64,000 bases of DNA from Parcubacteria group bacterium Gr01-1014_31 (GTDB lineage Bacteria > Patescibacteriota > Patescibacteriia > Buchananbacterales > GWA2-38-13), in contig VMFR01000007.1 of NCBI GenBank assembly GCA_007376135.1, positions 24,287-88,286 on the forward strand, given 5' to 3'. The translations under genes and the position numbers were made by a program. This document shows positions 1 through 64,000 of this stretch, one piece after another. Positions within the stretch are counted from its first letter, which is position 1. Each line of letters opens with the position of its first letter. The notes below the pieces were generated by a model. That model did not search any database, was not told the origin of the DNA, and was given only the letters and a program-made list of their open reading frames with translations.

Positions 1-1425
1 CTTGCGGCATTCGCCCGGTCCTACGTTGCCAGTATGTGGGGTATCAAGGCGCCCTTGGTCACCCTGCTACCTTTTCCAGGGTATTTTCTGTTTGGTACCT
101 CATTCCATATTGCGCTGTACTCATTCGTTCCGTTGTGGGCAGTCTTTAACTACGCATTTTATTACCTCGTGTGGCGTCTCACCTCGCTCAGGTCCGTCAC
201 GCTGCTGGCCGTCGTCGTCGCCGATACCATGCCGCTGATGTTCGGGTTATCGCGGCAGTACTTTGTTGAATTTCCATTAGCCGTTCTCGTGGTGGTCTGG
301 CTGGCCTGGTGGTGGCACGCCGTCCGCTGCTCGCGCTGGCGCTGCGTGGTCGGGGTGGGGGTGTTGTCTGGCCTGGGGCTGCTCCTGAAGGTCACTTTTC
401 CCATTTACGTTGCTCTCCCTGCGGTGGTTATGGCCTGGCAGAGCCGCCGCTCCTCCACCTGGCTCATGGGTCGAGGGTTCGCAGTGCTGTTCCTGGCCAT
501 CGCGATCGCCAGTACTTGGTATGGGCCGAATTTTTCAACCGCGATGGATTTTGCCTTCAGCACCAGCTATGGAACTATCGCCAGCGACTTTTCACTTGGT
601 CCGGTCTTTTCTCCCTCGACGATCGTTGCCTACTGGTTGCAGGTATTGCATCAAGGGATATCCGGGTACTATGGCCTTATCGGCGTTATTACGCTGCTGT
701 TCTGGCTGCCGCGATTCTCTTCCGTGCGGACCTCGCGGCCGCATGGCCGAGCCATGATGGTACTCGTGGCGTGGATAGCCGCGCCGTTGTTGGTGTTCAC
801 ATTCGGGGTGAATAAAGAGATCCGGTACATTCTGCCCGCCCTCCCCGCGCTTGCCGCGCTGCTCGCCCTGCTTCTCGATGATGTTGCAGGGAAAAAATTC
901 GGCGTATTTTCTGTTGCGGTCGGCATGCTTGGTGTTGCCGCGTACGTTGGTGTTTCGTTTTGGCCACGGCTGTTTCCACCGGCATTACCGGTGTCTGCCC
1001 TTGATTGGCGCGCGCAGCGCTATTCCTTTGCGCCTGACCCCACCCGTTGGCCCATCCCCGAACTGCACGCGCTCCTGGAATCCGACCGTCAGCGTCGCGG
1101 AGTTGCAGCTCCAGTTACGGCCCTAGTCCTGGCGAGCACGCCTGCCTTCAACCTCTATACCTTGAATTACTATGCCGAGTTAGCCAGCCCGCGGCACATC
1201 GAATACCTGGAAATCCTCTCCCAGGATGAGCAGTATGCCAATCAACTTCTCCAGGCTGCAGCGTATGTGATTGTGAAGAGTGGCGACGATGTCGGTAGCA
1301 CGGCGTTCAACCCTTTCGGTGTGGCATTGCGGGAAAAAATCCGTCACGACGATTCACTTTTCACGTTCATGGCCGAACTTTTTCTCCCGGATGGTTCGGT
1401 TGCGGCGGTGTATCGGCGGCGATGA
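1..1425 (+). CDS. Polytopic integral membrane protein, GT-C-type (ArnT/PMT-like) glycosyltransferase architecture. The 5' end is probably outside the window.
   Basis: The reading frame is open back to position 1 (first ATG at 34). It has more than 10 hydrophobic helices with aromatic-rich loops and ends with a soluble C-terminal region. Family assignment rests on architecture only. Confidence 0.4.
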   Translation, partial: LAAFARSYVASMWGIKAPLVTLLPFPGYFLFGTSFHIALYSFVPLWAVFNYAFYYLVWRLTSLRSVTLLAVVVADTMPLMFGLSRQYFVEFPLAVLVVVWLAWWWHAVRCSRWRCVVGVGVLSGLGLLLKVTFPIYVALPAVVMAWQSRRSSTWLMGRGFAVLFLAIAIASTWYGPNFSTAMDFAFSTSYGTIASDFSLGPVFSPSTIVAYWLQVLHQGISGYYGLIGVITLLFWLPRFSSVRTSRPHGRAMMVLVAWIAAPLLVFTFGVNKEIRYILPALPALAALLALLLDDVAGKKFGVFSVAVGMLGVAAYVGVSFWPRLFPPALPVSALDWRAQRYSFAPDPTRWPIPELHALLESDRQRRGVAAPVTALVLASTPAFNLYTLNYYAELASPRHIEYLEILSQDEQYANQLLQAAAYVIVKSGDDVGSTAFNPFGVALREKIRHDDSLFTFMAELFLPDGSVAAVYRRR

Positions 1426-1489
1426 GGGTGCCGGGCATTGATTGTCGCGGTTTGCGACCTGTGCTACTAATATATTGAAAGGTATCAAT

Positions 1490-1879
1490 ATGAAAGTCGT
1501 GCAGCAAAAAAAAGTGCTCATCGTTGAGGACGAGCCAAGTTTGCTGGAGCTGTACCGGTTGGCGTTGGAGCAGGCGGGGTTTTCGCTGTTCACGGCCGTC
1601 AACGGCGACGCCGGCTACTTATTGGCCAAGGGTAATCCCGTGGATCTGATCCTGCTAGATATTCTCATGCCCAAGGTGGACGGCTACGCAGCCCTGCGGC
1701 ACCTGAAAAATGACCCGGACACCAAGGAAATTCCGGTCATCATTTTTTCCAATTTGAGCCAGAAAGAGGAGATCGAAAAGGGGTTAAAACTCGGGGCCAA
1801 GGATTTCGTCGTGAAAACCAGCGTGACCCCCAAGGCGTTGGTGGAAAAGGTAAAACAGTGGGTCAGTGGCGACGTTTGA
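1490..1879 (+). CDS. Stand-alone response regulator receiver (CheY-like), ~130 aa, no output domain
   Basis: MKVVQQKKVLIVEDEP...DLILLDILMP...KD at the end. This is the classic receiver acidic pocket, phospho-Asp and conserved Lys pattern. The internal ATG at 1490 has a better context than the ORF-track start at 1442. Confidence 0.8.
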   Translation: MKVVQQKKVLIVEDEPSLLELYRLALEQAGFSLFTAVNGDAGYLLAKGNPVDLILLDILMPKVDGYAALRHLKNDPDTKEIPVIIFSNLSQKEEIEKGLKLGAKDFVVKTSVTPKALVEKVKQWVSGDV

Positions 1880-1913
1880 CCGGGGCAGGGTTCCGTCCTA
1901 CAATATTTCCATT

Positions 1914-2129
1914 ATGAAAAAGCCCGTCGTGGACCGCGCCAAGTGCATCGGGGCCGCCGCTTGCGAGTCGGTCTGTCCCGAAGTATTCAAAGTGGATACC
2001 GAAGGCAAGGCCACCGTCATGGACGGCATAGACTACGAAAAGTATAAGGATAAGATCGCCGATGCCATTGAAATGTGCCCGGTCGCCGCGATCGCCTGGG
2101 AAGAGCATGAAGAAAATCCGGGGAACTAG
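1914..2129 (+). CDS. Small single-cluster ferredoxin (~71 aa)
   Basis: CIGAAACESVCP ... MCP cysteine motif of short [4Fe-4S]/[3Fe-4S] ferredoxins. Start taken at internal MKKPVV (1914). Confidence 0.65.
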   Translation: MKKPVVDRAKCIGAAACESVCPEVFKVDTEGKATVMDGIDYEKYKDKIADAIEMCPVAAIAWEEHEENPGN

Positions 2130-2221
2130 CCGCCATTCCGGGTTCGGGAAAACCGCCTAACGGCGGTTTTTTGGTTGACGTCGCGTCAAAATCGGTGCTA
2201 ACGTAAGCAAATAGTACGCGT

Positions 2222-5200
2222 ATGGAAACGGAAGAACCCCGGCAGAAAAAATCTTGGCCCGCGGAAGAGGAAATAATTCTTGCCCGCTGGCAGAAGGGAA
2301 AAATCTTTTCCAAAACTTTGGCGCGTAAATCGCCAAAAGGGAATTTTGTGTTCTACGAAGGGCCGCCGACGGCGAACGCCGCCCCCGGGGTGCACCATGT
2401 GTTGGCGCGTGTCTTCAAGGACATTATCGTCCGCTTCCGCACGATGCAGGGCTACCACGTGGAACGAAAGGCCGGCTGGGACACTCACGGCTTGCCGGTG
2501 GAGCTGCAGGTGGAAAAAAAGCTGGGTCTGAAGTCCAAACCCGAGATCGAAACGTACGGCATTGCCAAGTTCAACGCCGAATGCCGAGAGCTCGTCTGGC
2601 AATTCAAGGACGACTGGGAAAAATTGACCGAGCGTATCGGGTTTTGGCTGGACCTGAAACGTCCGTACGTCACGTATGAGAACGACTACATTGAGAGCGT
2701 GTGGTCGGTCATCGCGAAGGCGCACGCGCGCGAGCTGTTGTACCAAGGCCACAAGGTGGTGCCGTACTGCCCGCGCTGTGGCACTTCCCTGTCATCTCAT
2801 GAAGTGGCGCTTGGGTACCGAAAGATCAAGGAAGACTCCGTCTACGTCAAATGCCGCGTCACCGTTGGCAACCAGTTCGTGCAGAAGGGCGATTTCATCC
2901 TGACCTGGACGACCACGCCGTGGACGCTGCCGGGTAACGTCGCGTTGGCAGTCGGGCCGGATATTGATTATGTATTGGTAGAATTCTCCGATCAGAAAAG
3001 AGATGAAGAAGGAAATGTTGGGCATTTCAGAGCGGTAGTGGCGAAAAGTATTTTTGAATTATGGAAAAATCATCACGATTTGCCACACGATAGTCCACAC
3101 TTCCAATTCATTAGAGAAGGGGGCATTGAATATTTTTCTGGCATCTTAACAGATAAAGGAGAGGGTGCCGGTGGTAACCGCCCTCCGAAGGTCATTCACG
3201 AATTTCGGGGGAAAGATTTGGTTGGCGTTGAATATAAACCATTGTTTCCGGGAGCAGTAGAAAAAGGCAATGCAAAAGTTACTTGGCAAGTTGTACCAGC
3301 AGATTTTGTCACAACCACCGACGGCACGGGCGTCGTGCACACCGCAGTGATGTACGGCGAGGATGACTACCGGCTGGGTGAACAGGTTGGGCTGCCCAAA
3401 CAGCATACCGTCGGGCTGGACGGAAAATTTTTACCGCGCGTTACCGGTTTGGCCGGAAAATACGTGAAGGCCAAAGACACGCAGGAACTCATCTACGACC
3501 ATCTCAAGCGCAATGGCGCTTTCATGCAGACCGCACTTTACGAACACGACTATCCGTTCTGCTGGCGCTGCGATTCGCCGCTCCTGTACTACGCCAAGGA
3601 TTCGTGGTTTGTAGCGATGACCAAGGTGAAAGATGAGCTGCTCAAGAATGCTGAGCAGATCTCCTGGGAGCCCGCGCATATAAAAGAGGGGCGATTCGGC
3701 GAGTGGATCTCCGGCGTCAAAGACTGGGCCATTTCGCGCGAGCGGTATTGGGGAACGCCGCTTCCGGTCTGGGAATGCCGCGGCGGCAGAAGCAGGAAGC
3801 AGGAAGCAGGAAGCAGGGAATCGGCCGGTGAAGGTTGTGGCCATTGGCAGGTGGTGGGGTCGGTGGCGGAACTCAAAAAGTTGGCCAAAAAGATCCCGAA
3901 GGACTTGCATCGGCCGTTCATCGACGCAGTGACCTTCTCGTGTGCGGCGTGCGGCGGGACCATGCGGCGCGTCCCTGAAGTGATGGACGTGTGGCTGGAT
4001 TCCGGCTCGATGCCGTTCGCGCAGTATCATTATCCCTTCGAGAATGAAGAATTGATCGATGGTAAATTATCAACCACGAAATCCAAAAAAACCTACAAGC
4101 TACCACCTACAAGCTACAAGCTCGGAGCACAGTATCCGGCCGACTACATCTGCGAGGCCATTGACCAGACGCGCGGGTGGTTTTACACCCTGCTGGCCGT
4201 TTCCACCATCATGGGTAAAGGCACCAGTTACCGCAATGTGATTTGCCTGGGCCATATCAACGACGCCAGCGGCCGCAAGATGTCCAAGTCCAAGGGCAAC
4301 ATCGTCAACCCCTGGGATGTCATCAACAAGTTCGGCACCGACCCGCTGCGTTGGTACCTCTACACCATCAACCAGCCGGGCGAGGCCAAGAATTTCGATC
4401 TCAAGCAGATCGACGAGGTCGTCAAAAAAGTATTCCTCATCCTGCAAAACGTCGTGGCGTTCTACCGGCTGTATGTACCCAATCCTAAGGCGCAGGTGGT
4501 TCCCCCGAGAACGGAGCACGTGTTGGACCTATGGATCCTCGCGCGGATTTCCCAGTTGAGCGTGACCGTCACCGAAGCGCTGTCCCGGTATGGGGTTATC
4601 GAAGCGGCGCGGCCGATGAGCGACTTCATCACCGACCTGTCCACGTGGTATGTGCGCCGTTCGCGCGACCGCTTCAAGGCCGGCGACCCCGAGGCGATGG
4701 CCACCCTGGGGTACGTACTGCTGCAGACCGCAAAACTTTTAGCGCCGTTTACGCCGTTCTTTGCTGAATATGTGTACCGGGAAGTCGGCGGCAAGCTCGC
4801 CTCGGTGCATTTGGAAGACTGGCCGAAGCGGGAGTCCGTTGACCCGGTCGCGCTGGAAGCGATGACCAAAGCTCGGGCCGTGGTGACCGAGGGCTTGGCG
4901 CTGCGGATGTCAGCCGGGCTGAAGGTGCGCCAGCCGCTGGCCGCCGTTACCGGCCCCGCGATCGGGGCGGAGCTGCAGGATATTGTCAAAGAAGAATTGA
5001 ACGTGTTAGAGTATCGGACCGGCACGACCGTGGCGCTGGACACCGCGATGACCGACCAGCTGCGGGTTGCCGGGTTGGCGCGGGAATTGGTGCGGTGCAT
5101 CAACAACCTGCGCAAGGCGGCTGCGCTGACGGTTGCCGACCGGATCGCCGTCACCTACGACGGCGCACTCGATGACGTACTGGCGTCGCACCGCGACGAG

Positions 5201-5302
5201 GTGCTGCGCAAGACCAATGCCCTCACGATTACCACCGGAACGGGAGGAGAGCCGGTGACGCTGAACGACCGCGCAATTCTGCTGCGGATATCCAAGGTAT
5301 AA
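2222..5302 (+). CDS. ileS: Isoleucyl-tRNA synthetase
   Basis: 1026 aa. HIGH-region PPTANAAPGVHH, WTTTPWTLPGN (IleS CP1 signature), KMSKS, zinc-knuckle Cys pairs, and a C-terminal anticodon-binding region. Confidence 0.9.
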   Translation: METEEPRQKKSWPAEEEIILARWQKGKIFSKTLARKSPKGNFVFYEGPPTANAAPGVHHVLARVFKDIIVRFRTMQGYHVERKAGWDTHGLPVELQVEKKLGLKSKPEIETYGIAKFNAECRELVWQFKDDWEKLTERIGFWLDLKRPYVTYENDYIESVWSVIAKAHARELLYQGHKVVPYCPRCGTSLSSHEVALGYRKIKEDSVYVKCRVTVGNQFVQKGDFILTWTTTPWTLPGNVALAVGPDIDYVLVEFSDQKRDEEGNVGHFRAVVAKSIFELWKNHHDLPHDSPHFQFIREGGIEYFSGILTDKGEGAGGNRPPKVIHEFRGKDLVGVEYKPLFPGAVEKGNAKVTWQVVPADFVTTTDGTGVVHTAVMYGEDDYRLGEQVGLPKQHTVGLDGKFLPRVTGLAGKYVKAKDTQELIYDHLKRNGAFMQTALYEHDYPFCWRCDSPLLYYAKDSWFVAMTKVKDELLKNAEQISWEPAHIKEGRFGEWISGVKDWAISRERYWGTPLPVWECRGGRSRKQEAGSRESAGEGCGHWQVVGSVAELKKLAKKIPKDLHRPFIDAVTFSCAACGGTMRRVPEVMDVWLDSGSMPFAQYHYPFENEELIDGKLSTTKSKKTYKLPPTSYKLGAQYPADYICEAIDQTRGWFYTLLAVSTIMGKGTSYRNVICLGHINDASGRKMSKSKGNIVNPWDVINKFGTDPLRWYLYTINQPGEAKNFDLKQIDEVVKKVFLILQNVVAFYRLYVPNPKAQVVPPRTEHVLDLWILARISQLSVTVTEALSRYGVIEAARPMSDFITDLSTWYVRRSRDRFKAGDPEAMATLGYVLLQTAKLLAPFTPFFAEYVYREVGGKLASVHLEDWPKRESVDPVALEAMTKARAVVTEGLALRMSAGLKVRQPLAAVTGPAIGAELQDIVKEELNVLEYRTGTTVALDTAMTDQLRVAGLARELVRCINNLRKAAALTVADRIAVTYDGALDDVLASHRDEVLRKTNALTITTGTGGEPVTLNDRAILLRISKV
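3790..3817 (+). repeat. Heptanucleotide tandem repeat (aagcagg)x4 inside ileS
   Basis: Direct reading of ...cagaagcaggaagcaggaagcaggaagcaggg... It encodes a low-complexity insert (RSRKQEAGSRESAG) between the zinc-knuckle cysteines. Confidence 0.8.
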
Positions 5303-5305
5303 ATT

Positions 5306-6298
5306 ATGTCCATGACGATCAAGCAAATCTACCAACTCGCCATTCAGCTGGGGAAACTTTCCGATCTGCGCGGCCAAAAATCCGTCGCCAAGGTGCTGGC
5401 CCGTGCCCAGGCGCGGTACGACCACACCCCGGAAAACGACCGCTGGGAACTGGATCCGGAGGCCACGGTGAACCCTTATCTGGATTCGCGCGTGCTCTTC
5501 GACCATGGGCGTCCTGTGCGTAAAGTGTTGGCGGGTATCGATATCACCCCGTCGGATCTCATTATCGCCAAACAGTTGGGCTGCGACCTGGTCATTGCCC
5601 ACCACCCGGCGGGCGAAGGGTTGGCGGATCTGCACGACGTCATGCACCTGCAGGCCGAGGTGATGGCGCTCTACGGCATGCCCATCAACATCGCGGAGTC
5701 CTTGATGCGCGAGCGCATCACAGAGGTGGCTCACGGGGTGTCCGCGTCCAACCACCACCGCACGGTGGATGCCGCCCGGTTGCTGGACATCGGGTTTGCG
5801 TGCACGCACACGTGCACCGACAACCAAGCCGCGAAATTTTTGGATGGCGTCATCCGGCGCGCCAACCCCGAAACGCTGGGGGAGATCATTGCCGCACTCA
5901 AGACCGTGCCGGAGTACCGCGAGGCAATCAAGCGCAAGGCTGGCCCGTTCATCATGGTGGGCACGCCTGAATCGTCGACGGGTAAGATCGTGCTGACCGA
6001 TATCACCGGCGGTACCGAAGGGGCGGTCGGCATTTACGAGAAAATGTCGCAGTACGGGTTTGGCACGATCATCGGGATGCACATGGACAAGGAGCGCAAG
6101 AAAGAGGCGGCGAAGTACCACATCAACGTGGTCATCGCCGGCCATATGTCGTCCGATTCGCTCGGCATGAACCTAATGTTGGACCAGCTGGAACGCCGCG
6201 GTGTGGAAATCATTCCCGCAGCCGGGCTTATCCGCGTCAGCCGCGCCAAGGCCGCCACTCGTACGAAGGCGAGCAAGCCCACGAAGCGTCGTCGTTAA
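5306..6298 (+). CDS. Nif3/YqfO-family dinuclear-metal-centre protein (GTP cyclohydrolase 1 type 2 homologue)
   Basis: 330 aa. Conserved AHHP and metal-ligand His/Glu pattern typical of the NIF3 family. Basic C-terminal tail. Confidence 0.55.
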   Translation: MSMTIKQIYQLAIQLGKLSDLRGQKSVAKVLARAQARYDHTPENDRWELDPEATVNPYLDSRVLFDHGRPVRKVLAGIDITPSDLIIAKQLGCDLVIAHHPAGEGLADLHDVMHLQAEVMALYGMPINIAESLMRERITEVAHGVSASNHHRTVDAARLLDIGFACTHTCTDNQAAKFLDGVIRRANPETLGEIIAALKTVPEYREAIKRKAGPFIMVGTPESSTGKIVLTDITGGTEGAVGIYEKMSQYGFGTIIGMHMDKERKKEAAKYHINVVIAGHMSSDSLGMNLMLDQLERRGVEIIPAAGLIRVSRAKAATRTKASKPTKRRR

Positions 6299-6314
6299 AT
6301 TTTTCGGGGCACAC

Positions 6315-6344
6315 AAAAAAGCACGCCCAACGGCGTGCTTTTTG
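6315..6344 (+). terminator. Rho-independent terminator after the Nif3-like gene
   Basis: aaaaaagcacgcc-caac-ggcgtgcttttt hairpin followed by a T-run. Confidence 0.6.
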
Positions 6345-6401
6345 GACAGAAGAAATGAAGCATTGCCCCGTAAGCGGACGGGTATTCTGGAGGTGGAAAA
6401 T

Positions 6402-6434
6402 AAAAAAAGCGGCAATCGTTGGGAGCGATTGCCG
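6402..6434 (-). terminator. Rho-independent terminator for the minus-strand gene ending at 6461
   Basis: On the minus strand this reads cggcaatcg...cgattgccg stem followed by cttttttt. Confidence 0.5.
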
Positions 6435-6460
6435 TTGTTGGTGAAGAACAGTGAATGCGC

Positions 6461-7600
6461 TTAGAGCGCGGCGCACGCTACGCGAAGGTGGTCGCGGCTC
6501 TTGCGCACGCGGGTGCGGTCGGGTTCTTTCGAACCCAAGGTGGCGATGGTGGCGCGGAATTTTTCCGCGAGCGTGGGAACCACCGGCGTGCGCAGGTGGG
6601 CGTCATCGAGCGTCGCGAGACGAGAGAGCAGGTCCTCCAGGCGTCGCAGGTAGCGGTCGACCTGCAGGTCGCCGTTCAGGGCATCCATCTGGATCTCCAG
6701 CAGCAGGTCGGAAATGTCGGCCTGCAGCCGCTTGAGGCGGATCGCCGTTGCCAGCCGCCGCAGGGCCGCCAGCGCGACGTCGCGGTCATTGGCGTACAAT
6801 GCGTTGATGGTGGCGCGGAAGTCCGCGCTGCAGGCGCGTGCCCAGTTGGTCCAGCCGCCGAACGGCACGAGCTGCTTCACGAAATCGGCATGCGGCCAAA
6901 GTTCGTGCGTGACGGAAAGCAATGTCGCCGAAGCATCGGTGAGGTCTGCCAGGCGGCTGACGGCGCGGTTGATCTCCCGCTCGAGGGTCGGGAGAAACCC
7001 CCCGGCCAGCTGCAGCAGAACCGCGACGTCCTGTTCCCAGTGGGCGTAGTAGCCGAGCCACTCGGCGATGTCGGAGACGCGCTCCACGAACAGCCGGTTT
7101 TTGACCGGCACGAGCCGTGCGGCCAGCGCCCCGGTGTTCAGGCGTCCCTTGGCGTCGCGCAGCGGCACGACCAGCTCGACCTGGACGACGACGTCCTTGA
7201 GGGCGTGGGTGCGGGGCTGCCGCAGCGTGTCCAACACGCGCAGCAGGTCGGTTTTGACCTGGGCGAGTGCCTCGGGGGCGACCCGGCCGGCGCTGAGCGT
7301 GATGTTGGCGCCGCCGCATAGGCTGCGCAGCTCTTCCAGCGTGGGAAGGCGGCGGACGATGGTGCCGTAGTGGGCGAGTTTCAGCCCGCGGTGCAGCGAC
7401 CACACGTCGCGGTACTTCCTCCAGCGGCGCTGCTTCTTATCGCCGCGCCGTTCTCCTTCCTCCCAGTACTGGAGGAAGAATTCGCCCGTACCCTGGGCAA
7501 CGAGGATGCTCTTGGGCAGGTGGGTGATGGGGTGGGTCAGAACGTTTTTGCCGCCGTAAGGCACCCAAACTTTGCGCGGCTCAACCGTAAAGGTCAACAT
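6461..7600 (-). CDS. Hypothetical protein (~379 aa), no recognisable motif
   Basis: Long GC-rich ORF with coding-like composition. Start placed at MLTFTV (7600). No signal peptide, TM segment or catalytic motif was recognised. Confidence 0.45.
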   Translation of the reverse strand: MLTFTVEPRKVWVPYGGKNVLTHPITHLPKSILVAQGTGEFFLQYWEEGERRGDKKQRRWRKYRDVWSLHRGLKLAHYGTIVRRLPTLEELRSLCGGANITLSAGRVAPEALAQVKTDLLRVLDTLRQPRTHALKDVVVQVELVVPLRDAKGRLNTGALAARLVPVKNRLFVERVSDIAEWLGYYAHWEQDVAVLLQLAGGFLPTLEREINRAVSRLADLTDASATLLSVTHELWPHADFVKQLVPFGGWTNWARACSADFRATINALYANDRDVALAALRRLATAIRLKRLQADISDLLLEIQMDALNGDLQVDRYLRRLEDLLSRLATLDDAHLRTPVVPTLAEKFRATIATLGSKEPDRTRVRKSRDHLRVACAAL

Positions 7601-7771
7601 GGAACACGCTCCTTTCGTGGCGTGGGATTGCGGATTGTCGAGGTTCGAAAAACCTTCCCCCAACGCTACTGGGAAAATCGCCGTTTGTCAAGATTTCCCG
7701 TTGCCAAATTGGCTTGCTTTTGCTAACGTTGGGGCACGTCGGCGACATTCTGCCGGCATTCGCTTTCACCT

Positions 7772-8398
7772 ATGATCGCAACGCTGCGTGGCACGGTCAC
7801 CTATGTGCACCCGCCCCTCAAGCGCGGCAACCACCTGGTCGTGGAGGTAGGCGCGGTCGGCTACCGCGTAGAGGTGACCGGCACCTTTGTGCGGCAGACC
7901 AAGGTCGGCGCCCAGTTGCAGCTCTACACGCACCTGGAGGTGCGCGAGGATGCCCAGGAGCTGTTTGGTTTTTCCAGCCGCGACGAGTTGCAGATGTTTG
8001 AGCTGCTTATCACGGTGCAGCGCGTCGGTCCGCGTTCGGCGCTCCATGTGATGGAAGTCGTAACGCCGCTGCAGCTACGCCAGGCCGTGGCCGGCGGCCG
8101 GCCGGAATACCTGGTGGAGCACGCCGGGGTCAGCCAGCGTCTGGCGGAGACGTTGGTTGCCGGATTGCGCGGCAAGCTGGAAGAACTGGCCGCCGGTTCC
8201 GGCGCGGCGCACGGCGCACGGGGCGGCCATGCCGAAGCCAGCGAAGCCCTTCAGGCGCTTGGGTTCTCCGTTCAAGACGTGCAGCGTGCGCTCGTGCAAA
8301 TCCCGCTCGACGACGATTCCAGCGAGGCAGTCATCCGCGCGGCGTTGAAATTACTGGGAGAGCGTTCCACCAAACCGGGGTCGCCCCCCGGCCGTTGA
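7772..8398 (+). CDS. ruvA: Holliday-junction DNA helicase subunit RuvA
   Basis: MIATLRGTV...VGYRV (OB-fold domain I), HhH domain II, flexible linker and C-terminal RuvB-contact domain. Confidence 0.85.
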   Translation: MIATLRGTVTYVHPPLKRGNHLVVEVGAVGYRVEVTGTFVRQTKVGAQLQLYTHLEVREDAQELFGFSSRDELQMFELLITVQRVGPRSALHVMEVVTPLQLRQAVAGGRPEYLVEHAGVSQRLAETLVAGLRGKLEELAAGSGAAHGARGGHAEASEALQALGFSVQDVQRALVQIPLDDDSSEAVIRAALKLLGERSTKPGSPPGR

Positions 8399-8585
8399 AC
8401 CGCCGTTTTTTTTCCGAACATCGCGCCCTTTCCAGACCGGTTTGTCGGCACACCTTTCCCCGCCCCCTCGTAGCTTCCGCCCGAGGCGGATCCGCCTGGG
8501 GCGGACAATGGATACCTACCCCCCAGTTGTCGGGTTTATGGTGAGAAGAAATTGATATTGTTGTTTTGCATGGTTCTTTGCCTTT

Positions 8586-8657
8586 GCGCCCATAGCTCAA
8601 TGGATAGAGCACCGGCCTCCGGAGCCGGTGATCGAGGTTCGAATCCTCGTGGGCGCA
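8586..8657 (+). tRNA. tRNA-Arg (anticodon CCG)
   Basis: Cloverleaf folded by hand. Acceptor GCGCCCA/UGGGCGC, D-arm GCUCAAUGGAUAGAGC, anticodon stem CCGGC/GCCGG with loop CUCCGGA, T-arm CGAGGUUCGAAUCCUCG, discriminator A. CCA is not encoded. Confidence 0.85.
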
Positions 8658-8687
8658 GTGGCAAAGAACTCAGCAGAGGCAGGCGGG

Positions 8688-8767
8688 GAGCACCGGCCTC
8701 CGGCTCGTCCGCCGGAGTCCTGTGAAGGTGGAAGCCGGTGGTCGAGGTTCGAGTCCTTGTGGGCGCA
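8688..8767 (+). pseudogene. Partial tRNA-Arg copy (D-stem 3' side through discriminator) carrying a 29-nt insertion between positions 37 and 38
   Basis: gagcaccggcctccgg[ctcgtccgccggagtcctgtgaaggtgga]agccggtggtcgaggttcgagtccttgtgggcgca. No matching 5' acceptor or D-arm lies upstream. Confidence 0.55.
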
Positions 8768-8932
8768 GTGGTAGGAGGCTGATTTTTTGTTTCCCAAAAT
8801 GTACTTTTCGTAATTGAGGTTATACACACCCCAGCATCTATTTCTATTGATATTTATAAGTAATGAATTTGGTACGATTTTATTTTCGCGAATAAAATTG
8901 TCTTATTTTAGCAAAATATTTATGTTATCCTC

Positions 8933-8961
8933 TTGCCAATTATGGCTTGTCGTGATATAAT
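8933..8961 (+). promoter_or_regulatory. Sigma70-like promoter (TTGCCA-17-TATAAT) inside the AT-rich spacer upstream of the dockerin-module gene
   Basis: Hexamers and a 17-nt spacer read directly from the sequence. Located ~75 nt upstream of the ATG at 9036. Confidence 0.4.
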
Positions 8962-9035
8962 TAATAAGTATTCACATTTCGTCCTAAATTTACTTATTTA
9001 CCCCGCGCCTCATGAGGGCCGGGATTTCGATAGTT

Positions 9036-11659
9036 ATGAAACAGGCTCAGACGATTTCGCGGGTGACCGCGTTCCTGGTGAGCGCTTTCTGTTTTACGGT
9101 GGCGCTCGGTCTGTTCGTGTATGCCGGCTCGGTCGTAGCGGCAAACTCGAACGGAAATACTAACAGCTCTCCGACGCCGACCCCCTCGGCCACGGCGACA
9201 CCAACACCGACGCCGACAGCCACGCCGACTCCGACGCCAACCGCTACCCCGACGCCGACGATTACCGTCACTTCCCCTAATGGCGGTGAGCAGTGGTTTC
9301 GTGGCAGCACGTACCGCATCACCTGGCAAATCAGTGGCAACGTACAGAGTGTGATTGTGCGGTATCTGAACACAGCCGGCAATTCCTGGGTTATCGCGCA
9401 GCTGGACGCGGCGCTGGGCGGCCACGACTGGACGGTGACAGAGGGTGTACCGACCGGCCTCTACCGCATCGAGGTGGCCGATGCCGTGTACAGCTCGCCG
9501 GTGAAAGACGCCAGTGATACTACGTTCAGTATTGTCGCGCCACCGGCGCCGAGTCCGTCACCTTCACCGACCGCGACGGCAACGCCCACGCCGACCCCGT
9601 CGCCTACGCCGACGCCAACCCCGACGGCGAGCCCGGCCTCTTCACCGGTTCCGACCGTATCGGCAACGCCGACCCCAGTTTCCAGTCCTACCCCGGGCGC
9701 CTCTGCGACCCCAACCCCAACCGCTACCCCCTGGCCAACGGTAACGCCATCGCCGCAACCATCGGCAACGCCGAGTCCGTCAACCAGCCCTCAGCCGACC
9801 GCTTCCGCGACGCCGACGATGACTCCTTCGCCGACCCTGATCCCGTTGTCCCCAACAGCCGGGTTCATTCGCGGCGATGCGAATGGCAATGGCGTCATTG
9901 ATATTTCCGATACGGTCCGCATTTTGGACTACAATGCGGGGCGTGCCACGCTGTCGTGCCTAGACGCCGCCGACGTCAATGACGACGGCACAATTTCCGG
10001 AGTCGACGCCGATGCGCTCCAGGGTTACTTATTCCTCGGCACGCACCCGGCGCCCCGTGCGCCGTTCCCGACCCGCGGTGCCGACCCCACAGCGGACCGC
10101 CTGGGTTGCAGCCAGGTGCCAAGCCGATTCACCCCCCTCGCTGGCGTGACTTTCTTGCGCGGTGACGCTGATGGTAACGGCCGCGTGGACCAGTCCGATA
10201 CCGTCCGGATCCTGGGCTACTTCAATGGTACCGGCCCGGCCCCGACCTGCCTGGACGCCGCCGACGTGGACGATGACGGCTGGGTCAGCCCGTTCGATGC
10301 CGCGCGCCTGCAGCGGTGGCTGTTCTTGGGCGGTGCGGCACCTGCAGCGCGACGCCGCGGCCTTCCGTTGCTCCGACTCCGACGAGTTCCCCTCGTCCGT
10401 TGCCCACCCCCGCCGCAGCGCCGACGATCACGCAGGTCGGACAGTTCCTCCGCGGTGATGCCAATGGCGATGGCAAGCTGGATATCTCCGATGCGGTCAC
10501 CATCAATACCATGATCCATCTGGGAGGTACAATCGCCTGTCTGGATGCGGCGGACGCGAATGACAATGGCGGCGTAACTTCGGCTGATGCCGACTATGTG
10601 CTCGCCTATCTGTTCCGCGGCGGGCCAGCGCCGGCCGCACCTTACCCCGCCAAGGGGAACGATTCGACCGCTGATAGTCTGAACTGCGGCGAACAGGGCG
10701 GTGGTGCTTCCGGCATCTCCTTCTTGCGCGGAGACGCGAACGCCGATGGCCGCGTGGACCAGTCCGATACGGTACGTATCAACGAGTACCTGAATGATCG
10801 CGGCAGCATCAGTTGTCTGGATGCCGCCGATACGAACGACGATGGCGTGGTCAGCACGATGGACGCCCGCGCGCTGCAGGGGTTCCTGTTCCTCGGCAGC
10901 TACCCGTCGCCGCGCCAGCCCTATCCGACGGTCGGTTTGGACACGACGACTGACGGCTTGGGATGCGCCGCGTACCGCGGCAGCGTCGCGCCAACACCAA
11001 GCGTAAGCCCTTCCCCCAGCGCATCACCGACGGTAAGCCCGACACCGAGCGGTTCGCCACAACCGTCCACGAGCCCGACGTCCAGCGCCTCGCCTGCGGT
11101 TTCGCCGACGCCCGCCCAGTCGCCGGTTCCTCCGGGCGCAACGGCGCTCTACATCCGCGGTGACGCCAACGGCAGCGGCGGATTGGATATCTCCGACACC
11201 GCCCGCATCTTGGATTACCTGGTTGGTCGCGCGTCGATCGCCTGCTTGGATGCCGCCGACGTCAATGATGACGGGCAGATCACCGACGCTGACGCCGATG
11301 CGATCCAGGGCTACCTGTTCCTCGGTACGCATCCGGCGCCCCGTGCGCCGTTCCCAACCCGAGGTGCCGACCCGACAGCGGATCAGCTTGGCTGCACGCA
11401 CGTGCCGTTCCGGCTGACCCCGCCAGCCGTGACCTTCCTGCGCGGCGATGCCGACGGCAGCGGCCGCATTGACCAGGCCGACACCCTGCGCATTTTGAAC
11501 TACTTCAACGGCATCGGCCCGGCCCCGACCTGTCTGGACGCCGCCGACGTGGACGATGACGGCTGGGTCAGCCCGTTCGATGCCGCGCGCCTGCAGCGGT
11601 GGCTGTTCTTGGGCGGTGCGGCACCTGCAGCGAGGACACCACTTTCTATCTTTCTATGA
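9036..11659 (+). CDS. Secreted multi-dockerin-like protein: signal peptide, Thr/Pro-linkers, a small beta-sandwich domain and six dockerin-type EF-hand-pair modules. The reading frame is broken by a 1-nt frameshift near 10347.
   Basis: Signal peptide [20 protein letters not shown]. Six repeats of GDANG.G..D.SD...IL.Y...G...[11 protein letters not shown]....D...L..YLF.G. The frame 0 to frame 2 switch is exactly where the second terminal module reads AAPAARTP. The 3' end overlaps the next gene by ATGA. Confidence 0.6.
10231..10350 (+). repeat. 120-bp near-identical intragenic repeat (copy 1 of 2; partner at 11513-11632)
   Basis: Direct comparison shows one mismatch over ~120 nt. The frameshift lies at the 3' edge of this copy. 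Confidence 0.8.
11513..11632 (+). repeat. 120-bp near-identical intragenic repeat (copy 2)
   Basis: See copy 1. Confidence 0.8.
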
Positions 11660-12987
11660 TGAGACGATTGCTCCGCCATCGTATTCCGAATTTTATCGTT
11701 GGTTGGTACCACTGGGGTTTGGCGCATTGGGCGAACATTTGGTACCGCCGGCCGTCGGAACGCCTGATGGTCATCGGTATCACGGGTACGTCAGGGAAGT
11801 CGACGGTCGCGGCGATGACCGTCGGCATTCTGGAAGACGCCGGGTATACGGTCGGCTTGGCGTCGACCATCAGTTTCAAAGTGGGAACGATCGAGCGTCC
11901 GAACGACACCAAAATGACGATGGTCGGGCGTTTCCAACTCCAGAAGTTGCTGGCGCAAATGGTGAAAGCCGGCTGTGATTTCGCGATCATTGAAACGACA
12001 TCGCTTGGCATTGCCCAGTCGCGGCATGTGGGCATTCACTACGACACGGCGGTGCTGACCAATCTGTACCCCGAGCATATTGATGCGCACGGGGGGTTTG
12101 AAAAATACGTCGCGGCCAAGCGCGAGCTGTTTTCTCACCTCCAGCGCTTGCCGCACAAGACGATCGCCGGTATGCGGATCCCCAAGACCATCATCGTCAA
12201 CCTTGATGTGGCGCGATCATCTGAGTTTCTTGCATCCCTCGTGGATAAAAAGATCGGCGTGACGACGAAGGCGCGCTACGATATTTCCGGCGTCGAGGAG
12301 CTGCGCGGGGAGGTTTTACACAATGCGGGCCGCGTGGGTGTGCGGGTGCTGGGCGAGGATCTGTGGCTTGCTCTGCACGGCGAGCATAACGCGGAAAACG
12401 CCCTGCTCGCTGCGGCGATCGCCCGCGCTCATGGGGTGTCCTGGACGCACGTGCGCAGCGGTCTAGCCAGTCTGGCTGCACTGCCGGGACGCATCGAACG
12501 CGTGGATGCCGGCCAGCCCTTTACCGTCATTGTCGACTATGCGTTCGAACCGGTCGCGATGGAAAAATTGTATACGGTCGTTTCCGCGTTGCCGCATCGG
12601 CGGGTGTTGCAGGTGCTCGGAACGACCGGCGGCGGACGCGACCGCGATCGTGGCGAGGTGCTCGGCCGGATGGCCGGACGTTTCGCCGATTACGTCGTTG
12701 CCACCAACGAAGACCCCTACGATGATGATCCCGCAATGCTGGCAAGCCGCGTGGTGCGCGGCGCCCAGGCCGAGGGGAAGACGCTCGGGAAGGACCTGCT
12801 CTTTGAACTTGATCGTCGTCGTGCGATCCGTCTGGCCCTGCGGGAAGCAAAAGCTGCTGACGTCGTGCTGGTGACTGGAAAGGGAAGTGAACAGGCCATG
12901 GTGGTGGTGGGGAATAAGAAGGTACCGTGGGATGACCGCGCAGTTATTCGGGAGGAAATTTCCACCCTCATTTCACAAGCTCGATAG
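11656..12987 (+). CDS. Mur-ligase-family protein, MurE-like (UDP-MurNAc-tripeptide synthetase-like) with a short N-terminal domain
   Basis: P-loop VIGITGTSGKST, TNLYPEHIDAHGG (cf. MurE TNLSRDHLDYHG), DYAFEP (cf. DYAHTP), and a C-terminal Mur-ligase domain. Start MMRRLL overlaps the upstream stop. Confidence 0.7.
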   Translation: MMRRLLRHRIPNFIVGWYHWGLAHWANIWYRRPSERLMVIGITGTSGKSTVAAMTVGILEDAGYTVGLASTISFKVGTIERPNDTKMTMVGRFQLQKLLAQMVKAGCDFAIIETTSLGIAQSRHVGIHYDTAVLTNLYPEHIDAHGGFEKYVAAKRELFSHLQRLPHKTIAGMRIPKTIIVNLDVARSSEFLASLVDKKIGVTTKARYDISGVEELRGEVLHNAGRVGVRVLGEDLWLALHGEHNAENALLAAAIARAHGVSWTHVRSGLASLAALPGRIERVDAGQPFTVIVDYAFEPVAMEKLYTVVSALPHRRVLQVLGTTGGGRDRDRGEVLGRMAGRFADYVVATNEDPYDDDPAMLASRVVRGAQAEGKTLGKDLLFELDRRRAIRLALREAKAADVVLVTGKGSEQAMVVVGNKKVPWDDRAVIREEISTLISQAR

Positions 12988-13088
12988 CGTGCCGCGGTGT
13001 GGATAACCATAGAGGTGAGGTATATTTTGTTTTCGTTGAGCAAAAAAACGTTTTTTTGTTTTCCACAGTGTTTATGGTCTCCCGGGAT

Positions 13089-13117
13089 TTGACAAATTTT
13101 TGTGATTGTGATAGATT
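13089..13117 (+). promoter_or_regulatory. Candidate sigma70-like promoter (TTGACA-17-TAGATT) that would give a ~350-nt rpoB leader
   Basis: Read directly from the sequence. Only intergenic candidate upstream of rpoB. Confidence 0.35.
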
Positions 13118-13469
13118 TTTGCCACTACTGAATGCTCTACCGTGATGGGTTTTGGCCTTTTGCGGTTGGAGCAGCGGCGGCGACCATGGAATTTCGCCGC
13201 TGTCGGCCTGGGGTTTTACCGCCGGGCAAAATAAAACGCGAGGATCTCACCTGCAGAACCTTGGACTGTAGGTTTTGAGTCTGTAATCCCTCAACCGACA
13301 CCTTCGGCGCGCGGTAATTTTTGCCCCATCGCGGGGCGCGCAGCCAGGGTTTCCGCCACGGGATTAACCACCCCCACCGTGGGTAGCGTTGCGCCACACC
13401 AATAACTTCATATCATTTTTTACCCTCGTCTCCACCGGGAGAGGAGATCTTTTTGTTTGTCCGCTGCCT

Positions 13470-16859
<3,390 letters not shown>

Positions 16860-16864
16860 GCAGT

Positions 16865-19800
16865 TTGCCCTCTATGTTCCACGAAATGGAAACCAAGACC
16901 TTGGACTTCGACGCGTTGCGGCTGCGGCTCGCGTCGCCCGAGCGCATGCGCGAGTGGTCGCACGGCGAGGTGACCAAGGCCGAGACCGTGAACTATCGGA
17001 CGCAGAAGCCCGAGAAGGACGGGTTGTTCGACGAGCGCATCTTCGGGCCGTCCAAAGATTGGGAGTGCTACTGCGGAAAGTATAAAAAGGTGCGGTATAA
17101 GGGGATCGTCTGCGACAAGTGCGGCGTCGAGGTGACGCGGTCGGTGGTGCGCCGCGAGCGGATGGGCCACATTGAGCTGGCGTCGCCCGTGTCTCACATC
17201 TGGTTCTTGCGCGGCGTGCCGTCGCGCATCGGTTTGCTGCTGGATCTGTCGCTGCAAAACCTGGAAAAGGTGGTCTACTTCGCCAGCTTTATCGTCACGC
17301 GCGTCGACGAGGATTCCAAAAAGTCGACTCTGGAGCAGATCCGTCAAGAGTACAAAGCCAAGAAGAAGAAATTCGACGAAGATTTCAACCGCCAAGCCGC
17401 GCTCGTACGTCAGCAGATCAGCAAGGCCCGCCCGTCTTTGCAAGGCGAAGCGCTGGCAGCCAAGGTCGAGGAAGAGCTGCATCGCGTGCAGAAAGCGAAG
17501 GAGGAGCGGACGTCAGAGTTGGATGGCGTGCTGCACCTGGCCGAAGCCGAACTCAAGGACCTCAAGCCGTTGAAGATCTTGTCCGAGCACCAGTACCAGG
17601 ACCTATCGTTGAAATACGGCCATCTGTTCGAGGCCGGCATCGGCGCCGAAGCCGTCCGGCAGCTGCTGGAGGATATCGACCTGGAAAAAGTGGTGGACGG
17701 GTTGAACACGAAACTGGAATCGGCCCATGGGCCGATGCGCGAGAAGCTGACCAAGCGGCTGCGCCTGTGCTCGGACCTGATGCGCAACAAGATCCGCCCC
17801 GAGTGGATGGTGCTGACGACCATCCCGGTCATCCCGCCCGACCTGCGGCCGATGGTACCGTTGGACGGGGGACGGTTCGCCACCTCCGATCTCAACGACC
17901 TCTACCGGCGCATCATTAATCGCAACAACCGGCTCAAGCAGCTGGTTGAACTGAACGCCCCGGAAGTCATCTGCCGCAACGAAAAGCGCATGCTGCAGGA
18001 GGCGGTCGACGCGCTGATCGACAACAACGCGCGCCATGGCAAGACGGTGGTCGCATCCACCGGCCAAAAGCGCATGCTCAAATCGCTGGCCGACATCCTG
18101 CGCGGCAAGCAGGGCCGTTTCCGGCAGAACCTGCTGGGCAAACGCATCGACTACTCGGGCCGCAGCGTCATCGTCGTGGGGCCCAAGCTCAAGCTCGACC
18201 AGTGCGGGCTGCCGAAGAAAATGGCGCTCGAACTGTTCAAACCGTTCATCATTTCCCGCATCATCAAGGCCGAGTACGTGCACAATGTCCGCTCGGCGTC
18301 GCGATTCATCGACAGCGGGCGGCCCGAAGTGTGGGACATTCTCGAGGATATCGTCAAAGGCTCGTACGTCCTGCTGAACCGCGCTCCAACCTTGCACCGG
18401 CTCGGCATCCAGGCCTTTAAACCGACGCTCATCGAGGGCAAGGCCATCCAAGTCCACCCGCTGGTGTGTTCTGCTTTCAACGCGGACTTCGACGGCGACC
18501 AGATGGCCGTGCATGTGCCGTTGACCGAAGAGGCCAAGCGCGAGGCGGCCGAGATCATGCTGTCTACTCGGAATTTATTGAAACCCGCGACCGGCGCGCC
18601 CATCACCAACCCGACCATGGACATGGTGTGGGGCTGCTACTACATGACGATGGTGACCGAGCCCAAGCACGGCAAGCCAAAGATCTTCTCGACGGTCGCC
18701 GAGGCCAACTGCGCCTACCAGCTGCGGCATATCAAATTGCAGGAAAAGCTCCAGCTACCCGCTGGCGTCATTCCGCGGCCGGTGCTTGACGACGAGGGCA
18801 AGAAGCTGGGCAAATCGGCGCTGGTGACCACGTCGATGGGGCGCGTCCTGTTCAACGACGTGCTGCCACCGGATTACCCGTTCGTCAATAGCCTGATGGA
18901 CAAAAAGTCGCTGGCTAAGATCGTTGCGCGGCTCTTGGAGCGGTACTCGTTCGAGGAAGCCGCGACGTTGCTGGATAAGATCAAGGAGTTCGGCTTCAAG
19001 TACCTTACTCGCTCGGGTTTCTCGTGGGGAATGGATGACATCCCGGCGTTGGCGGAAAAGCACGTCATGGTCGAGCAGGGCGACCGCGAGGTAGCCGAGA
19101 TCAACGACCAGTTCGAAATGGGTTTGCTGACCGATTCCGAGCGCCATACCAAGGTTATTGAGACGTGGATGAAGATCAAGGACAGCATCGTCGGCATTTC
19201 CCGCAAGGCGTTGGATCCGACGGGACCGGTGTACACGATGGTGGAATCCGGCGCCCGCGGGTCGTGGTCCCAGTTGATCCAGATCATGGGTATGAAGGGC
19301 CTGGTGACCAACCCCGCCGGTGATATCATCGAGCTGCCGGTGAAGGGCAATTTCAAGGAAGGGTTCGACGTGCTGGAGTATTTCATTTCGACGCACGGCG
19401 CGCGCAAGGGGTTGTCCGACACCGCGCTGCGCACAGCCAACGCCGGCTACCTGACGCGCCGTCTGGTGGACGTGGCCCAGGATCTGGTCATCTCGAGCGA
19501 GGACTGCGGCGACACCGAAGGCTTCACGTTCAACCGCGCCGACAGCGAGTCGGTTGGGCTGCACCTGGTCGACCGCGTCATTAACCGCTTCAGCCTCCAG
19601 GAGGTTATCCCGCCCCGGGCGCGCAAGCCCTTGCTGCATGTGGACGAGCTCATTACGCCCGCGCTGGCCGAAAGTCTGCGCAAGCTTGATCTGCCGGAGT
19701 TGTGGGTGCGGTCCGTTCTGTCGTGCAAGAACCGGCGCGGCATCTGCCAAAAGTGTTACGGCCAGGATTTGGGATATAATAAGCTGGTCAAGATGGGGAC

Positions 19801-20851
19801 CGCGGTCGGCATCATCGCCGCCCAGTCCATCGGGGAGCCTGGTACGCAGCTGACCATGCGGACGTTCCATACCGGGGGCGTGGCCGGCTTGGACATTACC
19901 CAGGGTCTACCGCGGGTGGAAGAGATCTTCGAGGCGCGCAGCCCGAAGGTCAAGGCATTCGTTTCGGAAGTCGCCGGCAAGGTGACGGTCAGACCGGTCT
20001 CGGCCGGTTCGCGCCAGAAGATGGTGGAGGTCGCGTACCGCGAAATGGGCCGTGATATCTATCCGATCGTCCCCGTCACCAAAGGCAAGGGAAAAAAGAA
20101 AGCCGCGGTCGGCGGCGCCATCGAAGTAAAAGAGGGCCAGAAAGTGAACGACGAAGAATTGTTAGGGGTGAACGCCGCTGGCGAGAAGGTGCTGGCCAAG
20201 CGCGGCGGCACCGTCCACGTGGAGGATGGGGCGGTCGTCATCGTCGCCGAACAGGACAAGACCAAAGAGTATGTCATTCCGACCGAGTTCACCATCATCG
20301 TGAAGAGCGGGGACCTCGTGGGTCCGGGTGACCGGTTGACGGATGGCAGCCTTGATCTGCGCCAGCTGTACCGTCTCAAGGGCATGGCCGACACCCAGCG
20401 GTATGTGCTGCGCGAGATCCAGACCATTTATACCAGCCAGGGCCAGCAGCTCAATGATAAGCACGTCGAGCTGATCATCCGGCAGATGTTTTCCCGGGTT
20501 CAGGTCAAGGATTCCGGCGACACTCCGCTGCTGGCAAGCAGTCGTCTGGAGTGGACGGAATTCGTCGCTCTTAACCAGCAGCAGAAGGATGGCAAGCGCC
20601 CGGCGGACGGCGAGCGGCTGCTCCTGGGTATCACGAAGGTCAGCCTGTCCACGTCCAGCTTCCTGTCGGCCGCGTCCTTCCAGGAAACTTCGCGGGTCCT
20701 CATCAACGCCGCCGTGCAGGGGAGAATTGATTTCCTGGAGGGCTTGAAGGAGAACGTCATCATCGGCCGCCTTATTCCGGCGGGCACGGGGTTCCGCATC
20801 ATTGCTCCCGTGCTGGTCGGTGCGACTCCCATCACCGAGGATAGTGAGTAA
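16865..20851 (+). CDS. rpoC: DNA-directed RNA polymerase beta-prime subunit
   Basis: 1328 aa. Zinc-finger CYCGKYKKVRYKGIVCDKCG and catalytic NADFDGDQMAVH. The start may be 16874 or 16886 instead. Confidence 0.95.
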   Translation: MPSMFHEMETKTLDFDALRLRLASPERMREWSHGEVTKAETVNYRTQKPEKDGLFDERIFGPSKDWECYCGKYKKVRYKGIVCDKCGVEVTRSVVRRERMGHIELASPVSHIWFLRGVPSRIGLLLDLSLQNLEKVVYFASFIVTRVDEDSKKSTLEQIRQEYKAKKKKFDEDFNRQAALVRQQISKARPSLQGEALAAKVEEELHRVQKAKEERTSELDGVLHLAEAELKDLKPLKILSEHQYQDLSLKYGHLFEAGIGAEAVRQLLEDIDLEKVVDGLNTKLESAHGPMREKLTKRLRLCSDLMRNKIRPEWMVLTTIPVIPPDLRPMVPLDGGRFATSDLNDLYRRIINRNNRLKQLVELNAPEVICRNEKRMLQEAVDALIDNNARHGKTVVASTGQKRMLKSLADILRGKQGRFRQNLLGKRIDYSGRSVIVVGPKLKLDQCGLPKKMALELFKPFIISRIIKAEYVHNVRSASRFIDSGRPEVWDILEDIVKGSYVLLNRAPTLHRLGIQAFKPTLIEGKAIQVHPLVCSAFNADFDGDQMAVHVPLTEEAKREAAEIMLSTRNLLKPATGAPITNPTMDMVWGCYYMTMVTEPKHGKPKIFSTVAEANCAYQLRHIKLQEKLQLPAGVIPRPVLDDEGKKLGKSALVTTSMGRVLFNDVLPPDYPFVNSLMDKKSLAKIVARLLERYSFEEAATLLDKIKEFGFKYLTRSGFSWGMDDIPALAEKHVMVEQGDREVAEINDQFEMGLLTDSERHTKVIETWMKIKDSIVGISRKALDPTGPVYTMVESGARGSWSQLIQIMGMKGLVTNPAGDIIELPVKGNFKEGFDVLEYFISTHGARKGLSDTALRTANAGYLTRRLVDVAQDLVISSEDCGDTEGFTFNRADSESVGLHLVDRVINRFSLQEVIPPRARKPLLHVDELITPALAESLRKLDLPELWVRSVLSCKNRRGICQKCYGQDLGYNKLVKMGTAVGIIAAQSIGEPGTQLTMRTFHTGGVAGLDITQGLPRVEEIFEARSPKVKAFVSEVAGKVTVRPVSAGSRQKMVEVAYREMGRDIYPIVPVTKGKGKKKAAVGGAIEVKEGQKVNDEELLGVNAAGEKVLAKRGGTVHVEDGAVVIVAEQDKTKEYVIPTEFTIIVKSGDLVGPGDRLTDGSLDLRQLYRLKGMADTQRYVLREIQTIYTSQGQQLNDKHVELIIRQMFSRVQVKDSGDTPLLASSRLEWTEFVALNQQQKDGKRPADGERLLLGITKVSLSTSSFLSAASFQETSRVLINAAVQGRIDFLEGLKENVIIGRLIPAGTGFRIIAPVLVGATPITEDSE

Positions 20852-20870
20852 CCGTTCGCTGAGAATAGTA

Positions 20871-20899
20871 AACCGCCGCCCATCCGGGCGGCGGTTTTG
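20871..20899 (+). terminator. Rho-independent terminator after rpoC
   Basis: ccgccgccc-atcc-gggcggcgg followed by tttt. Confidence 0.6.
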
Positions 20900-20933
20900 G
20901 CATTGCTTCAATGTCCGGGCGCTCATACTATCA

Positions 20934-20958
20934 ACCATAAAGTATTACTTTACGGTTA
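20934..20958. repeat. 25-bp near-perfect palindrome AACCATAAAGTATTACTTTACGGTT (copy 1)
   Basis: Half-sites AACC(A/G)TAAAGTA in inverted orientation around a central T. Second copy at 22104-22128 differs at 1 nt. Confidence 0.7.
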
Positions 20959-20977
20959 ATAATACCGGCCAATGCTT

Positions 20978-22108
20978 CTACCCGCCCCCGAATTGCTGTT
21001 CGATGCGGCGGTAGGTGAAGGCGGAAATATCGCGTATGATCTTCACGAGTGCATCAAAGTCGCTTCCTCGGGTCATGATGCACAGTAGGTATGGGCGTTG
21101 CGGATGGTAGATGATGCCGCAATCGTGGAGCTGTTTATCGGGGCTATCCTTCTGGCCGCGCTCGCCAAATTTGTGCGCGACGGAAACCCCTGGGTCCACG
21201 CCGGCGGGGAGCCCTTTTTTGAAATCAGTTTCGGTCAGGAGACGCAACACCTGCTCCGATTCGTTAATACCGAGATAGGAAGCATTGTAGAGGATACGGA
21301 AGAACGAAGCATACGTTTTGGCCGTGATGAAATAATCCTGGCCCCCAGGCGCCACCAGTCCAAGGTCTTGAAAGGTTTTTTCCAGTTCATCGTCGCCGAC
21401 CGCGTTTTTGAGCAACGTGGCGGCATTGTTGTCGGAGTATTTTACCATCATCATCGCCAACTCTTCTACCGTGAACGAGGCTCCCGGCGTCTGCTCCGGC
21501 GACTGGATGTGCTGGGTAAAGGCGCTGGGGCCGGCATCGCGGTAGGGTATCACGCTCCGCAATAATTCTGGATTATCGCGGCTCAGCCGGTAGACGGTCA
21601 TGAGGATGGGTACCTTCAATAGGCTGGCGGGGATGAAGTCGTCCTGTTCATGAATGCCAAACCACGGGCCGTTGTTCAGGTCGCGGAAATAAACGGAAAT
21701 TTTTGATGCCCGGCCATCGTCGACCATATCGTCGACCAGTTGCACCATATCGTAGCGGAAGGGGCGCAGATGTTGGGCTAAATATTCCTGGCCTTGGTCG
21801 CACTCCAGGAGCGGGTTGACCAGAGTATATTTCCCACGCCGGACTTCGCGCAGGCTGTCCGGCGTCAGTGGGGAGAGGGAGGAGAGCATGGTTCCGGCGA
21901 TGCCCAGCCCCACGCCAAGGAGAAGTATGAAGAACGCGGCGATTCCCGTTTTCGCCCGTCGATGGCTCGGCGACCGTGCTGCGTCGAACGGTTGCATAGT
22001 ATTGCCGTTATCGTACGGCATCATATTCGCCGCGTCCAGTTTCACATCCGCCGCGGTTGCGGCTTGATCGATCGTTCGTCTCAGGGCCGGGAGAATTACA
22101 TAAACCAT
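20978..22108 (-). CDS. Class-A beta-lactamase-fold serine hydrolase-like membrane-anchored protein. The true start is probably internal, between 21997 and 22024.
   Basis: SxxK (SLLK), SDN (YSDNN) and KTG-variant (HKFG) motifs. N-terminal TM helix IAAFFILLLGVGLGIAG. The ORF-track start codon lies inside the palindromic repeat. Confidence 0.6.
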   Translation of the reverse strand: MVYVILPALRRTIDQAATAADVKLDAANMMPYDNGNTMQPFDAARSPSHRRAKTGIAAFFILLLGVGLGIAGTMLSSLSPLTPDSLREVRRGKYTLVNPLLECDQGQEYLAQHLRPFRYDMVQLVDDMVDDGRASKISVYFRDLNNGPWFGIHEQDDFIPASLLKVPILMTVYRLSRDNPELLRSVIPYRDAGPSAFTQHIQSPEQTPGASFTVEELAMMMVKYSDNNAATLLKNAVGDDELEKTFQDLGLVAPGGQDYFITAKTYASFFRILYNASYLGINESEQVLRLLTETDFKKGLPAGVDPGVSVAHKFGERGQKDSPDKQLHDCGIIYHPQRPYLLCIMTRGSDFDALVKIIRDISAFTYRRIEQQFGGG

Positions 22109-22128
22109 AAAGTATTACTTCACGGTTT
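22104..22128. repeat. 25-bp palindrome copy 2 (AACCATAAAGTATTACTTCACGGTT)
   Basis: Same sequence as 20934-20958, in direct orientation, overlapping the 5' end of the beta-lactamase-like ORF. Confidence 0.7.
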
Positions 22129-22199
22129 GTACATTTTATGGTAGGTTGGGGATAACCCGGACTGTCAGAAGCGGTCCAGGGTTTGCGGCAGCCGTCGCG

Positions 22200-22416
22200 T
22201 ATGCCCGGTAGTACAACGGGCTGGCGCTGAAGGTGGGAGCCGGCGCAATGAAATTACATTGTGTAGCTCGGACCACTCAAACTCGACCGTTGTCCTATCG
22301 GGTTATGCCCCGTAGTACAACGGACTGTCGGTGAATGGGGTATAAGTTCACGAAGAGGGCTAAAATCGTGAGTTTTGCGAGCATACGTCAATGCCGTTGT
22401 CCTACGGGGTATGCCC
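22200..22416. promoter_or_regulatory. Repeat-laden 5' region: four copies in alternating orientation of a ~22-nt element (T)ATGCC(C/G)GTAGTACAACGG. The last copy overlaps the MerR start codon.
   Basis: Copies at 22200-22219 (+), 22281-22309 (-), 22305-22323 (+) and 22394-22416 (-). Copies 2 and 3 form a 37-nt imperfect palindrome. Confidence 0.5.
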
Positions 22417-22656
22417 AAGGAGCTGCTCAAAATCGGCCAACTGGCGAAATTGACGGGGGTACTGCCCTCGACGATTAACTTTTACACCAACACCGGGTTG
22501 CTCACTGCGGCAGACCGCTCCCAGGGCGGTTACCGCCTCTATCCGGCCACGGCGGTGCAACGGGTGAAGCTCATCCGGCGGCTTCAGGAGTTTCGCCGTT
22601 TGACCATCAGCGAGATCCGCCAGAAGTTGCGCGCGCAGTTGGTACCCCGTTCCTAA
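22411..22656 (+). CDS. Short MerR-family HTH transcriptional regulator (82 aa), no effector domain
   Basis: LKIGQLAKLTGVLPSTINFYTNTGLL...GYRLY...RVKLIRRLQ matches the MerR HTH plus start of the dimerisation helix. Confidence 0.65.
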   Translation: MPKELLKIGQLAKLTGVLPSTINFYTNTGLLTAADRSQGGYRLYPATAVQRVKLIRRLQEFRRLTISEIRQKLRAQLVPRS

Positions 22657-22667
22657 ACTATCTTGCT

Positions 22668-24998
22668 ATGTTTCGTGGGCGTCGCCGGGCTAAACACAAG
22701 GAATATCGTTCATCGCGTTCCGCGTATGACCGGTACTACCGCGCGGACAGCGCGCGCCGCCGCCGCACGCTGCGCCAGAAGTTTGCCGACATCCCCGTGC
22801 ATACGAAGCGCGGCATCGCGAGCGTCGTCATTTTGGGGGTGAGCCTGTCGCTGTTGCTAGCGTTGCTCGGGCTGGCGGGGCCGGCCAGCGTCTCCCTGAC
22901 CAAGTGGCTGCGGTCGCTCATGGGCGCGATGCGCTGGTTGTTACCCGGCTGCCTGCTGGTGTTGGGGTATCTGTTGGCGCGCCCAGATACTGAGGGTTGG
23001 CTGCCATTACGATGGCTGGGTGCATTCTTGTTGTTCTCCGGGATGAGCGGTATTGCCCATTTGCCGCAGGCCAGCGGTACCTTTGCCGAAGCGAAATTCG
23101 GCCGGGGCGGCGGCATGCTGGGCTATGCGGTTTCACATTGGCTGACGTCGGCGTCCGGGGTTTGGGTATCGCTCGTCGTGCTGCTGGTGGTGGTGACTAT
23201 CGGCGTCTTTTTGTTCTTCAATACCTCGTTTGCCCATCTGGCGGCAGCGATGACCTGGCTGCAGGGAACGTTTGCCGCCTTGCGCCAGCACCTCATCCGT
23301 CGGCGCGTCAAACAGCTGCAGGCCGAGCGGGAACAACCCGCGTTACCCGTGCCCGTTGAAACGTCAAGTATTTTCCACCCGCAGAAGGTTCCCGCGCCGG
23401 AAGCGGCCGACGAGGATGAGGAGAGAGATAATGAAGAGACATTACCGGCGCCGGTCGAGGGCGACGGAGTTCTCGCGGCCGCCGTAAAAAAGCCGCGCCG
23501 CCGGGCTCCGCGCAAGCTTGACTTGCCCTTGTCGCTTTTGACCGGACAGGCGGGGAAACCGACCAGCGGCGACATTAAGGCCAACCAGTATTTGATCGAA
23601 AAGACCCTCAAGAATTTCGGCATCGAAGCGGAAATGGGTGAAGTGAGCGTTGGGCCGACGGTGACGCAGTATACGTTGAAACCCGCCGACGGGGTCAAAC
23701 TGTCAAAGATCGTCAGCTTGTCGGATAACCTGGCGCTGGCGCTGGCCGCGCATCCTATCCGCATTGAAGCTCCGATCCCCGGCCGCTCGCTGGTGGGCAT
23801 CGAAGTTCCCAACCAGACCACAGCCATCGTGCCGCTGCGGCAGGCGCTGGATTCCGACGAGTTCCGCCAGCGCCGGTCCAACCTGATGGTGGCGCTCGGC
23901 ATGGACGTCAAGGGCAAACCGTGGCTGGCGGACCTCTCCCGCATGCCCCACCTGCTGATCGCGGGGGCCACCGGTTCGGGCAAGAGCGTGTGCATCAATA
24001 CCATCATCGTCTCGCTGCTGTACCAAAACAGCCCCGATGACCTGCATTTCGTGATGGTGGACCCCAAGCGCGTGGAATTGCCCATCTACAACGGCATTCC
24101 GCACCTCGTGGCGCCGGTCATCACCGACGTCAAAAAGACCATCAATGCGCTCCATTGGGCGATCCGTGAGATGGAGCACCGGTTCGATACCCTGGCGGCG
24201 GTACATAAGCGCGACATTGCCTCTTACAACGAGACGGCGGAAGAAAAGATGCCCTACATCGTGCTGGTCATCGACGAACTGGCCGACTTGATGGTGGCCG
24301 CCGGCCCTGACATCGAAGGTTCCATCATCCGCCTGGCCCAAATGTCGCGCGCGGTGGGCATTCACCTGGTGATCGCCACGCAGCGGCCATCGGTGGACGT
24401 CATTACCGGGCTGATCAAGGCCAACATTACGACGCGCATCGCCTTTTCGGTAGCGTCGCTGGTGGACTCGCGCACCATCCTGGACATGTCGGGCGCCGAG
24501 AAGCTGCTGGGGCGCGGCGACATGCTGTTCCTATCGGCCGAGATCTCCAAACCCAAGCGGCTGCAGGGCGCCTATGCCGCCGATGGAGAGATCAAGAGGG
24601 TCATTGACCACCTCAAACAGCAGGGTCTGCCGGAGTACGATCCCGAGGTGACGGAGCCGCCGAGCGGCGGGAGCGGTGTCATCTTCGGCGGCGGTCGGAA
24701 CGGCGGCGGGGACGATGATGGCGACAGCATGCTGGAGGCGGCGACCGACGTCATCCTGCGCTACCACAAGGCGTCCGCTTCGATGCTGCAACGCCGGCTG
24801 CGGATCGGGTATTCCCGCGCGGCGCGAATTTTGGACTTACTGCAAGAGCGGGGGGTGGTCGGCCCCGCAGACGGTTCCAAAGCCCGCGAAGTCCTGTTGC
24901 GGAGGGACCCGGGGGATGCTACCATTGCCCATGAAGAGCCATCTGACACCGACGACGTTGCCGAAGACGACGACGCCGCGGATGTCCCACCAGCGTAA
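22668..24998 (+). CDS. ftsK: DNA translocase FtsK/SpoIIIE
   Basis: N-terminal TM helices, Pro/acidic linker, motor domain with Walker A GATGSGKSV, C-terminal gamma (winged-helix) domain. Confidence 0.9.
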   Translation: MFRGRRRAKHKEYRSSRSAYDRYYRADSARRRRTLRQKFADIPVHTKRGIASVVILGVSLSLLLALLGLAGPASVSLTKWLRSLMGAMRWLLPGCLLVLGYLLARPDTEGWLPLRWLGAFLLFSGMSGIAHLPQASGTFAEAKFGRGGGMLGYAVSHWLTSASGVWVSLVVLLVVVTIGVFLFFNTSFAHLAAAMTWLQGTFAALRQHLIRRRVKQLQAEREQPALPVPVETSSIFHPQKVPAPEAADEDEERDNEETLPAPVEGDGVLAAAVKKPRRRAPRKLDLPLSLLTGQAGKPTSGDIKANQYLIEKTLKNFGIEAEMGEVSVGPTVTQYTLKPADGVKLSKIVSLSDNLALALAAHPIRIEAPIPGRSLVGIEVPNQTTAIVPLRQALDSDEFRQRRSNLMVALGMDVKGKPWLADLSRMPHLLIAGATGSGKSVCINTIIVSLLYQNSPDDLHFVMVDPKRVELPIYNGIPHLVAPVITDVKKTINALHWAIREMEHRFDTLAAVHKRDIASYNETAEEKMPYIVLVIDELADLMVAAGPDIEGSIIRLAQMSRAVGIHLVIATQRPSVDVITGLIKANITTRIAFSVASLVDSRTILDMSGAEKLLGRGDMLFLSAEISKPKRLQGAYAADGEIKRVIDHLKQQGLPEYDPEVTEPPSGGSGVIFGGGRNGGGDDDGDSMLEAATDVILRYHKASASMLQRRLRIGYSRAARILDLLQERGVVGPADGSKAREVLLRRDPGDATIAHEEPSDTDDVAEDDDAADVPPA

Positions 24999-25689
24999 AC
25001 GCATGCGGGAGTTCACTACTCGAACGATTGCCGGTCAGCAGACGCTGGGCGAGCTGTTGGCGCAGCGCCGCGCCGCCATGGCCGTCAGCCTGGCGGAAGC
25101 GGGGCGGCAGCTCAACATCAACCCATCGTACTTGGAAGCGCTGGAAACCGGCGCGCATGGGGGGCTGCCCGGAACCGTGTACGCGGTGGCGTTCTTGAAG
25201 TCGTACGCGCAGCTGCTCAACCTCGACCCCGAAGAGGCCGTCCATCGCTACAAGAGCGAGCTGGCAATCGCCCAGCACGCCCGGGGGGAAAGCACGGAGC
25301 AGTGGCGGCCGGTCGCGCGTGCCGCTTGGTGGCATTTTATGGTGCCCGCCCGATTGCTGCGGACCGCTATGTTGGCGGTGGTCCTGCTATCCGCGCTGAC
25401 CTACCTCGGGTTTAAAGTGGAAGCGATCGTGCAGCCGCCGTTCCTGACGGTCACCAGCCCCGCCGACGAGCTGCTGACCGACTATGCATTGCTGACCGTC
25501 GCCGGTCAGGTCGAAGTTGGCTCGGTCATTACCATTAACGGGCAAGAGGTATTGGCCGACGCGCAAGGGCGATTTTCCACCCCGCTGGACCTGCAAGTCG
25601 GCGTCAATTTGATCAAGATCACCGCCCGCAAGAACCACAGCAAAGAGACGGTCGTGCAGCGGCGGGTAGTGCTGCAGGAGCGGCAGTAA
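24982..25689 (+). CDS. RodZ-like cytoskeleton protein: XRE-type HTH, single TM helix, C-terminal beta domain
   Basis: HTH ...[34 protein letters not shown], RodZ-like segment [41 protein letters not shown]. The start could be 25003. Overlaps the ftsK 3' end. Confidence 0.6.
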
Positions 25690-25700
25690 ATTTTTTACGT

Positions 25701-26735
<1,035 letters not shown>

Positions 26736-26823
26736 GAGCGGAAAATATCGTACCCGACCAGCCGGCTTGTCCAGCTGGTTTTTGGCAGGGGACGCCGGTC
26801 TTCGTGGTATACTGGTCCTATCT

Positions 26824-29520
26824 ATGGAGGGGGAAAGAATACCGACGCGGTCATTTTTGCGATTTTTGTCGCTAGGTGCACTGGCGATCGGTTTTTTGGT
26901 CCATCCTCCATTCCCGGCGAGCGGCCAAACCTGCGTGCCGGATTGGTCGTGTACGGTGTGGTCAGTCTGCAGCGAGGGCACGCAAACGCGCACGTGTTCC
27001 GACCTGAACCTGTGCGGCGCGACGCGCGTGCCGCCCGAACAGCAAGCCTGCGTGGTGGGTCCGGAGATTATCACGGATGTCATTCCGACCGGCGGGGACC
27101 TGTCCGGGAACCCGACTCCAGCTCCCGGACAAGCCGCCGGCTGCAGCCCCAGTTGGTACTGCTCCGCTTGGTCGGCCTGCGAGAGTAACGCGCAGACCCG
27201 TACCTGTATTGATGCGAACGAGTGCAATACGACCGCAGGACAACCGGCGCAGTCGCAGTCGTGCGATGCGGCGGCACCCTGTTTTCCAAGTTGGAGCTGC
27301 AGTTCGTGGTCCACTTGCCAGGATAATCTGCAGACCCGTACCTGCGCGGACGCCAATACCTGCGGCAGCGATGATGGCAAGCCGGCGACAGCGCAGGCCT
27401 GCACCGTCGTGCCGGCGGCAACTCCGACTCCGACGCCGACGCCCGCACCGACGCCCACGCCGGCGGAAGTACTACCACCGGTGAACGGGCCGGATACCGT
27501 CGCGCCGGCGATTTCCGCAGTCGCGGTAAGCGGCGTGACGCAGAATCGCGCGGCCGTGACCTGGACGACGAATGAGCCAGCTGACAGTACCGTCCGCTAC
27601 GGCATCGGCCAGACCAATTTGACCGCAGCCGACAGCGCGCCAGTCACGGTGCACGGCATTGTTTTGAATAATCTTTCCGCCGGCGCGACCTATACGGTCG
27701 GGGTGAGCAGCCGCGATGCGGCCGGCAACACGGGCTACGCCGATGCCTTCAGTTTTACCACCCCGGCAGAGCCGTCCGCTAGCGACACGTTCCCGCCGGC
27801 CATTATTGCCGTCAGCATCAGCGCCGTGACGTCCAGCGGGGCGTCGGTGACCTGGCAGACGGATGAAGCGGCTGTGAGCAGCGTCGCCTTCGGGGTAACG
27901 ACCGGGTACGGCAGTAGCGCGACATCGGCGGGCGGCGCGCGGACCACACAACATGGAGCCACCCTGACCCCGTTGTCGGCTGGCACGCTCTACCACCTGC
28001 GGGTCACCGCGATGGATGCGGCCGGCAACATGGCCATCTCGCCCGACCAGACGTTCGCCACGCCGGCTGCTGCGGCGGACGCCGATGGCGACGGGGTGCT
28101 CAATACCGTTGATTCTGACGATGACAATGACGGGGTATCCGATACCCAAGAGGCAGCGGCGGGCACCAACCCGCTGCAACCGGACACCGACGGCGACGGC
28201 ACATCGGACGCCAGTGATCCGTTCCCACTGCTGACCACCGAGAACGGCGACGCCGACGGCGATGGCATCGGTAATGCGGTTGACCCCGACGATGACAACG
28301 ACGGTTTGCTTGATGCTCACGAGCAAGTCCTGGGGACCAATCCTTTGCGGGCGGACACCGACGGCGACGGTACCCCGGACGCCAGCGATCCGACGCCGCG
28401 CAGCGGCGGTGCGGTGACCGGGAGTGCGAGCGATACCGACGGCGAAGGCTTGTTAGACGCGATCGAGCAAATATTAGGAACCAGCGCCGCAAGTGCCGAC
28501 ACCGACGGCGACGGCGTTTCCGACCGCGACGACCCTTTTCCGCGCGACCCGCAGGAAAGCCGTGACACCGACGGCGACGGCCGCGGCGATAATGCCGATA
28601 CCGACGATGACAATGACGGGCTATCGGACGTCCTGGAGCGGCAACTCGGTACTTCGGGGGTAGCGGCCGATTCGGACGGCGACGGCGTTTCCGACCGCGA
28701 CGATCCGTTCCCGACCATAGCGGCGCTTCCGGCGTGGGCGCAGAGCGCGGAAAACGGAGGCAGTACGGTCTCGGGGACCGCGGCGGTGAGCGTTCCGCCG
28801 CGATTTGCCAGATTGGTCCGCAACCAGAAGGGCGAACTGTTCCTTTTACTTCCCAGCGGGATCCGGCGTCCGTTCCGCCGTCCACAGGACGCATCACGGT
28901 TTGGCTTGCGGGCGGACACCGCCGTGCTGGTCGACGATGCCACATTGGCGAAATATCCGCTCGGGGCCGCGATCGGTCCTGACGAGCAGGGGGTACTGGA
29001 GTGGCTTGATACCGACGGTGACACGCTGTCGGATGCGCGCGAATTAGCGCTGGGCACCAAGCCCTGGCAATCGGATACTGATGGGGATACCTTCAGCGAC
29101 GGCGACGAACAGGCCAAGGGGTTTGACCCTCTCTACCCGCCGCAGCACGCGTCGCCGACCCCCGAGCTGGTGGCACGGGCGCGCGGGCGCGTGATTGCCG
29201 GTGTTGATCATCCCCAGCCGTTGTACTACGTCCTTCCCGCGCGCGGGTGGCGCGTGCCGTTGCCGGACGAGGCGACGTTCTGGACGGTGGCGCGTGCGTT
29301 CCATCTCCCCGTGCCGGCAGGCCGGCTGCAGACGCTGCCAGCAACTGCCGCCGATGGGCAGTTGCTCTTGGATGGGCAGGACGGCCGGCTGTACTACCGT
29401 CGTGCGGGCGTAAACCTCCGCCTGCAGCCGGGACAGGTTCTGACGCAACTGCGTACCTCGGCGCTGACCCTGACCGCTGACGAAGTTGCGTTGCTTCCCT
29501 ACCGTTGGGTGGCGCGTTGA
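26824..29520 (+). CDS. Large secreted Ca-binding protein: signal peptide, four Cys-rich QTRTC repeats, two FN3-like domains, at least ten thrombospondin-type-3 repeats, C-terminal domain
   Basis: Signal RSFLRFLSLGALAIGFLV. Repeats C.P.W.C..WS.C....QTRTC.D.N.C occur four times. DTDGDGVSDRDDPFP-type repeats throughout the middle third. Confidence 0.75.
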   Translation: MEGERIPTRSFLRFLSLGALAIGFLVHPPFPASGQTCVPDWSCTVWSVCSEGTQTRTCSDLNLCGATRVPPEQQACVVGPEIITDVIPTGGDLSGNPTPAPGQAAGCSPSWYCSAWSACESNAQTRTCIDANECNTTAGQPAQSQSCDAAAPCFPSWSCSSWSTCQDNLQTRTCADANTCGSDDGKPATAQACTVVPAATPTPTPTPAPTPTPAEVLPPVNGPDTVAPAISAVAVSGVTQNRAAVTWTTNEPADSTVRYGIGQTNLTAADSAPVTVHGIVLNNLSAGATYTVGVSSRDAAGNTGYADAFSFTTPAEPSASDTFPPAIIAVSISAVTSSGASVTWQTDEAAVSSVAFGVTTGYGSSATSAGGARTTQHGATLTPLSAGTLYHLRVTAMDAAGNMAISPDQTFATPAAAADADGDGVLNTVDSDDDNDGVSDTQEAAAGTNPLQPDTDGDGTSDASDPFPLLTTENGDADGDGIGNAVDPDDDNDGLLDAHEQVLGTNPLRADTDGDGTPDASDPTPRSGGAVTGSASDTDGEGLLDAIEQILGTSAASADTDGDGVSDRDDPFPRDPQESRDTDGDGRGDNADTDDDNDGLSDVLERQLGTSGVAADSDGDGVSDRDDPFPTIAALPAWAQSAENGGSTVSGTAAVSVPPRFARLVRNQKGELFLLLPSGIRRPFRRPQDASRFGLRADTAVLVDDATLAKYPLGAAIGPDEQGVLEWLDTDGDTLSDARELALGTKPWQSDTDGDTFSDGDEQAKGFDPLYPPQHASPTPELVARARGRVIAGVDHPQPLYYVLPARGWRVPLPDEATFWTVARAFHLPVPAGRLQTLPATAADGQLLLDGQDGRLYYRRAGVNLRLQPGQVLTQLRTSALTLTADEVALLPYRWVAR

Positions 29521-29535
29521 GAGCATTTGTGAACG

Positions 29536-29566
29536 GCAAAAAAAGACCCCGGTGGGGCCTTTTTTA
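29536..29566. terminator. Candidate bidirectional terminator between convergent genes
   Basis: A-run, ccccggtgggg hairpin, T-run. Confidence 0.4.
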
Positions 29567-29573
29567 TGTTTAG

Positions 29574-30149
29574 CTACTGGTTGACGCGCTCTACGTACTC
29601 TCCGGTTTGGGTGTTGATACGCACCACGTCACCTTCGTTGATGAATAAGGGTACGGCAACCTCAGCGCCCGTTTCGATGGTGGCGACCTTGGTGACGCGC
29701 CCCTGGGCGGAATCGCCTTTGACGGCTTCGGGTGCGGCGGTGATCTTAAAATCCATCTTCGGCGGCAGGTCAATGCCAACGGCTTTGTCGTTGAACGTCC
29801 GCAGTTCCAGGGGCGTCCCTTCCCGCAGAAAGGGCAGTGCGGCGGCTACATCCTCGCGGGATAAACTTACCTGTTCGAACGTCTCGCCGTCCATAAAATA
29901 GGCTTCCGTGTCGGTGGTGTAGAGGAACGTCGCGTCCTTGCGGCCGACCTCGGCTTCCTCGACGCGGTCGCCCGGTTTGAAGGTGATCTCCAATACCTTG
30001 CCGTTGATCAGGTTGCGCAACTTGGTCTGCATCACGGGTTTGCGCTGCTGCATTCGGACGAAGTTCGCATGCAGCACCACGTAGGGCTCGCTGCCGTAGA
30101 CAATGGCAACGCCTTGTTTGATGTCGTTGAGCGATGAGAGAACGGCCAT
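29574..30149 (-). CDS. efp: Translation elongation factor P
   Basis: MAVLSSLNDIKQGVAIVYGSEPYVVL...KPG-loop region and three beta-barrel domains. The ORF-track 5' extension begins with GTG and is probably not used. Confidence 0.9.
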   Translation of the reverse strand: MAVLSSLNDIKQGVAIVYGSEPYVVLHANFVRMQQRKPVMQTKLRNLINGKVLEITFKPGDRVEEAEVGRKDATFLYTTDTEAYFMDGETFEQVSLSREDVAAALPFLREGTPLELRTFNDKAVGIDLPPKMDFKITAAPEAVKGDSAQGRVTKVATIETGAEVAVPLFINEGDVVRINTQTGEYVERVNQ

Positions 30150-30244
30150 AGAGAGTTTAGTTTGTAGGGAGTAGTTGGGTAGAAGTAGATCGAACGGCCG
30201 GTTCACGTTACCTACTATTGACTACTACCTACTACCTCGTTCAC

Positions 30245-30478
30245 TTAGCGGGTAAGGAACGGGAGGAGCGCGATGATGCGGGCGCGTTTGATGGCCGTCG
30301 CCAGCTTGCGCTGGTGTTTGGTGCAGACCCCCGACTTGCGTCGCGGCACGATCTTCCCGTAGGAGGAAATGTAGCGGCGCAGCGTCATGATGTCCTTGTA
30401 GTCCACGACCGGGATGTTGTGGACGCAGAAGTGGCAATAGCGGTCTTTGGCGAGCGGGTTGTTCTTGGGTCGAATCAT
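30245..30478 (-). CDS. rpsR: 30S ribosomal protein S18
   Basis: 77 aa. Conserved [32 protein letters not shown]. Confidence 0.9.
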
Positions 30479-30577
30479 AGAAAGTAGTAGTGCACAGTGC
30501 TCAGTTCCCCGTGCTCAGTGCTTCGGATTTTTCGTTCGATCGGCGGTGCGGAGCACTGGGTACAGTGTACGGAGCAC

Positions 30578-31024
30578 TTAAAATGGGATATCTTCAACCT
30601 TGATCTCCTCGCTGTCGGCCGCCGGCGCTGCGGGCGCGGCAGGAGCAGGCGTCGGGGCCGGTTGCGATGGCGCACTCGCCGGCTGTCCCGCGTTGGCGCG
30701 GCCATCCAGCATGATCATGCTTTCCGCAACTATTTCGGTGCGGTTGCGGTTGCTTCCGTCCTGCGCCTGCCATTGGCGGGTCTGCAGCCGGCCCTCAATG
30801 TAGATGCGGCTGCCCTTGCGGAGGTACTGGGCGATAGTTTCCCCCAGCTTGCGCCAAGCAACGACGTTATGGAACTCTACCTTCTCCTGTTTTTTTCCCG
30901 TCGTGTCGGTCCACACCAGGTTCGTGGCGACCGAGAACGTGGTGACCGTCGCGCCATTCGGCGTGGTGCGCGTCTCGGGGTCGCGCGTCAGGCGGCCGAT
31001 GATCATCGCTTTGTTGAGGTCCAT
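30578..31024 (-). CDS. ssb: Single-stranded DNA-binding protein
   Basis: OB-fold MDLNKAMIIGRLTRDPE..., Pro/Ala-rich tail ending in the acidic DIPF motif. Confidence 0.9.
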   Translation of the reverse strand: MDLNKAMIIGRLTRDPETRTTPNGATVTTFSVATNLVWTDTTGKKQEKVEFHNVVAWRKLGETIAQYLRKGSRIYIEGRLQTRQWQAQDGSNRNRTEIVAESMIMLDGRANAGQPASAPSQPAPTPAPAAPAAPAADSEEIKVEDIPF

Positions 31025-31109
31025 AGAGAAAGCGTAAAGTGTAAAGCGCAAAGCGAAAAATATATCGGCCGATTGTTTTGCGTTTTTCGCTTTTCGTTTT
31101 GCGTTTATC

Positions 31110-31535
31110 TTAGATGATATCCTTGGTCAGTAGTTCGTCGAGCTTGCGGTCCAGGTCGGCAAGTTTGGCCTGCTGCCGGTCCTCTTGTTTGCTCTCTTCG
31201 GTCGCCGCCGCCGTTGGCGCCGTCGGTGCGGGCGCGGCTTTTCGGGTGACCTCGCTGCGCTTGACCAGCAGGTGGCGTACGACATCGTTGTGCAGGCGCA
31301 GATCCTGGTCGAGCGCGCGCACGGTGCCCGCTTCGGCGTCGAAGTGCGACAGCAGGTAGTAGCAGGTCGTTGCCCCCTTGATGGGGTAGGCGAGCCGCTT
31401 TTTGCCGAGGCTATCTTCGAAGGTGACCTTGCCGCCGTGCTTGATCACCAGGTCGCGCACCTGGCCGATGACGCCGCCCAGTTCATCTTCGGCGTACTTG
31501 GTTGGCACGAGGTACATCAGTTCGTATCGGGTCAT
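31110..31535 (-). CDS. rpsF: 30S ribosomal protein S6 with C-terminal extension
   Basis: MTRYELMYLV...; gene order S6-SSB-S18 is conserved. Confidence 0.85.
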   Translation of the reverse strand: MTRYELMYLVPTKYAEDELGGVIGQVRDLVIKHGGKVTFEDSLGKKRLAYPIKGATTCYYLLSHFDAEAGTVRALDQDLRLHNDVVRHLLVKRSEVTRKAAPAPTAPTAAATEESKQEDRQQAKLADLDRKLDELLTKDII

Positions 31536-31727
31536 AGTGTAAACGATAAACCCGGGGTTTTCCCGGGTACAAAGTCGCCAGCGTCCGTTCCTGGAACGGG
31601 CCGCGGCACCTTTGTCCGGGGGCTTTGCCCTGGGACGAGTCCGAATTTCTCGGACCCATGGGAAAGGTAATGATTCTATTGTAGGATTATGCTAGCAAAT
31701 GATCCGTTGTTCGTCAAGGATACGGCT

Positions 31728-32858
31728 ATGCCCCATCCAGCTACCGTTTTTTTGCTTGGGAGAACCCCCGAGATTGCCGCGGCGGAACTGGCCGCGGTTT
31801 TGCCGCAGGAGGAATTATTTCCTCTGACGCCGCAGGTACTCCGTTGTCCTACCGCCGTACCGGACGCGCCTGCTCTGCTGTCCCGCTTGGGCGGCACGGT
31901 CAAGATCGGCGAAGTCATCGCCAATAAATTCACTCCTGCGGCCGTTGCCGATGCGATCGCGCACCAGCATTCCGGCGGCAAGGCGCTGTTTGCCATCAGC
32001 TGGGTCAATGGGCAGAAGAACGCGGCAACGCTCGCCGCCGGCCTGAACGTCAAAACCCTGCTCAAACAACGCGGCATTAACGCCCGGCTGGTAACCTCGC
32101 GTGCGCCGCAACTGCCGGCCGCAGCCATCAACCGGCACGGCGCGCGGGAATTTACGGTGCTGTCGGACGGGAGCGTCGCGCGCATCATCGCGGCCCAGGA
32201 CGTGGACGACTTCACGCGGCGCGACGTGGGCCGGCCGCATCGCGACGTGAAGTCCGGCACGCTCCCGCCGAAACTCGCGCGGATGATGGTGAACCTCGCG
32301 CAGGTGCCGGCGAACGGAACGCTGCTGGACCCGTTCTGCGGGTCGGGCACGGTGCTCTCCGAAGCGATGCTGTCCGGTGTTGCGTCCGTGCTCGGTTCCG
32401 ACGTTTCCGCAAAAGCGGTCGGCGAAAGCCAGGCAAATCTCCGCTGGCTGCAACAGCAGTACCCGGAAACTGCGGCCGCCCACTGGCAGGTCTTTGTCGC
32501 CGATGTGCGGCAGTTGGAAAAAACGCTGGGTCGCCAGAAAGTCGCAGCGGTCGTTACCGAGCCATTCTTGGGTCCGCCCCGCCGGGGGCGGGAGACTCGC
32601 GCTCAACTGCAGGCCGTGATACAAGAGCTGACCGCGCTGTATACCGATGCGTTCGCACAGTTCGCGAAGGTGGTGGCAGACGGCGGACGGGTCGTATTTG
32701 CCCAACCTTCATTTACCCACGGCGGCGAAGTACTGACGCTGGAGCTGGATGCTGCCGTCACGCAGCTCGGGTTCACCCGGAGTGGCGGACCCTACCCGTA
32801 CCACCGCCCCGATCAGCACGTCCTGCGAAGCATTTCAGTGTGGGAAAAAAATATGTGA
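31728..32858 (+). CDS. THUMP-domain RNA (guanine-N2-type) methyltransferase, Trm14/TrmN/RlmL-like
   Basis: N-terminal THUMP-like region, then PPKLARMMVNLA and SAM motif I LLDPFCGSGT, then DPPY-equivalent region. Confidence 0.6.
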   Translation: MPHPATVFLLGRTPEIAAAELAAVLPQEELFPLTPQVLRCPTAVPDAPALLSRLGGTVKIGEVIANKFTPAAVADAIAHQHSGGKALFAISWVNGQKNAATLAAGLNVKTLLKQRGINARLVTSRAPQLPAAAINRHGAREFTVLSDGSVARIIAAQDVDDFTRRDVGRPHRDVKSGTLPPKLARMMVNLAQVPANGTLLDPFCGSGTVLSEAMLSGVASVLGSDVSAKAVGESQANLRWLQQQYPETAAAHWQVFVADVRQLEKTLGRQKVAAVVTEPFLGPPRRGRETRAQLQAVIQELTALYTDAFAQFAKVVADGGRVVFAQPSFTHGGEVLTLELDAAVTQLGFTRSGGPYPYHRPDQHVLRSISVWEKNM

Positions 32859-32969
32859 GTGCCGATGGCAACCCCCCAAGGTTAAATTAAAAGACCCTGC
32901 TCCGACTGCGGTTGCGGTTATCCACCGGCAAGATGTCAATTTCGACACCCCGGTGTATAGTGTGAGCAC

Positions 32970-35957
32970 ATGGAGCCGCAAATCAGGACTCTCGTGAAAG
33001 CTTCCGTGGCTACCACCGCTTCTGCTGCGGCAATGTTGACCGTCAGCGCGGTGGCTTTATTTGTGTCGTGGGGATCAATGATGGTTGCCGTTGGCGGGTC
33101 GCTGGGAATTCAGCAAGCCAGATCAACTATCCCAACATCAGGTCTCAGCCTGTCTAAGAGCGAGAGCATTACGTGCCCGAAGATTTTGTATAGAACTTTT
33201 GATTTTGCTACATCGAAGGCCGCCGATAGTATTGCCGAAAGCAAGGTGTTGCAGCTCAAGGAAGATATAGCCCGTCAGGCCAGAATTCGTCAGGTTGAGC
33301 GCTCATTACGAAGGGTGGTTGAGGGGAAAAAGAGCATTACCGATCTTGGGGAGCAGCTTGTTCAGTATCAAAATGCCTTTATTAACCTGATGCGGTCAGA
33401 ACCAACAGCGGCGCTTCGGTATCTCCCTGATCAGGACATGCTCGATTCATTCGGAGAAACAACAGAAAACTGCTTACCCAAGGAAACCCATGAAACCGGC
33501 AGTATGCTGGTGGTACATGCGGATGATTTTGAGAACGAAACGAGTAAAACCGAATATTCCATAAAAACCGAATTTGGGAAGAAATTAATCCTCCATTTCA
33601 CAAAGCAGGATAAATTCATGGAGTCGCGCACAAAGATCAAAATCGCCAAGGGGTATGAGATAAATGGAGAGCTATTGGTAGAGGATTATGAAGTACTATC
33701 GCAACCCGGCAATCCTCCGGCCCTTGGCCCCCAGAAGACCATCGTGGTCGAGATTCGGCCAAGAATTATCGTCTCTGGCGGCAGTTCTGCCGCCGTCGGC
33801 GATGCCTTTCTCACCCCAGAGGAGATACGGCAAGACGTTTTCACCTCAATCGCCCAATTTTATTCCCAGAATTCCTATAACCAACTTCAAATTGTGGGTC
33901 AGGATGGGTTGTCCGGAAATACCGATGATGTTATTGGGCCCGTTCCAATGGATATCACCATTCCAAAATTTTGGTGCAGTTTAGGCGGCACAGAACAGGC
34001 TTGCGAGCCAACCAATCCTCTTAATTGTGCGCGCGGTGATGGCGCCGGGTGTACGCCGAGGAACCAAAATTTATGCCAGCAGGGTGAAGTAAACGGAAGC
34101 TGTGTCCCGGAGTGCTCATTCGATGAACTGCAACAAAAACTCGTTGCCGCGATTGATCCCGTGATCACATTTCAGAATAACGAGCGCATCATTGGCGTTC
34201 TGCCGGAAATACTTTATTGCGGCTGGACCGGTATTGCCAATATAGGTTTAGCGGACACAAAAATCGCGGATGACCCAAATCCCATCCCGCTTTCTTTCAC
34301 TTTTGCCATTCCTCGCATTGGGAAGACGCGTGAAGAGAACAGATACTATGGGGTAAGAACCTTGGCGCACGAAATGGGGCACAATTATGGGAATTTACAT
34401 GCCACGATGTGGGCCTGCTCCAATACGAAGGACCAGGTGCAAAGCTGGGAGGGGCAATCACCGTGTTTCTATGAATACGGAGATCATTTTGATGTCATGG
34501 GGCGGGGTTATCTGCCGAACAGCAATGCCGTCTTAAAAGAAAATCTTGGATGGCTTCCGTCGCAGGACAATAACCATGAGATGCTTATACTTGGGGTAAC
34601 CGATGGCGGGACCTATACTCTTCAACCTATGGGAAGCGGTGGCGTGGAAGCAATAAAAATTCCGCGTAATATGCAAAATACTGATTTTCCAAATCTCTAT
34701 ATTGAATATCGGCGCCCCGAAGGACTGGACAGCAAACTTCCTGATTTTTTTGTAAAACAAGGGCTTGCTTCGGATGTCTTTGAGGGTGCCACGATCCATT
34801 TGGGTAATGCCATGGGCCAGTCATTTCTCATTGATGCCAAACCGCCATACACCACGTCTCTTATGACCGCCTTGCCTTTTGGTGGGAGCTATTATGATCC
34901 GTATTCGGGAGTGAGGATAACCTTAGGGAATGATTCGCCAGGCGGATTGCCCGTCACCATAGTATTTGAAGATATTGATAATGAAGGACCTTTCGTTTCA
35001 GGGTTGCAGAAAATCAGTTCACAAGACTGCGTGGTTGTTTATGAAGCCGCGGCACAAGACCCGAGCGGGATATCCAAGGTGGTGTTCAACCCCGCTCTTC
35101 CAGACCTTGCCCAAGAAGTGGCTGGTCCGCCATACCGTTGGGAAGTGAATTTGATGGATTATCCCGAACAGTATTTGTCCTTTCGGGCATACGACAATAG
35201 CCTGTTGAGGAATTATTCCGACAGCGAAAAAATGGATTTATGGGCGGATGAACCTTTGTGCGCGCATAACATAAAAGTGAAATTCTACTCTCCGTTGGAA
35301 AATTCAGTGCAGAGCAATACAGTAGCGTTTCGTTTCGACGTTTATTCACCGAGTGGGTTAATGCAGGTATTGTCCGACGTAACAGATGGATATGGCCAAC
35401 GTACGCGTATTATTGAAAATTGGATAACCGAACTCGGCCCTTCGGTGATGGAACGGTCATACCACGTTGAGGAAAATCTTATCGGCGGAAGATACCGTTT
35501 CGGCCTGGAAATTATCAATATGGAAGGGCGCACGTTGCGTTTTTTCCACTATTTTGATGTTCGTAATGCCTGCAACGACGGAATAGACAATGATCATGAT
35601 GGAACGATCGATTACGGGGGTGGAGGATCGGGCGGAGACCTCGGATGTGAGAGTGTTGATGATAATAGCGAGGAATCGACTTTTTATCGTTCTGACGTCG
35701 ACATGAGCGGGGGAGCAAATATGACGGATGCCATAATTATTTTGCGCCATTTATTTTTTAGTGACCCTGTCGCTCTTTCCTGCCAGGATGCCGCAGATGT
35801 TGACGATAGCGGGTTTGTGAATATCACCGATCCCATTTATCTACTAAAGTATCTGTTCGCTACTGATAATCCACCGCCGCCCGCGCCCTATAACCAATGT
35901 GGGCTTGATATGACCAGTGATACCATCGGCTGCCGCAGTTTCCCTTCCTGCGAGTAG
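32970..35957 (+). CDS. Secreted zinc metalloprotease (HEMGHNYGNLH zincin motif) with a C-terminal dockerin-like module. The gene is conspicuously AT-rich.
   Basis: HExxH...H motif at ~34370. C-terminal segment MTDAIIILRHLFF...LSCQDAADVDDSGFVNITDPIYLLKYLFATDNPPPPAPYNQCG matches the module of the 9036-11659 protein. Confidence 0.7.
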   Translation: MEPQIRTLVKASVATTASAAAMLTVSAVALFVSWGSMMVAVGGSLGIQQARSTIPTSGLSLSKSESITCPKILYRTFDFATSKAADSIAESKVLQLKEDIARQARIRQVERSLRRVVEGKKSITDLGEQLVQYQNAFINLMRSEPTAALRYLPDQDMLDSFGETTENCLPKETHETGSMLVVHADDFENETSKTEYSIKTEFGKKLILHFTKQDKFMESRTKIKIAKGYEINGELLVEDYEVLSQPGNPPALGPQKTIVVEIRPRIIVSGGSSAAVGDAFLTPEEIRQDVFTSIAQFYSQNSYNQLQIVGQDGLSGNTDDVIGPVPMDITIPKFWCSLGGTEQACEPTNPLNCARGDGAGCTPRNQNLCQQGEVNGSCVPECSFDELQQKLVAAIDPVITFQNNERIIGVLPEILYCGWTGIANIGLADTKIADDPNPIPLSFTFAIPRIGKTREENRYYGVRTLAHEMGHNYGNLHATMWACSNTKDQVQSWEGQSPCFYEYGDHFDVMGRGYLPNSNAVLKENLGWLPSQDNNHEMLILGVTDGGTYTLQPMGSGGVEAIKIPRNMQNTDFPNLYIEYRRPEGLDSKLPDFFVKQGLASDVFEGATIHLGNAMGQSFLIDAKPPYTTSLMTALPFGGSYYDPYSGVRITLGNDSPGGLPVTIVFEDIDNEGPFVSGLQKISSQDCVVVYEAAAQDPSGISKVVFNPALPDLAQEVAGPPYRWEVNLMDYPEQYLSFRAYDNSLLRNYSDSEKMDLWADEPLCAHNIKVKFYSPLENSVQSNTVAFRFDVYSPSGLMQVLSDVTDGYGQRTRIIENWITELGPSVMERSYHVEENLIGGRYRFGLEIINMEGRTLRFFHYFDVRNACNDGIDNDHDGTIDYGGGGSGGDLGCESVDDNSEESTFYRSDVDMSGGANMTDAIIILRHLFFSDPVALSCQDAADVDDSGFVNITDPIYLLKYLFATDNPPPPAPYNQCGLDMTSDTIGCRSFPSCE

Positions 35958-35968
35958 CGCGTGATACC

Positions 35969-35998
35969 ACAAGGACAGGATTCCCATCCTGTCCTTGG
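35969..35998. terminator. Hairpin between convergent genes (candidate bidirectional terminator)
   Basis: caaggacagga-ttccca-tcctgtccttg perfect 11-bp stem. Confidence 0.45.
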
Positions 35999-36022
35999 TT
36001 GTGCTTATGGTAGGGTCGCGGT

Positions 36023-37075
36023 CTAGACGTTGAACCGGAACACCACCACGTCGCCGTCCTGCACGAGGTAGGTTTTGCCTTCCTGGCGGACGAGGCCCCT
36101 GGCCTTGGCGTTCGTTTCGCCGCCGCAGTCCAGCAGCGTTTTCCAGTTGATGACCTCGGCGCAGATAAAGCCGCGTTCAAAATCGGAATGGATTTTGCCG
36201 GCGGCTTCCGGCGCGGCCGCACCCTTGCGCACGGTCCACGCGCGGGTTTCCTTCGGTCCGGACGTGAGAAAAGTGATGAGCCCCAGGGCCTCGTACGCGG
36301 CGCGAATCAGGCGGTCCAGCCCACTGGCGGAAAGGCCGAGTTCTTTGAGGTAGGCGGTGCGTTCGGCATCCTCCAACTCGGCCAACTCCGCCTCGATCTT
36401 GGCGCAGATAGTGACGGTACCGGGGAGGTCGGTGCCGGCCTGGGCTTCATCCACGTTGCTGATCTCAAGGATGGGTTTGAGCGTCAGCAGGTTGAACGAT
36501 TTGACGACGGCAAGCTCTTCCGTCGAGAGGGGAAGTTCGCGCGCCAGTTTTCCCTGGTCGAGATGGGCCTTGAGTTTCGCCAGCACCGTGGCGGCCGCCT
36601 GGGCGTCCTTATCCTGCCCCTTGGCTTTTCGCAGCTCTTCGTTCAACCGTTTTTCCACGGTCTGCAGGTCGGCGTAGATAAGCTCCAATTTGATGGTTTC
36701 GCGGTCTGCCGCCGGGTTGACGACGCCGCTGACGTGGATGATGTTGGGGTCACTGAAGCTGCGCACCACATGCGCGATGGCGTCCACCTCCCGAATGTGG
36801 GAGAGGAATTTATTGCCCAAACCCTCGCCTTTGTGGGCGCCCTTCACGAGGCCGGCGATGTCCACGAACTCCACGGCCGTCGGAATGACTTTCGCCGACT
36901 GGTTGAGTTGGGCCAGCTGCGCCAAGCGTTCGTCGGGGACCGTGACGACGCCGACATTCGGCGCGATGGTGCAGAACGGGTAGTTGGCGATATCGACGGT
37001 TTTTTTGGTCAGCGCCTTGAAGAGCGTGCTTTTACCGACGTTGGGCAGCCCGACGATGCCGATGGCAAATGACAT
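36023..37075 (-). CDS. ychF: Ribosome-binding ATPase YchF (Obg-family GTPase)
   Basis: G1 GIVGLPNVGKST, NYPFCTI, G4 and TGS domain at the C-terminus. Start at MSFAIG. Confidence 0.9.
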   Translation of the reverse strand: MSFAIGIVGLPNVGKSTLFKALTKKTVDIANYPFCTIAPNVGVVTVPDERLAQLAQLNQSAKVIPTAVEFVDIAGLVKGAHKGEGLGNKFLSHIREVDAIAHVVRSFSDPNIIHVSGVVNPAADRETIKLELIYADLQTVEKRLNEELRKAKGQDKDAQAAATVLAKLKAHLDQGKLARELPLSTEELAVVKSFNLLTLKPILEISNVDEAQAGTDLPGTVTICAKIEAELAELEDAERTAYLKELGLSASGLDRLIRAAYEALGLITFLTSGPKETRAWTVRKGAAAPEAAGKIHSDFERGFICAEVINWKTLLDCGGETNAKARGLVRQEGKTYLVQDGDVVVFRFNV

Positions 37076-37230
37076 AGAGATGAAAATGGCTGACGAGGGC
37101 GCAGGATGTGAGTACTTCGTCCTTTGGCGAATGGTGGTTATTGTGGTATACTCAAGCCACTTCGTCAAGCATGCTGGAGGCGCAAGTGCGGTTTTTGGTA
37201 GCATCCAGCTCCATCAATAGGAGGCATTAC

Positions 37231-40200
37231 ATGGCAGACGGCAACGGCGGCAGGGGCGCCGTGCGACGGTTCCGTTCCGCGCAGTCAGCGCGAAGATTTG
37301 GGCTGGCCTGGCTGGCTGGTTTTTTTATTGCCACCGTCGCGCTGGCGCAAACGGGGACAATGAACTCCACTGCACCGGTAGTCGCTTTTGTCCGGCCGCC
37401 GAGCAGTCCTGTTGCCGCCAGCACGTTCCTGTTCGCGAGCGTCAGCACACCTCTCTCCGGTCTCAAGCAGGTGGAATTTTCGGTTCACAGCGCTACCCAG
37501 ACGTGGAAGTTTCCTGCTGATTATGTTCCCGACCTTAATTTGTGGAAATTCTACTGGGAGTTGAAGGATCTGCCCGACGACGCGTACGTGGTGACGGCCT
37601 ATGCCGCCACGACCGATGACCAGTACGGAAAGGCGGATCTGTATCTCACGGTGGCGCGGGGGAGTGGAAGTGAGAGTGGCGGTTCCGGCAGCACGACGGA
37701 TACCTCAACATCGGGAACCGCGGAAGTACCGACGGCTTCTGGCGGCACAACATCATCGGATACCAGCAGCGGCGGTGGTGGAACCGCGGCGCCGTACGTG
37801 TATATCTCCTCGCCGTCCAGCGGCACCACCGTCGGGTCGGTACTCAAGCTGCAGGCCCATGCTTCTGCCGATATTGGCGCTGTCACATTTTCACTTGATA
37901 CTACCGCGACTGCGGTTTCACCAGATGCCATCGGCAGTGCGGTCAGCTTAGGCAACGGGTTGTGGGAGTACGCCGTGGCGGCGTCGTCTGTTCCCGCCGG
38001 TCAATATACGGTTGCCGTGAGCGGCCAAGCCAAAGAGACGGCCGTAAAAGGAAGTAACAGCATCACCATCATCGTGCCGGCCCCGACCACGACGCTGGCA
38101 CCGTTCGGGGTTGCTTTCCGCAACCCGCCCGTCGGGCCAATCAGCAGCGACAAGTACCTGTTCGTGCAGTCGACCGCGTCCACGGTCACCCTGCAGCGGG
38201 TGAATTTCCGCGTCGAAGGCGTTGGCATTAACCGCGGATACGACGGCGCGCCCGTGCCTGACCTTGGGTTGTTCCAGCTCTACTGGGAGCTGAAAGACTT
38301 TCCCGATGGCAGTTACCGCATCACCGCCGATGCCCAAAGCGCTGATGGCCGGCAGGCCGCGACCGAGTTGTACCTCGTGGTCACCCGTACCGGCACCACA
38401 TCTGCTCCTCCAGTTCTCCAGTTCACTTGGCTGGAGCCGAAGGTTAGTTTACTGCAGGGGAAGGTGACGGTGGTCGTTTCCACCGATCCGGCGGTCGGGG
38501 TGTTGCAGTTGCGCTTTTTGGGCCCGGTGAACGGCAGCCTGCAGCCGGCATTGGTCAGCGGAAGATGGGTGGCAACGTGGGATACGACGAATTTGCCGGC
38601 GGGCGCCTACCAGTTGGTTGCCGTCGTGATCCAAAGCGGGGTGGCGACGGAAAGCAAACCGTGGGCGGTGCATGTCGCCTCCGCGGTCGAACCGACGATT
38701 GCCGAAGATGATTCAGACCTGCTGGTATTGACCCCAAAATCGCAGTCCGTGCTGCAGAAAGAAGCGATCTTTTCCGGCACTGCGGCCGGCGCAACGAATG
38801 TCCGGCTCACCCTGAAGAACGAGCTGCGCGCGTATGCGCTGCCGGGCGCGTTGGTACGCCCAGATGGTGGGTGGGAGCTGCTCTGGGATACGCGCAAGGC
38901 CGTGAATGGCGCGTATACGCTGCTCGCGGCTGCGGAATTCCCCGATGGGGCCGTTGTGGGCCCGTCGATACCCGTGGAGGTCAACAACGAAACGATTACC
39001 GCCGCCCCCGCTGAAGCGGTGAACGATAACCAACCGCCGTCGGTGTGGCTTGGGCCCGACCGCACCGTCACCACGCCGGTTGTTGCGCTCCATGGCGCCG
39101 TTAAAGACGACGGAAAGCCGGTTCCTCCAGGGCGTTTGACCCATCGGTGGTCGTCCCCCGAGGGAGGCGTCGCTTTTTCCCCCCCGGACGCGCTGGATAC
39201 CAAGGCCCAGTTTTCCAGCTCGGGAAAATATACGATCCGTTTGGAGGTCAGCGACGGTGTTCGTGCCGGACGCGATGAGCTGGTGGTCATTGTCGCGCTG
39301 CCTCAGGCGGAGGACAAGGAGCAGGTAGCACCGCCCCCGCTGGCGCAACTGGTCACGCCGGTTATCGTATTGCCCCAGGAGTGCCGCGCGGTGGGGATAA
39401 CGAATGCCGATGCCTGCAAGCGGTGGATGTTCGAGCATGTGCGCGAGCAAAACTGCCCCTCGGGAGGCGCGGCAAAGTCTGCCTGCGTGGACCAGCAGCG
39501 CCGCGAGTCGCTGCCCGCGGAGTGTATTCGCGAGGGTATCGCGGATGTGGCTGCGTGCCAGAACTATTTGGACCGTCGGACCCTGCCGGAAGTCTGCTGG
39601 AAGGCAGGCAAGGGCACGCGAACGGAGTGCGAGCGCTGGCTGCGGGAGCAATTGTTCGAGCCCGCTTGTCAGCAGGTCGGCATCACGGAAACGATCGCTT
39701 GTGAACAGTATTTGAAAGAACGGCTTTCCCCAACGCTGGCGTGCCGGTTGTCTGCGGCGGCGACGTGTGGACCCGTGGTGGACCGTCAATTGCCTACGAT
39801 CGTGGCCGGTGAGCAACGCTTGGAGGAACTGAATAACGCGGTGGGTGAACGGCTGAAAACGCCCATTACCCTTGACCCCGAACAGCAGCGGGTGCTGCCG
39901 ACCGCCGGAGCTCGGCCGACGGTGGAGCAGGTGGTTCCCTTCGCGCTCATCGCTCCCCTGCCGGTACAGTTCGTTCCTTCCCAGGGGGCGGTGGTCGTCC
40001 GCAAGGATGAGAGTATCACCGTGGCGGGACCGGCCGTGGTGGTGCTGGATGCCGACGGCGACGGCCTGCCGGACGACGTGGAGGAACGGCTTGGGTCGAA
40101 TCCCGCGGCTGCCGACACCGACGGTGATGGCTTCTCTGACCGCGAGGAGGTGGCGAACGGGTACAGTCCTACAGTCGCCGGAAGCATCCCCGCCGCGGTG

Positions 40201-40707
40201 GCGCCGGTCGAGCGGGCATTGGCGGCCCAGCGGCCCTTGCAACAGCCCTTGTTCATCACCGAAGCGTCGGACCGGCTGGCCGTCGACACCGTACGCACGC
40301 CGCCGGAGGTTCCCGGCGGGGGAAGCGCGCTGCAGTTCCAGGGCCGTGGCACGCCTGACGAGGTGGTAACGCTGTTCATCTATAGTTCGTTGCCGCTGGT
40401 GGTGACCACGCGCGTCAATGCGGATGGCAACTGGACCTACAGCCTGCGCCAGTCGTTGCTGGATGGCGCCCATGAGGTCTACGTCACGGTCAATGATGAC
40501 ACCGGCAGCGTTGTTTCTCGCAGCGCGCCGTTGTCGTTCTTCATCCGTGAGGCGCGTGCCGTTTCCCCGCGCGACGTGTTCAGTCCCCCGCCCGCACCCG
40601 CGGCGTACCGTCCCGCCAAGCTGTACCTGCCGATCGCGGGGTTAGTGGTTTTTGCGGGTGTTTTCCTTTTCATCGCACTCTACGGCGCGTTGCGGCGCCA
40701 CGCGTAG
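37231..40707 (+). CDS. Large C-terminally anchored surface protein: signal peptide, several Ig-like beta-sandwich domains, a Cys-rich region, TSP3 repeats, C-terminal TM anchor
   Basis: AGGAGG lies 6 nt upstream of the ATG. Cys-rich segment ~39370-39790. DADGDGLPDD/DTDGDGFSDREE repeats. C-terminal LPIAGLVVFAGVFLFIALYGALRRHA. Confidence 0.7.
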   Translation: MADGNGGRGAVRRFRSAQSARRFGLAWLAGFFIATVALAQTGTMNSTAPVVAFVRPPSSPVAASTFLFASVSTPLSGLKQVEFSVHSATQTWKFPADYVPDLNLWKFYWELKDLPDDAYVVTAYAATTDDQYGKADLYLTVARGSGSESGGSGSTTDTSTSGTAEVPTASGGTTSSDTSSGGGGTAAPYVYISSPSSGTTVGSVLKLQAHASADIGAVTFSLDTTATAVSPDAIGSAVSLGNGLWEYAVAASSVPAGQYTVAVSGQAKETAVKGSNSITIIVPAPTTTLAPFGVAFRNPPVGPISSDKYLFVQSTASTVTLQRVNFRVEGVGINRGYDGAPVPDLGLFQLYWELKDFPDGSYRITADAQSADGRQAATELYLVVTRTGTTSAPPVLQFTWLEPKVSLLQGKVTVVVSTDPAVGVLQLRFLGPVNGSLQPALVSGRWVATWDTTNLPAGAYQLVAVVIQSGVATESKPWAVHVASAVEPTIAEDDSDLLVLTPKSQSVLQKEAIFSGTAAGATNVRLTLKNELRAYALPGALVRPDGGWELLWDTRKAVNGAYTLLAAAEFPDGAVVGPSIPVEVNNETITAAPAEAVNDNQPPSVWLGPDRTVTTPVVALHGAVKDDGKPVPPGRLTHRWSSPEGGVAFSPPDALDTKAQFSSSGKYTIRLEVSDGVRAGRDELVVIVALPQAEDKEQVAPPPLAQLVTPVIVLPQECRAVGITNADACKRWMFEHVREQNCPSGGAAKSACVDQQRRESLPAECIREGIADVAACQNYLDRRTLPEVCWKAGKGTRTECERWLREQLFEPACQQVGITETIACEQYLKERLSPTLACRLSAAATCGPVVDRQLPTIVAGEQRLEELNNAVGERLKTPITLDPEQQRVLPTAGARPTVEQVVPFALIAPLPVQFVPSQGAVVVRKDESITVAGPAVVVLDADGDGLPDDVEERLGSNPAAADTDGDGFSDREEVANGYSPTVAGSIPAAVAPVERALAAQRPLQQPLFITEASDRLAVDTVRTPPEVPGGGSALQFQGRGTPDEVVTLFIYSSLPLVVTTRVNADGNWTYSLRQSLLDGAHEVYVTVNDDTGSVVSRSAPLSFFIREARAVSPRDVFSPPPAPAAYRPAKLYLPIAGLVVFAGVFLFIALYGALRRHA

Positions 40708-40717
40708 TTCTGCCGCC

Positions 40718-40827
40718 TATGCCCGGTAGTACAACCGACCAATCTATCTTTAGCGCCCACCGCCGTTCTTCCGCGTCACCGATTCCCCCCTTTTTCTACA
40801 CTCGACCGTTGTACTACCGGGTATGCC
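40718..40827. promoter_or_regulatory. Inverted pair of the ~22-nt ATGCCCGGTAGTACAACCG element flanking a 60-nt spacer. The 3' copy overlaps the histidine-kinase start codon.
   Basis: Forward copy 40718-40740, reverse copy 40800-40827. The two can form a ~18-bp helix that includes the AUG at 40823. Confidence 0.5.
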
Positions 40828-42223
40828 TCGCCCATCGGTGTTGAAACGAATGTTTGCCGATGAGCGGGTGCAGATCGGCTACGGCTTGTTGTTGATCCTC
40901 TTGATACCGAGCGCGATCATCGTCGCGACCGTTGCCACCATCGCCCGCTACAGCCAGACCATCGATATTACCCTGCAGCGGCAAGCATTGCTGGTGGGGA
41001 GGGTGTTCGGGGCGACGGTATGGGAGCAAGGGATCGCTCCCGTGACGTTGCAGCGCCGCGTGGAAGCGGTCGCCGCCGCCAACGCCGATATTCTGGGGTT
41101 GCAGGTGTTCACGCCCCATCGGGACGGTTTTGAGATCATCGCGAGTGTCGTGCCCGAGCAGGTCGGGACTGTGGCGGCGTCGGCCTACTATACCTACGCC
41201 TGGCAGCAAGCGGAGCGCGAAGGTTTGGCCACCGATTACCTCGGCGAGCCGTTGTTGGGCAGCCGTGCCGGCGCCAGCACGGGGGATCGTTACTGGCTGG
41301 TAACGCTGCCGCTGTTCGCCGACGTCGAGGGGGACGGCCACCGCGAGCGCGTCGCGCTGCTATCATTGCAGCTGTCGTCGGGCATCGTCGACGAGCAAGC
41401 GGCGGCCAGCTGGCGGTCGGCGGTCATCGGCCTGACGTTCACGGTCCTGCTGACCGTGCTGTTCTTGGCGGCGGCCACGCGGTTGTGGAGTTACGCCACC
41501 CTCTATCGTAAGATCAAGGAGGTCGACCAGATGAAGGACGAGTTCATTTCCATCGCCAGCCACGAGCTGCGCACGCCCATTACTGCCATCCGCGGCTATG
41601 TGTCGATGGCCATCGACGGTGATTTCGGTTCGGTCCCCGAGAAACTCCGGACGGGATTGGAGCGCATCAACGGCGCCGGCAAACGTCTCGGCGACCTGGT
41701 CGAGGACCTTCTGAATGTCTCGCGCATCGAGCAGGGACGCCTCAGCGTGTCGTTCCAGCCGCTGGATCTGGGTGAGGTGACTGGCGGCGTCATCGAAGAG
41801 CTGCGGCCTACCGCCGTGCAGAAACAATTGACGTGCGAGTATGTCGCGCCGACGTCTCCGGTCAAGGTGATGGCCGACCCCGACCGGCTCAAGCAGGTGT
41901 TGTTCAATCTGGTCGGCAATGCCATCAAGTATACGCCCAAGGGCAGCGTGACGGTCACCGTTAGCCTGCAGGAGCACGGCGGCTGCGTGCGGGTCAAAGA
42001 TACGGGACTGGGGATCTCGGCGGCCGACCAGGCGCGCTTGTTCACGAAATTCTATCGCGTGGCGAGCGACCAGACCCGGGCCATTTCCGGAACCGGCCTG
42101 GGCTTGTGGATCACTCGTCAGCTGGTTTCCCTGATGCGCGGGGAAATCACGCTCGAAAGCATCGAGGGTACGGGCACCCAGGTGACCGTCGTGTTGCCAA
42201 CACCGAAGTCCGCCGCCACATAG
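40823..42223 (+). CDS. Sensor histidine kinase with two TM helices and a periplasmic sensor
   Basis: HisKA H-box SHELRTPITAIRGY; N, G1 and G2 boxes of HATPase_c. No cognate response regulator is adjacent. Confidence 0.85.
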   Translation: MPRPSVLKRMFADERVQIGYGLLLILLIPSAIIVATVATIARYSQTIDITLQRQALLVGRVFGATVWEQGIAPVTLQRRVEAVAAANADILGLQVFTPHRDGFEIIASVVPEQVGTVAASAYYTYAWQQAEREGLATDYLGEPLLGSRAGASTGDRYWLVTLPLFADVEGDGHRERVALLSLQLSSGIVDEQAAASWRSAVIGLTFTVLLTVLFLAAATRLWSYATLYRKIKEVDQMKDEFISIASHELRTPITAIRGYVSMAIDGDFGSVPEKLRTGLERINGAGKRLGDLVEDLLNVSRIEQGRLSVSFQPLDLGEVTGGVIEELRPTAVQKQLTCEYVAPTSPVKVMADPDRLKQVLFNLVGNAIKYTPKGSVTVTVSLQEHGGCVRVKDTGLGISAADQARLFTKFYRVASDQTRAISGTGLGLWITRQLVSLMRGEITLESIEGTGTQVTVVLPTPKSAAT

Positions 42224-42225
42224 GT

Positions 42226-42600
42226 ATGCAACAAATACTCGTTCTTACGCTGGCAGCGGTGGTTCTGGCCGCCGGGTGCGCGCGCGGCGGCGGTGCCGTG
42301 GATGCGGCGAGCGGCGTTGGCGCGGCGCGGACCAAGCTGGAGCGAGTGGACCCGCAAATGGCCGCCGTTCAGTGTCAGCAGCTCTGCCGGCAGCAAGCCA
42401 GCCTTGGCGCCGATCTGACGGTCGGTCCGTGCCTCGGTGATCCGGTCCCCGGTCTTGAAAATTGGGTCTGCGACGTTGCAAGCCAGCCACGGCAGGCCGC
42501 AGACAATGATCCCGCGAATCAGTGCAAAGCGTTCCGAGCCGGCAGTGCACCACATTTTGTCGAGGTCGATAAGGATTGCAATGTTATCAAAATTCGCTAA
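42226..42600 (+). CDS. Small lipoprotein (lipobox LAAGC), four Cys in the mature part
   Basis: MQQILVLTLAAVVLAAGC signal-II type N-terminus. Starts 3 nt after the kinase stop. Confidence 0.5.
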   Translation: MQQILVLTLAAVVLAAGCARGGGAVDAASGVGAARTKLERVDPQMAAVQCQQLCRQQASLGADLTVGPCLGDPVPGLENWVCDVASQPRQAADNDPANQCKAFRAGSAPHFVEVDKDCNVIKIR

Positions 42601-42601
42601 G

Positions 42602-42784
42602 ATGGAAACACCAATCCTTTCTATGCCCTACGTTTCTCCCCTGGACCAGCATAAGCTGGTTGCCGTCGACACCAAGGCTCGAGTGCGCACCACCATGACC
42701 ACCGTTTTCTTGGCAGTGACGATCGTGACGGCGGTGGCGGCGGTCGCGGCTGCGGTGGCGACCATCTTGCAGCCGGTTACTTAG
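42602..42784 (+). CDS. Small protein with C-terminal TM helix (60 aa)
   Basis: METPILSM...TVFLAVTIVTAVAAVAAAVATIL. Weak call on coding potential only. Confidence 0.3.
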   Translation: METPILSMPYVSPLDQHKLVAVDTKARVRTTMTTVFLAVTIVTAVAAVAAAVATILQPVT

Positions 42785-42803
42785 CGGCAACATAAAAATA
42801 AAT

Positions 42804-42833
42804 AAAAAACCGGGCTGTCCGCCCGGTTTTTTT
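42804..42833. terminator. Bidirectional Rho-independent terminator
   Basis: aaaaaaccgggc-tgtcc-gcccggttttttt. Confidence 0.7.
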
Positions 42834-42844
42834 ATCGCCGTTCG

Positions 42845-43519
42845 CTATCGCAACGATTCGAACACCCGTTGGAAACTTTCACGGTCAACGGCCCCGGATG
42901 CCGCAGAATGCACCTGGCACGATCGGTACCAATTGGCGCTGTCGTTATTCTCCCACAGGTCGGTACCGGGGTGGGCGAGGATCAGCGCGAACTGGCCAGC
43001 GGTCGGGAATTCTTCCGTAGGTTCGCCGAAATGGAACGTCGCCGTGTAGGTCTCGCCGTCGCGTTCAAAGGTTCGTTTCTCGGTCGTGAAATTCCAGGCT
43101 TCGTAGCCGGTCTCCAGTACCGGACACAGCATGACCGCCCGCGGGGTTCCCGCGGTATCCACGAAGGTCACGTTTTCACTGCCGAGTCCGGTCACCGTTC
43201 CGCCGCCCTTTTCCACGATGAAATCCACTTTTTTGGTTTGGGGTTCATCCGTCACCCGCCAGTTGCCGGGGTTGTCGAATGTAAAACCACTGAATTGGAA
43301 ATTGGTGAATGGTTGCGGCGGGACCGTTGCCGCGACGCTGCTGCCTTGCCATGTCGGCAACGAGGGCGTTTGCCACGAGATGACGACTTTCCGCGCGTTC
43401 AGACTGATGCTCAGGGTCGTCACCGCCAGCAGGGCGAAGAACGCCGCCATGCCGATACCGACGGCCGTCATCCAAAAAATAAAAGAGCCGGCCCAGCTCT
43501 TCCGCCTTGCTTTTGGCAT
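42845..43519 (-). CDS. Hypothetical membrane-anchored or secreted protein
   Basis: N-terminal TM helix SFIFWMTAVGIGMAAFFALLAV, then a soluble domain with no recognised motif. Confidence 0.45.
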   Translation of the reverse strand: MPKARRKSWAGSFIFWMTAVGIGMAAFFALLAVTTLSISLNARKVVISWQTPSLPTWQGSSVAATVPPQPFTNFQFSGFTFDNPGNWRVTDEPQTKKVDFIVEKGGGTVTGLGSENVTFVDTAGTPRAVMLCPVLETGYEAWNFTTEKRTFERDGETYTATFHFGEPTEEFPTAGQFALILAHPGTDLWENNDSANWYRSCQVHSAASGAVDRESFQRVFESLR

Positions 43520-43564
43520 ACCCCTCCTACGGTTAATAGTTATCCACTGATATTGTAGCACGAT

Positions 43565-44431
43565 TTACCGTAGCTGTTGAGCGCTCAATTCCTCCAGTCG
43601 CGTCACGTTTTCCAGCAGCATGGCGACGGTCAGCGGGCCGACGCCGCCGGGGGTCGGGGTGAAAGCGGCGGCGACCTTTTCCACCGATGCTGCATCCACA
43701 TCTCCGGCGAACGTGCCGTCCGGCTGCCGCGTGATGCCGATGTCCACCACGACCGCGCCGGGTTTCAGCAGTGCGCCGGTGATGACCCCGGGCTTGCCGA
43801 CCGCAGTGATGACAATGTCGGCGGAACGCAAGGTCGGGATAAAATCTTTGGCATCGTTGGTGGTCGCCGTGACGTGCGCTCCGTTATCCACCAACACCTT
43901 GCCCAAGGTTTTCCGCAGCACCCCGTCCTTGGCGACGATTGCGATGACGGCGCCAGCGAGCGGCGCGTCGGATTCCCGCAGCAGCCGCAGCACGGCGGCG
44001 ATCAACGGCGGGGTGAGCGTCGCGCGGCCGGCAAGGAACGCCTCAATGTTGCGTGGATGAAAACCGTCCACGTCTTTGGCCGGGTCCACGGCGGCAACGA
44101 GAACGTCAGCATGGAATCCTTTCGGGGGCGGCAGCTGCACAATGATACCGGAAACCTCGGGGTCGAGATTGAGAAAGCCGATCGCCTCCAACAGCTGTGT
44201 TTCATCGGCGTTCGGCAGAAACTGGTCGTTGCTGAGGTATTTGTGAAAGGCGATGCCGACCTTGTGGCAGGCTCTTTCCTTATTTCGGACGTACAGTATG
44301 GACGCCGGGTCGTTTCCGATGAGGATGACGGCCAGCCCCGGCGCGTGGGTGAGCTTGCGCACGCGCACCGCCACGTCGGCCAAAATTTTTTCGGCCAGGG
44401 CTTTACCGTCGAGGCGTTGAGCAGTTGTCAT
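43565..44431 (-). CDS. folD: Bifunctional methylene-THF dehydrogenase/methenyl-THF cyclohydrolase
   Basis: MTTAQRLDGKALAEKI, YVRNKERAC, GIIVQLPPPKG, VTAVGKPGVI. Confidence 0.9.
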   Translation of the reverse strand: MTTAQRLDGKALAEKILADVAVRVRKLTHAPGLAVILIGNDPASILYVRNKERACHKVGIAFHKYLSNDQFLPNADETQLLEAIGFLNLDPEVSGIIVQLPPPKGFHADVLVAAVDPAKDVDGFHPRNIEAFLAGRATLTPPLIAAVLRLLRESDAPLAGAVIAIVAKDGVLRKTLGKVLVDNGAHVTATTNDAKDFIPTLRSADIVITAVGKPGVITGALLKPGAVVVDIGITRQPDGTFAGDVDAASVEKVAAAFTPTPGGVGPLTVAMLLENVTRLEELSAQQLR

Positions 44432-44513
44432 ATCGTCTTTGGTCATTGCGAGTGCCACGCGAAGCAATCTCGTCAGAAGGTTGCTTCGTCACTTCGTTCC
44501 TCGCAATGACGGC

Positions 44514-45767
44514 TTATGCCGTCAGTTCAGGGTAGATCGGGAAGTGCGCGGTGAGCTCGGCGACGGTCGTTTTCGCGTTCGCGAGGACCGCCGCGTCGGT
44601 CGGCGCTTTCAGCACACTGGCGATGGTTTTTCCGACGAGTTTCATTTCTCGCTCTTTCATCCCGCGGGTGGTCAGCGCCGGGGTACCCAGCCGGATGCCG
44701 GTCGGTTCGAATGCCGAGCCCGGGTCGTACGGAATCGTGTTGCGGTTGCCGTAGATGCCGCAGTCCGCGAGAGCGTCGGAGCCCTGGCGGCCAGTGATAT
44801 GCAGCGGGCCGCAGTCGACCAGCAGCAGGTGGTTGTCCGTTCCTCCGGATACCAGCCGCAACCCTTCGGCCTGCAGAGTATCGGAGAGCGTTTTCGCGTT
44901 CACCGCGATCTGGTGGCCGTAGGTTTTGAATTCGGGCTGGAGCGCCTCGGCAAAGCAGACCGCCTTGGCGGCGATGATATGTTCCATCGGGCCGCCCTGC
45001 GTGCCGGGAAATACCGCGCGGTCAATGGCTTTGGCGTGGCGTTGCCTGCAGTAGATGACGGCACTGCGCGGGCCGCGGAGGGTCTTGTGGGTCGTGGTCA
45101 TCACGACATCCGCGCACGGCCATGGGTTCTGGTGGTCGCCCGACAGGCACAGGCCAACGATGTGGGAAACGTCGCACAGCAGCAGCGCGCCGATCTCGTC
45201 ACAGATAGCGCGGAATTTAGCGAAATCCAACGCGCGTGGGTAGGCCGTCGCTCCCGTGACGATCATTTTCGGCTTTTCCTTCTTTGCCAGCGCGAGCACT
45301 TCATCGTAATCAATGCGCTCGGTGTCCTTGCGCACGCCGTACTGGACGAAATGGTACAGCTGCCCCGAGACGTTGACCGGGTGCCCGTGTGTGAGGTGGC
45401 CGCCCTGGTCGAGTTTCATCCCCAGCACCGTGTCACCGGGTTTTAGCAGCCCCAGGTACACGGCGAGGTTGGCGCCGCTGCCGGCGTTCGGCTGGACGTT
45501 GATGTGGTCGCAGCCAAACAGCTTTTTGCCACGTTTGATGGCGAGGTCTTCGATCTCATCGATGAACTGGTTGCCGGTGTAGTAGCGCTTGTGCGGGTAG
45601 CCCTCGGCGTACTTGTTGGACAGCACCGTGCCCATGGCCTCCAGCACGGAAAGCGACGCGTAGTTTTCCGACGGGATCATGGCCAGGCTGTTTTGCTGGC
45701 GGGCAATTTCTTTGGCAACGATGCTCGCGACATCGGCGTCCGAGCGTTTGAGGTTGGAGTAGTCCAT
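44514..45767 (-). CDS. glyA: Serine hydroxymethyltransferase
   Basis: SENYAS, PLP-lysine region TTHKTLRGPR, full-length 417 aa. Confidence 0.95.
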   Translation of the reverse strand: MDYSNLKRSDADVASIVAKEIARQQNSLAMIPSENYASLSVLEAMGTVLSNKYAEGYPHKRYYTGNQFIDEIEDLAIKRGKKLFGCDHINVQPNAGSGANLAVYLGLLKPGDTVLGMKLDQGGHLTHGHPVNVSGQLYHFVQYGVRKDTERIDYDEVLALAKKEKPKMIVTGATAYPRALDFAKFRAICDEIGALLLCDVSHIVGLCLSGDHQNPWPCADVVMTTTHKTLRGPRSAVIYCRQRHAKAIDRAVFPGTQGGPMEHIIAAKAVCFAEALQPEFKTYGHQIAVNAKTLSDTLQAEGLRLVSGGTDNHLLLVDCGPLHITGRQGSDALADCGIYGNRNTIPYDPGSAFEPTGIRLGTPALTTRGMKEREMKLVGKTIASVLKAPTDAAVLANAKTTVAELTAHFPIYPELTA

Positions 45768-45899
45768 AGCGGGAGAATCAGGAAGCAAGAATCAAGAATT
45801 AGGGAATCGGTTCGTCGGTTCCACTAATTCCTTTACTCGCGCAGTTCGAGGCAGGAGAAGATCATGTTACTTTGATTGAAACTCGTACCTTTCCACTTT

Positions 45900-46298
45900 T
45901 CACCGCCTTTGAGCAGCCTCGCTCCAGAAATCGGCTGTATCTTCCTGCCCAGTAATAGAAGCCAATGCGTAAAGGCCAAAAATAATCACCATCAGTAAGA
46001 TGCCTATTGCTATGGTTTTGGTCGTGGGGCCCATCAAAATTTTGTCTTTCTTCCCTCGGGCAGAAAGATATTTACTAATTCCATAAATCGTCAAAAATAA
46101 TCCCAGAAAGAATATGAGTATCGTAATAATATTAATACCCAACATCAAATATGTTTTTGCATCCGGCTTCGCCAAGCTAACTACGGTGGCGTATGCACGG
46201 CCGTTGTTGTCATTAATTACGTAATTATTAATTTGCGCCCTTGCAATTAATGGCCACATCAGGAGGCTTGCTATTTTTGCAAAATGACTCGACCTCAC
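45900..46298 (-). CDS. Small membrane protein in an AT-rich islet
   Basis: Signal-like N-terminus plus two TM helices. The surrounding ~420 nt is strikingly AT-rich relative to its neighbours. Confidence 0.4.
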   Translation of the reverse strand: MRSSHFAKIASLLMWPLIARAQINNYVINDNNGRAYATVVSLAKPDAKTYLMLGINIITILIFFLGLFLTIYGISKYLSARGKKDKILMGPTTKTIAIGILLMVIIFGLYALASITGQEDTADFWSEAAQRR

Positions 46299-46324
46299 AA
46301 TTTTAAATGTTTAAAGAGTAAACA

Positions 46325-46903
46325 TTACTTTTCAAATAATTTCCAATTCCAGCAGTTAGCGAAGTCATCCATGGCCGCGACGCGGTCGTAGATGTCCTTG
46401 GCGGCTTTGGTTTTGAAATATTTGGCTTGGCGCGCGAACATTCGCGCAGCCTGGACGTTGCCGGCTTCGGCATGGATCTTTGCCTGCAGCGCGAACTCCA
46501 GAGTGTCAGCGTCTTTGGCTATGCGGCCTTCCGGGGTGTCCGCATGTTCGTGCTGTTGCACGAGTTCGCCGATCTTTTCCGCCAGGTTTTTTGGCAATGT
46601 ACGCAGCTGGTCGGTGAGCGCAGCCAGTTCCCCGTCGGTTTTGTCCAGGTAACGTTTAGCGATCTTGTGGTGGTCGCCAATTCTCGCTTCGCCGTTATCG
46701 TGGAACAGGGCAATGGCCGCGCACCGTTCGCCCGATAACCCTTCCAGTTCGCCCAGCAGGAATGCCAGCTGCGCGGTGATGGCGACGTGGTCGGCCAACG
46801 AATCAGGCAGGACGCCCGCCACGTGCCAGCCCTCGCGCGTGTTGCGCTTGAGCATGTAGATTTCCGCCAGGAATTTGATGAAGTCGCCAGTCCTACGGGG
46901 CAT
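46325..46903 (-). CDS. HD-domain metal-dependent phosphohydrolase (YfbR-like)
   Basis: H...HD...D motif (LADHVAI...LFHDNGEARIGD). Confidence 0.65.
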   Translation of the reverse strand: MPRRTGDFIKFLAEIYMLKRNTREGWHVAGVLPDSLADHVAITAQLAFLLGELEGLSGERCAAIALFHDNGEARIGDHHKIAKRYLDKTDGELAALTDQLRTLPKNLAEKIGELVQQHEHADTPEGRIAKDADTLEFALQAKIHAEAGNVQAARMFARQAKYFKTKAAKDIYDRVAAMDDFANCWNWKLFEK

Positions 46904-47007
46904 AACGGCAGCGTAGCAGGCAGTAAGTTTACTGGCAACGCCATTCGTTTCTTGGCAAAACCAAGCGAATTTGGTAGGCTGGGATGGACTTGGCATTATA
47001 TTTCCCT

Positions 47008-48177
47008 ATGAAGAATTTTTTTGGGCGTCGGTGGGGGTTGGCGGTACTGGCGGCGGTAGTCCTGGCAGTTCCGCTGGCCGCGGGAGCGTTCCTGGCCGCG
47101 GATCGTCCCGGCGTGCCGGCGCAGTTGAACCGCGACCAAATTTTTCAGGGCGACTACATCGCTGTGGGCGACGTCATTGAGATTTCCGGCAACGTGGATG
47201 GCGACGTGATCGTGGCGGCGCAACGATTGGTGGTCAGCGGCGCGGTCAGCGGCGACGTTATCGCGGCAGCATCCAGCATTGAGATCAGCGGGGACGTGGA
47301 AGGGGATGTGCGTGTGGCGGCGATGCAGGTGGATATCAGCGGTACTATCGGCAGGAACGCCAACCTTTGGGGGCAGCAGGTCACCATGACCGATACGGCG
47401 AGCGTGGGACGGAATTTGTACGCCGTCGGGGAGCAGCTCACGCTGCAGGGGACGGTCGGAAGGAATTTGGCGGTACGAGCGTTGAATGTCGCCATCCGCG
47501 GCAGCATCGGCGGTGCCGCGCAGGTTCATGTCGGCGACCGCGGCACGATCGCGCTGCAGTCCGGCACGGATATCAAGAGTTCCTTTACTTACGAAGCAAC
47601 GGCTGCCACGCAGCTCACCCGGGACGAAAGCGCCAAGGTCGGCGGCGAGGTGCGCCACCTGCCGTGGGCGGAGCCGGAGTCGGGGAGCGGCTGGCCGCAC
47701 TTCCTTTTTTTCCGCATTATCGGGCTGTTCGGGATGTTTGTCGTCGGGCTGGTGCTCGTGACGTTCGCTCCCAAAGCCATGGTCGGGATCACCCAGCAGT
47801 CATGGACGCGGCAGCCGTTGCCAGCGCTCGCCTGGGGTTTGGTCGTTACTCTGGTAACGCCCGTGGCGGCGCTGGTGCTGGCATTCACCATCATTGGGCT
47901 GCCCTTGGCGCTTTTGATCTTCGGCGGGTACCTGATGGTGCTCTATCTGGCGCAGATCGTCGCCGGTATCGCGTTGGGAATATTCGTCTTTTCCCGATTG
48001 TCCGCCAACCGCTCACGTGGGTCGCTCGTGCTACCGATGGTGCTGGGGATGACGCTGCTGTTTTTCCTGACTGTGTTTCTCGGGCCGTTCGGCATCCTGG
48101 TCAAGATCTCTGCCGTGCTGTGGGGGGTGGGTGCGCTGTGGCGTTTTAAAACCCAGCAGCTGGCGCAGTGGCGGTGA
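47008..48177 (+). CDS. Membrane protein with bactofilin-like beta-helical repeats followed by four TM helices
   Basis: Repeated GDV.I.G.V.GDV units (polymer-forming cytoskeletal / bactofilin-type). Hydrophobic C-terminal third. Confidence 0.5.
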   Translation: MKNFFGRRWGLAVLAAVVLAVPLAAGAFLAADRPGVPAQLNRDQIFQGDYIAVGDVIEISGNVDGDVIVAAQRLVVSGAVSGDVIAAASSIEISGDVEGDVRVAAMQVDISGTIGRNANLWGQQVTMTDTASVGRNLYAVGEQLTLQGTVGRNLAVRALNVAIRGSIGGAAQVHVGDRGTIALQSGTDIKSSFTYEATAATQLTRDESAKVGGEVRHLPWAEPESGSGWPHFLFFRIIGLFGMFVVGLVLVTFAPKAMVGITQQSWTRQPLPALAWGLVVTLVTPVAALVLAFTIIGLPLALLIFGGYLMVLYLAQIVAGIALGIFVFSRLSANRSRGSLVLPMVLGMTLLFFLTVFLGPFGILVKISAVLWGVGALWRFKTQQLAQWR

Positions 48178-48182
48178 GAGGT

Positions 48183-49544
48183 ATGTCGTATAACCCGGCG
48201 ATCTTCAAGGCGTACGATATTCGCGGGGTGTACCCCACCGAGTTGGATGAGGATCTGGCGCAACGGCTTGGCCGCGCTCTTGTCACCCACTTGCGCGTGC
48301 CCACCGTCGCCGTCGGCTGGGATGTGCGGGAGAGCGGCCCCAAGCTCCGCGATGCGCTGGTGTCGGGTATCACCGCACAGGGCGCCGATGCCATCCTCTT
48401 GGGCGTCTGCAGCACGGACTCGTTCTATTTTGCCGTCACGCGCTATGGGTTTGCGGCCGGCGTGATGGTGTCCGCATCCCATAATCCCGCCCAGTACAAC
48501 GGGTTCAAGATCGTCGGGGCTCGCGCCGCAGCGCTCTCCGGGGATAGCGGGATTCCCGAGCTCAAGCAATTGGTCGCCGCCAACCATTTCCCCGCGGTCC
48601 GTCAGCGCGGTACCGTGCGGGAGCAGCCCGGCGTCATCCCCGGCTTCGCGGCCGCGGTGCGGGCGATGGTGAAGGTTGCCGATATTACGCCGCTCAAGGT
48701 GGTGATGGATACCGGCAACGGTTCGGGCGGTTTGATCGCGCCGTCGGTGTTCGACGGCCTCCCGCTGCGCATCACCCCCCTGTGTTTTGCGCCTGATGGG
48801 CGTTTTCCCAACCACCAGGCCAATCCTTTGCTGCCGGAGAATCGCGTGCATTGGGAGGCGGCGGTCCGTGAGCAGCACGCCGACCTCGGCATTGCTTGGG
48901 ACGCGGACACCGACCGCGTTTTTTTTCTGGATGAGCAGGCGCGTTTCATCCCCGGGGATTTCGTGACGGCACTGTTGGCCGGTGAAACACTGGATGCTAC
49001 CGGCGGCGGACATGTCGTCTATGACCTGCGGGCGTCACGCTGCGTGCCCGATACGGTGCGCGCGCACGGCGGCACGCCCGTCGTGTGCCGCGTCGGCCAT
49101 TCGTTCATTAAGGCTAAGATGCGCGAGTTGGACGGGGTTTTCGGCGGCGAGATCACGGGGCACTACTACTACCGTTTCAGCGGCGCGTACCTGGATAACG
49201 GGTGGATCCCGGCGCTGCAGATGATTACCCTGCGCTCACGCCGGGGCAAGCCATTGAGCGAGATGTTTTCCGAACTGGCGGCGCGTTACCATATCAGCGG
49301 CGAACACAACTACACCGTGGCTGATCCCGATGAAATCCTGGCTAAGCTTGAGGCCCATTACGGTAGAGGCGCGCGGCGGGTCGACCATCTGGACGGGTTG
49401 ACCATCGAGCGGGACGATTTCTGGTTCAATGTCCGCAAGAGTAACACTGAACCGCTGCTGCGATTGAATCTTGAGGCAACGTCCGCCGAGCGTTTGCCCG
49501 GCGCGCTGGCCGAGGTCGCCGAATTCATCCGCCGCGCAGCCTAG
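48183..49544 (+). CDS. Alpha-D-phosphohexomutase (phosphomannomutase/phosphoglucomutase type)
   Basis: Active-site SASHNP, metal-binding DTDRVF-like DADTDR, sugar-binding region. Confidence 0.8.
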   Translation: MSYNPAIFKAYDIRGVYPTELDEDLAQRLGRALVTHLRVPTVAVGWDVRESGPKLRDALVSGITAQGADAILLGVCSTDSFYFAVTRYGFAAGVMVSASHNPAQYNGFKIVGARAAALSGDSGIPELKQLVAANHFPAVRQRGTVREQPGVIPGFAAAVRAMVKVADITPLKVVMDTGNGSGGLIAPSVFDGLPLRITPLCFAPDGRFPNHQANPLLPENRVHWEAAVREQHADLGIAWDADTDRVFFLDEQARFIPGDFVTALLAGETLDATGGGHVVYDLRASRCVPDTVRAHGGTPVVCRVGHSFIKAKMRELDGVFGGEITGHYYYRFSGAYLDNGWIPALQMITLRSRRGKPLSEMFSELAARYHISGEHNYTVADPDEILAKLEAHYGRGARRVDHLDGLTIERDDFWFNVRKSNTEPLLRLNLEATSAERLPGALAEVAEFIRRAA

Positions 49545-49572
49545 CACACAGGCGGATGGCAAGCTTTCTTCC

Positions 49573-50403
49573 ATGAGCGAATTTCTTCCCGGCATGCTTG
49601 GAGTGTTTGATTCAGGATTGGGCGGTTTGACCATTGCCAAGGCCATCCGTCAGCGCTTGCCGGAGTACCAGCTGGCGTACCTCGGCGATACCGCGCGGCT
49701 TCCCTATGGCAACCGGTCGGCTGACCTGGTGTATCGCTTCACGACCGAAGCCGTCGGGTACCTGTTGTCGCAAGGCTGCCCGCTGGTGGTGGTTGCCTGC
49801 AACACGGCGTCGGCGCTGGCGCTGCGGCGGCTGCAGCGCGAGTGGCTGCCCGTCCATTTTCCGGATCGCCGGGTGCTGGGGGTCATTCGCCCGATTTCCG
49901 AGTACGTCGCGGACGCTTCGCGTGGCGGCCGCGTCGGCGTGGTCGGCACCGCCAGCACGGTCGGCTCCGGCGCGTTCGTGCGGGAGATTTCCGGCCGCAA
50001 CCCGCGCATTTCAGTCGTGCAGCAGGCCTGCCCGCTGCTGGTGCCGTTCATCGAGGAGGGCTGGGGCCGCCGGCCGGAAACGGCCAAACTGGTACGCGAT
50101 TACGTCCGGCCGTTGCAAGAGGCGCAGGTTGATACCCTGGTGCTGGGCTGCACCCACTACCCGATGCTGCGGGCCGAGTTTGCCGCCGCCATGGGGGAAC
50201 ATTGTTTTATTCCGGATCCGGCCGCCGTCGTCGCCGAAAAACTGGCCGATTACCTCGCCCGCCACCCGGAGCGGGAATTGCAGATCTCCCGCGGTGCCAA
50301 CCACCGGTATTTGGTGACCGAGCACACCGACCGTTTCGCGCAGTTGGCCGGCGAATGGCTGGGCCACCCGTTGACGCTCGAGGGAGTTGACCTGCAGCCG
50401 TAA
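49573..50403 (+). CDS. murI: Glutamate racemase
   Basis: VFDSGLGGLT and ACNTAS catalytic-Cys motifs, GCTHYP. Confidence 0.85.
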   Translation: MSEFLPGMLGVFDSGLGGLTIAKAIRQRLPEYQLAYLGDTARLPYGNRSADLVYRFTTEAVGYLLSQGCPLVVVACNTASALALRRLQREWLPVHFPDRRVLGVIRPISEYVADASRGGRVGVVGTASTVGSGAFVREISGRNPRISVVQQACPLLVPFIEEGWGRRPETAKLVRDYVRPLQEAQVDTLVLGCTHYPMLRAEFAAAMGEHCFIPDPAAVVAEKLADYLARHPERELQISRGANHRYLVTEHTDRFAQLAGEWLGHPLTLEGVDLQP

Positions 50404-50418
50404 TATTTTTTTTTGAAT

Positions 50419-50456
50419 ATCAAATATACCCGGCCTGCAGGCCGGGTATATTTGAT
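50419..50456. terminator. Bidirectional terminator, 15-bp perfect palindrome
   Basis: atcaaatatacccggcc-tgca-ggccgggtatatttgat between convergent murI and gdh. Confidence 0.7.
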
Positions 50457-50458
50457 GT

Positions 50459-51724
50459 TTAGCTCCGTTTGGTCGTGGCGTCCGCCAGCCGTTTGATCGC
50501 CAAGGTGATAGCTGCCGTCCGCAAGGTAACCCGCTGCACTTTCGCCAGCTCCCACACCGTTGCGAATGCGCGTTCCAGTGTCGTTTGCAGTTTCTGTTTC
50601 ACGTCGGCTTCGGTCCAGCTCTCGTTGGCCCGGTTTTGCTGCCATTCAAAGGTGGATACGATAACGCCGCCGGCGTTGGCCAAAATGTCGGGAATGACCA
50701 TGATGCCTTGTTGCGCCAGCAGCGGGTCGGCCTCCGGAGCGGTGGGGGCGTTGGCGAGCTCCAAGATGAGCTTGGCCTTCACGGACATGGCATTGGCGGC
50801 CGTGATCTGGTTCTCCAATGCCGCCAGCACGAGCAGGTCGCCATCCGCAGTCAGCAGTTCCTGGGGGGTGGCGTGCCGATGGTCGGCGCAGCGGCATTTG
50901 CCCTCGGCGCAGCGGCAAGGGTCCACGGTGCCGCGTTCCAGCTTGGCGTTGCTGATGGCCGAGAAGTCCAACGTTTTGCCCTTGCTCGCCAGGACGGCGA
51001 GTTTCGAATCCGCAACCCCGACCAGCTTGCAGCCGATACGGCTGGCCAATCGGGTGAAGTGGGATCCCGCATTGCCGAACCCCTGAACGATGAAGGACAG
51101 CGATTCCGGTTTGCGTTTCAGCTTTTCCAGCATCTTCTGCAGCACGTAGAAACCTCCGCGCCCGGTCGCCGTTTCCCGCCCGCGGGAACCGCCCTGGTGC
51201 AGCGATTTGCCGGTGATGACCGCGGCTTCGCGGCGGCCCGTCACTTTGGCGTACTCGTCGGCCATCCAATCCATGACCTGTTCGTCGGTGCCGACGTCGG
51301 GCGCCGGCACGTCGCGCTCTGGTCCCAGCACGTCGGCAAAGGCGCGCAGATACGCGCGGCTCAAGCGTTCTTTTTCCTTTTCGGACAGAAGCTTGGGGTC
51401 AATGGCGACGCCCCCCTTGCCCCCGCCGAACGGCAGCTCTACCAGGGCGCATTTGAGCGCCATCCAGAACGCCAGTGCCATGATCTCGCCCAATTCGACG
51501 TTCGGATGGAAGCGGATACCCCCCTTGTAGGGGCCGCGCGCGTTGGAGTACTGCACGCGGTAGGCGGGAACGATCGTACGGCGGCCGTCGTCGCGGGTGA
51601 ACGACAAAACCGCCTGAATGATACGGTTGGGTTGCTGCAGCAGCGCGACCGTTTCGGGCTTCAGCTTGAGCTTTGCGACGGCCGCATCCAAGTGCGTGAG
51701 CGCATTGGCAAAAGCATCCTCCAT
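50459..51724 (-). CDS. gdh: NAD(P)-glutamate dehydrogenase
   Basis: KGGIRFHP, catalytic Lys region GGGKGG, Rossmann GFGNAG. Confidence 0.9.
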   Translation of the reverse strand: MEDAFANALTHLDAAVAKLKLKPETVALLQQPNRIIQAVLSFTRDDGRRTIVPAYRVQYSNARGPYKGGIRFHPNVELGEIMALAFWMALKCALVELPFGGGKGGVAIDPKLLSEKEKERLSRAYLRAFADVLGPERDVPAPDVGTDEQVMDWMADEYAKVTGRREAAVITGKSLHQGGSRGRETATGRGGFYVLQKMLEKLKRKPESLSFIVQGFGNAGSHFTRLASRIGCKLVGVADSKLAVLASKGKTLDFSAISNAKLERGTVDPCRCAEGKCRCADHRHATPQELLTADGDLLVLAALENQITAANAMSVKAKLILELANAPTAPEADPLLAQQGIMVIPDILANAGGVIVSTFEWQQNRANESWTEADVKQKLQTTLERAFATVWELAKVQRVTLRTAAITLAIKRLADATTKRS

Positions 51725-51759
51725 AATGTTGGTGTTGCAATAGTCGGGCCAACCCTGGG

Positions 51760-52746
51760 TCAGTCTCCAGGCCGCAGTCCGATCTTTTGGAATACCGCGG
51801 ACAGCGTTTTTTGGGCAACGCTGTCGGCCCGTACGGCGCCCGCCGCCAGCAATTCCTCGAGGTGATCGGGGTTCGCAAGCAGCGCCGTCTTTTTTTCCTG
51901 TATCGGCTTGAGGTAGTCGGAGATGGCTCTCGCCAAGGTCTGCTTAAGGTCGGCGTAGCGGATGGTTTTTTCTTTGGCCGCCCGCTGGAAACGCTGTGCC
52001 GTGTCGTGATCGGCGAAGTGTTCCAACAGGAGCAGCAGGTTTTTGGCGCCCGCCCCGGTCCCGTCGCCGGTATCGGTGACCGCGCGGGAAAGTTTTTTGG
52101 TAATAACGGCGGGCGGGTCGTCAAGATTCAGGCAGTGGTTGCCGCCCAGGGTCTTGGACATCTTCTTCGTCGGGTCCAGCAGGCTCATCACCCGCGGTGT
52201 TTCCGTGTGCAGCGTTTTGGGGAGGCCGAAGGTCGGGCCGAACCGTTTGTTGAAAAAGCCGGCAATGTCGCGGCTCAGTTCCACGTGCTGGTCCTGGTCA
52301 TCGCCGACCGGCACGAACGTCGGCTGGTAGAGCAAAATGTCGGCGGCCATCAGCACGGGATAGTAGAGCAGGCCGGCGTTGGCGTTTCCCTGCGCCTGCT
52401 TGCCCGCCTTCTCCTTATACTGGGTCATGCGGAACAGGTAACCGACGGGGATGAAGTTTGCCAAAGTAACGGCCAGCTGCGCGTGGGCCGGCAGCCGCGA
52501 CTGTACAAAGATAGTGCTGCGCGAGGGGTCCAGTCCGGCGGCGATAAAGGTAGCCGCCGTATCCAGCACCTGAGCGTACTTTTCTTTCGCGTCGAACTGT
52601 TCGTTCAGCGCATGCAGGTCGGCGATGAAGAAAAAGCACTCATGCCGGTCCTGCAGCTGCACGAAATTTTGTAGCGCGCCCAAATAGTTGCCGACATGCA
52701 GGTTGCCGGTTGGCCGGATGCCGGAGAGAATGGTGGTCGCGGGCAT
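51760..52746 (-). CDS. trpS: Tryptophanyl-tRNA synthetase
   Basis: SGIRPTGNLHVGNYLGA (HIGH-type) and KMSKT. 328 aa from MPATTIL. The ORF-track 5' extension is not used. Confidence 0.9.
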   Translation of the reverse strand: MPATTILSGIRPTGNLHVGNYLGALQNFVQLQDRHECFFFIADLHALNEQFDAKEKYAQVLDTAATFIAAGLDPSRSTIFVQSRLPAHAQLAVTLANFIPVGYLFRMTQYKEKAGKQAQGNANAGLLYYPVLMAADILLYQPTFVPVGDDQDQHVELSRDIAGFFNKRFGPTFGLPKTLHTETPRVMSLLDPTKKMSKTLGGNHCLNLDDPPAVITKKLSRAVTDTGDGTGAGAKNLLLLLEHFADHDTAQRFQRAAKEKTIRYADLKQTLARAISDYLKPIQEKKTALLANPDHLEELLAAGAVRADSVAQKTLSAVFQKIGLRPGD

Positions 52747-52785
52747 AGGTATAAGGTATTGTACGGCGTTTTCCGGATGGTTGTC

Positions 52786-52822
52786 TATAAAAAGCGGGGG
52801 AGGCTGGTAGGTCCTCCCCCGG
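52786..52822 (-). terminator. Rho-independent terminator after the zinc-ribbon gene
   Basis: Minus strand reads ccgggggaggacctaccagcctcccccg followed by ctttttat. Confidence 0.6.
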
Positions 52823-52841
52823 TGTGCGCAGCCACTCAACC

Positions 52842-53075
52842 CTAGGGCTTGCAGTGGGTGCAGGCGTAGCGGTCCCCTTGGGGGGTATCCGTTTTGGCCG
52901 CCGGCCGACCGCAAAGGGCGCACTTCACCGCGGGGCACCCGTGGCAGGTGACGATCTTGTGGCCAAAGAGCGCGACTGCGCCATTCATGCACAGCGTGCT
53001 TTTGCCGCACGTCGGGCAAGTGTCGCCGCCATTGAGGCGGACGGACGGGAAGGTGGAACCAGCCCATCCAGGCAT
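52842..53075 (-). CDS. Small double zinc-ribbon protein (4 x CxxC, ~77 aa)
   Basis: CPTC...CHGC...CALC...CTHC. GGAGGT lies 7 nt upstream of the ATG at 53075. Own terminator downstream. Confidence 0.5.
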   Translation of the reverse strand: MPGWAGSTFPSVRLNGGDTCPTCGKSTLCMNGAVALFGHKIVTCHGCPAVKCALCGRPAAKTDTPQGDRYACTHCKP

Positions 53076-53122
53076 CAGCGTAACCTCCAAAAAGAGCTCC
53101 CAAAGAGCAGTAGTAAGGCAAC

Positions 53123-53172
53123 AAAAAACTTCCCGTCCTCTGCCGACAAAAAATGCCGGAAGGGGACGGGAA
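53123..53172 (-). terminator. Strong Rho-independent terminator (10-bp GC stem followed by U6)
   Basis: Minus strand reads CUUCCCGUCC...GGACGGGAAG UUUUUU. Confidence 0.65.
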
Positions 53173-53450
53173 GCTAGGCTTACCGCGGTACCACCCCATT
53201 GCACCCCCGAAGGGGTCTTACTGGCGCTGTCCGCCGACACTCACCCTCGTACAGAGAGATCGGCGCGATACCAGTTTGCCTATGGTTACGGAGGCTTGCC
53301 GGACTCCCACCTGTGCCGCCATCTTGGCGGTGCAAGCAGGAGCCACCGTGTCCCGCTCTTTCCGCGAAAGGGCGAGGCTGCGTCTGGCCCAACCCTCCGA
53401 CGTACGTCGGAGGACCAGCGCATCGGTGTTGCAGTTTTTAAGGTGTGAAA
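53173..53450 (-). ncRNA. Candidate structured ncRNA (~280 nt), identity unresolved. Some RNase-P-RNA-like words.
   Basis: No credible ORF. GC-rich nested hairpins. Ends in its own terminator. Minus-strand words GGGAGUCCGGC...CCAUAGGCAAAC and GAGGGUGA...GUAAGA resemble the RNase P CR-I and CR-II regions, but the spacing is too short for the canonical type A RNA. Confidence 0.3.
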
Positions 53451-53585
53451 CCAATACTACTGAAGCTTCCATAAGATGTCAAGAGCTTTTTTAGGGTAAA
53501 ATTATTTCCTGTGAATAACTGGTTTTTTTGTTTCAGTTGAGGCTAAAATTGTGGTGTGAAAATGGCAAATACTGGCCTTTTTCCA

Positions 53586-53614
53586 TTGACTGTTTTCCAT
53601 AATTGCGATATAAT
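53586..53614 (+). promoter_or_regulatory. Sigma70 promoter TTGACT-17-TATAAT
   Basis: Near-consensus hexamers. ~210-nt AT-rich leader to the ATG at 53826. Confidence 0.55.
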
Positions 53615-53825
53615 ACCTATAGGCAATATATTCGCATCTTTGACAGGGGAATAGGCAAAAATAAAAACCAAATGAGCCGCGTCTGTTGCGCAGGTTTGCG
53701 CCCAGAAAGATTCGGCGAAGTTTCGTACGGTATTACGGCTTCATTTGGTGAAAGCCGTTTTATTGTGCCTGGCGCTCCCTTTCCACGAAGTAACTATCAT
53801 TATCAAAAAAATAAAAACAAAAAAT

Positions 53826-54641
53826 ATGGATAAGCAGCAGTTCCGGGTTCGCGACCTGACCAAAGCGGTTGACCGCGACAAAACCACCCTGCTGCGGTGG
53901 GAAAAGTTAGGCCTGATCCCGGCCGCCAAACGCGACAGCCGCGGCTGGCGTTACTACACGGCGGATGATTTTACCAGCATCGTACAGCGGGTAAGGGAAT
54001 CCAATTTTTTCCGCCGCGGCGCGGTGCTGCCGATTTTGGCGCTGGTCGCGTCCAGTTTCATGACTGTGGGCCTGCTGAAGTTCACGCGCTACGCGTACGG
54101 CAACGCCGACCTAAACATGAACTTGAACATCGCCGCCGGGACGCTCAGTGTGACGGCATCCACCACGGTGGAAACGTTCGGCACGGTCACCTACAGTTTC
54201 TCCAGTCAGACGACGACTTCCGCCAACGTGGAATCGGTGCGGGTGCAGGATGCCCGCGGCGGCGCCGGGAACTGGACCTTTAACGTCAGCTGCGCCGACA
54301 ACGCTGCGGGGTGTTACTGGTCCGGGTCGACGGAAAAGGACCGGTTCCAGCTGGATTCCGACATGACGTCGTTCGATCCGGCGTCCACCTCGGGCAAACT
54401 GTGCATCAATATGACGGCTGGCGGCGGGTACCGGTGCCTGTCCAACGGCGGCGACGCCTGCACGGAAGTGACCTTGACGACCGCCTACCGCTGCTACAGT
54501 GCGAGCACGGACATTACCGCAGCGACGGGTGCGAGCGCGAATGGCGACTACTATTTGGCAGAATGGGACTGGGACCAGGGTATCCCTGGCCGAGCGTCAG
54601 CATCCGTGTACACGACCATCATCACCTACGACTTGCAATAA
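53826..54641 (+). CDS. Membrane-anchored MerR-type transcriptional regulator with an extracytoplasmic beta-rich domain shared with the giant protein at 56708-63058
   Basis: MerR HTH FRVRDLTKAVDRDKTTLLRWEKLGLIP...RGWRYYTADDF. TM helix AVLPILALVASSFMTVGLL. C-terminus ...GDYYLAEWDWDQGIPGRASASVYTTIITYDLQ. Confidence 0.7.
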   Translation: MDKQQFRVRDLTKAVDRDKTTLLRWEKLGLIPAAKRDSRGWRYYTADDFTSIVQRVRESNFFRRGAVLPILALVASSFMTVGLLKFTRYAYGNADLNMNLNIAAGTLSVTASTTVETFGTVTYSFSSQTTTSANVESVRVQDARGGAGNWTFNVSCADNAAGCYWSGSTEKDRFQLDSDMTSFDPASTSGKLCINMTAGGGYRCLSNGGDACTEVTLTTAYRCYSASTDITAATGASANGDYYLAEWDWDQGIPGRASASVYTTIITYDLQ

Positions 54642-54777
54642 TTAGCCTGATTGAGGCAAAAAAGAACACCGCCGAACGGCGGTGTTCTTTTTTTGTGAGG
54701 GAAAACTATCCCCACCGTTTTTGTTTCCCGCCGGATGGTTTTTTTTGGTATACTGAAGGCGTAGTTTTTTAGTTTTT

Positions 54778-56586
54778 TTGGCTATGCTTTCATCCGCCGG
54801 CCGAAGCGCTCGCCGCACTGTTGGTGGGGTTTTATTTTTTGCCTTGACGGCATGGACGCTGGCGGCGGTGGTCCCGGCCCTGGCGCTCAGTCTCGGCGGG
54901 GTCGGCATCCGGCCGGCGCGGCCAAAGCCGCCGGATGTCGGGTGGTTTATCTATCAGCTCAAGCCCGGTGAAAGCACGACGGACGCGGTGCTCGTTTCCA
55001 ACGAAACGGCTGTTGAGCAGATGCTGCAATTGGCCGCGGTGGACTATGAGCCGACCGACATCGGCGCGTTCGGCCTGAAGGGTTCGACGGATCCGCAAAC
55101 GGACATCGGTAAATGGGTGCAGTTGTCCACGACGACGTTCAGTTTGCCGCCAGGGAAGGTCCGCGAGGTGGATTTTACGCTGACCATCCCGCTTGATGCG
55201 GATGTCGGCGAGCACGCGGGGGCAATCGTGGTGCAGCCGACGGCCGTCGCGCGGTCGTCCCAGGTATCGGGCGCGTACATCACCACGCGCGTCGGAGCGC
55301 GCATCTACAACACGGTGCCCGGTGAGCTGGTGCGCAAGATCAAGCTGCTGGGGTTTCTGATGCATGAGGATAAAAAGACGCAGCACTACGAATTCGTGGT
55401 CCAGGGGAAGAATGAAGGGAATGTGTCGGTATCGCCCCGACTGCGGCTGCATTTGAACGGTTGGGGGCTGGTCAAGGTGCCGCCCGTGGGCGATGCAGAG
55501 CTCGCGGATTTTCCCGGGTTTGCGCTGTTCGGATTCCAGCGTTTTCTGCCGAAGGAGCTGTCCAATAACTGGCAGCTGGCGCGGGGAGCGACCGTGGAGA
55601 CGTATTTCCGTTGGCGCAAGCCGTGGTTAGGCAGGTTTTCCGCCTACTTGACGTTGGAGTACGAGCGCAAGACTGGAGAACCGGAGGTTATCCGCAGCGA
55701 AACGTTCAAATTCATGGTGCTGCCATGGCCGGCAACTGGGTATTTCCTCGGGGCGATGGCGCTCCTTCTCGCGCTCATTACCGTTTGGATCGTCTGGCGC
55801 CGCATTAAGTTCTCCGGCCGTGGATGGCAGAAGTACACGGTCAAAGCCGGCGATACGCTGACGGTCGTGGCCGCGCGCTGCCGCTTGTCCTGGAAGCATC
55901 TGGCCAAGGTGAATAAGTTGAAGAAACCGTACGTCATTTCCGCCGGGGACAGTATTCTGGTGCCGCCGGGGACAAAGCTCGCAACGGAAAAGCCGGGCGA
56001 GAAGCCGGCCGGCAAAGAGGATAGCCCGGCGATGGCAGAAAAAATACCGGCGGTGAAGCGTCCACGGGTTCCCCGCTGGGTAACGCTGACGGCCATCGGG
56101 GTCGTGAGCGCGTTCCTGGTTGCGCTTGCCGGGTTCCTGCTGTTCCGCTCGATGGTGCAGCCGCCGGAAGGGAACCCTCCGCTGACGCCGACTCCGCAAG
56201 AATCACCGAAGGAAAATCTGCCCCCGGCGCAGCCTGCGACCAGCACGCCGTCCGTACCCGCGGCGGCGACCACCACCCCCGCGGTCGGGGCACTGGCCAA
56301 GGATGCGATGATCGTTTCCGTGCTCAATGGCAGCGGCATCGCGGGGCTGGCTGGTGCCGTCGTTGATGAGCTGCGTGCGGCCGGCTACCGCGAGTTGTCC
56401 GCGGGTAATGCCGACGCGTTCAGCTATGAGGGGGCGACCATCCGCTACCGTCCGGGATTACGGGGGGCAGCCGAGGACGTCCAGACCGTGCTGCGGGTGC
56501 GGTACGAGAAATTCACGCTGGAGGAGAAGGCCATGACGACGACCACGGATGTAGTCATCATTCTCGGAAAACCGGTCACACCGTAA
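54778..56586 (+). CDS. Membrane protein with N-terminal extracytoplasmic domain, LysM domain between two TM helices, Pro/Thr linker and C-terminal LytR_C domain
   Basis: Signal or anchor VLFFALTAWTLAAVVPALA. LysM YTVKAGDTLTVVAARCRLSWKHLAKVNKL...ISAGDSILVP. LytR_C VSVLNGSGIAGLAGAVVDELRAAGY...VIILG. The N-terminal domain may be DUF916-like (unverified). Confidence 0.65.
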   Translation: MAMLSSAGRSARRTVGGVLFFALTAWTLAAVVPALALSLGGVGIRPARPKPPDVGWFIYQLKPGESTTDAVLVSNETAVEQMLQLAAVDYEPTDIGAFGLKGSTDPQTDIGKWVQLSTTTFSLPPGKVREVDFTLTIPLDADVGEHAGAIVVQPTAVARSSQVSGAYITTRVGARIYNTVPGELVRKIKLLGFLMHEDKKTQHYEFVVQGKNEGNVSVSPRLRLHLNGWGLVKVPPVGDAELADFPGFALFGFQRFLPKELSNNWQLARGATVETYFRWRKPWLGRFSAYLTLEYERKTGEPEVIRSETFKFMVLPWPATGYFLGAMALLLALITVWIVWRRIKFSGRGWQKYTVKAGDTLTVVAARCRLSWKHLAKVNKLKKPYVISAGDSILVPPGTKLATEKPGEKPAGKEDSPAMAEKIPAVKRPRVPRWVTLTAIGVVSAFLVALAGFLLFRSMVQPPEGNPPLTPTPQESPKENLPPAQPATSTPSVPAAATTTPAVGALAKDAMIVSVLNGSGIAGLAGAVVDELRAAGYRELSAGNADAFSYEGATIRYRPGLRGAAEDVQTVLRVRYEKFTLEEKAMTTTTDVVIILGKPVTP

Positions 56587-56707
56587 TTCGCCAGCCGCCC
56601 ATGGCGCACGGGGTTGGCATGACGATCGGCGCACCGCGACTCGCCGGCTGCCGTTACCGCCTCTAACTTTGCCGGCTGTTTCCCGTTGCGGTTCCCTTTT
56701 TGACCCC

Positions 56708-59700
56708 ATGCATCGGCGCTATCGAACTTTGCTGCTTGGAGTTCTGGGCATCCTCGCCTTGAGCGCGGCGGCGCGGTTTTCCGATTCTCGCCCGCACGCC
56801 ACCCAAGGCGCGGAGGAGCGTGAAGTGGCGACCAGCTACCGGGCCTACCGCGGCAAACTCGTTGCCGCGCAGAACGTTATGCGCGAGCATCCTCGGGCGC
56901 AGGAGGCGGTGTTTCGGGTCGCCAATCGCAATGACGCGGAGGCGCGCGGATTGTTGAACGTGAAAAAGTTCGACCTGGGCGCCGCCCAGAAGCGGTATCT
57001 CTTTTTCCCCGGACACATCAACTACGTTGATGAGCAAGGAACGGTGGTCGAGGCCGATCCGACGTTCATTGTTCGGCCGGACGGCGCCTACGCTATGACC
57101 AAGGCCGGCTATCAGGTTTTAGCACCGCAGTTTGCCGACGGCGTGCTGGAATTCACCGTGGATGGCGCCACAGTGACGTTCCGGGCGCTGGGTCTTGGCA
57201 CCAGCACGCCCGCGACCGTGCCCCACGTGCAGGGCATCCCGCAGGAAAATCGCGTCATTTACCCCGACGCGTTCGGGGTGGGTATTGACTACGTCATCCA
57301 GGCTGAATCTGACGAGCTGAGAAAATTGGTGGTGTTCCGTACGCCGCCGGTGCAGGATTTCGACCTGCGGGTGGAATTTGCAACGTCGCTTGGCGACAGC
57401 GGCACCATTCGCGGCCGCAACACCAAGTTCGGCGCAACCTTCTTCCGCCAGCCGACCATCTGGGACAGCGCGGGTAAACAGCTGCCCATCACCGTGGAGC
57501 TGTCCGGCGGCAAAATGACCAAGGTGCTGCCCGCATCGTTCTTCGCGGCGTCGCCGGAATTCCCGCTCCAGTACCCGGTGATGACCGACGTGACCACCAG
57601 CTACTACGCGGGCGCGGGCGATGGCTACGTCTACTATTCGCTGGAGTTCGAGAGCAACTGGGATACGGCGCACCACGATATCGGTACGAACGCGACGGCC
57701 AACTACACCGGCACCACCGGCCAGATTGCTTCACAGGCCGATTCGGGCGGGTATAAGCCGATGCGCGCCTTTTTTCCCATTGACACCTCCGGTATAGCCA
57801 ACTCGGACGAGATCACCGCCGTCCGGCTGAAGTTGTACGCCACCGCCAAAACGAACAGCGATAACGACGGCAACGACTACATCAACGTCGTGCAAACGAC
57901 CCAGGCGGACACCGCTTCATTGGTCGCCGCCGATTTTGACACCTGCGGTTCGATCCACAGCCCGACGACCGGCGCTACATCGGTGGATATCGGCAATATC
58001 ACGACTACCGCCTATAATACGCTGACGCTCAACTCCACGGGTCAGGGCTGGATCAGCAAGACCGGTACGACGCAGCTGGGCGCGCGCGAGGGGCATGATC
58101 TGGCTGATGACATTCCCGGCAGTACCAACAGCGTGACCTTTAGCACCTCGGAAGAGACCGGCACGAGCCAGGACCCGGTTTTGGAGGTGGACACCACGGC
58201 CGCGACCATCACTTCGGTGTCGCGGAAGAACGACGACGGCCGCGAGGTGTTTGCTACCAGCACCGAGAACATCGATGTTTCCACCATCTTTGTCGGCGAG
58301 ACGGCCGGCAACACCACCATCGAGTACGTCATTTTCATGGACCTGGACGGCGACAACGCGCCGGATACCAACGAGACGTACGTGACCAACAACTGCGCCG
58401 GTTCTGCCGCCTGGAGCACGAACAACTACACCCACCAGACTGCCAATTTCACCATTGCCGATGGGTCCAGCCCCAAGACCGATACGTGGACCTGCAGCAC
58501 CACCAGTTTTCCCGAGGAGAACGGCGTCTACAAGGTCTACGTCAAGTGGTACGACGGCGCCGGCACCATCTCGTCTACCGGCACGCCCAGTTTCCAGTTC
58601 TGCGACCAGCCGACCGGCGAGGGCAGCTGGTGGGATTCCAGCTGGGAGAACAGGACGCTGATTTCCTTCCGCTCCTCCACCTTCAGCGAAGCGCTCGTCA
58701 ATTTTCCGGTGCTGGTGAAAGCGACCTCCACGAATTTCGGGTTTGACGACCCCGACTCCTCGGCGGAAGACGTGCGGTTCACCGACGAGGATGCCAGTAC
58801 CTTGCTGAACTTCGAGCGTGAGTACTACGATGCGACCACGACCAAGGAAGCTTACTTCTGGGTGCAGGTGCCAAAGATCGCGACCTCCACGGACTGCGAT
58901 TACGTCTTCATGTACTACGACAAGGCAGGTGCAACGGATGCCGCCAGCACCACCGCCACCTGGCGGCAGGACTACTATGAAGCCGTCTGGCACTTCGGGG
59001 AGTATGCGACGACCAGTGCAACCACCTACAGTTTTCAGGACGGAGTTTTGCCGGATGCCAGCTACAACGCCACCGAAGACCTGAACCTGGAATCGGGCAC
59101 GCCGACCACCAACCAGAATGCCGACACGACCATCCAGGTGGATGTGCTGTCCTGCGCCGGCGGGGCCGGGGACTGCCACGCGCTGCTGCAGTGGGATATC
59201 AGCAGCATCCCAGCATCCTGCACGGTGTCCAGCGGCAGCATCAACATCAACGTGTCCAACCTATCGGCCGACCGCTACGGCATCTATGGCGTACGGCGCA
59301 ACTGGGGGGAAACCACCGCAACGTGGAACACCTACGACGGCAGCAACAATTGGACGACCGCTGGCGCCATTGATACCACCAACGACCGTTTCGCCACTGA
59401 CTTAATGAATAGCAATGCTGATGGCGGCTGGGGGAGCGGCAGCACCGGTTCCATTACCCACGCTTTTGACTCCGACGGCGTTTCCTTCCTCAACGATCTC
59501 ATTGACGGAGTGACCACCAACAACGGTTTTGTCATCATGGACCACGATTCGACCGACGATGACGGCTACGCGTGGGCCTACGAGGGTAACGCGACGGCCA
59601 CCAACCGCCCCAAGCTGACGGTGGTCTGCGGCGGCGGGACCGAGCCCGTCTACCTGGACTCCACCTCCAACAACCACGATGAGACGAACAGCAGCATCGC

Positions 59701-62700
59701 TTCCCGCCGGGAAAAGGCGCAGAGCAAGTTCGGCTACTCGCCGAAATTCGACGGCTCCACTTCGGTGCTCGGCATCCCCGATTCCAACGGCTTTGACATC
59801 ACCAGCTACACCCTGACGGGGTGGTTCCGTCGGGACGGCACCGGCGACCCAGTCACCATGTCCTTGAGCCAAACCATGGAACCGATCATTGCTAAGGGCT
59901 ACGCCGAGGCCGACACGCAGGCCGCCGACATCCAGTATTCGGCCGGGTTCAACCGCTCCGGCCAGTCGACGCTTGCCGGAAACTGGGAAGACGACCGCCA
60001 TGCGGCAGGCAACGACTGGTCCACCCTTGGCGGTACCACCATTGCCAACAGCGTCTGGCGGCATTTCGCGACGCGCCTGAAGGATAAGGCGATCTTCAAC
60101 CTATACCTGGACGGCTTTGCCAATAACACCACGACCTACCCCATTAACCAGGGCGCCAGCACCGGTGGCACGATGAAGCTGGGCATCGGGACGGCCTACA
60201 ACACCGGCGGCACCTCGGACGGAAAATGGAACGGGTACTTGGATGAACTGCGGGTGTACAAGGTGGCGGTCGCGACCTCAACGGCGTCCAACGAATCGGA
60301 ATGGCTGCGCGCTGAGTGGTACACGGCCGACAATGGCATGGTCGAGTGGGGCACCGAAGCGACAACCACTGCGTCGGTTTCCATTTCGTCGGCGGCCAAC
60401 CAAACGTTCGTGGTAAACCAGTCGACCACGGCCATTTCCACCATCAGCATCACCGAGGGGACGTCCCCCTCAATCACCGACGCCAACAACATCCGCATCC
60501 GCATCCCTTCCACCTTCAACATGGTGTTCTATACATCCGACACGGCCGCTAATATCGGCGGCAGCGATTGGGCGAAAACCGGAGCGATATCGCAAGGAGG
60601 TGAGGTGGCGGTGGCCTATGAGGACAGCAATAAAACCGTCGTGGTGCCGGTCACGTCCAATTTTTCCGCGCAGGACGATATTACCGTCTATGGCTTGTCG
60701 TTCACCAGCTTCACGGCGGTGTCCGGCTCCGACAATTTGGAGCTGGAAGTGGATAACGGAGGCACCATCGCCGATACCGATGACAAGACCATCGAGATCG
60801 TCGCGCCCACACTCTCGTCGTACGCCAGCCAGACGTTCACCGTCAGCCAGGCGATGACCACCAGCTCGCCGATGACCATCACTGACGCCTCCTCGGCCAC
60901 CATCACCAACACCAGCAACATCCGCATTAGGATCCCGACGGGGTTCAATATGGTGTGGGACACCGCTGATACCATCATCAAGGTGGCCCCAACCCTGGCC
61001 GACTACACCAGCTTCTACAGCACCAACGACCTGCCAACCGTGACCATTGACGTTTCCGACGTTACCTATAACACCACGACCGATACCCTTTTTATTGTTA
61101 TCAATGGCACGCCGACCATTTATGAGTACACGTTAGGCGGCAGCCTTAGCCGGACCATCAACATGAACGGGTTCATTGATACCGAAGGTATTGACTGGAT
61201 GTACGGCAACCAGTACGTGCTGACCGAGGAGCGTTCCCCCTACGATGTCATCGTCGTTACGCTGGATAGCTCGACGACCACCTTGGCCAAGAGTGAGGGG
61301 ACCGTGATCGACGTCGGCTTCACCTGTACCACGAACCTGTGCCTGGAGGGCATCCGCTATGACGTGGCGAACGACTGGTTCTACGCTGTTACGGAAAAGC
61401 AGGCCGGCGGCGGCAACGGCGGCCGTGTCTTTCGGATCAACAACGACGCGACGTACACCGAGTTCACGGACCTGGGAACGGCGCTCAGCAATGCGGGCTA
61501 CACGGACTTGGCGTCGCTGGCCTACGACGAGGTGACCAAGGACCTGTTCCTGCTGTCGCAGGAGAACAGCATCATCATCCAGGCGACCACCACCGGGACC
61601 ATCCGGGGCACGCGCGCCGTGGATACCGGTATCTTTACCCAGCCGGAGGGGCTGGAATTTTCCTCGAACTACGACTCGATGTTCATCGTCGGCGAGCCCG
61701 ACGACTACCAGCGGTTGACGCGCGCCAGCAAGATCAACAACACCGCCACGTTCGAGGACTCCAGCAAGACCCTGGTTTTGGATGTTACCAGCGACTTCAC
61801 TGCGAGCGAGACCCGGACCATCGGCTTCGTGTCGTTCAAGAGTTTCACCGCATCCTCTGCCGCGGACAACCTGGAATTGGAGGTAACCAACGACGCCAAT
61901 ATCCAGGACTACGACGACAAAACCATTACCATTACCGGCGGGGCATCGCTGGCGGTGACGGCCTCCACCACGGTGCTGGCGTTCCCGGTAACTTCGTACA
62001 ATTTTTCGTCCCAAACCACGACCGCGACGAACGCCGCGCAGGGGTCGGCCTACATCACCGGCGGCAGCGGTACGTGGACGCTGAACCTGAACTGCAACGC
62101 CAGCGGCCAGGGCTGCTACTGGTACGGGCCCGGGACGCGCAGCTACTCATTCCAGGACGGCGTGTCGCCAACTGCGGGCTACGCGGGTACTGAGGACGTC
62201 AATATCAAGGCTGACGGCGCCAGCACGAACTACAACGGCGATACGGTCAACTGCGTGGACTACAACGGCGACGGCTGCCAGACGCCGGCCACGGGCATCC
62301 ATCGCGTGCTGATGCAGTGGGATATCAGCTCGATCAGCACGGATTGCACGGTTTCCGGCGCCAGCGTTACGGTCAATAACGAGATCACCAACGGCGATTC
62401 TATACACCGTTTCGGCGTCTACGCCTTGCGGCGCAACTGGGGCGAGGGTACGGTCACCTGGAATACCTATGACGGCAGCAACAACTGGTCAACGGCGGGC
62501 GCCGGAGATACTTCCAACGATCGCTACAGTACCGATCTGATGGACGGCAACAGCGACGGCGGCTGGGGCCGCGCTGTCCAGGGCACCCTGACCTTTGATT
62601 TTGACAGCGACGGCGTGGCGCAAGTGCAACAGTGGATCGATGGCACCGTGGTCAATAACGGCATCATTGTTCAGGACAACGATGTCGGCGATACGAATGC

Positions 62701-63058
62701 CTTTATCTGGCAAACGCAGGAGAATGCGACGGCGGCCTTGCGCCCTCGCCTCACGGTCCATTGCAAGAAGAATAGTTTCCGGCTGCGCGGCGGGCTGGTG
62801 CCGGCGGATGTTCCCTCCACGACCGGTATCTTCTGCATCACCGATCCGTTCACCTGTAATGTGCAGGGCGGCGGTTCGTGCACCGGGGTCACCCTGGTCG
62901 GTGCCGGTTGCATCGGCGGTTCCAGTACGAAGACCGTCGCGACCGGTTCTGGCGCCAGCTCGAACTACTGGCTGAAGGAAGCGGACTGGGCGCAGGGGAT
63001 ACCCGGCGGAACTTCGACGGGGGTCTACACCACAGTCATCACGTGGGACCTGCAGTAA
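56708..63058 (+). CDS. Giant (2117 aa) secreted modular surface protein with duplicated beta-sandwich and lectin-like modules. Its C-terminal domain is homologous to the ectodomain of the MerR-TM regulator.
   Basis: Signal MHRRYRTLLLGVLGILALSAAA. A ~230-aa module is duplicated (YSFQDGV...QWDISSI...RRNWGE..TWNTYDGSNNW..AG...RPKLTV). Short repeated NIRIRIP..FNMV modules. C-terminus ...SSNYWLKEADWAQGIPGGTSTGVYTTVITWDLQ. Confidence 0.75.
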   Translation: MHRRYRTLLLGVLGILALSAAARFSDSRPHATQGAEEREVATSYRAYRGKLVAAQNVMREHPRAQEAVFRVANRNDAEARGLLNVKKFDLGAAQKRYLFFPGHINYVDEQGTVVEADPTFIVRPDGAYAMTKAGYQVLAPQFADGVLEFTVDGATVTFRALGLGTSTPATVPHVQGIPQENRVIYPDAFGVGIDYVIQAESDELRKLVVFRTPPVQDFDLRVEFATSLGDSGTIRGRNTKFGATFFRQPTIWDSAGKQLPITVELSGGKMTKVLPASFFAASPEFPLQYPVMTDVTTSYYAGAGDGYVYYSLEFESNWDTAHHDIGTNATANYTGTTGQIASQADSGGYKPMRAFFPIDTSGIANSDEITAVRLKLYATAKTNSDNDGNDYINVVQTTQADTASLVAADFDTCGSIHSPTTGATSVDIGNITTTAYNTLTLNSTGQGWISKTGTTQLGAREGHDLADDIPGSTNSVTFSTSEETGTSQDPVLEVDTTAATITSVSRKNDDGREVFATSTENIDVSTIFVGETAGNTTIEYVIFMDLDGDNAPDTNETYVTNNCAGSAAWSTNNYTHQTANFTIADGSSPKTDTWTCSTTSFPEENGVYKVYVKWYDGAGTISSTGTPSFQFCDQPTGEGSWWDSSWENRTLISFRSSTFSEALVNFPVLVKATSTNFGFDDPDSSAEDVRFTDEDASTLLNFEREYYDATTTKEAYFWVQVPKIATSTDCDYVFMYYDKAGATDAASTTATWRQDYYEAVWHFGEYATTSATTYSFQDGVLPDASYNATEDLNLESGTPTTNQNADTTIQVDVLSCAGGAGDCHALLQWDISSIPASCTVSSGSININVSNLSADRYGIYGVRRNWGETTATWNTYDGSNNWTTAGAIDTTNDRFATDLMNSNADGGWGSGSTGSITHAFDSDGVSFLNDLIDGVTTNNGFVIMDHDSTDDDGYAWAYEGNATATNRPKLTVVCGGGTEPVYLDSTSNNHDETNSSIASRREKAQSKFGYSPKFDGSTSVLGIPDSNGFDITSYTLTGWFRRDGTGDPVTMSLSQTMEPIIAKGYAEADTQAADIQYSAGFNRSGQSTLAGNWEDDRHAAGNDWSTLGGTTIANSVWRHFATRLKDKAIFNLYLDGFANNTTTYPINQGASTGGTMKLGIGTAYNTGGTSDGKWNGYLDELRVYKVAVATSTASNESEWLRAEWYTADNGMVEWGTEATTTASVSISSAANQTFVVNQSTTAISTISITEGTSPSITDANNIRIRIPSTFNMVFYTSDTAANIGGSDWAKTGAISQGGEVAVAYEDSNKTVVVPVTSNFSAQDDITVYGLSFTSFTAVSGSDNLELEVDNGGTIADTDDKTIEIVAPTLSSYASQTFTVSQAMTTSSPMTITDASSATITNTSNIRIRIPTGFNMVWDTADTIIKVAPTLADYTSFYSTNDLPTVTIDVSDVTYNTTTDTLFIVINGTPTIYEYTLGGSLSRTINMNGFIDTEGIDWMYGNQYVLTEERSPYDVIVVTLDSSTTTLAKSEGTVIDVGFTCTTNLCLEGIRYDVANDWFYAVTEKQAGGGNGGRVFRINNDATYTEFTDLGTALSNAGYTDLASLAYDEVTKDLFLLSQENSIIIQATTTGTIRGTRAVDTGIFTQPEGLEFSSNYDSMFIVGEPDDYQRLTRASKINNTATFEDSSKTLVLDVTSDFTASETRTIGFVSFKSFTASSAADNLELEVTNDANIQDYDDKTITITGGASLAVTASTTVLAFPVTSYNFSSQTTTATNAAQGSAYITGGSGTWTLNLNCNASGQGCYWYGPGTRSYSFQDGVSPTAGYAGTEDVNIKADGASTNYNGDTVNCVDYNGDGCQTPATGIHRVLMQWDISSISTDCTVSGASVTVNNEITNGDSIHRFGVYALRRNWGEGTVTWNTYDGSNNWSTAGAGDTSNDRYSTDLMDGNSDGGWGRAVQGTLTFDFDSDGVAQVQQWIDGTVVNNGIIVQDNDVGDTNAFIWQTQENATAALRPRLTVHCKKNSFRLRGGLVPADVPSTTGIFCITDPFTCNVQGGGSCTGVTLVGAGCIGGSSTKTVATGSGASSNYWLKEADWAQGIPGGTSTGVYTTVITWDLQ

Positions 63059-63099
63059 GGAAGTTCAAATGTCAAAGTTCACCTGTCGATGGAGTTTAG

Positions 63100-63148
63100 A
63101 ATTTTCAATTTCAAAATTTTCAATTTTCAATCAATTACCAATTTTCAG
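63100..63148. repeat. Array of AATTTTCAA-type repeats (left arm of an inverted structure flanking the four-helix-bundle gene)
   Basis: gaattttcaatttcaaaattttcaattttcaatcaattaccaattttcag. Confidence 0.6.
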
Positions 63149-63162
63149 TTGTTCGTTGAAGT

Positions 63163-63512
63163 ATGAAGTATGATTTAGAGGAGAGGACTCAAAAGTTCGG
63201 TGAAGATATCATTGAATTTGCAAAAGTCATTCCGAGAAATATCATTACGATTCCTCTCATTAGCCAGCTCGTTAGTGCAGGCATAAGTATCGGGGCGAAC
63301 TATTGTGAAGCAACGGGAGCGAGTTCCAGAAAAGATTTTAGAAACAAGATATTTATTTGCAAAAAGGAAGCTCAAGAAAAAAACACTGGCTAAGAATGGT
63401 GGTTAAAGCCGTTCCTGAAATACGGGATAAAGCTAGAAAGCTTTGGCGGGAAGCGCAAGAGTTGACCCTGATTTTTAATAAGATTACCTCAAGTTCGAAA
63501 AAATTGGATTGA
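63163..63512 (+). pseudogene. Four-helix-bundle protein (rRNA-IVS-type protein family) interrupted by a frameshift in an A7 run at 63377-63383
   Basis: Frame 1 encodes ...ISIGANYCEATGASSRKDFRNKIFICKKEAQEK. Frame 0 continues KHWLRMVVKAVPE...ELTLIFNKIT. The two frames meet at the gaaaaaaac homopolymer. Confidence 0.55.
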
Positions 63513-63518
63513 TTAATT

Positions 63519-63566
63519 AAAATTTGAAAATTATTTGAAAATTGAAAACTGGTAATTGAAAATTTT
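63519..63566. repeat. Array of TTGAAAATT-type repeats (right arm; reverse complement of the left arm)
   Basis: aaatttgaaaattatttgaaaattgaaaactggtaattgaaaattttt. Confidence 0.6.
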
Positions 63567-63782
63567 TAGGATTACCTGCTTCGTATTTTGGATTTTCCTG
63601 CTGCCTATACTCCCTATAGGCATTTTTGTTTTCCACGTTTTTCCTCTGGAGCGTGCGGGCAGGGTAGTGTAGAGTAAGGGTACCGGTGCGCCGTGCGTGC
63701 CGGAAAAAACAAAACACAAAACCAACACGGAAAAACAAAAAGTTCCCGTGAGGTTTTTGTATTGTCGTGATTTTTCGCCTTC

Positions 63783-64000
63783 ATGATTCGACCGATCCAC
63801 CGGGCACAAAAGAAATCGGCCCTTCGTCAGCGGGCGCGATGGTCGCGTCATTTTCACCGATTGCGGGTCTTGGCGGTCGCTATCGCGCTGCTGCAGGTCG
63901 TAACGTTGGCCGGGTCCCTGCTGGTCGGCAAAACGGTGTCGGTCGTGCGCGCCGAAGACATCCAGGTGCAGCTGCAGATCCTGGCGGTGGGTGTTGACCG
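63783..64000 (+). CDS. 5' part of a membrane-anchored protein (runs off the window end)
   Basis: MIRPIHRAQKKSALRQRARWSRHFHRLRVLAVAIALLQVVTLAGSLLVG...; open to the end of the window. The ORF-track alternative in another frame is Gly/Arg-rich and looks like an out-of-frame artefact. Confidence 0.3.
   Translation, partial: MIRPIHRAQKKSALRQRARWSRHFHRLRVLAVAIALLQVVTLAGSLLVGKTVSVVRAEDIQVQLQILAVGVD

Follow-up and report, generated by a model that had tools for sequence, protein, structure and literature searches.

Organization of the tRNA-Arg(CCG) locus

How could a bacterium come to carry, beside an intact tRNA gene, a partial copy of the same gene that is interrupted at the classical intron position? 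The question is raised by a stretch of 64,000 nucleotides (the window) from a Parcubacteria (CPR) bacterium, whose bacterial nature is evident from the ruvA, mur ligase, and rpoB/C genes in the window. The gene for tRNA-Arg(CCG) (8586..8657, + strand), which a preliminary description based on the sequence alone had regarded as canonical, was confirmed by ARAGORN (8585/8586–8657/8658) and Rfam (RF00005, 73.5 bits) and is the sole tRNA detected by these programs in the window. It is located between ruvA and a gene (9036..10514, + strand) encoding a secreted Thr/Pro-rich protein with dockerin domains (Pfam Dockerin_1, 8.1e-17); its product and an NCBI protein from Parcubacteria group bacterium Gr01-1014_31 share 100% identity. 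Both flanks of the locus consist of housekeeping genes and are syntenic in relatives. An inverted-repeat search revealed a leader arm (8573..8582, + strand) pairing with 8660–8669; the resulting 10-bp helix prolongs the acceptor stem of the functional tRNA. The trailer arm (ggcaaagaac, 8660..8669, + strand) was identified by the same search and by strain alignment, and L001, L035, and L037 differ in this helix by compensatory or wobble changes (L numbers designate the loci compared).

Separated from the functional gene by 30 nt (8658–8687), the partial tRNA copy spans 8688–8771 according to the repeat search. Its first part corresponds to tRNA positions 22–37 (8688..8703, + strand; D-stem 3' strand, anticodon stem 5' strand, and loop up to G37) and is identical to 8607–8622 in 16/16 nucleotides. 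The second part, 8733–8771, matches the tRNA sequence 8623–8661 in 36 of 39 nucleotides and includes positions 38–73 (8733..8767, + strand; anticodon stem 3' strand, variable loop, T-arm, and acceptor 3' strand). The three differences from the functional tRNA, at 8741, 8753, and 8758, are all transitions. A second copy after 30 nt with three substitutions had been proposed before, and this proposal is borne out. The tRNA 3' parts are copied as described, but the preliminary description stopped short of the actual end, as the repeat runs 4 nt (gtgg) beyond the tRNA 3' end. These 4 nt, common to the trailer of the functional gene, begin the trailer of the copy (gtggtaggagg, 8768..8778, + strand). 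A 32-nt pattern derived from the copy gave two matches in the window and none in 100 shuffles. The A-to-G change in the copy affects tRNA position 59 and is not diagnostic.

The two parts are separated by a 29-nt insert (ctcgtccgccggagtcctgtgaaggtgga, 8704..8732, + strand; module A), homologues of which are found at the same site in L037, L048, and L051. It follows the sixth base of the 7-nt anticodon loop ctCCGga and thus lies exactly between positions 37 and 38, as stated previously; the placement is unambiguous because the flanking bases allow no shift. Neither ARAGORN nor Rfam called the partial copy as a tRNA, whereas both detected the intact tRNA 30 nt upstream, in agreement with the earlier view that the copy is unable to fold as a tRNA by itself.

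An upstream 5' piece and the nested layout

The absence of a 5' acceptor strand or D-arm before the copy holds for the 30-nt spacer, but positions 1–21 are present at 8462–8514, 174 nt upstream. The leader of this outer, presumably older tRNA-Arg gene (cacaccttt, 8449..8457, + strand) aligns with the leader acaccttt of L037, which is complementary to the outer trailer aaaggtgt of L037; an outer-type leader is located directly 5' of the tRNA in L047 and L048. Positions ~1–12 are decayed (gccccctcgtagct, 8462..8475, + strand) and align with gcgcccatagtt of L037. At 12/13, they are followed by module B (8476..8505, + strand), which consists of two tandem 15-nt hairpins (TCCGCCcgaGGCGGA and TCCGCCtggGGCGGA), both perfect palindromes. 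The RNA of this 30-nt double hairpin has a predicted folding energy of −26.1 kcal/mol (z = −4.85). Module B is found at the same place in L001, L035, L036, and L037, and a related double hairpin interrupts L047 at 12/13 and L037 at 55/56. Positions 13–21 (caatggata, 8506..8514, + strand) are identical to those of the functional tRNA.

The upstream piece ends at position 21 and the downstream copy starts with gagc at position 22, so that there is neither an overlap nor a gap. The sequence between them, insertion C (8515..8687, + strand), comprises an AT-rich stretch, the functional tRNA gene together with the leader/trailer stem, and caggcggg as its right end. Insertion C has the same junctions in L037, and L048 harbors only 30 nt at the same 21/22 junction. 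The ends of the insertion are imperfect inverted repeats (cctgcccgcc in L037, ggcgggcagg in L048).

When the three insertions were removed in silico, ARAGORN called the outer tRNA-Arg(ccg) in the window with gccccct as the acceptor 5' strand; five of the seven acceptor pairs are formed, the two mismatches reflecting the decay of this stem. The same procedure applied to L037 yielded a tRNA-Arg(ccg) with an acceptor stem of 7/7 and a D-stem of 4/4 pairs. The completeness of the gene interrupted at 37/38 requires that two separated pieces are joined and that two other insertions are removed. The partial copy is probably the 3' two-thirds (positions 22–76) of an older tRNA-Arg(CCG) gene, which was split by an insertion bearing the working gene.

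Occurrence and variation in related loci

About nine distinct versions of the locus were compared, several of which are short contigs ending within the region. The comparison of orthologous loci, recommended earlier as a check, revealed the nested layout also in L037–L045, nine contigs from independent samples with a 60% identical RuvA. Their order is outer positions 1–12, double hairpin, 13–21, insertion with the functional tRNA, 22–37, and 29-nt insert, followed by 38–55, a second double hairpin, 56–73, and a trailer that can pair with the outer leader. In the outer tRNA of L037, the acceptor, D, and anticodon stems as well as the leader/trailer helix are intact, and the T-stem retains 3/5 pairs.

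The insert at 37/38 is homologous in four lineages, represented by the window, L037, L048, and L051. That of L037 has 29 nt, 20 of which are identical to the window insert, and those of L048 and L051 have 31 nt; all four start with c[tc][ct]g[tc]ccgccg[gat]ag right after cctccgg. In L048 and L051, the insert is preceded by 5' halves and not followed by a 3' half. The junction caggcggg-g(a/g)ac is homologous in L037, L048, and L051, which are relatives with 50–60% RuvA identity. Contigs reached via homologues of the dockerin protein, which were sought for L048 and L051, begin 3' of the tRNA region.

Closer relatives display a presence/absence polymorphism. The 92-nt 3' part (8687–8778) is missing in L001 and L035 (RuvA 98–99% identical), although their flanks are about 97% identical to those of the window; this part of the relic is therefore dispensable. 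L002 is a plain ruvA-tRNA locus without relic, and L046 is relic-free between ruvA and the tRNA start, its contig ending 5 nt into the tRNA. These loci indicate that the relic was added to a ruvA-tRNA locus that had none. Every readable locus has an intact tRNA-Arg(CCG) without intron.

Between the window and L037, the relic blocks are 83% and 73% identical, compared with 65–67% for ruvA or ileS DNA. This conservation exceeds that of coding DNA, which for mere junk would require a recent exchange between lineages or an unrecognised constraint. The outer copies themselves match in merely 43/61 positions. The outer copy of L037 is closest to the L047-type gene (48/61), that of the window to its own inner gene (52/55).

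The latter identity, the trailer nucleotides gtgg in common, and the lack of the copy in the nearest relatives L001 and L035 would all be expected if the 3' part of the adjacent tRNA had recently been duplicated in this strain and had then received the 29-nt insertion. We consider such a local duplication improbable. It needs a 29-nt insertion, an 18-nt loss, and five substitutions in a lineage whose flanks differ by about 3%, it leaves unexplained why an upstream piece ends exactly at position 21, and the inverted arm of the insert matches another tRNA allele (cacagg) and not the present neighbor. It appears to be largely refuted already by L037, L048, and L051, in which the insert and the junction caggcggg-g(a/g)ac have homologues.

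An assembly artefact, in which the assembler created the duplicate from strain mixtures in the metagenome, was also considered. Only a single assembly showed the arrangement of the window (L033 being the same contig), the Logan contig L034 with an identical RuvA breaks at window position 8451, where the relic starts, and public data include both strains that carry the 92 nt and strains that lack them. However, a unique 29-nt sequence together with three substitutions cannot be created by repeat collapse or expansion, and the homologous arrangement is identical in nine independent assemblies of another lineage, which renders an artefact extremely improbable.

With the split older gene as the preferred reading, the options raised in the preliminary description fared differently. 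A decayed tandem duplicate of a once intron-containing tRNA came closest to the evidence: there is an older interrupted copy and its insert is common to distant lineages, but the arrangement is nested, not tandem. An unusual split or processed tRNA is matched by the DNA layout with two complementary pieces flanking a gene; it is at odds with the 5/7 acceptor stem and with the loss of the 3' piece in sister strains. The remaining option, a scar of integrase activity, is not supported. Host sequence makes up the 30 nt behind the tRNA, the copy starts at position 22, the flanks are syntenic, and the integrase search detected no integrase or transposase domain in open reading frames (ORFs) of at least 100 amino acids throughout the 64 kb.

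Search for traces of an integrated element

Direct repeats of tRNA 3' parts beside a tRNA gene are a classic signature of integration (PMC9897764). Such a repeat exists here, since 8688–8703 and 8733–8771 repeat the tRNA sequence 8607–8661, and in L037, 18 nt of the tRNA 3' end (cgaatcctcgtgggcgca), beginning in the T-loop, are repeated once more about 295 nt downstream. The locus clearly recombines often. The fragment might hence be the remnant of an attachment site, displaced when an element or prophage that had entered the tRNA-Arg gene was later lost. This is quite unlikely, as no integrase, transposase, or phage gene was found among ORFs of at least 100 amino acids in the 64 kb; among the approximately 40 ORFs of the window scanned for an integrase or island, those with a Pfam match encode housekeeping or surface proteins. 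Furthermore, the 30 nt after the tRNA also occur in the strains without the fragment (L001 and L035), the fragment starts in the D-stem 3' strand and not in the anticodon loop, the T-loop, or at the extreme 3' end, and it is complemented by the upstream 5' piece ending at position 21.

Neither the gapped tRNA-plus-insert pattern nor the exact 23-nt junction motif was found in IMG/VR viral contigs. With a looser motif of 17 bases, 14 matches were obtained in the viral contigs, which is about the chance expectation, and none of them had a tRNA context. One of these matches, L066, looked similar and was inspected in detail; it was rejected as a GC-rich, ORF-dense sequence without tRNA. The partial copy is a strain-variable relic and probably not an integrase scar.

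Nature of the insert

The core of the 29-nt insert (ccggagtcctgtg) is an inverted copy of tRNA positions 25–37. In the inverted-repeat search, the arms 8691–8704 and 8711–8724 were 86% complementary over 14 nt, and the reverse complement of the insert matches positions 25–37 of the L035/L037-type allele in 12/13 nucleotides. With the 5' exon included, the foldback arm of the window forms 11/13 pairs around an 8-nt loop. The foldback signal is strong in the window and in L051 (8/10) and weak in L037 and L048 (5/6). On its own, the insert folds weakly (z = −0.7 in the window, −2.7 in L037), and the four insert sequences revealed no covarying pairs. Several of the modules themselves consist of scrambled tRNA sequence. 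Much of the insert seems to be self-derived, suggesting a duplication by foldback or template switching at the anticodon hairpin tip. Such an origin would explain the anticodon-loop site without the need for an intron.

The possibility of an intron was evaluated by bulge-helix-bulge scoring. The central helix of the window insert consists of C-G, UxU, C-G, and C-G (3/4 pairs) with a 1-bp inner helix, and L037 is the same except for UxC. Of two archaeal controls, L007 reached 4/4 pairs and 3 bp, and L015, with an 11-nt intron, 3/4 pairs and 1 bp. The inserts in the D- and T-arms scored 0–1 of 4. A Pfam search of ORFs of at least 100 amino acids in the 64 kb detected no tRNA splicing endonuclease or ligase. 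To our knowledge, the archaeal splicing endonuclease is not known from bacteria. Rfam searches of the window region and L037 at permissive thresholds returned tRNA only and no intron family. Metagenome contigs scanned with a gapped pattern that allowed an insert of 10–40 nt at 37/38 of a tRNA-Arg(CCG) anticodon arm yielded no second copy of the element. The 30 matches comprised 25 chance matches in GC-rich DNA and five true archaeal intron-bearing tRNA-Arg genes, the T-arms of which are unrelated and the introns of which are unrelated in sequence.

Bacterial group I introns, known from tRNA-Leu, tRNA-fMet, tRNA-Arg, and tRNA-Ile, likewise interrupt bacterial tRNAs in the anticodon loop. A group I intron was rejected, because the insert has 29 nt instead of a core of about 200 nt or more, G37 precedes it instead of the U of the P1 wobble pair, and Rfam gave no match. 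Archaeal bulge-helix-bulge introns, including those of the multi-intron tRNAs of Thermoproteales, resemble the situation described here by a short insert exactly at 37/38 (29–31 nt in the present loci), further inserts in the D- and T-arms, and partial pairing of the anticodon with the 3' end of the insert (3/4 pairs). In contrast to them, the host is a bacterium, the central helix contains a U-U or U-C mismatch, the inner helix has 1 bp, the D- and T-arm inserts lack the motif, the interrupted genes are not complete, and a copy without intron serves in their place.

Small palindromic insertion elements include REP/BIME, Rickettsia palindromic elements, and mitochondrial double-hairpin elements. 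The similarity to them consists of short hairpins or double hairpins inserted flush, without target duplication, in RNA genes or their relics. One double hairpin of the tRNA-Arg relics occurs at two different tRNA positions, both between GTT and CAA. Differences are that no other copy was found in the 64-kb window and that several modules are scrambled tRNA sequence. A REP-like family was rejected, as the hairpin motif TCCGCCnnnGGCGGA is perfect only at the tRNA-Arg locus within the window. Apart from the tRNA-Arg locus, neither the window nor the other loci retrieved contained dispersed copies of any module; outside the tRNA-Arg relics, modules were seen only as two intergenic double-hairpin copies in IMG/VR contigs.

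Transcription and possible function of the relic

A ctga sequence with a run of six T (8779..8788, + strand) is the probable end of the tRNA transcription unit. In L001 and L035, TCAGC-N11-GCTGA-TTTTTT forms a small hairpin with a T-run directly after the tRNA trailer, and in the window the relic is situated inside the loop of this TCAGC/GCTGA hairpin. The pattern scan did not list a hairpin and T-run at 8779..8788. Judging from this arrangement, the relic is probably transcribed with the tRNA as part of its 3' trailer, ahead of the T-run 8783–8788, and discarded during tRNA maturation.

The outer pieces and their inserts might, on the other hand, be functional as short intervening sequences that some bacterial pathway removes, as halves that pair in trans once the inner tRNA has been excised, or as a structured trailer or terminator for the tRNA. 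The stronger conservation of the relic blocks relative to coding DNA, the recurrence of the insert at 37/38 in four lineages, and the intact outer helices of L037 are consistent with this, as are the 3/4 central-helix pairs in the window and L037, equal to one true archaeal control intron, and the 133-nt trailer, which folds slightly better than shuffles (z = −2.1). Nevertheless, a function is very unlikely. The sister strains entirely lack the 3' piece, a loss that argues against a function, and L048 and L051 carry the insert with no 3' half behind it. In addition, 2/7 acceptor pairs of the window copy are mismatched and only 3/5 T-stem pairs are left in L037, covarying pairs were not found in the insert, the splicing endonuclease of archaea is not known from bacteria, and every readable locus has an intact gene to rely on. 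Most likely, the relic has no function of its own.

Proposed history of the locus

The older tRNA-Arg(CCG) would once have been the resident gene downstream of ruvA and would have gained small hairpin-forming insertions, namely the 30-nt double hairpin between positions 12 and 13 and the 29-nt module between 37 and 38. Roughly 170 nt inserted at 21/22 may then have split this gene and brought a complete tRNA-Arg(CCG) with its own leader/trailer helix. Due to this split, the old 5' piece (8462–8514) and 3' piece (8688–8778) would bracket the working gene. In the lineage of the window, the exon-like parts of the relic were possibly homogenised by gene conversion from the adjoining functional gene, which would account for the 52/55 identity and the common gtgg. 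In the sister strains, the 92-nt 3' piece would have been removed, most simply by deletion. Of this picture, the anatomy of the locus, the homology among lineages, and the presence/absence polymorphism are observed directly; the sequence of events, the foldback, the gene conversion, and the transcription of the relic together with the tRNA are deduced from them. The conservation of the relic blocks speaks against this model, and so does the lack of an established mechanism by which a tRNA-bearing segment could be inserted once and cleanly at 21/22 with no duplication of the target.

A more far-reaching reading, which we regard as unlikely, is that the tRNA-Arg(CCG) gene of the clade was repeatedly invaded by small protein-less inverted-repeat cassettes, each of which brought a complete replacement gene and split the resident one. 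The insertion point is 21/22 in the window and L037 and 34/35 in L050 and L047; in L048 and L051, it follows the 37/38 module. Invasion by cassettes would explain why the relic blocks are more alike between lineages than protein genes, and it would mean that nested 'tRNA inside tRNA' relics move between lineages. If relic blocks are truly exchanged in this way, they would represent a very small gene-replacing mobile unit. In a still bolder variant, the inserts at 12/13, 37/38, and 55/56 are now, or once were, genuine non-group-I intervening sequences in a bacterial tRNA.

Comparison with fragmented and split tRNA genes

Element integration and recombination are known to leave tRNA gene fragments and pseudogenes beside intact tRNA genes (van der Gulik et al., 2023, PMC9897764). 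The relic shares with them that it is a partial, non-functional sequence next to a gene for the same isoacceptor in a strain-variable, recombining locus. It differs from them in the absence of an element or integrase, in being one of two complementary pieces that bracket a functional gene, and in hairpin insertions whose position is kept across distant lineages. Such fragments are routinely taken as integrase scars; the split-gene reading would add another route, by which an old gene is split and replaced from the inside.

Split or permuted tRNA genes (Nanoarchaeum, Caldivirga, Cyanidioschyzon) also have complementary pieces located apart from each other and, as in L037, a complementary leader and trailer. 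Unlike in these genes, a complete gene for the same tRNA lies between the pieces, there are extra inserts, and the pieces have undergone decay in the window and partial deletion in the sister strains. As small, apparently self-derived hairpin insertions happen to hit the classical intron position, the position alone is insufficient to call introns or split tRNAs in the annotation of CPR genomes. The locus may be viewed as documenting, within a short stretch, recurrent recombination at an essential tRNA gene that a reduced genome carries in a single copy.

The AT-rich spacer

The AT-rich stretch of about 230 nt noted after the copy was verified: 8780–9011 has a GC content of 0.297, the lowest of any 232-nt stretch in the whole window. 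It contains a predicted sigma-70-type promoter, TTGCCA-17-TATAAT with a TG (8933..8961, + strand), in which 11/12 positions match the consensus. The promoter hexamers and the 17-nt spacing are also found before the orthologous gene in L001, L035, L002, and L037, which identifies the spacer as the putative conserved promoter region of the downstream gene.

tRNA-Arg(CCG) and its interrupted partial copy

The single tRNA gene in the window is a tRNA-Arg(CCG) at 8586-8657 (ARAGORN; Rfam 73.5 bits). A partial copy starts 30 nt 3' of this gene and repeats the tRNA from position 22 on. Its first block (8688-8703) is an exact repeat of 8607-8622, while the second (8733-8771) repeats 8623-8661 with three transitions and continues four bases (gtgg) past the tRNA end. 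The blocks are separated by an insert of 29 bases (8704-8732), which follows base 6 of the anticodon loop and is located between positions 37 and 38; an alternative placement is impossible. The adjoining AT-rich spacer (8780-9011) has a GC content of 0.297, the lowest among all 232-nt stretches of the 64-kb window. The preliminary description of the tRNA, the partial copy, the insert at 37/38, and the spacer was accurate in all these respects.

Presence of the relic in related genomes

A comparison with the orthologous locus, which had been proposed earlier, has been carried out. Two sister strains (L001, a GenBank MAG, and L035), whose RuvA is 98%-99% identical to that of the window, keep the tRNA, the same 30-nt trailer, and the downstream AT-rich region at ~97% identity, and the 92 nt corresponding to window 8687-8778 are missing from both. 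The absence of this segment between nearly identical flanks indicates that the partial copy is a presence/absence polymorphism within the species-level group.

A homologous relic 3' piece was found in nine contigs from independent samples (L037-L045), which are mutually identical at this locus and encode a RuvA with 60% identity to that of the window. The window's trailer and junction (ggcaggcggg) are kept and followed by gaacgtgggcctccgg, a 29-nt insert (ctcgcccgccgaagcacggcgtaggcggg, matching the window insert at 20/29 positions), agtccggg, a T-arm broken by a 30-nt double hairpin, caattcctactgggcgca, and aaggtg. Two further lineages (L048 and L051; RuvA ~53%) contain a 31-nt version of the insert directly 3' of cctccgg of a tRNA 5' half. 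Because homologous inserts occur in all these loci, the insert is neither an accident limited to this strain nor a recent alteration of a newly formed duplicate. Among the initial readings, a decayed duplicate comes nearest to these data, in the form of an old, interrupted copy that is nested and not tandem. The relative L002 has a plain, relic-free ruvA-tRNA locus; in L046, no relic is present between ruvA and the tRNA start, and the contig ends 5 nt into the tRNA.

A tRNA gene nested within the parts of a probably older tRNA gene

Upstream of the functional tRNA of L037, the sequence reads, in order, acaccttt, gcgcccatagtt, a double hairpin (tccgccaatggcgga tccgcccggggcgga), and caacggata. 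This piece corresponds to a tRNA leader and positions 1-21, with the double hairpin interrupting it after position 12. It stops at position 21, and the downstream copy begins at position 22. The outer 5' piece of the window is organized in the same way (gccccctcgtagct, 8462-8475; double hairpin, 8476-8505; caatggata, 8506-8514). With the insertions removed in silico, both the window and L037 yielded an ARAGORN call of tRNA-Arg(ccg). In this reconstructed outer tRNA, the acceptor and D stems are intact in L037, and five of the seven acceptor pairs are formed in the window. Within the insertion at outer 21/22 sits the functional tRNA, together with a conserved 10-bp leader/trailer helix of its own.

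At the same junction, L048 contains 30 nt only. In L050 and L047, the older copy is interrupted at 34/35 by an insertion that holds a full tRNA and is bounded by ccccgcacc.../...ggtgcgggg. The nesting, with a working tRNA gene placed within the D-loop region of its predecessor, is a layout that recurs at other positions in related lineages. No description of a nested tRNA-in-tRNA layout was found in the literature searched, which is a weak negative. Among known categories, the relic comes closest to tRNA gene fragments or pseudogenes that lie next to an intact gene (PMC9897764).

A contig whose RuvA is identical to that of the window (L034, Logan SRR8863434) ends at the equivalent of window 8451, exactly where the outer tRNA leader begins, which is consistent with strain heterogeneity or repeats interrupting the assembly at this locus. 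L037 carries a third tRNA-Arg 3' fragment at 3975-4120 (agtatgggatcg ... cgaatcctcgtgggcgca), whose T-arm is split by a ~125-nt insertion with 14-nt terminal inverted repeats (gccccgtcattcga/tcgaatgacggggc); the hairpin/T-run terminator of the locus itself comes next.

Nature of the inserts

The central 13 nt of the insert (ccggagtcctgtg) repeat tRNA positions 25-37 in inverted orientation and pair with the adjoining exon at 11 of 13 positions across an 8-nt loop. The reverse complement of the insert fits the cacagg allele (L035, L037, and L051) at 12/13, better than the adjacent caccgg allele, which points to a duplication by foldback or template switching, at the anticodon-hairpin tip of an earlier allele, as the origin of the insert. 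The inverted-copy signal is less strong in L037 and L048 (5/6), with L051 in between (8/10). In L048, the 30-nt filler at 21/22 likewise consists of tRNA pieces, some direct and some inverted.

A group I intron was ruled out for the 29-nt insert by its size, the preceding G, and the lack of an Rfam match. When tested for a bulge-helix-bulge motif, the inserts of both the window and L037 formed three of the four pairs of the central helix, with an inner helix of 1 bp, a score equal to that of one genuine 11-nt archaeal intron and poorer than that of another (metagenome-scan controls). The motif is absent from the D- and T-arm inserts, and no covarying pair was detected within the insert among four sequences. 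Archaeal tRNA-Arg(CCG) genes with 11-15-nt introns at 37/38, which served as controls only, were found in the metagenome scan in L007, L029, L015, L027, and L028; L007 and L029 have an additional D-loop insert.

The inserts of the relic are like small palindromic insertion elements in form but unlike them in copy number, as counted in the 64-kb window and the fetched loci. The double hairpin TCCGCCnnnGGCGGA-TCCGCCnnnGGCGGA (window 8476-8505) also occurs in two IMG/VR viral contigs (L054, 4886-4915; L055, 390-419), in both cases intergenic and in tRNA-free surroundings. A related double hairpin (TCCCCC.../TCACCC...) is present at two tRNA positions, 12/13 in L047 and 55/56 in L037. Its site lies between GTT and CAA in L037, and L047 keeps the GTT side only.

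Allele exchange and conservation of the relic

The relic exons of the window have their best match in the functional gene of the window itself (52/55) and the L037 relic in the L047-type gene (48/61), while between the two relics only 43/61 positions agree. This pattern fits a homogenization of the window relic by the neighboring functional gene. L035, although its RuvA is 99% identical to that of the window, carries an L037-type functional tRNA allele and a different AT-rich segment 5' of the tRNA (L035 1716-1860 versus window 8539-8684). The allele of a distant lineage in such a close relative indicates replacement by recombination, and alleles have clearly been exchanged at the tRNA-Arg locus. 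Between the window and L037, identity amounts to 83% for the relic 5' piece, 73% for positions 22-37 plus the insert, and 65%-67% for ruvA and ileS DNA. The relic blocks are thus more conserved than expected. Either they passed between lineages after the genomes had separated, or some constraint acts on them.

Leader/trailer helix and transcript

A leader/trailer helix of 10-12 bp prolongs the acceptor stem of the functional tRNA-Arg in the window (gttctttgcc/ggcaaagaac, 8573-8582/8660-8669), L001, L035 (gttctctgcc/ggcagagaac), L037, L047 (ccccccaccttt/aaaggtgggggg), and L002 (ccgcctttcaaa/tttgagaggcgg). Its retention despite entirely different sequences between lineages suggests a conserved function in termination or in the processing of the precursor. 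In L001 and L035, a small hairpin (TCAGC-N11-GCTGA) and a T6 run come after the tRNA trailer, and the 92 nt of the window lie in the loop of this TCAGC/GCTGA hairpin. Because of this position, the relic is probably co-transcribed within the tRNA 3' trailer and then trimmed off; it probably has no function of its own.

Genomic neighborhood

The tRNA-Arg gene is surrounded by bacterial housekeeping genes, with ileS, a NIF3-like gene, and ruvA upstream and a secreted dockerin protein, a Mur ligase, rpoB, rpoC, and then ftsK, recA, efp, and others downstream. The dockerin protein matches one of Parcubacteria group bacterium Gr01-1014_31 at 100% identity, the nearest genome records include Patescibacteria MAGs, and the ENA contig ERZ27284378 k139_644634 is identical to the window. 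The order ileS-ruvA-tRNA-Arg-dockerin-Mur ligase is retained even in L037-L045, with just 60% RuvA identity. A search for an integrase elsewhere on the contig, suggested together with the reading of the partial copy as an integrase scar, revealed no integrase, transposase, or phage domain in ORFs of at least 100 aa of the 64-kb window. Two of the three tests for such a scar, this one included, went against the relic, and the scar reading is not supported; the locus is not a genomic island.

Within the AT-rich spacer, 8933-8961 forms a near-consensus promoter (TTGCCA-17-TATAAT, with a TG upstream), and identical hexamers with the same spacing are found 5' of the orthologous dockerin gene in L001, L035, L002, and L037. 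The spacer serves the dockerin gene as promoter and leader and is separate from the tRNA feature. The dockerin gene region (9012-11659) is covered by two ORFs that overlap in different frames (9012-10514 and 10316-11659), for which the source's gene caller gave a 655-aa product from near 9819 and a minus-strand ORF across the Thr/Pro-rich part. The ortholog in L037 is one 667-aa gene, and the split reading frames in the window may stem from a frameshift or from faulty gene calling. At 32970-35957, an ORF of 995 aa encodes a gametolysin-type M11 peptidase domain; its GC content is 0.48 versus ~0.61 in the rest of the window, and it may have been acquired horizontally.

Follow-up and report, generated by a model that had tools for sequence, protein, structure and literature searches.

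Introduction

Local assembly errors are a recognised hazard of metagenome-assembled genomes. Assemblies made with IDBA-UD are reported to be particularly prone to them, and one of the described cases affected the gene for a repeat-containing protein in a CPR genome (Chen et al. 2020, Genome Res 30:315, PMC7111523). The locus examined in this study also lies in an IDBA-UD scaffold of a CPR organism. In the deposited sequence, a gene for a multi-dockerin protein is interrupted by an apparent frameshift, which falls exactly at the edge of a near-identical repeat within the gene.

An earlier sequence-only reading of this DNA had offered three explanations for the lesion: an assembly error at the repeat, a recent inactivating mutation, or slippage-based phase variation of a surface protein. 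The comparisons presented below support the first of these and lend no support to the other two. We are highly confident that the apparent frameshift arose as a local error when the deposited IDBA-UD scaffold was assembled, and that the organism carries one intact gene encoding a protein of 916 aa. The small remaining doubt mostly concerns a variant with two real deletions, which is formally conceivable.

Materials and methods

The window, meaning the whole 64,000-nt stretch of DNA that was analysed, was taken from an 88,921-nt scaffold assembled with IDBA-UD and assigned to the MAG 'Parcubacteria group bacterium Gr01-1014_31'. The deposited scaffold was built with idba_ud defaults, in which the largest k is 100. 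Material from a 0.1-um filter of the Greene well, Ohio, collected in October 2014, was sequenced in a groundwater study whose data are held under PRJNA512237 (PMC6730927). The label 'Gr01-1014' probably stands for Greene, 0.1 um and 10-2014.

Our independent assembly is the MEGAHIT contig k139_644634 of ENA ERZ27284378 (288,251 nt), cited by coordinates as L161, with L164 from a second look-up. This contig and the Logan contigs of run SRR8863434 were retrieved by exact-product look-up of RuvA. Matches were obtained for RuvA and for a beta-lactamase-like ORF; exact-product look-ups of the Mur ligase, the first ORF of the locus (P0001) and three other window ORFs gave no match. Logan contig SRR8863434_290785 (L163) comes from a run that is part of PRJNA512237, the Ohio groundwater project. 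ERZ27284378 and SRR8863434 are linked to the MAG by project and by 100% identity, and may derive from the same filter sample. A sister MAG, E14_metabat.bin.16 (JAUSGZ01; a MEGAHIT k141 assembly), was found in a scan of GTDB genomes and is referred to below as E14.

Three further searches returned little. A 26-mer lying just to the right of the junction had 0 matches in the JGI metagenome collection, a protein-guided metagenome scan recovered distant dockerin proteins only (at most 55% identity), and a homologue search yielded no close relative for the middle of the gene, the best match besides the protein itself being 46% identical.

Results

The locus as deposited

In the window, the dockerin gene is preceded by RuvA and a tRNA-Arg gene and followed by a Mur ligase family gene. 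The frames of interest are as follows.

9012 to 10514, plus strand: ORF of 500 aa ending in an Arg-rich tail; exact match to TSC75619.1, 'hypothetical protein G01um101431_1172'
10316 to 11659, plus strand: ORF of 447 aa in the -1 frame relative to the first ORF; Thr/Pro linker and four more dockerin modules
11656 to 12987, plus strand: Mur ligase family gene TSC75621.1; the 4 nt (ATGA) that it shares with the ORF upstream are an artefact of the second mis-join described below

The break between the first two ORFs, to which the sequence-only reading had drawn attention, is present in the window: the frame changes directly after 10349, at the repeat edge. Adding 1 nt at 10349-10351 also reproduces the 874-aa ORF, starting from the ATG at 9036, that had been predicted from such a repair. 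Removal of the CG of GCGCG restores the frame just as well.

The sequence around the break bears on two explanations in which the frame change would be functional. Slipped-strand phase variation, switching the frame of a surface protein on and off, would suit a surface or secreted repeat protein, and a change of one CG unit in the GCGCG at the site would alter the frame. However, positions 10340-10360 contain neither a homopolymer nor a tract of at least three repeat units, and GCGCG is the only element of this sort at 10330-10365. Programmed -1 ribosomal frameshifting, or transcriptional slippage, might instead join the two ORFs, and the downstream ORF does lie in the -1 frame relative to the upstream one; yet around 10330-10365 we found no A/T run and no slippery heptamer X XXY YYZ.

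Two blocks are absent from the deposited scaffold

Comparison with the ENA contig by blastn gave three blocks, each 100% identical and ungapped.

L161 230-10579: window 1-10350
L161 10676-11958: window 10350-11632
L161 12103-16627: window 11632-16156, continued by L164 to 32108

Over window 1-32108, an independent assembly without the lesion is therefore otherwise identical to the deposited sequence, with 0 substitutions. The sole differences are an additional 97 nt in the ENA contig after 10349/10350 and an additional 145 nt after 11632, giving a total of 242 nt missing from the window at two positions.

10349 to 10351, plus strand: mis-join 1, 97 nt absent, with a 1-nt placement ambiguity on a C; the window reads CACCTGCAGCG joined directly to CGACGCCGCGG
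11632 to 11633, plus strand: mis-join 2, 145 nt absent, with a 1-nt placement ambiguity on a G; the window reads CACCTGCAGCG joined directly to AGGACACCAC
Undeleted version, at both repeat copies: GCAGCG followed by CCGCATCCGACC

The 97-nt block reads CCGCATCCGACCCGCGGTACCGACCCGACCGAGGATGAATTGGGGTGCGGTGCAGGTGGCGGCGCCGGCTCGATAATTTCGCAGCCGGTAGTTTCCC. Its translation, PHPTRGTDPTEDELGCGAGGGAGSIISQPVVS, comprises the tail of dockerin module 2 and the start of a linker, and leads in frame into the downstream sequence. The 145-nt block holds the tail PHPTRGTDPTDDELGCGS, a TAA stop, a terminator-like hairpin (L161 12036-12063; a stem of 12 pairs preceding a T-rich run) and most of the intergenic spacer, the end of which reads ...CCGTG and then AGGACACCAC in the ENA contig. 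The left end of each missing block directly follows one and the same CCTGCAGCG in the repeat, at a distance of 96 nt from the last base that distinguishes the two copies, and the right ends lie in unrelated unique sequence.

Because 97 is 1 mod 3, the first join looks like a one-base frameshift. The single nucleotide that had been thought missing is in reality this 97-nt block, and the terminal copy that had served as the intact standard is itself cut short by the 145-nt loss. The second mis-join (window 11632-11659) had gone unreported.

Further sequences agree with the ENA version. Logan contig L163 starts within the tail of module 6, holds the 145-nt block and is then 100% identical to window 11632-16508. 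The sister MAG E14 shows ~93-94% nucleotide identity across the upstream region and the first half of the gene. Its gene closes with the same tail and stop, and a hairpin and spacer separate it from its Mur ligase gene, an arrangement collinear with the ENA version, not with the window. Furthermore, modules 2 and 6 of the window are the only ones without a PxPxxGxDPTxDxLGC extension, which is found in modules 1, 3, 4 and 5 and in every module of homologues P0002-P0005; the ENA version gives modules 2 and 6 this tail as well.

These results also bear on the converse possibility, that the window is correct and that the ENA and Logan assemblies contain spurious insertions. Beyond the formal symmetry of a two-way comparison nothing speaks for it, and we regard it as scarcely credible: the extra blocks encode a canonical in-frame dockerin tail, a stop and a terminator, they were recovered by two different assemblers, and collinear sequence is present in E14, a separate species-level MAG. 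Phase variation is likewise extremely improbable, given that the intact version differs by a 97-nt unique coding block and not by a change in repeat units, and that a second block is missing at the other repeat copy. Nor is recoding needed, because the ORF is continuous in the otherwise identical assembly; the relatives also read straight through, and a programmed frameshift can in our judgement be set aside almost entirely.

A more substantial alternative is that the window represents a real strain variant, i.e. a sub-population in which recent mutations have removed the 97 and 145 nt, leaving a truncated secreted protein and an unexpressed remainder. De Bruijn assemblers normally spell only k-mers that are present in reads, so the junctions could exist, and the repeat could plausibly promote illegitimate recombination. 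Against this, two independent deletions would be needed, sharing the same left coordinate in the repeat and having unrelated unique right ends; 0 of 32,108 nt otherwise differ from the undeleted assembly; a deletion whose right flanks are non-homologous could not be transferred by gene conversion; and the scaffold comes from an assembler known for local errors of this type. The lesion is not reproduced in the independent data, where the ORF is intact (916/924 aa in L161), which argues against the recent inactivating mutation put forward earlier. We therefore consider a real variant very unlikely. Similarly slight is the chance that the junctions are genuine low-frequency, repeat-guided deletions, through which a truncated, two-dockerin secreted form would exist beside the six-dockerin protein. 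If real, such recombination would be one way for a CPR episymbiont to vary a surface protein.

The restored gene and its product

With both blocks in place, the deposited coordinates are to be read as follows.

9036 to 10349, plus strand: 5' part of a single gene; signal/TM segment, Thr/Pro linkers, Ig-like domain and dockerin modules 1-2 to ...LGGAAPAA
10350 to 10514, plus strand: false Arg-rich tail of TSC75619.1; the DNA is really the linker and the start of module 3, read in another frame
10351 to 11632, plus strand: continuation of the gene through its middle and 3' part; a linker, then dockerin modules 3-6 to ...LGGAAPAA
11633 to 11659, plus strand: true non-coding leader of the Mur ligase gene, misread in the window as a dockerin C-terminus, 'RTPLSIFL*'

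Window 9036-10349 is identical to L161 9265-10578, where the frame continues, and window 10351-11632 is 100% identical to L161 10677-11958, where it is in frame with the 5' part. An alternative ATG lies upstream, at 9012. The restored gene forms one ORF, L161 9241-12015, encoding 924 aa, or 916 aa from MKQAQ. The 874-aa continuous product obtained by one-base repair does not correspond to the real protein of 916 aa. The gene ends with TAA, followed by the terminator hairpin and a spacer of ~111 nt before the Mur ligase gene.

At its N-terminus the 916-aa protein has a hydrophobic signal/TM segment; Thr/Pro linkers, an Ig-like domain and six dockerin modules with full, Cys-containing tails make up the rest. 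Dockerin_1 (PF00404) matched the restored protein in six stretches with a score of 152.6 bits, against a Pfam gathering cut-off of 22.9, and was found by Pfam in both window ORFs. The Ig-like region gave matches to Big_7 and Kre9_KNH that were below Pfam thresholds. The product is secreted or membrane-anchored. Going by its domain family only, it would take part in calcium-dependent, dockerin-type binding at the cell surface, and might conceivably contribute to attachment in this CPR organism. No cohesin was found among the genes seen near the locus.

The Thr/Pro-linker region is badly handled by gene callers. The ENA annotation starts the dockerin gene internally (655 aa; L161 10048-12015, plus strand), although the ORF is open from L161 9241, and it calls a spurious antisense ORF within the linker (minus strand; L161 9276-9602, window 9047-9382).

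A near-identical repeat in dockerin modules 2 and 6

Both mis-joins lie at a repeat shared by modules 2 and 6, the copies of which are truncated in the window.

10232 to 10349, plus strand: repeat copy 1 as in the window, truncated; the true copy is 168 nt long (L161 10461-10628)
11515 to 11632, plus strand: repeat copy 2 as in the window, truncated; the true copy is L161 11841-12008

The window copies are identical at 117/118 positions, the single difference being a C/T at 10253/11536. This bears out the earlier description of a repeat of about 120 nt with one mismatch, except that the pairing of 10231 with 11513 given there was off by 1-2 nt. In the window the copies are offset by 1283 nt, which is 2 mod 3; in L161 the true copies are spaced 1380 nt apart and are in frame. 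At full length they are identical at 166/168 positions, with a perfect run of 128 nt between the two mismatches. Immediately to its left, identity between these modules drops to ~75%, the level also seen in the rest of the duplicated two-module unit, and the step in identity at the repeat edge is far beyond chance. No other repeat longer than 50 nt occurs in the 64-kb window. Since window 32109-64000 is without such a repeat, mis-joins of this kind are not expected there.

This abrupt step from ~75% to ~99% identity within a duplicated unit is the pattern expected of ordinary gene conversion between surface-protein modules. The E14 stretch homologous to the repeat differs from this genome at 19/150 sites (~87% identical). 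The E14 assembly breaks at the same repeat: the end of its contig 14 (L001 7224-7358) and the start of its contig 46 (L053 1-135) overlap at 135/135 nt, and these overlapping ends point to two copies in E14 also. The E14 piece with modules 3-5 is absent from the bin, presumably being too short for binning.

Two other accounts of the repeat region were considered, namely a gene-conversion tract from module 6 to module 2 ending in a non-homologous join, and an alignment of the last 24 repeat bases of the window to the extreme end of the E14 gene. Both are unnecessary given the missing blocks in the ENA contig.

Flanking genes

The start of the Mur ligase gene (window 11599-12987) is annotated in three ways, giving proteins of 443 aa (NCBI), 406 aa (ENA) and 459 aa (Logan), and the 459-aa version uses an ATG within the block that is absent from the window. 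On the other side of the dockerin gene, tRNA-Arg(CCG) lies at 8585-8658. A 39-nt stretch covering the tRNA 3' end and the next 3 nt (8623-8661) recurs with 92% identity at 8733-8771, ~110 nt downstream, and may have been left behind by an integration or duplication event there.

Discussion

Taken together, the two lost blocks, the uninterrupted ORF found in independent assemblies and the location of both joins at the repeat suggest how the deposited sequence may have arisen. Because the perfect run of 128 nt is longer than the default largest k of IDBA-UD (100), the assembly graph would not have been resolvable at this point and contigs would have ended inside the repeat. The scaffolder would then have butted each left-hand piece onto the next unique contig without Ns, dropping 97 nt in one case and 145 nt in the other, and the second of these joins would have run module 6 straight into the Mur ligase leader. 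Abutment by the scaffolder with loss of the gap sequence is thus the probable last step. Consistent with this, the lesions lie at the limits of a repeat longer than that k, and the same 128-nt run is shorter than the k of 139 of the ENA contig, which resolves the repeat. A shared stopping coordinate inside the repeat is what would be expected of an assembler, and the two window junctions would be predicted to lack read support. The simplest formal versions of the process do not account for every coordinate. A simple k = 100 de Bruijn model reproduces neither the right-hand ends of the blocks nor the 96-nt left offset. Under a simple unitig model, k = 97 rather than 100 matches the left ends, and no one value of k matches the right ends.

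Three deposited records around the site are affected. The 55-aa Arg-rich nonsense tail of TSC75619.1 is false. The ORF from 10316 is false as a separate gene, and its deposited CDS lacks the N-terminus and carries the false C-terminus RTPLSIFL*. Finally, the ATGA stop/start overlap by which translation seems to be coupled to the Mur ligase gene is false as well. More generally, when several bases are lost at the edge of a repeat and their number is 1 mod 3, the result can mimic a point frameshift exactly, and this calls for caution when pseudogenes or phase variation are called from uncurated MAG scaffolds. The case itself carries little biological weight and its main value is as a correction; the modest real biology lies in the gene-conversion-like repeat shared by modules 2 and 6.

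Among known systems, the lesion most resembles the local errors in short-read MAG scaffolds, above all those of IDBA-UD, described by Chen et al. 2020, with which it shares an intragenic repeat, a CPR genome, a wrong public protein and its discovery through a second assembly. It differs from those cases in that bases were silently lost at two joins without Ns, and in that a loss of 1 mod 3 mimics a point frameshift; additionally, the artefact is known here from assembly comparison. The homogenised pair of modules 2 and 6 recalls the concerted evolution of tandem modules, and the sister MAG probably has its own homogenised version, but here only one pair among the six modules is homogenised. 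The protein itself resembles Dockerin type I proteins (PF00404, including non-cellulosomal ones) in its six Pfam-significant stretches and paired calcium loops of the DxNxDGxxDxxD type. Unlike typical members, it belongs to a Parcubacteria (CPR) host and is without a catalytic domain, and its modules carry the PxPxxGxDPTxDxLGC extension with a second Cys, as do those of Planctomycetota-type homologues.

Follow-up and report, generated by a model that had tools for sequence, protein, structure and literature searches.

A candidate MITE-like hairpin element that abuts start codons in a Parcubacteria lineage

The genomes of CPR bacteria (Patescibacteria) are small and streamlined, and both their mobile elements and their gene-expression signals are little known. 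Several families of short repeats from other bacteria can be set beside the repeat family described here. REPINs and BIMEs are paired inverted REP sequences mobilised by RAYT. Like our repeats, they combine two conserved inverted short repeats with a less conserved spacer, form hairpins of ~100 nt, occur in tandem arrays, contain a GTAG tetranucleotide and exist with two variants of the short repeat (the Y and Z REPs, comparable to the T and G types of arm described below). The attC sites of integrons likewise possess imperfect inverted repeats, a variable centre of constrained length, an oriented placement between genes and a conserved unpaired position. A different type of parallel is offered by the Neisseria REP2 repeats, which carry an ATG fused to diverse ORFs; along with the Borrelia IR sequences they are comparable to our repeats in standing directly upstream of many unrelated ORFs and in supplying the ATG start codon (PMC3184786). 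The most extensive resemblance is to the Correia elements of Neisseria (CREE/NEMIS), which are also ~100-bp non-coding sequences with terminal inverted repeats, short direct-repeat flanks and many dispersed copies. Correia elements are mostly situated just upstream of genes, and RNase III cuts their hairpins in mRNA (PMC10969869). They are co-transcribed and their arms form a long RNA hairpin, a structure that in our repeats is a prediction.

The stretch of DNA analyzed here, which we refer to as the window, is 64 kb in length. A repeat finder and our own scan of it recovered six 16-nt arms, which form the termini of three units, each 99-102 nt long. Each unit is preceded by YATG and consists of CCCSGTAGKACAACGG, 66-75 variable nucleotides and CCGTTGTMCTACSGGG, after which comes the (T)ATG of a gene. 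Two of the units are arranged in tandem ahead of merR and the third lies ahead of a histidine kinase gene:

22103-22147, + strand: probable merR promoter/operator block, with AACCATAAAGTnnnnCTTcAC, a -35 TTCACG at 22119-22124 and an extended -10 TGG TAGGTT at 22139-22147
22200-22203, + strand: left flanking TATG of unit 1, whose ATG (22201) opens the first uORF
22204-22302, + strand: unit 1, 99 nt, with T-end arm 22204-22219, variable interior and G-end arm 22287-22302; 64.7 bits
22303-22307, + strand: TTATG junction common to the tandem units 1 and 2, whose ATG (22305) opens the second uORF
22308-22409, + strand: unit 2, 102 nt, with T-end arm 22308-22323 and G-end arm 22394-22409; 76.4 bits
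22410-22413, + strand: right flanking TATG of unit 2, whose ATG (22411) is the merR start codon
22411-22656, + strand: merR, followed by ftsK at 22668-24998
40705-40710, + strand: -10-like TAGTTC (TAGTTT in the related locus L038), 8 nt before the left ATG of the kinase unit
40718-40721, + strand: left flanking TATG of unit 3, whose ATG (40719) opens a 41-codon uORF, 40719-40844
40722-40821, + strand: unit 3, 100 nt, with T-end arm 40722-40737 and G-end arm 40806-40821; 64.8 bits
40822-40825, + strand: right flanking TATG of unit 3, whose ATG (40823) is the start codon of the histidine kinase gene, 40823-42223

The first-pass annotation of this DNA had described a repeat family with alternating forward and reverse copies at the merR and kinase loci, and the arms are indeed present there, the T-end arms being the forward and the G-end arms the reverse copies. 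It had also placed the start codons of the two genes inside the reverse copy; the ATGs do lie at that arm, but those at 22411 and 40823 come 1 nt after its last G and hence abut the arm. The short uORFs at 22201-22230, 22305-22334 and 40719-40844 exist as ORFs. TATG is found on both outer sides of each of the three units, in direct orientation. Matches to the 15-mer CCSGTAGTACAACGG with up to 3 mismatches number 15 in the window as against 2.8 expected, a count equalled in 0 of 100 shuffles, and those to GTAGTACAAC with at most 1 mismatch number 8 as against 1.0 expected, which again no shuffle equalled. Arms at 29218, 29386 and 31841 were treated as chance matches because they are single, partnerless and located inside coding sequence. 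A covariance model built from 23 units detected no copies in the window beyond these three, in coding sequence or elsewhere. The window reaches the end of its contig, and an extra 8.5 kb upstream of it contains no units. On the minus strand, at 46889-46903, an HD-domain (YfbR-like) gene starts with ATGCCCCGTAGGACT (MPRRTG...), and its first 14 nt are identical to the T-end flank and arm (ATG CCCCGTAGGAC). The deposited call of this gene (192 aa) uses that arm-like ATG, which could be part of a remnant arm recruited as N-terminus or could have arisen by chance.

The proposal that forward and reverse copies pair into a helix ending at the start codon is borne out by the predicted folds at both loci. 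The three window units are predicted to fold into the long closing helix at -47.2, -48.3 and -32.2 kcal/mol (z = -3.6 to -4.6), and for the entire merR leader, in which the outermost arms are able to pair together as well, the predicted fold has -119.5 kcal/mol (z = -4.8). In unit 3 all 16 pairs between the arms are Watson-Crick with the exception of one mismatch near the inner end. When UAUG/UAUG is added to the arms, the predicted helix comprises 16-20 bp and ends at the AUG, the UAUG extension being formed via G-U pairs.

To place these units in a wider context we scanned one genome per species (185,579 genomes) with a query consisting of YATR and the exact arm; the YATR requirement biases the flank statistics and leaves the comparison of start codons with other YATG sites unaffected. 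The scan returned 24 loci, and ~20 copies beyond the window are found in one closely related MAG and a few other CPR MAGs. The close relative, JAUSGZ01 (FtsK identity 94%; hereafter the sister MAG), has 17 exact arm matches on 12 contigs and at least 16 copies. JBDRIV01 (36% GC) has matches on two contigs, and CAYJUW01, CAYJVS01 and JACQPY01 have one paired copy each. Partnerless single arms from Streptomyces, Chitinophaga, Acidobacteria, Nitrospirae and others were set aside as chance matches, in keeping with our own rough estimate of ~30 such matches for the pattern. A flank-free two-arm scan of JGI metagenomes gave 5 loci, of which 3 belong to the same clade and 2 to another, marine repeat. 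The latter, on marine metagenome contigs with 48% GC (L029, 755-852; L030, 56-153), are a similar-looking 98-nt unit whose arms have a doubled GTAGGACAATGG and which is bordered by GAGC to its left and by CTTG to its right, with a weak model score of 37.6 bits. Viral contigs, plasmids and phages yielded no matches, and Rfam has no family over either window locus at the gathering threshold or at E <= 5. A literature search with the arm sequence brought up only primer coincidences and the DgoR operator, and one for CPR leaderless genes or CPR MITEs brought up nothing.

The family that emerges is thus one of small (98-107 nt), multi-copy and dispersed units without a conserved ORF. In approximately 20 of the 23 units an ATG 0-1 nt past the G-end opens a real gene that encodes a protein of 81-466 aa with a Pfam domain. 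The genes concerned code for ribosomal protein S20, RNase P protein, QueA, a DHH phosphoesterase, MraY, DJ-1/PfpI, GatC, PCMT, an AI-2E transporter, FBA, TIM, a small multidrug exporter (SmMDR) and an aldo-keto reductase, to which the window adds merR and the histidine kinase. The exceptions are one unit located 52 nt upstream of a gene and one (L015b) between convergent genes. By comparison, start codons account for at most 15 of the 42 YATGS sites of the window that spare coding regions. This tabulation of downstream genes contradicts the earlier idea that the element is specific to regulatory genes: what it abuts is the start codons of functionally unrelated genes.

Comparison with related genomes provided the evidence for the origin of the units. 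At merR, the window and the sister MAG are distinguished by an exact 104-nt indel, corresponding to unit 1 and one tetranucleotide, in flanking sequence that is >90% identical; unit 1 is missing from the sister MAG, and unit 2 has a ~90% identical orthologous copy there (L022). Relatives at 66-77% FtsK identity have kept the rpoC-merR-ftsK synteny and the promoter/operator block and have no unit. In one of them (L033) the merR start codon aligns with the left TATG of the window, i.e. the left TATG of unit 1 is the positional homologue of the merR start codon in a unit-free relative. A comparable picture emerges for SmMDR, tpiA and fba, which follow one another in the sister MAG and are each preceded there by one unit: in relatives at 65-70% identity the gene order is unchanged, and the gaps measure 4-16 nt instead of ~100 nt and lead straight into the start codon. 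For the kinase, the ortholog of L038 displays the empty site GCGAA TATG CCCCGC and no unit, and in the sister MAG the contig ends within the ortholog. The sister-MAG genes that bear units have no orthologs in the window, which hence offers no close-range empty sites for them. Judged from these sequence comparisons the units are lineage-specific insertions, and accordingly they do not represent an ancestral control element of these genes.

The immediate surroundings of the units are in line with such an origin. Their direct-repeat flanks are TATG/TATG in most cases, with CATG/CATG in two units; L015b, the unit away from a start codon, has CTTG/CTTG, and in nine units whose flanks lay outside any search pattern identical 4-mers are found on both sides. 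In several units the left flank is unlike the right one (CTTG, TCTG, CCTG and TAGG versus TATG), a few left flanks having decayed. Units in tandem have one TATG in common, as seen in the window merR pair (with its shared TTATG) and in L028. The indel, the empty sites, the direct-repeat flanks and the tandem copies together point to a small, non-autonomous transposable element with a 4-bp target duplication, where the exact length of the latter could be read as 3, 4 or 5 bp and the empty sites come from fairly distant relatives (65-77% amino-acid identity). We infer that transposition was the mechanism of insertion. No transposase, integrase or RAYT (Y1_Tnp) was found encoded in the 64-kb window, and neither the window nor the 24 genome loci yielded an autonomous element bounded by these inverted repeats. 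In the genome collection there were likewise no exact-arm matches with the arms >150 nt apart or enclosing an ORF. Two further observations were made at the tpiA locus. In the sister MAG the TIM ORF runs through the T-end arm of the next unit (L024, reverse complement 5218-5256) and thereby gains ~13 C-terminal residues (…MPGSTTDRSNTAI) relative to its orthologs of 255-260 aa, the insertion having displaced the original stop codon. A relative at 69% identity (L036, 3465-3558) has a 94-nt tpiA-fba gap containing a different imperfect inverted repeat, AAGCAGTACGTAGG ... CCTACTGCGTACTGCTT, which stops 8 nt before the fba ATG and could represent a further palindromic element in a comparable location.

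All copies have a fixed polarity with respect to the adjoining gene. The interiors show a weak but significant resemblance to each other, and this only in the gene-sense orientation, in which 42 of 190 pairs exceed the control threshold as against 1 for shuffles; turned to the reverse complement, they are no more alike than expected at random. Under the covariance model every copy gains 20-45 bits on the sense strand relative to the antisense strand. The two arms are also distinguishable, with the gene-proximal arm usually having G at arm position 9 and being preceded by (T)TTGA or CTCGA, and the distal arm usually having T at this position and being followed by GGAC. Run over all fetched loci, the covariance model recovered no extra copy except for one weak match. 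The latter is truncated at a contig end (L032, 5204-5299; 18 bits, E = 0.024; arm CCCCGTGAGACAACGG) and may be a diverged family member in the 77% relative that has no unit at merR.

Conservation is concentrated in the arms, which are ~93% conserved, whereas the interiors of copies from the same genome are hardly alignable; the length of the unit is confined to 98-107 nt. Across the 23 units 89.6% of the cells of the terminal inverted repeats are paired, and the pairing ends abruptly after 16 bp. Each arm is in itself nearly palindromic (CCG-TW-GTAC-WA-CGG), with the tetranucleotide GTAG inside it. Half of the units have a U-C or G-A mismatch at the arm centre. Arm position 8/113 switches jointly (11 units have G:C, 10 have C:G and 2 depart from the rule), and the switch is seen even among units with related interiors (e.g. 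L004/L013 and L013/L023). This suggests either true pairing of the arms, in RNA or in single-stranded DNA, or recognition of both by one factor. As conserved arms and a joint switch are not what neutral decay of old MITE copies predicts, selection or a pairing requirement probably acts on the arms. No conserved RNA structure was found in the interior. A strand asymmetry of G-U wobbles was considered as a mark of RNA-level selection and was rejected, the 10 cells in sense and 7 in antisense not differing significantly.

We then considered the transcriptional context of the units. The block at 22103-22147 is conserved across five genomes (AACCATAAAGTnnnnCTTTAC ... TGGTAGGYT) and probably constitutes an autoregulatory operator with an extended -10 promoter; the consensus scan gave no canonical promoter at the merR locus. 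If transcription starts from this block, both units would lie within the 5' leader of merR-ftsK. Between rpoC and merR, on the minus strand, the window has a Beta-lactamase2-family gene (20978-22108), and the ATG of this divergent gene (22108) falls inside the block. The gene is absent from the sister MAG, in which only ~160 nt separate rpoC from the merR promoter, and this spot is variable in general, with a PfkB kinase gene in a more distant relative and nothing in another. At the other locus the -10-like box at 40705-40710 suggests that the kinase gene could originally have been leaderless. The start of this gene at 40823 is supported by the N-terminus MPR..LKR.F.DER, which is conserved in the 71% ortholog of L038; the deposited histidine kinase (457 aa) starts at 40850, 9 codons downstream of the repeat-abutting ATG.

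Similar boxes recur close to other starts. In the relative L032, TAGGCT is followed after 7 nt by the merR ATG, and among 21 units 9 have TANNNT 5-14 nt ahead of the left ATG, as against 8.9% of control YATG sites from the same loci (p = 4e-5). Several other genes of the window (e.g. those at 32970, 31689, 26824 and 37171) display -10 boxes of the TGnTATACT/TATAGT type 6-18 nt before the ATG (TGnTATACT-type boxes in several genes at 7-12 nt), and few clear Shine-Dalgarno sequences are visible; leaderless or very short-leader mRNAs may be common in this Parcubacteria genome. A promoter inside the unit was rejected by consensus scans at both loci: the bases from -12 to -7 before the ATG are GTMCTA (or TMCTAC one position downstream), without the key -10 positions, and the TTGACC within the unit is merely 16 nt from the ATG. 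No recognisable Shine-Dalgarno sequence is found in the unit, and no terminator is present at either locus.

With these features in hand the family can be compared with the systems mentioned at the outset. It has no sequence in common with Correia, REP2/IR, REPIN/BIME or attC, and Correia elements are its closest working analogue. The latter have 26-bp inverted repeats, a TA duplication and an IHF site, none of which is found in our units, whose flank is YATG and whose host belongs to a different phylum, the CPR. Unlike Correia elements the units abut the start codon exactly and in one polarity, and they combine diverged interiors with conserved arms. REP2 repeats lack terminal inverted repeats and bring their own promoter and ribosome-binding site; in our units no promoter or Shine-Dalgarno sequence is recognisable, and the ATG is a copy of the start codon that the gene already had. 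REPINs differ in being usually located at 3' ends or between convergent genes and are not known to have direct-repeat flanks. Furthermore, a REP has its own stable hairpin preceded by GTAG, while our arm has a self-complementary end of only 3-4 bp (CCG...CGG) with the GTAG internal to it. With regard to the attC R''/R' core (RYYYAAC/GTTRRRY), GTACAAC/GTTGTAC agrees at 6 of 7 positions but lies at the inner ends of the arms; moreover, the genes beside the units are syntenic housekeeping genes rather than cassettes, and no integrase was seen in the window. Finally, a MerR operator is a dyad within the promoter that is conserved along with the regulator gene, a description that does not apply to the units and from which they are set apart by the separate block at 22103-22147.

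The repeats are, in our view, probably copies of a MITE-like hairpin element whose insertion at YATG restores the start codon. Such an element, ~100 bp long, non-coding and bounded by the 16-bp terminal inverted repeats CCCSGTAGKACAACGG and its complement, would have spread in a Parcubacteria (CPR) lineage by integrating at 5'-YATG-3' in one polarity, leaving the tetranucleotide on both sides. Where the target is a start codon, the gene would retain an intact ATG right after the G-end arm, and a decoy ATG would remain at the T-end with the original upstream signals of the gene. Judging by the -10 boxes 5-14 nt before the left ATG, many of the targets may have been leaderless or short-leadered before the insertion, in which case the transcript would afterwards start near the left ATG and the whole unit would become its leader. 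Copies in the short gaps of gene strings would instead be transcribed as intercistronic spacers. In either situation the AUG would be located at the foot of a predicted helix of 16-20 bp, without a Shine-Dalgarno sequence, and our guess is that the helix depresses translation or makes it conditional. Ribosomes that initiate at the decoy AUG or complete the upstream gene might open it, as might a cut of the RNase III type within the helix, such as is known from Correia hairpins. A secondary effect of the unit on translation or RNA processing is thus plausible.

A simple MITE model gives no account of the start-codon preference, the fixed polarity or the conservation and covariation of the arms, and fixed polarity and start-codon preference are atypical of DDE transposition. 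One response is to regard the unit as a cis-acting RNA module selected by the host, possibly a domesticated MITE, in which the helix gates the AUG or provides a site for RNase III or another double-strand-specific nuclease that releases a near-leaderless mRNA in an organism presumed to have many leaderless transcripts, for which the RNase III cleavage of Correia hairpins is a precedent (PMC10969869). The stable predicted helices, the covarying position 8/113, arms far better conserved than the interiors, the fixed polarity and distance to the AUG, the tolerance of the unit ahead of essential genes, its position downstream of conserved promoters and the frequency of -10 boxes near ATGs in the window are all consistent with this reading. 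Yet the arms are conserved in sequence beyond what pairing requires and half of the units have the central U-C or G-A mismatch; in addition, the G-U pairs lack a strand asymmetry (10 versus 7 cells), the interior lacks a conserved structure, the orthologous genes of relatives manage without the unit and the genes concerned have no common function. On balance we hold such a module to be rather unlikely. We would place at about the same level, and offer only tentatively, a scenario that joins mobility with host retention: a mobile hairpin targets the start codons, which are also the transcription starts, of leaderless or short-leader CPR genes, and the host keeps it for the structured, processable leader that it gives, which would make it a transposon-borne, portable switch for translation or RNA processing, with a factor that binds or cuts the arms explaining their conservation and covariation and the polarity. 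The strict orientation and constant core could also reflect mobility of a non-DDE type, in which folded single-stranded arms, or paired ones, would be processed at a TATG core by an enzyme specific for site and orientation, be it of the tyrosine recombinase (attC-like), HUH/RAYT (REPIN-like) or IS110 type. The tandem junction arm-TATG-arm resembles a recombination site, the covariation suggests pairing of the arms, which are nearly palindromic and contain GTAG, and no DDE partner was found. We nevertheless regard this as improbable, for the arms misfit the attC R-box consensus, the cargo would consist of housekeeping genes in conserved synteny, REPINs are not known with direct-repeat flanks or start-codon abutment, and the window encodes neither a RAYT nor an integrase.

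The first-pass annotation had also entertained a shared operator and a leader-peptide or attenuation device, and neither of these holds, nor does a control device specific to regulators. An operator reading would take each arm as the binding site of a dimeric helix-turn-helix protein, for example of the GntR/FadR type with sites like TTGTAGTACAA, with arms ~85 bp apart looping the DNA over the gene start. The nearly palindromic and strongly conserved arm is compatible with this, and it has GTAGTACAA in common with the DgoR operator (PMC11705089), nine bases shared with a GntR-type operator that we take to be a coincidence. Protein binding needs no covariation between the arms, however, and the genes have no common function; the units are recent insertions missing from the orthologous promoters, the conserved merR operator lies elsewhere, in a block of different sequence that is kept in relatives without any unit, and the direct-repeat flanks and tandem copies would be left unexplained. 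We therefore deem this reading very unlikely. Even less credible is control of the downstream gene by translation of the MP(G/R)STT uORF, although most units do have a uORF from the left ATG, which in leaderless-type genes would be a 5'-terminal AUG. The uORFs are conserved only in the arm-encoded residues, range from 9 to 49 codons and stop at arbitrary positions, and no terminator accompanies them. Moreover, the uORF ATG has been lost in several orthologous or paralogous copies, having become CCTG at merR in the sister MAG, CTG at rpsT in two genomes and TAGG at tpiA. The MP(G/R)STT uORFs are best seen as a by-product, as they follow automatically from the decoy ATG and the arm.

The repeats described here have a practical bearing on annotation, since a decoy ATG along with a repeat can mislead the calling of start codons and break assemblies, as illustrated by the kinase called 9 codons short and by its sister-MAG ortholog truncated at a contig end. 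The units and the many -10 boxes situated right before ATGs also hint that leaderless mRNAs could be common in this lineage. For an element of the MITE-like kind favoured here, the regeneration of the start codon, the presence ahead of essential genes and the single orientation would imply either an unusual choice of target or selection for a hairpin leader.

Follow-up and report, generated by a model that had tools for sequence, protein, structure and literature searches.

We provide evidence that positions 32845-36031 of the window (the whole 64-kb stretch of DNA analyzed here) are very probably a horizontally acquired single-gene insertion, in which a complete surface enzyme, dockerin included, entered a GC-rich Patescibacteria (CPR) genome. 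Horizontal acquisition had been put forward in the original prediction and is now strongly supported, the evidence from composition being joined by an empty site at the corresponding position of a close relative, L087 (GCA_030648715.1). The insertion would have replaced a short spacer between two housekeeping genes, a methyltransferase (MTase) gene and ychF, at some time after the split from this relative of about 90% nucleotide identity, and its cargo, a modular cell-surface enzyme, would have come in as one piece. The source would likely be a CPR or DPANN-type organism of low GC content (about 40-48%), because the subfamily is concentrated in such organisms and is compositionally at home there.

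Composition of the gene and its insertion site

The protease gene stands apart from its neighbors in composition, and the AT-richness in the original prediction is thus borne out. In 1-kb windows its GC content is 0.48-0.49 against 0.62-0.63 on both sides, in a host genome of about 61% GC, and the sharp fall in a 200-bp GC profile lines up with the gene borders. GC at third codon positions (GC3) is 0.500, compared with a mean of 0.751 (standard deviation, 0.058) for the other 34 long open reading frames (ORFs) (z = -4.3), and a leave-one-out synonymous-codon log-likelihood ranks the gene last among the 35 ORFs (z = -3.0), so that the sliding-window GC and codon-usage calculation suggested with the prediction marks the gene as deviant on both counts. 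The shift extends to amino-acid composition, the FYMINK fraction being 0.255 in the protease and 0.204 in the host, as would be expected had the gene evolved in a genome of low GC content. The database gene call (P0001) begins at a GTG codon at 32994 and yields a product of 987 aa; the coordinates of the longer ORF and of all other features are collected in Table 1. The promoter-like site comes from a weak consensus scan, with 6 sites seen against 4.3 expected by chance. The downstream hairpin is a likely terminator, and it has no homology to the hairpin found at the empty site of L087.

Table 1. Coordinates of the inserted segment and of the features within it
Feature	Position	Strand	Basis or remark
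Inserted/replaced segment, 3,187 bp	32845..36031	.	Relative to empty site of close relative L087
Promoter-like site ATGTCA-17-TATAGT	32933..32961	+	Consensus scan, 9/12 matches; within inserted segment, just upstream of ORF
Protease ORF	32970..35957	+	995 aa, GC 0.483, GC3 0.50
N-terminal hydrophobic helix (residues about 16-41)	33015..33092	+	AF2 helix 8-33 (P0001 numbering)
N-terminal helical region and beta-sandwich domain (residues about 83-275)	33216..33794	+	AF2, pLDDT mostly >90
M11-like metzincin catalytic domain (residues 292-592)	33843..34745	+	PF05548 Peptidase_M11, Foldseek
Cys-rich insertion in catalytic domain (residues 336-382, 8 Cys)	33975..34115	+	Low-confidence model
Zinc-binding motif HEMGHNYGNLH (HExxHxxGxxH), residues 467-477	34368..34400	+	Located in sequence
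DVMG, candidate Met-turn, 31 residues past third His	34491..34502	+	Conserved in homologues
Two to three Ig/FnIII-like beta-sandwich domains (residues about 638-867)	34881..35570	+	All-beta AF2 segments
Acidic double-Cys motif CNDGIDNDHDGTIDY...GCESVDDNSEE	35571..35675	+	Located in sequence
Dockerin (residues 905-977), two intact 12-residue Ca-binding loops DVDMSGGANMTD, DVDDSGFVNITD	35682..35900	+	Resident-module HMM
C-terminal Cys tail ...CGLDMTSDTIGCRSFPSCE	35901..35954	+	Alignment
Perfect 12-bp hairpin	35970..35997	.	Between convergent protease and ychF genes

The empty site provides the crucial second line of evidence. L087 is collinear with the window on both flanks at 84-97% nucleotide identity, and the two share the gene order RecA, surface protein, efp, S18, SSB, S6, MTase, ychF, and large surface protein. 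By blastn, L087 4769-6500 corresponds to window 31110-32844 at 93.7% identity and L087 6628-9859 to window 36032-39254 at 87.4%, so that the gap between the MTase gene and ychF measures 127 bp in L087 versus 3,187 bp in the window. The upstream gene encodes an RsmD/Trm11-like RNA methyltransferase whose L087 counterpart is 93% identical in amino acids; at the junction, its C terminus is altered from ...SVWARI* to ...SVWEKNM*, and that of YchF is kept up to the stop codon. The insertion accordingly replaces the intergenic spacer and the last three codons of the MTase gene, and it comprises the protease gene together with the region upstream of that gene and the downstream hairpin. No remnant of the protease gene is present in the L087 spacer, and the hairpin terminator found there is an unrelated one. 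In L088, where the MTase is 60% identical, the MTase gene also adjoins ychF; because this second site is empty as well, gain is more parsimonious than repeated loss. In L089, the same junction holds four unrelated genes. Annotations of the MTase homologues name Patescibacteria, Buchananbacteria, and Magasanikbacteria, and the closest reference genome with the protease is a Patescibacteria MAG.

We searched the insertion for the means by which it arrived. No integrase, transposase, or other mobility gene was found there, flanking direct or inverted repeats and target-site duplications did not exceed chance level, and the sole tRNA in the window, at 8585-8658, leaves the insertion without a tRNA target. 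A scan of viral contigs returned only 4 weak matches, which provide no evidence for a phage vector. Given the absence of mobility machinery, entry by illegitimate or homology-facilitated recombination after DNA uptake would be the default guess. The insertion thus resembles the compositionally atypical islands known from horizontal gene transfer in its sharp break in GC and codon usage, in its presence and absence at a conserved syntenic site between close relatives, and in its predicted surface-exposed cargo; it differs from them as a single gene that lacks an integrase, a tRNA target, direct repeats, and insertion sequence elements. The search for a donor found none, the nearest homologue being 35-38% identical, and a scan of JGI metagenomes matched the acidic motif and dockerin only, with no closer relative of the catalytic domain.

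The enzyme and its domain architecture

To judge from its sequence, the enzyme is a divergent metzincin closest to the Pfam family Peptidase_M11 (gametolysin). The zincin motif named in the original prediction is present, and its H, E, H, and H are invariant in alignments of 10 (A2) and 18 (A5) sequences; across 67 sequences, HExxH is invariant and the third His nearly so. The M502 and G503 of the DVMG motif (P0001 numbering) are likewise invariant in A2, and in the 67 homologues its Gly is nearly invariant and its Met lies outside the conserved columns. The match to PF05548 (E = 2.1e-10; 40.6 bits against a gathering cutoff of 21) makes the protease a peripheral member of M11, because only 4 of the 10 closest homologues reach this family at an E of ≤1e-3. 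An assignment to M6, M66, or M60, offered earlier as candidates, is unsupported; the Pfam family whose gathering cutoff the enzyme exceeds is Peptidase_M11. The score for the M6 model TIGR03296 is 25.7 bits, against a cutoff of 110.8. The resemblance to M6 immune-inhibitor-A-like proteases is weak and is confined to the surroundings of the zinc-binding helix; the third zinc ligand of our protease is instead a His within HExxHxxGxxH, the metzincin pattern. A distant homologue, P0002, carries the JGI label "M6 family metalloprotease-like."

Predicted structure tentatively points in the same direction. The AF2 models are of good quality, the full chain having a pLDDT of 80.9 and the catalytic domain one of 75.0. 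Whole-chain Foldseek searches were uninformative for the catalytic core, their results being dominated by Ig/FnIII domains, and we relied on the domain model alone. Its top PDB matches, metzincins without exception, are adamalysin II, archaemetzincin, ADAM8, ADAM33, and ulilysin (probabilities, 0.87-0.99), with low TM scores and a best E of 2.7e-3, so that no solved structure falls at an E of ≤1e-3. In the Cys-rich insertion, pLDDT is below 50 at P0001 residues 325-369; the matching segments of P0006-P0010 are likewise Cys rich.

The gametolysin of Chlamydomonas is an extracellular enzyme that acts on cell-wall or surface proteins. Our protease shares with M11 gametolysins the HExxHxxGxxH zinc site followed by the conserved Met-containing DVMG, and it too is a predicted extracellular enzyme for which a cell-wall or surface-protein substrate is plausible. 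It differs from the algal enzymes in being very divergent and prokaryotic (CPR and DPANN), and neither a Cys-rich insertion, an N-terminal membrane anchor, Ig-like domains, nor a dockerin is among their defining traits. A search of the literature for gametolysin or M11 in connection with CPR or DPANN organisms found no paper.

The domains run from an N-terminal membrane anchor through a helical/β-sandwich region, the catalytic domain, Ig-like domains, and an acidic Cys motif to the C-terminal dockerin. We interpret the N-terminal hydrophobic helix, whose sequence is conserved among the closest homologues (consensus TIAASLML..SAVALFLTWG in A2), as a signal-anchor or transmembrane segment. The helical/β-sandwich region is conserved in P0005-P0010 and is possibly a pro-domain or spacer. 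Foldseek relates the Ig/FnIII-like region to RbmA, FnIII arrays, and the SiiE adhesin; the Ig domain of PDB 9kvu is matched at an E of 2.5e-5, and Pfam Big_7 occurs in 4 of 10 homologues. The acidic double-Cys motif, repeated many times in P0008 and P0009 and weakly matched by NCBIfam acid_disulf_rpt in P0005, is probably a Ca-binding linker. Taken together, sequence and model suggest a surface-located zinc protease. Its N terminus would hold it in the cytoplasmic membrane while the Ig-like stalk projects the protease outwards, and the distal Ca-dependent dockerin would bind a partner protein or glycan, located either at the surface of the same cell or, the organism being a presumed episymbiont, on its host cell. 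Such a placement would let the protease cleave surface or cell-wall proteins.

Origin of the dockerin and competing explanations

A resident gene in the window encodes dockerin-like modules of its own, and the original prediction counted six of them in a single protein at 9036-11659. The six modules are present, but they are divided between two overlapping frames, 9012-10514 and 10316-11659, that are separated by a 1-nt frameshift. A hidden Markov model (HMM) built from only these six modules matches the protease dockerin at HMM positions 1-68 with an E of 2e-12, and that dockerin is its sole further match among the 689 six-frame ORFs of the window. The two Ca-binding loops of the protease dockerin each carry D, D, S, N, and D at positions 1, 3, 5, 9, and 12 and are each followed by a helix (AF2 helices 910-921 and 945-955), and the pattern F-x-R-x-D...SC-x-DAAD...P-x-P...D-x-T-x-D-x-x-GC is common to protease and resident modules. 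Identity between the two is 35-39% in a first alignment, compared with 42-85% among the resident modules themselves, and 31-38% in a larger one. The protease dockerin thus aligns with the resident modules over its full length and is better described as a related subtype than as the same module. Against Pfam Dockerin_1 (PF00404) it scores 16.8 bits, below the gathering cutoff of 22.9, and 6 of 10 homologues match PF00404 at an E of ≤1e-3. A profile of the 10-sequence family also matches the Clostridium thermocellum dockerins 1daq and 2mte (CelS and endoglucanase SS) at an E of about 1e-7 (1.3e-7). Like the noncellulosomal type I dockerins of PF00404 (Peer et al. 2009, as cited in PMC10066038), the module consists of a duplicated Ca-binding loop and helix; it departs from them in its extra conserved cysteines (SC-x-DAAD and a CG...GC-x-SFP-x-C tail) and in sitting on a protease rather than a glycoside hydrolase.

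The original prediction allowed that the enzyme had either acquired its dockerin or arrived with it. Were the dockerin taken up within the host, from the six-module gene by an imported protease core, the common module pattern and the HMM match would both be accounted for. We nevertheless give such local shuffling next to no credence and regard it as effectively refuted. The module has a GC of 0.46 and a GC3 of 0.45, against 0.65-0.66 for the resident gene; its 31-38% identity to the resident modules contrasts with 63% to the dockerin of P0005 (and 46-54% to those of several other protease homologues). The C-terminal Cys tail is common only to the protease homologues, the resident modules lacking the first Cys and the SFPxC ending, and the dockerin-terminated architecture is kept in the six nearest homologues, P0005-P0010. 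The foreign composition, the identity to P0005, and the shared architecture all argue that the dockerin arrived with the gene. It follows that the module is not the host's own, as the prediction had worded it; the two kinds of module are instead related subtypes within one widespread family of dockerins. A function of the dockerin as a targeting device is plausible from its sequence; docking itself is a conjecture, because no Pfam cohesin was found in the 22 proteins scanned within the window.

Three other explanations bear on the insertion as a whole. The gene may have been ancestral at the junction and lost by deletion from the lineages of L087 and L088; an older transfer or a gene-specific constraint would then account for its AT-richness. 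The junction is indeed variable, the four unrelated genes in L089 implying that both deletions and insertions occur there, and with a nearest homologue only 35-38% identical, a very recent donor cannot be shown. We consider this history unlikely, since it demands at least two independent, precise losses, since the L087 spacer retains no trace of the gene beside its own hairpin, and since a GC3 of 0.50 in a host of GC3 0.75 speaks against long residence. A native gene whose AT-richness is intrinsic to the protease family (owing, for example, to selection for slow translation, secretion, or low expression) is very unlikely. AT-rich copies do recur on two other GC-rich, Patescibacteria-like contigs, L002 (P0005; 0.42 versus 0.62) and L003 (P0006; 0.43 versus 0.56), which could suggest a family property; L002 and the window have a tetranucleotide correlation of 0.92, similar to that of related genomes. 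Over 73 reference-genome loci, however, the family tracks host GC from 0.29 to 0.71, the gene-minus-flank difference having a median of 0.000 against -0.137 in the window, and homologues in low-GC genomes match their hosts (L004, 0.42 versus 0.43; L005, 0.42 versus 0.39). The empty site in so close a relative places the gene outside the conserved backbone, and the shift in FYMINK residues likewise argues against intrinsic AT-richness. An assembly chimera, with a low-GC fragment misjoined by the metagenome assembler, would be in keeping with the MEGAHIT-style source contig (k139_644634) and with the frameshift beside a repeat in the nearby gene at 9012-11659, which indicates that local assembly errors are possible. 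It is highly improbable all the same: host sequence flanks the insert at either end within a contig of 288 kb, the ORF is complete and intact and is accompanied by an upstream region and a terminator of its own, the borders of the insert fall precisely on gene boundaries, and AT-rich islands of a similar kind are seen both in an NCBI assembly made independently (L003) and on a further contig (L002).

Distribution of the family and wider meaning

An initial word-indexed search returned 4 matches and gave the misleading impression of a near-orphan protein; an exhaustive search with HMMER brought the number of relatives to 2,988. The family is concentrated in the CPR and in DPANN archaea. Dockerin-bearing proteins have been described elsewhere. 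They are reported from the envelope of Saccharibacteria, where they include SEML1_0315, essential in a cultivated Saccharibacterium (PMC10633639), and dockerins are also found in the giant proteins of Omnitrophota, which are putative adhesins (PMC10066038).

We tentatively raise a broader possibility, one to which we attach limited confidence. The combination of transmembrane anchor, M11-like metzincin, Ig-like domains, and dockerin might constitute an exchangeable surface effector cassette, specific to ultrasmall CPR and DPANN episymbionts, that moves repeatedly from lineage to lineage regardless of GC content and serves in host-cell attachment or cell-wall remodeling. Its dockerin, with the conserved Cys tail, would bind a partner other than cohesin, and the MTase-ychF junction would be a recurrent landing site for variable surface genes. 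Such a cassette would explain why AT-rich copies occur independently in three GC-rich, Patescibacteria-like genomes and why the family has members in Woesearchaeota and Nanoarchaeota.

Secreted proteases are commonly transferred between genomes, and this case, clean and well controlled but fairly ordinary, does not challenge current understanding. The compositional anomaly, the empty site, and the module-level comparison together indicate that surface enzymes of the CPR are gained as complete modular units, and that local domain shuffling in the recipient genome was not the route here. The analysis also flags an uncharacterized, deeply divergent metzincin subfamily with a noncellulosomal dockerin, concentrated in CPR and DPANN organisms. 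Such dockerin-bearing proteases are candidates for a part in the poorly understood interface between episymbionts and their hosts.

Composition and genomic setting of the protease gene

The gene for the dockerin-bearing zinc metalloprotease is compositionally foreign to its surroundings. GC is 0.48 to 0.49 in 1-kb windows over the gene versus 0.62 to 0.63 on both sides, and a 200-bp profile locates the fall at the gene borders. The ORF as a whole (located exactly as in the original prediction, although the public gene call on the same contig, P0001, begins 8 codons downstream at GTG 32994 and yields 987 aa) has a GC of 0.483 and a GC3 of 0.500, the latter deviating strongly (z = -4.3) from the 34 other long ORFs (range 0.58 to 0.83, mean 0.751, standard deviation 0.058). 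Scored against the codon usage of the other genes, its synonymous codons have the lowest log-likelihood among the 35 ORFs (z = -3.0), and its FYMINK fraction is 0.255 versus 0.204 in host proteins. Sliding-window GC and codon usage thus bear out the AT-richness relative to neighbors that the original prediction had noted.

The horizontal acquisition proposed there is supported by much stronger evidence than composition alone. Locus L087 (contig JAUSGZ010000069.1 of GCA_030648715.1), which encodes a 93%-identical homologue (P0155) of the RNA methyltransferase (MTase) upstream of the protease, retains the gene order of the window (RecA, surface protein, efp, S18, SSB, S6, MTase, ychF, and a 1,167-aa surface protein), but there MTase and ychF adjoin. 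The two loci align by blastn in five collinear blocks of 84 to 97% identity, and the interval between the blocks flanking the junction is 127 bp in L087 versus 3,187 bp in the window. The left breakpoint falls within the last MTase codons (C terminus ...SVWARI-stop changed to ...SVWEKNM-stop) and the right one coincides with the stop codon of ychF. The spacer sequences of the two loci are not related to one another, and each contains a separate hairpin. MTase also lies directly beside ychF in the more distant locus L088 (MTase 60% identical). A third locus, L089, holds four unrelated genes there, so that the junction is variable among related Patescibacteria: empty in two relatives, occupied by the protease in the window, and occupied by other genes in GCA_028712155.1. 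Because the site is empty in two relatives, an outgroup among them, and the composition of the gene is still unameliorated, the parsimonious scenario is gain in the window lineage. The inserted segment comprises an entire ORF together with its upstream region and a hairpin terminator. At its borders we found neither an integrase nor a tRNA, and no target-site duplication or terminal repeats; a scan of viral contigs returned almost no relatives of the protease.

The window is part of a 288-kb metagenomic contig (ENA ERZ27284378, k139_644634) on which very large surface proteins with Ig-like, TSP3, and fn3 domains are scattered among housekeeping genes (IleRS, rpoB/rpoC-sized ORFs, FtsK, RecA, efp, the S6-SSB-S18 cluster, ychF, FolD, and SHMT). 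The best database relatives of the MTase lie in MAGs annotated as Patescibacteria, Buchananbacteria, and Magasanikbacteria, and among reference genomes that encode a protease homologue the closest is a Patescibacteria MAG, which together identify the host as a GC-rich (~61%) CPR member. Two further AT-rich patches were observed in the window. One (GC 0.39 to 0.47; 600 bp) is largely intergenic, between the SHMT gene and the 3' end of an HD-domain gene; the other (GC ~0.445) directly follows the gene for a 2,129-aa surface protein and holds two short ORFs overlapping in different frames, the first presumably resembling four-helix-bundle (23S rRNA IVS-type) proteins and the pair, on that assumption, forming a frameshifted gene.

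Coordinates of features in the window and in loci of relatives
Sequence	Coordinates	Strand	Feature
Window	9012-10514		ORF with 2 resident dockerin modules
Window	10316-11659		ORF with 4 resident dockerin modules
Window	10230-10346; 11513-11629		Copies of 117-bp repeat (second at gene end)
Window	26349-41099		Region compared with L087
Window / L087	31110-32844 / 4769-6500		Left collinear block
Window / L087	32845-36031 / 6501-6627		Interval between blocks
Window / L087	36032-39254 / 6628-9859		Right collinear block
Window	32970-35957	+	Protease ORF, 995 aa
Window	33015-33092		Putative membrane-anchor helix, residues ~16-41
Window	35571-35675		Acidic Cys motif
Window	44514-45788		SHMT gene (contig annotation)
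Window	45800-46400		AT-rich stretch
Window	46325-46996		HD-domain gene
Window	63163-63512		AT-rich patch
Window	63163-63393; 63357-63512		Short overlapping ORFs in patch
L088	about 1878-1888		MTase, ychF junction
L089 (GCA_028712155.1)	11107-17340		Memo/PGA_cap, 550-aa protein, DUF2330+TSP3, 175-aa protein
L002	10001-12901		AT-rich island, protease homologue
L003 (GCA_028712155.1)	10001-12859		AT-rich island, protease homologue
L003	7201-9816		FG-GAP/pectate-lyase-like surface gene
L002; L004	13093-14085; 4632-5824		NDK and response-regulator genes
L003	3589-7018; 13657-14445		Biosynthetic genes
L002	1542-2588; 7552-9144		Biosynthetic genes
L002; L006	9612-9872; 4273-4575		Dockerin-only ORFs, 86 aa; 100 aa

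Enzyme class and predicted architecture

Exhaustive HMMER searching recovered 2,988 representative homologues at E <= 1e-3, of which 43 reach E <= 1e-30; the closest full-length one is 35% identical. The protein is thus not the orphan that a word-indexed search had suggested. The HEMGHNYGNLH zincin motif of the original prediction is present at residues 467-477. The M6/M66/M60-like assignment offered with it needs correction: residues 292-592 match Peptidase_M11 (gametolysin) in Pfam with 40.6 bits versus a gathering score of 21, and we reject M6 because the NCBIfam domain scores 25.7 bits, far under its cut-off of 110.8. The closest homologues show no variation at the H, E, H, and H of HExxHxxGxxH or in a DVMG further downstream; in a 67-sequence alignment H-E-x-x-H is likewise invariant, and the third His nearly so. 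We predict that the enzyme is a deeply divergent metzincin and a peripheral member of M11. The family occurs mainly in CPR bacteria (Woykebacteria, Kerfeldbacteria, Curtissbacteria, Saccharibacteria, Paceibacteria, and others) and in DPANN archaea (Woesearchaeota and Nanoarchaeota), with more distant members in many other phyla, and we found nothing in the literature searched that links M11 or gametolysin to CPR or DPANN.

A confident full-chain AlphaFold2 model from the 67-sequence alignment (pLDDT 80.9, pTM 0.73) runs from an N-terminal, putative membrane-anchor helix through a helical and beta-sandwich N-domain, a catalytic domain with a poorly modelled Cys-rich insertion, two to three Ig/FnIII-like domains, and a disordered acidic Cys motif to a two-helix dockerin. 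Whole-chain Foldseek matches in the PDB are dominated by Ig/FnIII arrays; the catalytic domain alone (pLDDT 75.0, pTM 0.81) has only metzincins as top matches (adamalysin II, archaemetzincin, ADAM33, ADAM8, and ulilysin), none at E <= 1e-3. Sequence searches of the PDB gave only dockerins, one Ig domain, and weak metzincin-helix matches. The anchor helix is unusually conserved among the closest homologues (consensus TIAASLML..SAVALFLTWG), which may point to a specific role in sorting or interaction, more than simple anchoring would require. The acidic motif (CNDGIDNDxDGxxD...GC...D..SEE) lies upstream of the dockerin, recurs with or without a dockerin on many otherwise unrelated metagenomic proteins (L090-L114), and is present in many copies in the homologues P0008 and P0009. 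It has the appearance of a mobile Ca-binding linker module.

Origin of the dockerin

Residues 905-977, the C-terminal module, can be aligned end to end with the six resident modules, and an HMM built from those six alone matches it at E = 2e-12, its sole additional match among 689 six-frame ORFs in the window. The identification of the module with the resident six holds to that extent, but its identity to them is 31 to 39% over two alignments (35 to 39% in the first, 31 to 38% in the larger), versus 42 to 85% among the residents. The module DNA has a GC of 0.46 and a GC3 of 0.45, versus a GC of 0.65 to 0.66 for the resident gene. It is 63% identical to the dockerin of the nearest homologue, P0005, and 46 to 54% identical to those of P0008, P0121, P0010, P0009, and P0007; a CG...GC-x-SFP-x-C tail is common only to it and other protease-borne modules. 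Such a dockerin ends all six of the closest homologues (P0005-P0010), and the resident-type HMM matches 32 of 153 retrieved proteins (nearly all family representatives), nearly always at the C terminus. Because of this foreign composition, closeness, and architecture, we conclude that the dockerin was brought along: where the original prediction left open whether it was acquired or had arrived with the enzyme, the latter is settled. That the imported protease captured a resident dockerin is the least probable of the rival explanations, contradicted by composition and by module phylogeny alike.

Both 12-residue Ca-binding loops are intact, and the family profile detects clostridial type-I dockerins of known structure at E about 1e-7. 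The module is a distinct protease-associated subtype within the same broad dockerin family as the host copies. No cohesin was found among the window proteins. Noncellulosomal dockerins of Omnitrophota have been reported as putative adhesion or targeting modules (PMC10066038), and a dockerin-domain envelope protein is reported to be essential in a cultivated Saccharibacterium (PMC10633639). Small dockerin-only ORFs adjoin protease homologues in L002 and L006, with no window equivalent. The resident modules, previously described as a single 9036-11659 protein, are instead encoded in two overlapping frames divided by a 1-nt frameshift (junction about 10347), right after a near-identical repeat (115/117 identical); the split may reflect a pseudogene, a gene-conversion scar, or misassembly at the repeat.

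Compositional survey of the family and its implications

P0005, from another contig of the same metagenome (L002), also lies in an AT-rich island (gene GC 0.42 versus 0.62 in the flanks), which raised the question of whether AT bias is intrinsic to the protease family; P0006, the next homologue, from an independent NCBI MAG (L003), behaves likewise (0.43 versus 0.56). A family-alignment scan with one genome per species returned 512 relatives, 73 of whose loci had enough flank for comparison; across these (hosts 0.29 to 0.71 GC), the median gene-minus-flank difference is 0.000, and homologues in low-GC hosts match them (0.42 versus 0.43 in L004; 0.42 versus 0.39 in L005). The family therefore lacks intrinsic AT-richness, and such a bias is an improbable explanation of the window gene. 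Ancestral presence at the site with loss in relatives is somewhat less improbable, though still unlikely, as it needs two precise deletions and the long persistence of a 25-percentage-point GC3 gap. An assembly chimera is very improbable: the gene is intact and embedded in a 288-kb contig, and analogous islands occur in independent assemblies.

The window, L002, and L003 copies are outliers, best read as separate imports of a mostly low-GC family into the less common GC-rich genomes. Identity between the copies of the window and L002 is just 35 to 38%, so they do not reflect recent duplication. The surface gene adjoining upstream in L003 is likewise AT-rich (~0.47), and the L002 and L003 islands suggest that surface genes have repeatedly entered GC-rich CPR-like genomes. 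The protease homologues of L002 and L004 lie beside NDK and response-regulator genes, which may represent partial synteny between compositionally very different genomes (0.62 and 0.43 GC). The GC-rich "Patescibacteria" contigs L002 and L003 also carry biosynthetic genes (HisG, HisI, amino-acid kinase, OMP decarboxylase, DAHP synthase, and LeuA-like). CPR genomes typically have reduced metabolism, making these genes unusual, and the contigs may belong to atypical or mis-binned lineages.

The window gene is foreign in composition and inserted relative to close relatives; its zinc site and Ca-binding loops are intact, and its architecture is subfamily-wide. We infer a protein whose N terminus would be anchored in the membrane, with the protease displayed outward on an Ig-like stalk, where it would cleave surface or cell-wall proteins; the distal dockerin would bind a protein or glycan in a Ca-dependent manner, either on the envelope of the cell itself or on the cell that hosts this presumed episymbiont. 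In kind the gene is familiar, if divergent: it encodes a secreted, dockerin-bearing metalloprotease and was acquired by horizontal transfer. Its value lies in the clean evidence it gives that CPR genomes take in modular surface enzymes whole, and in drawing attention to a CPR/DPANN metzincin subfamily that is as yet uncharacterised.
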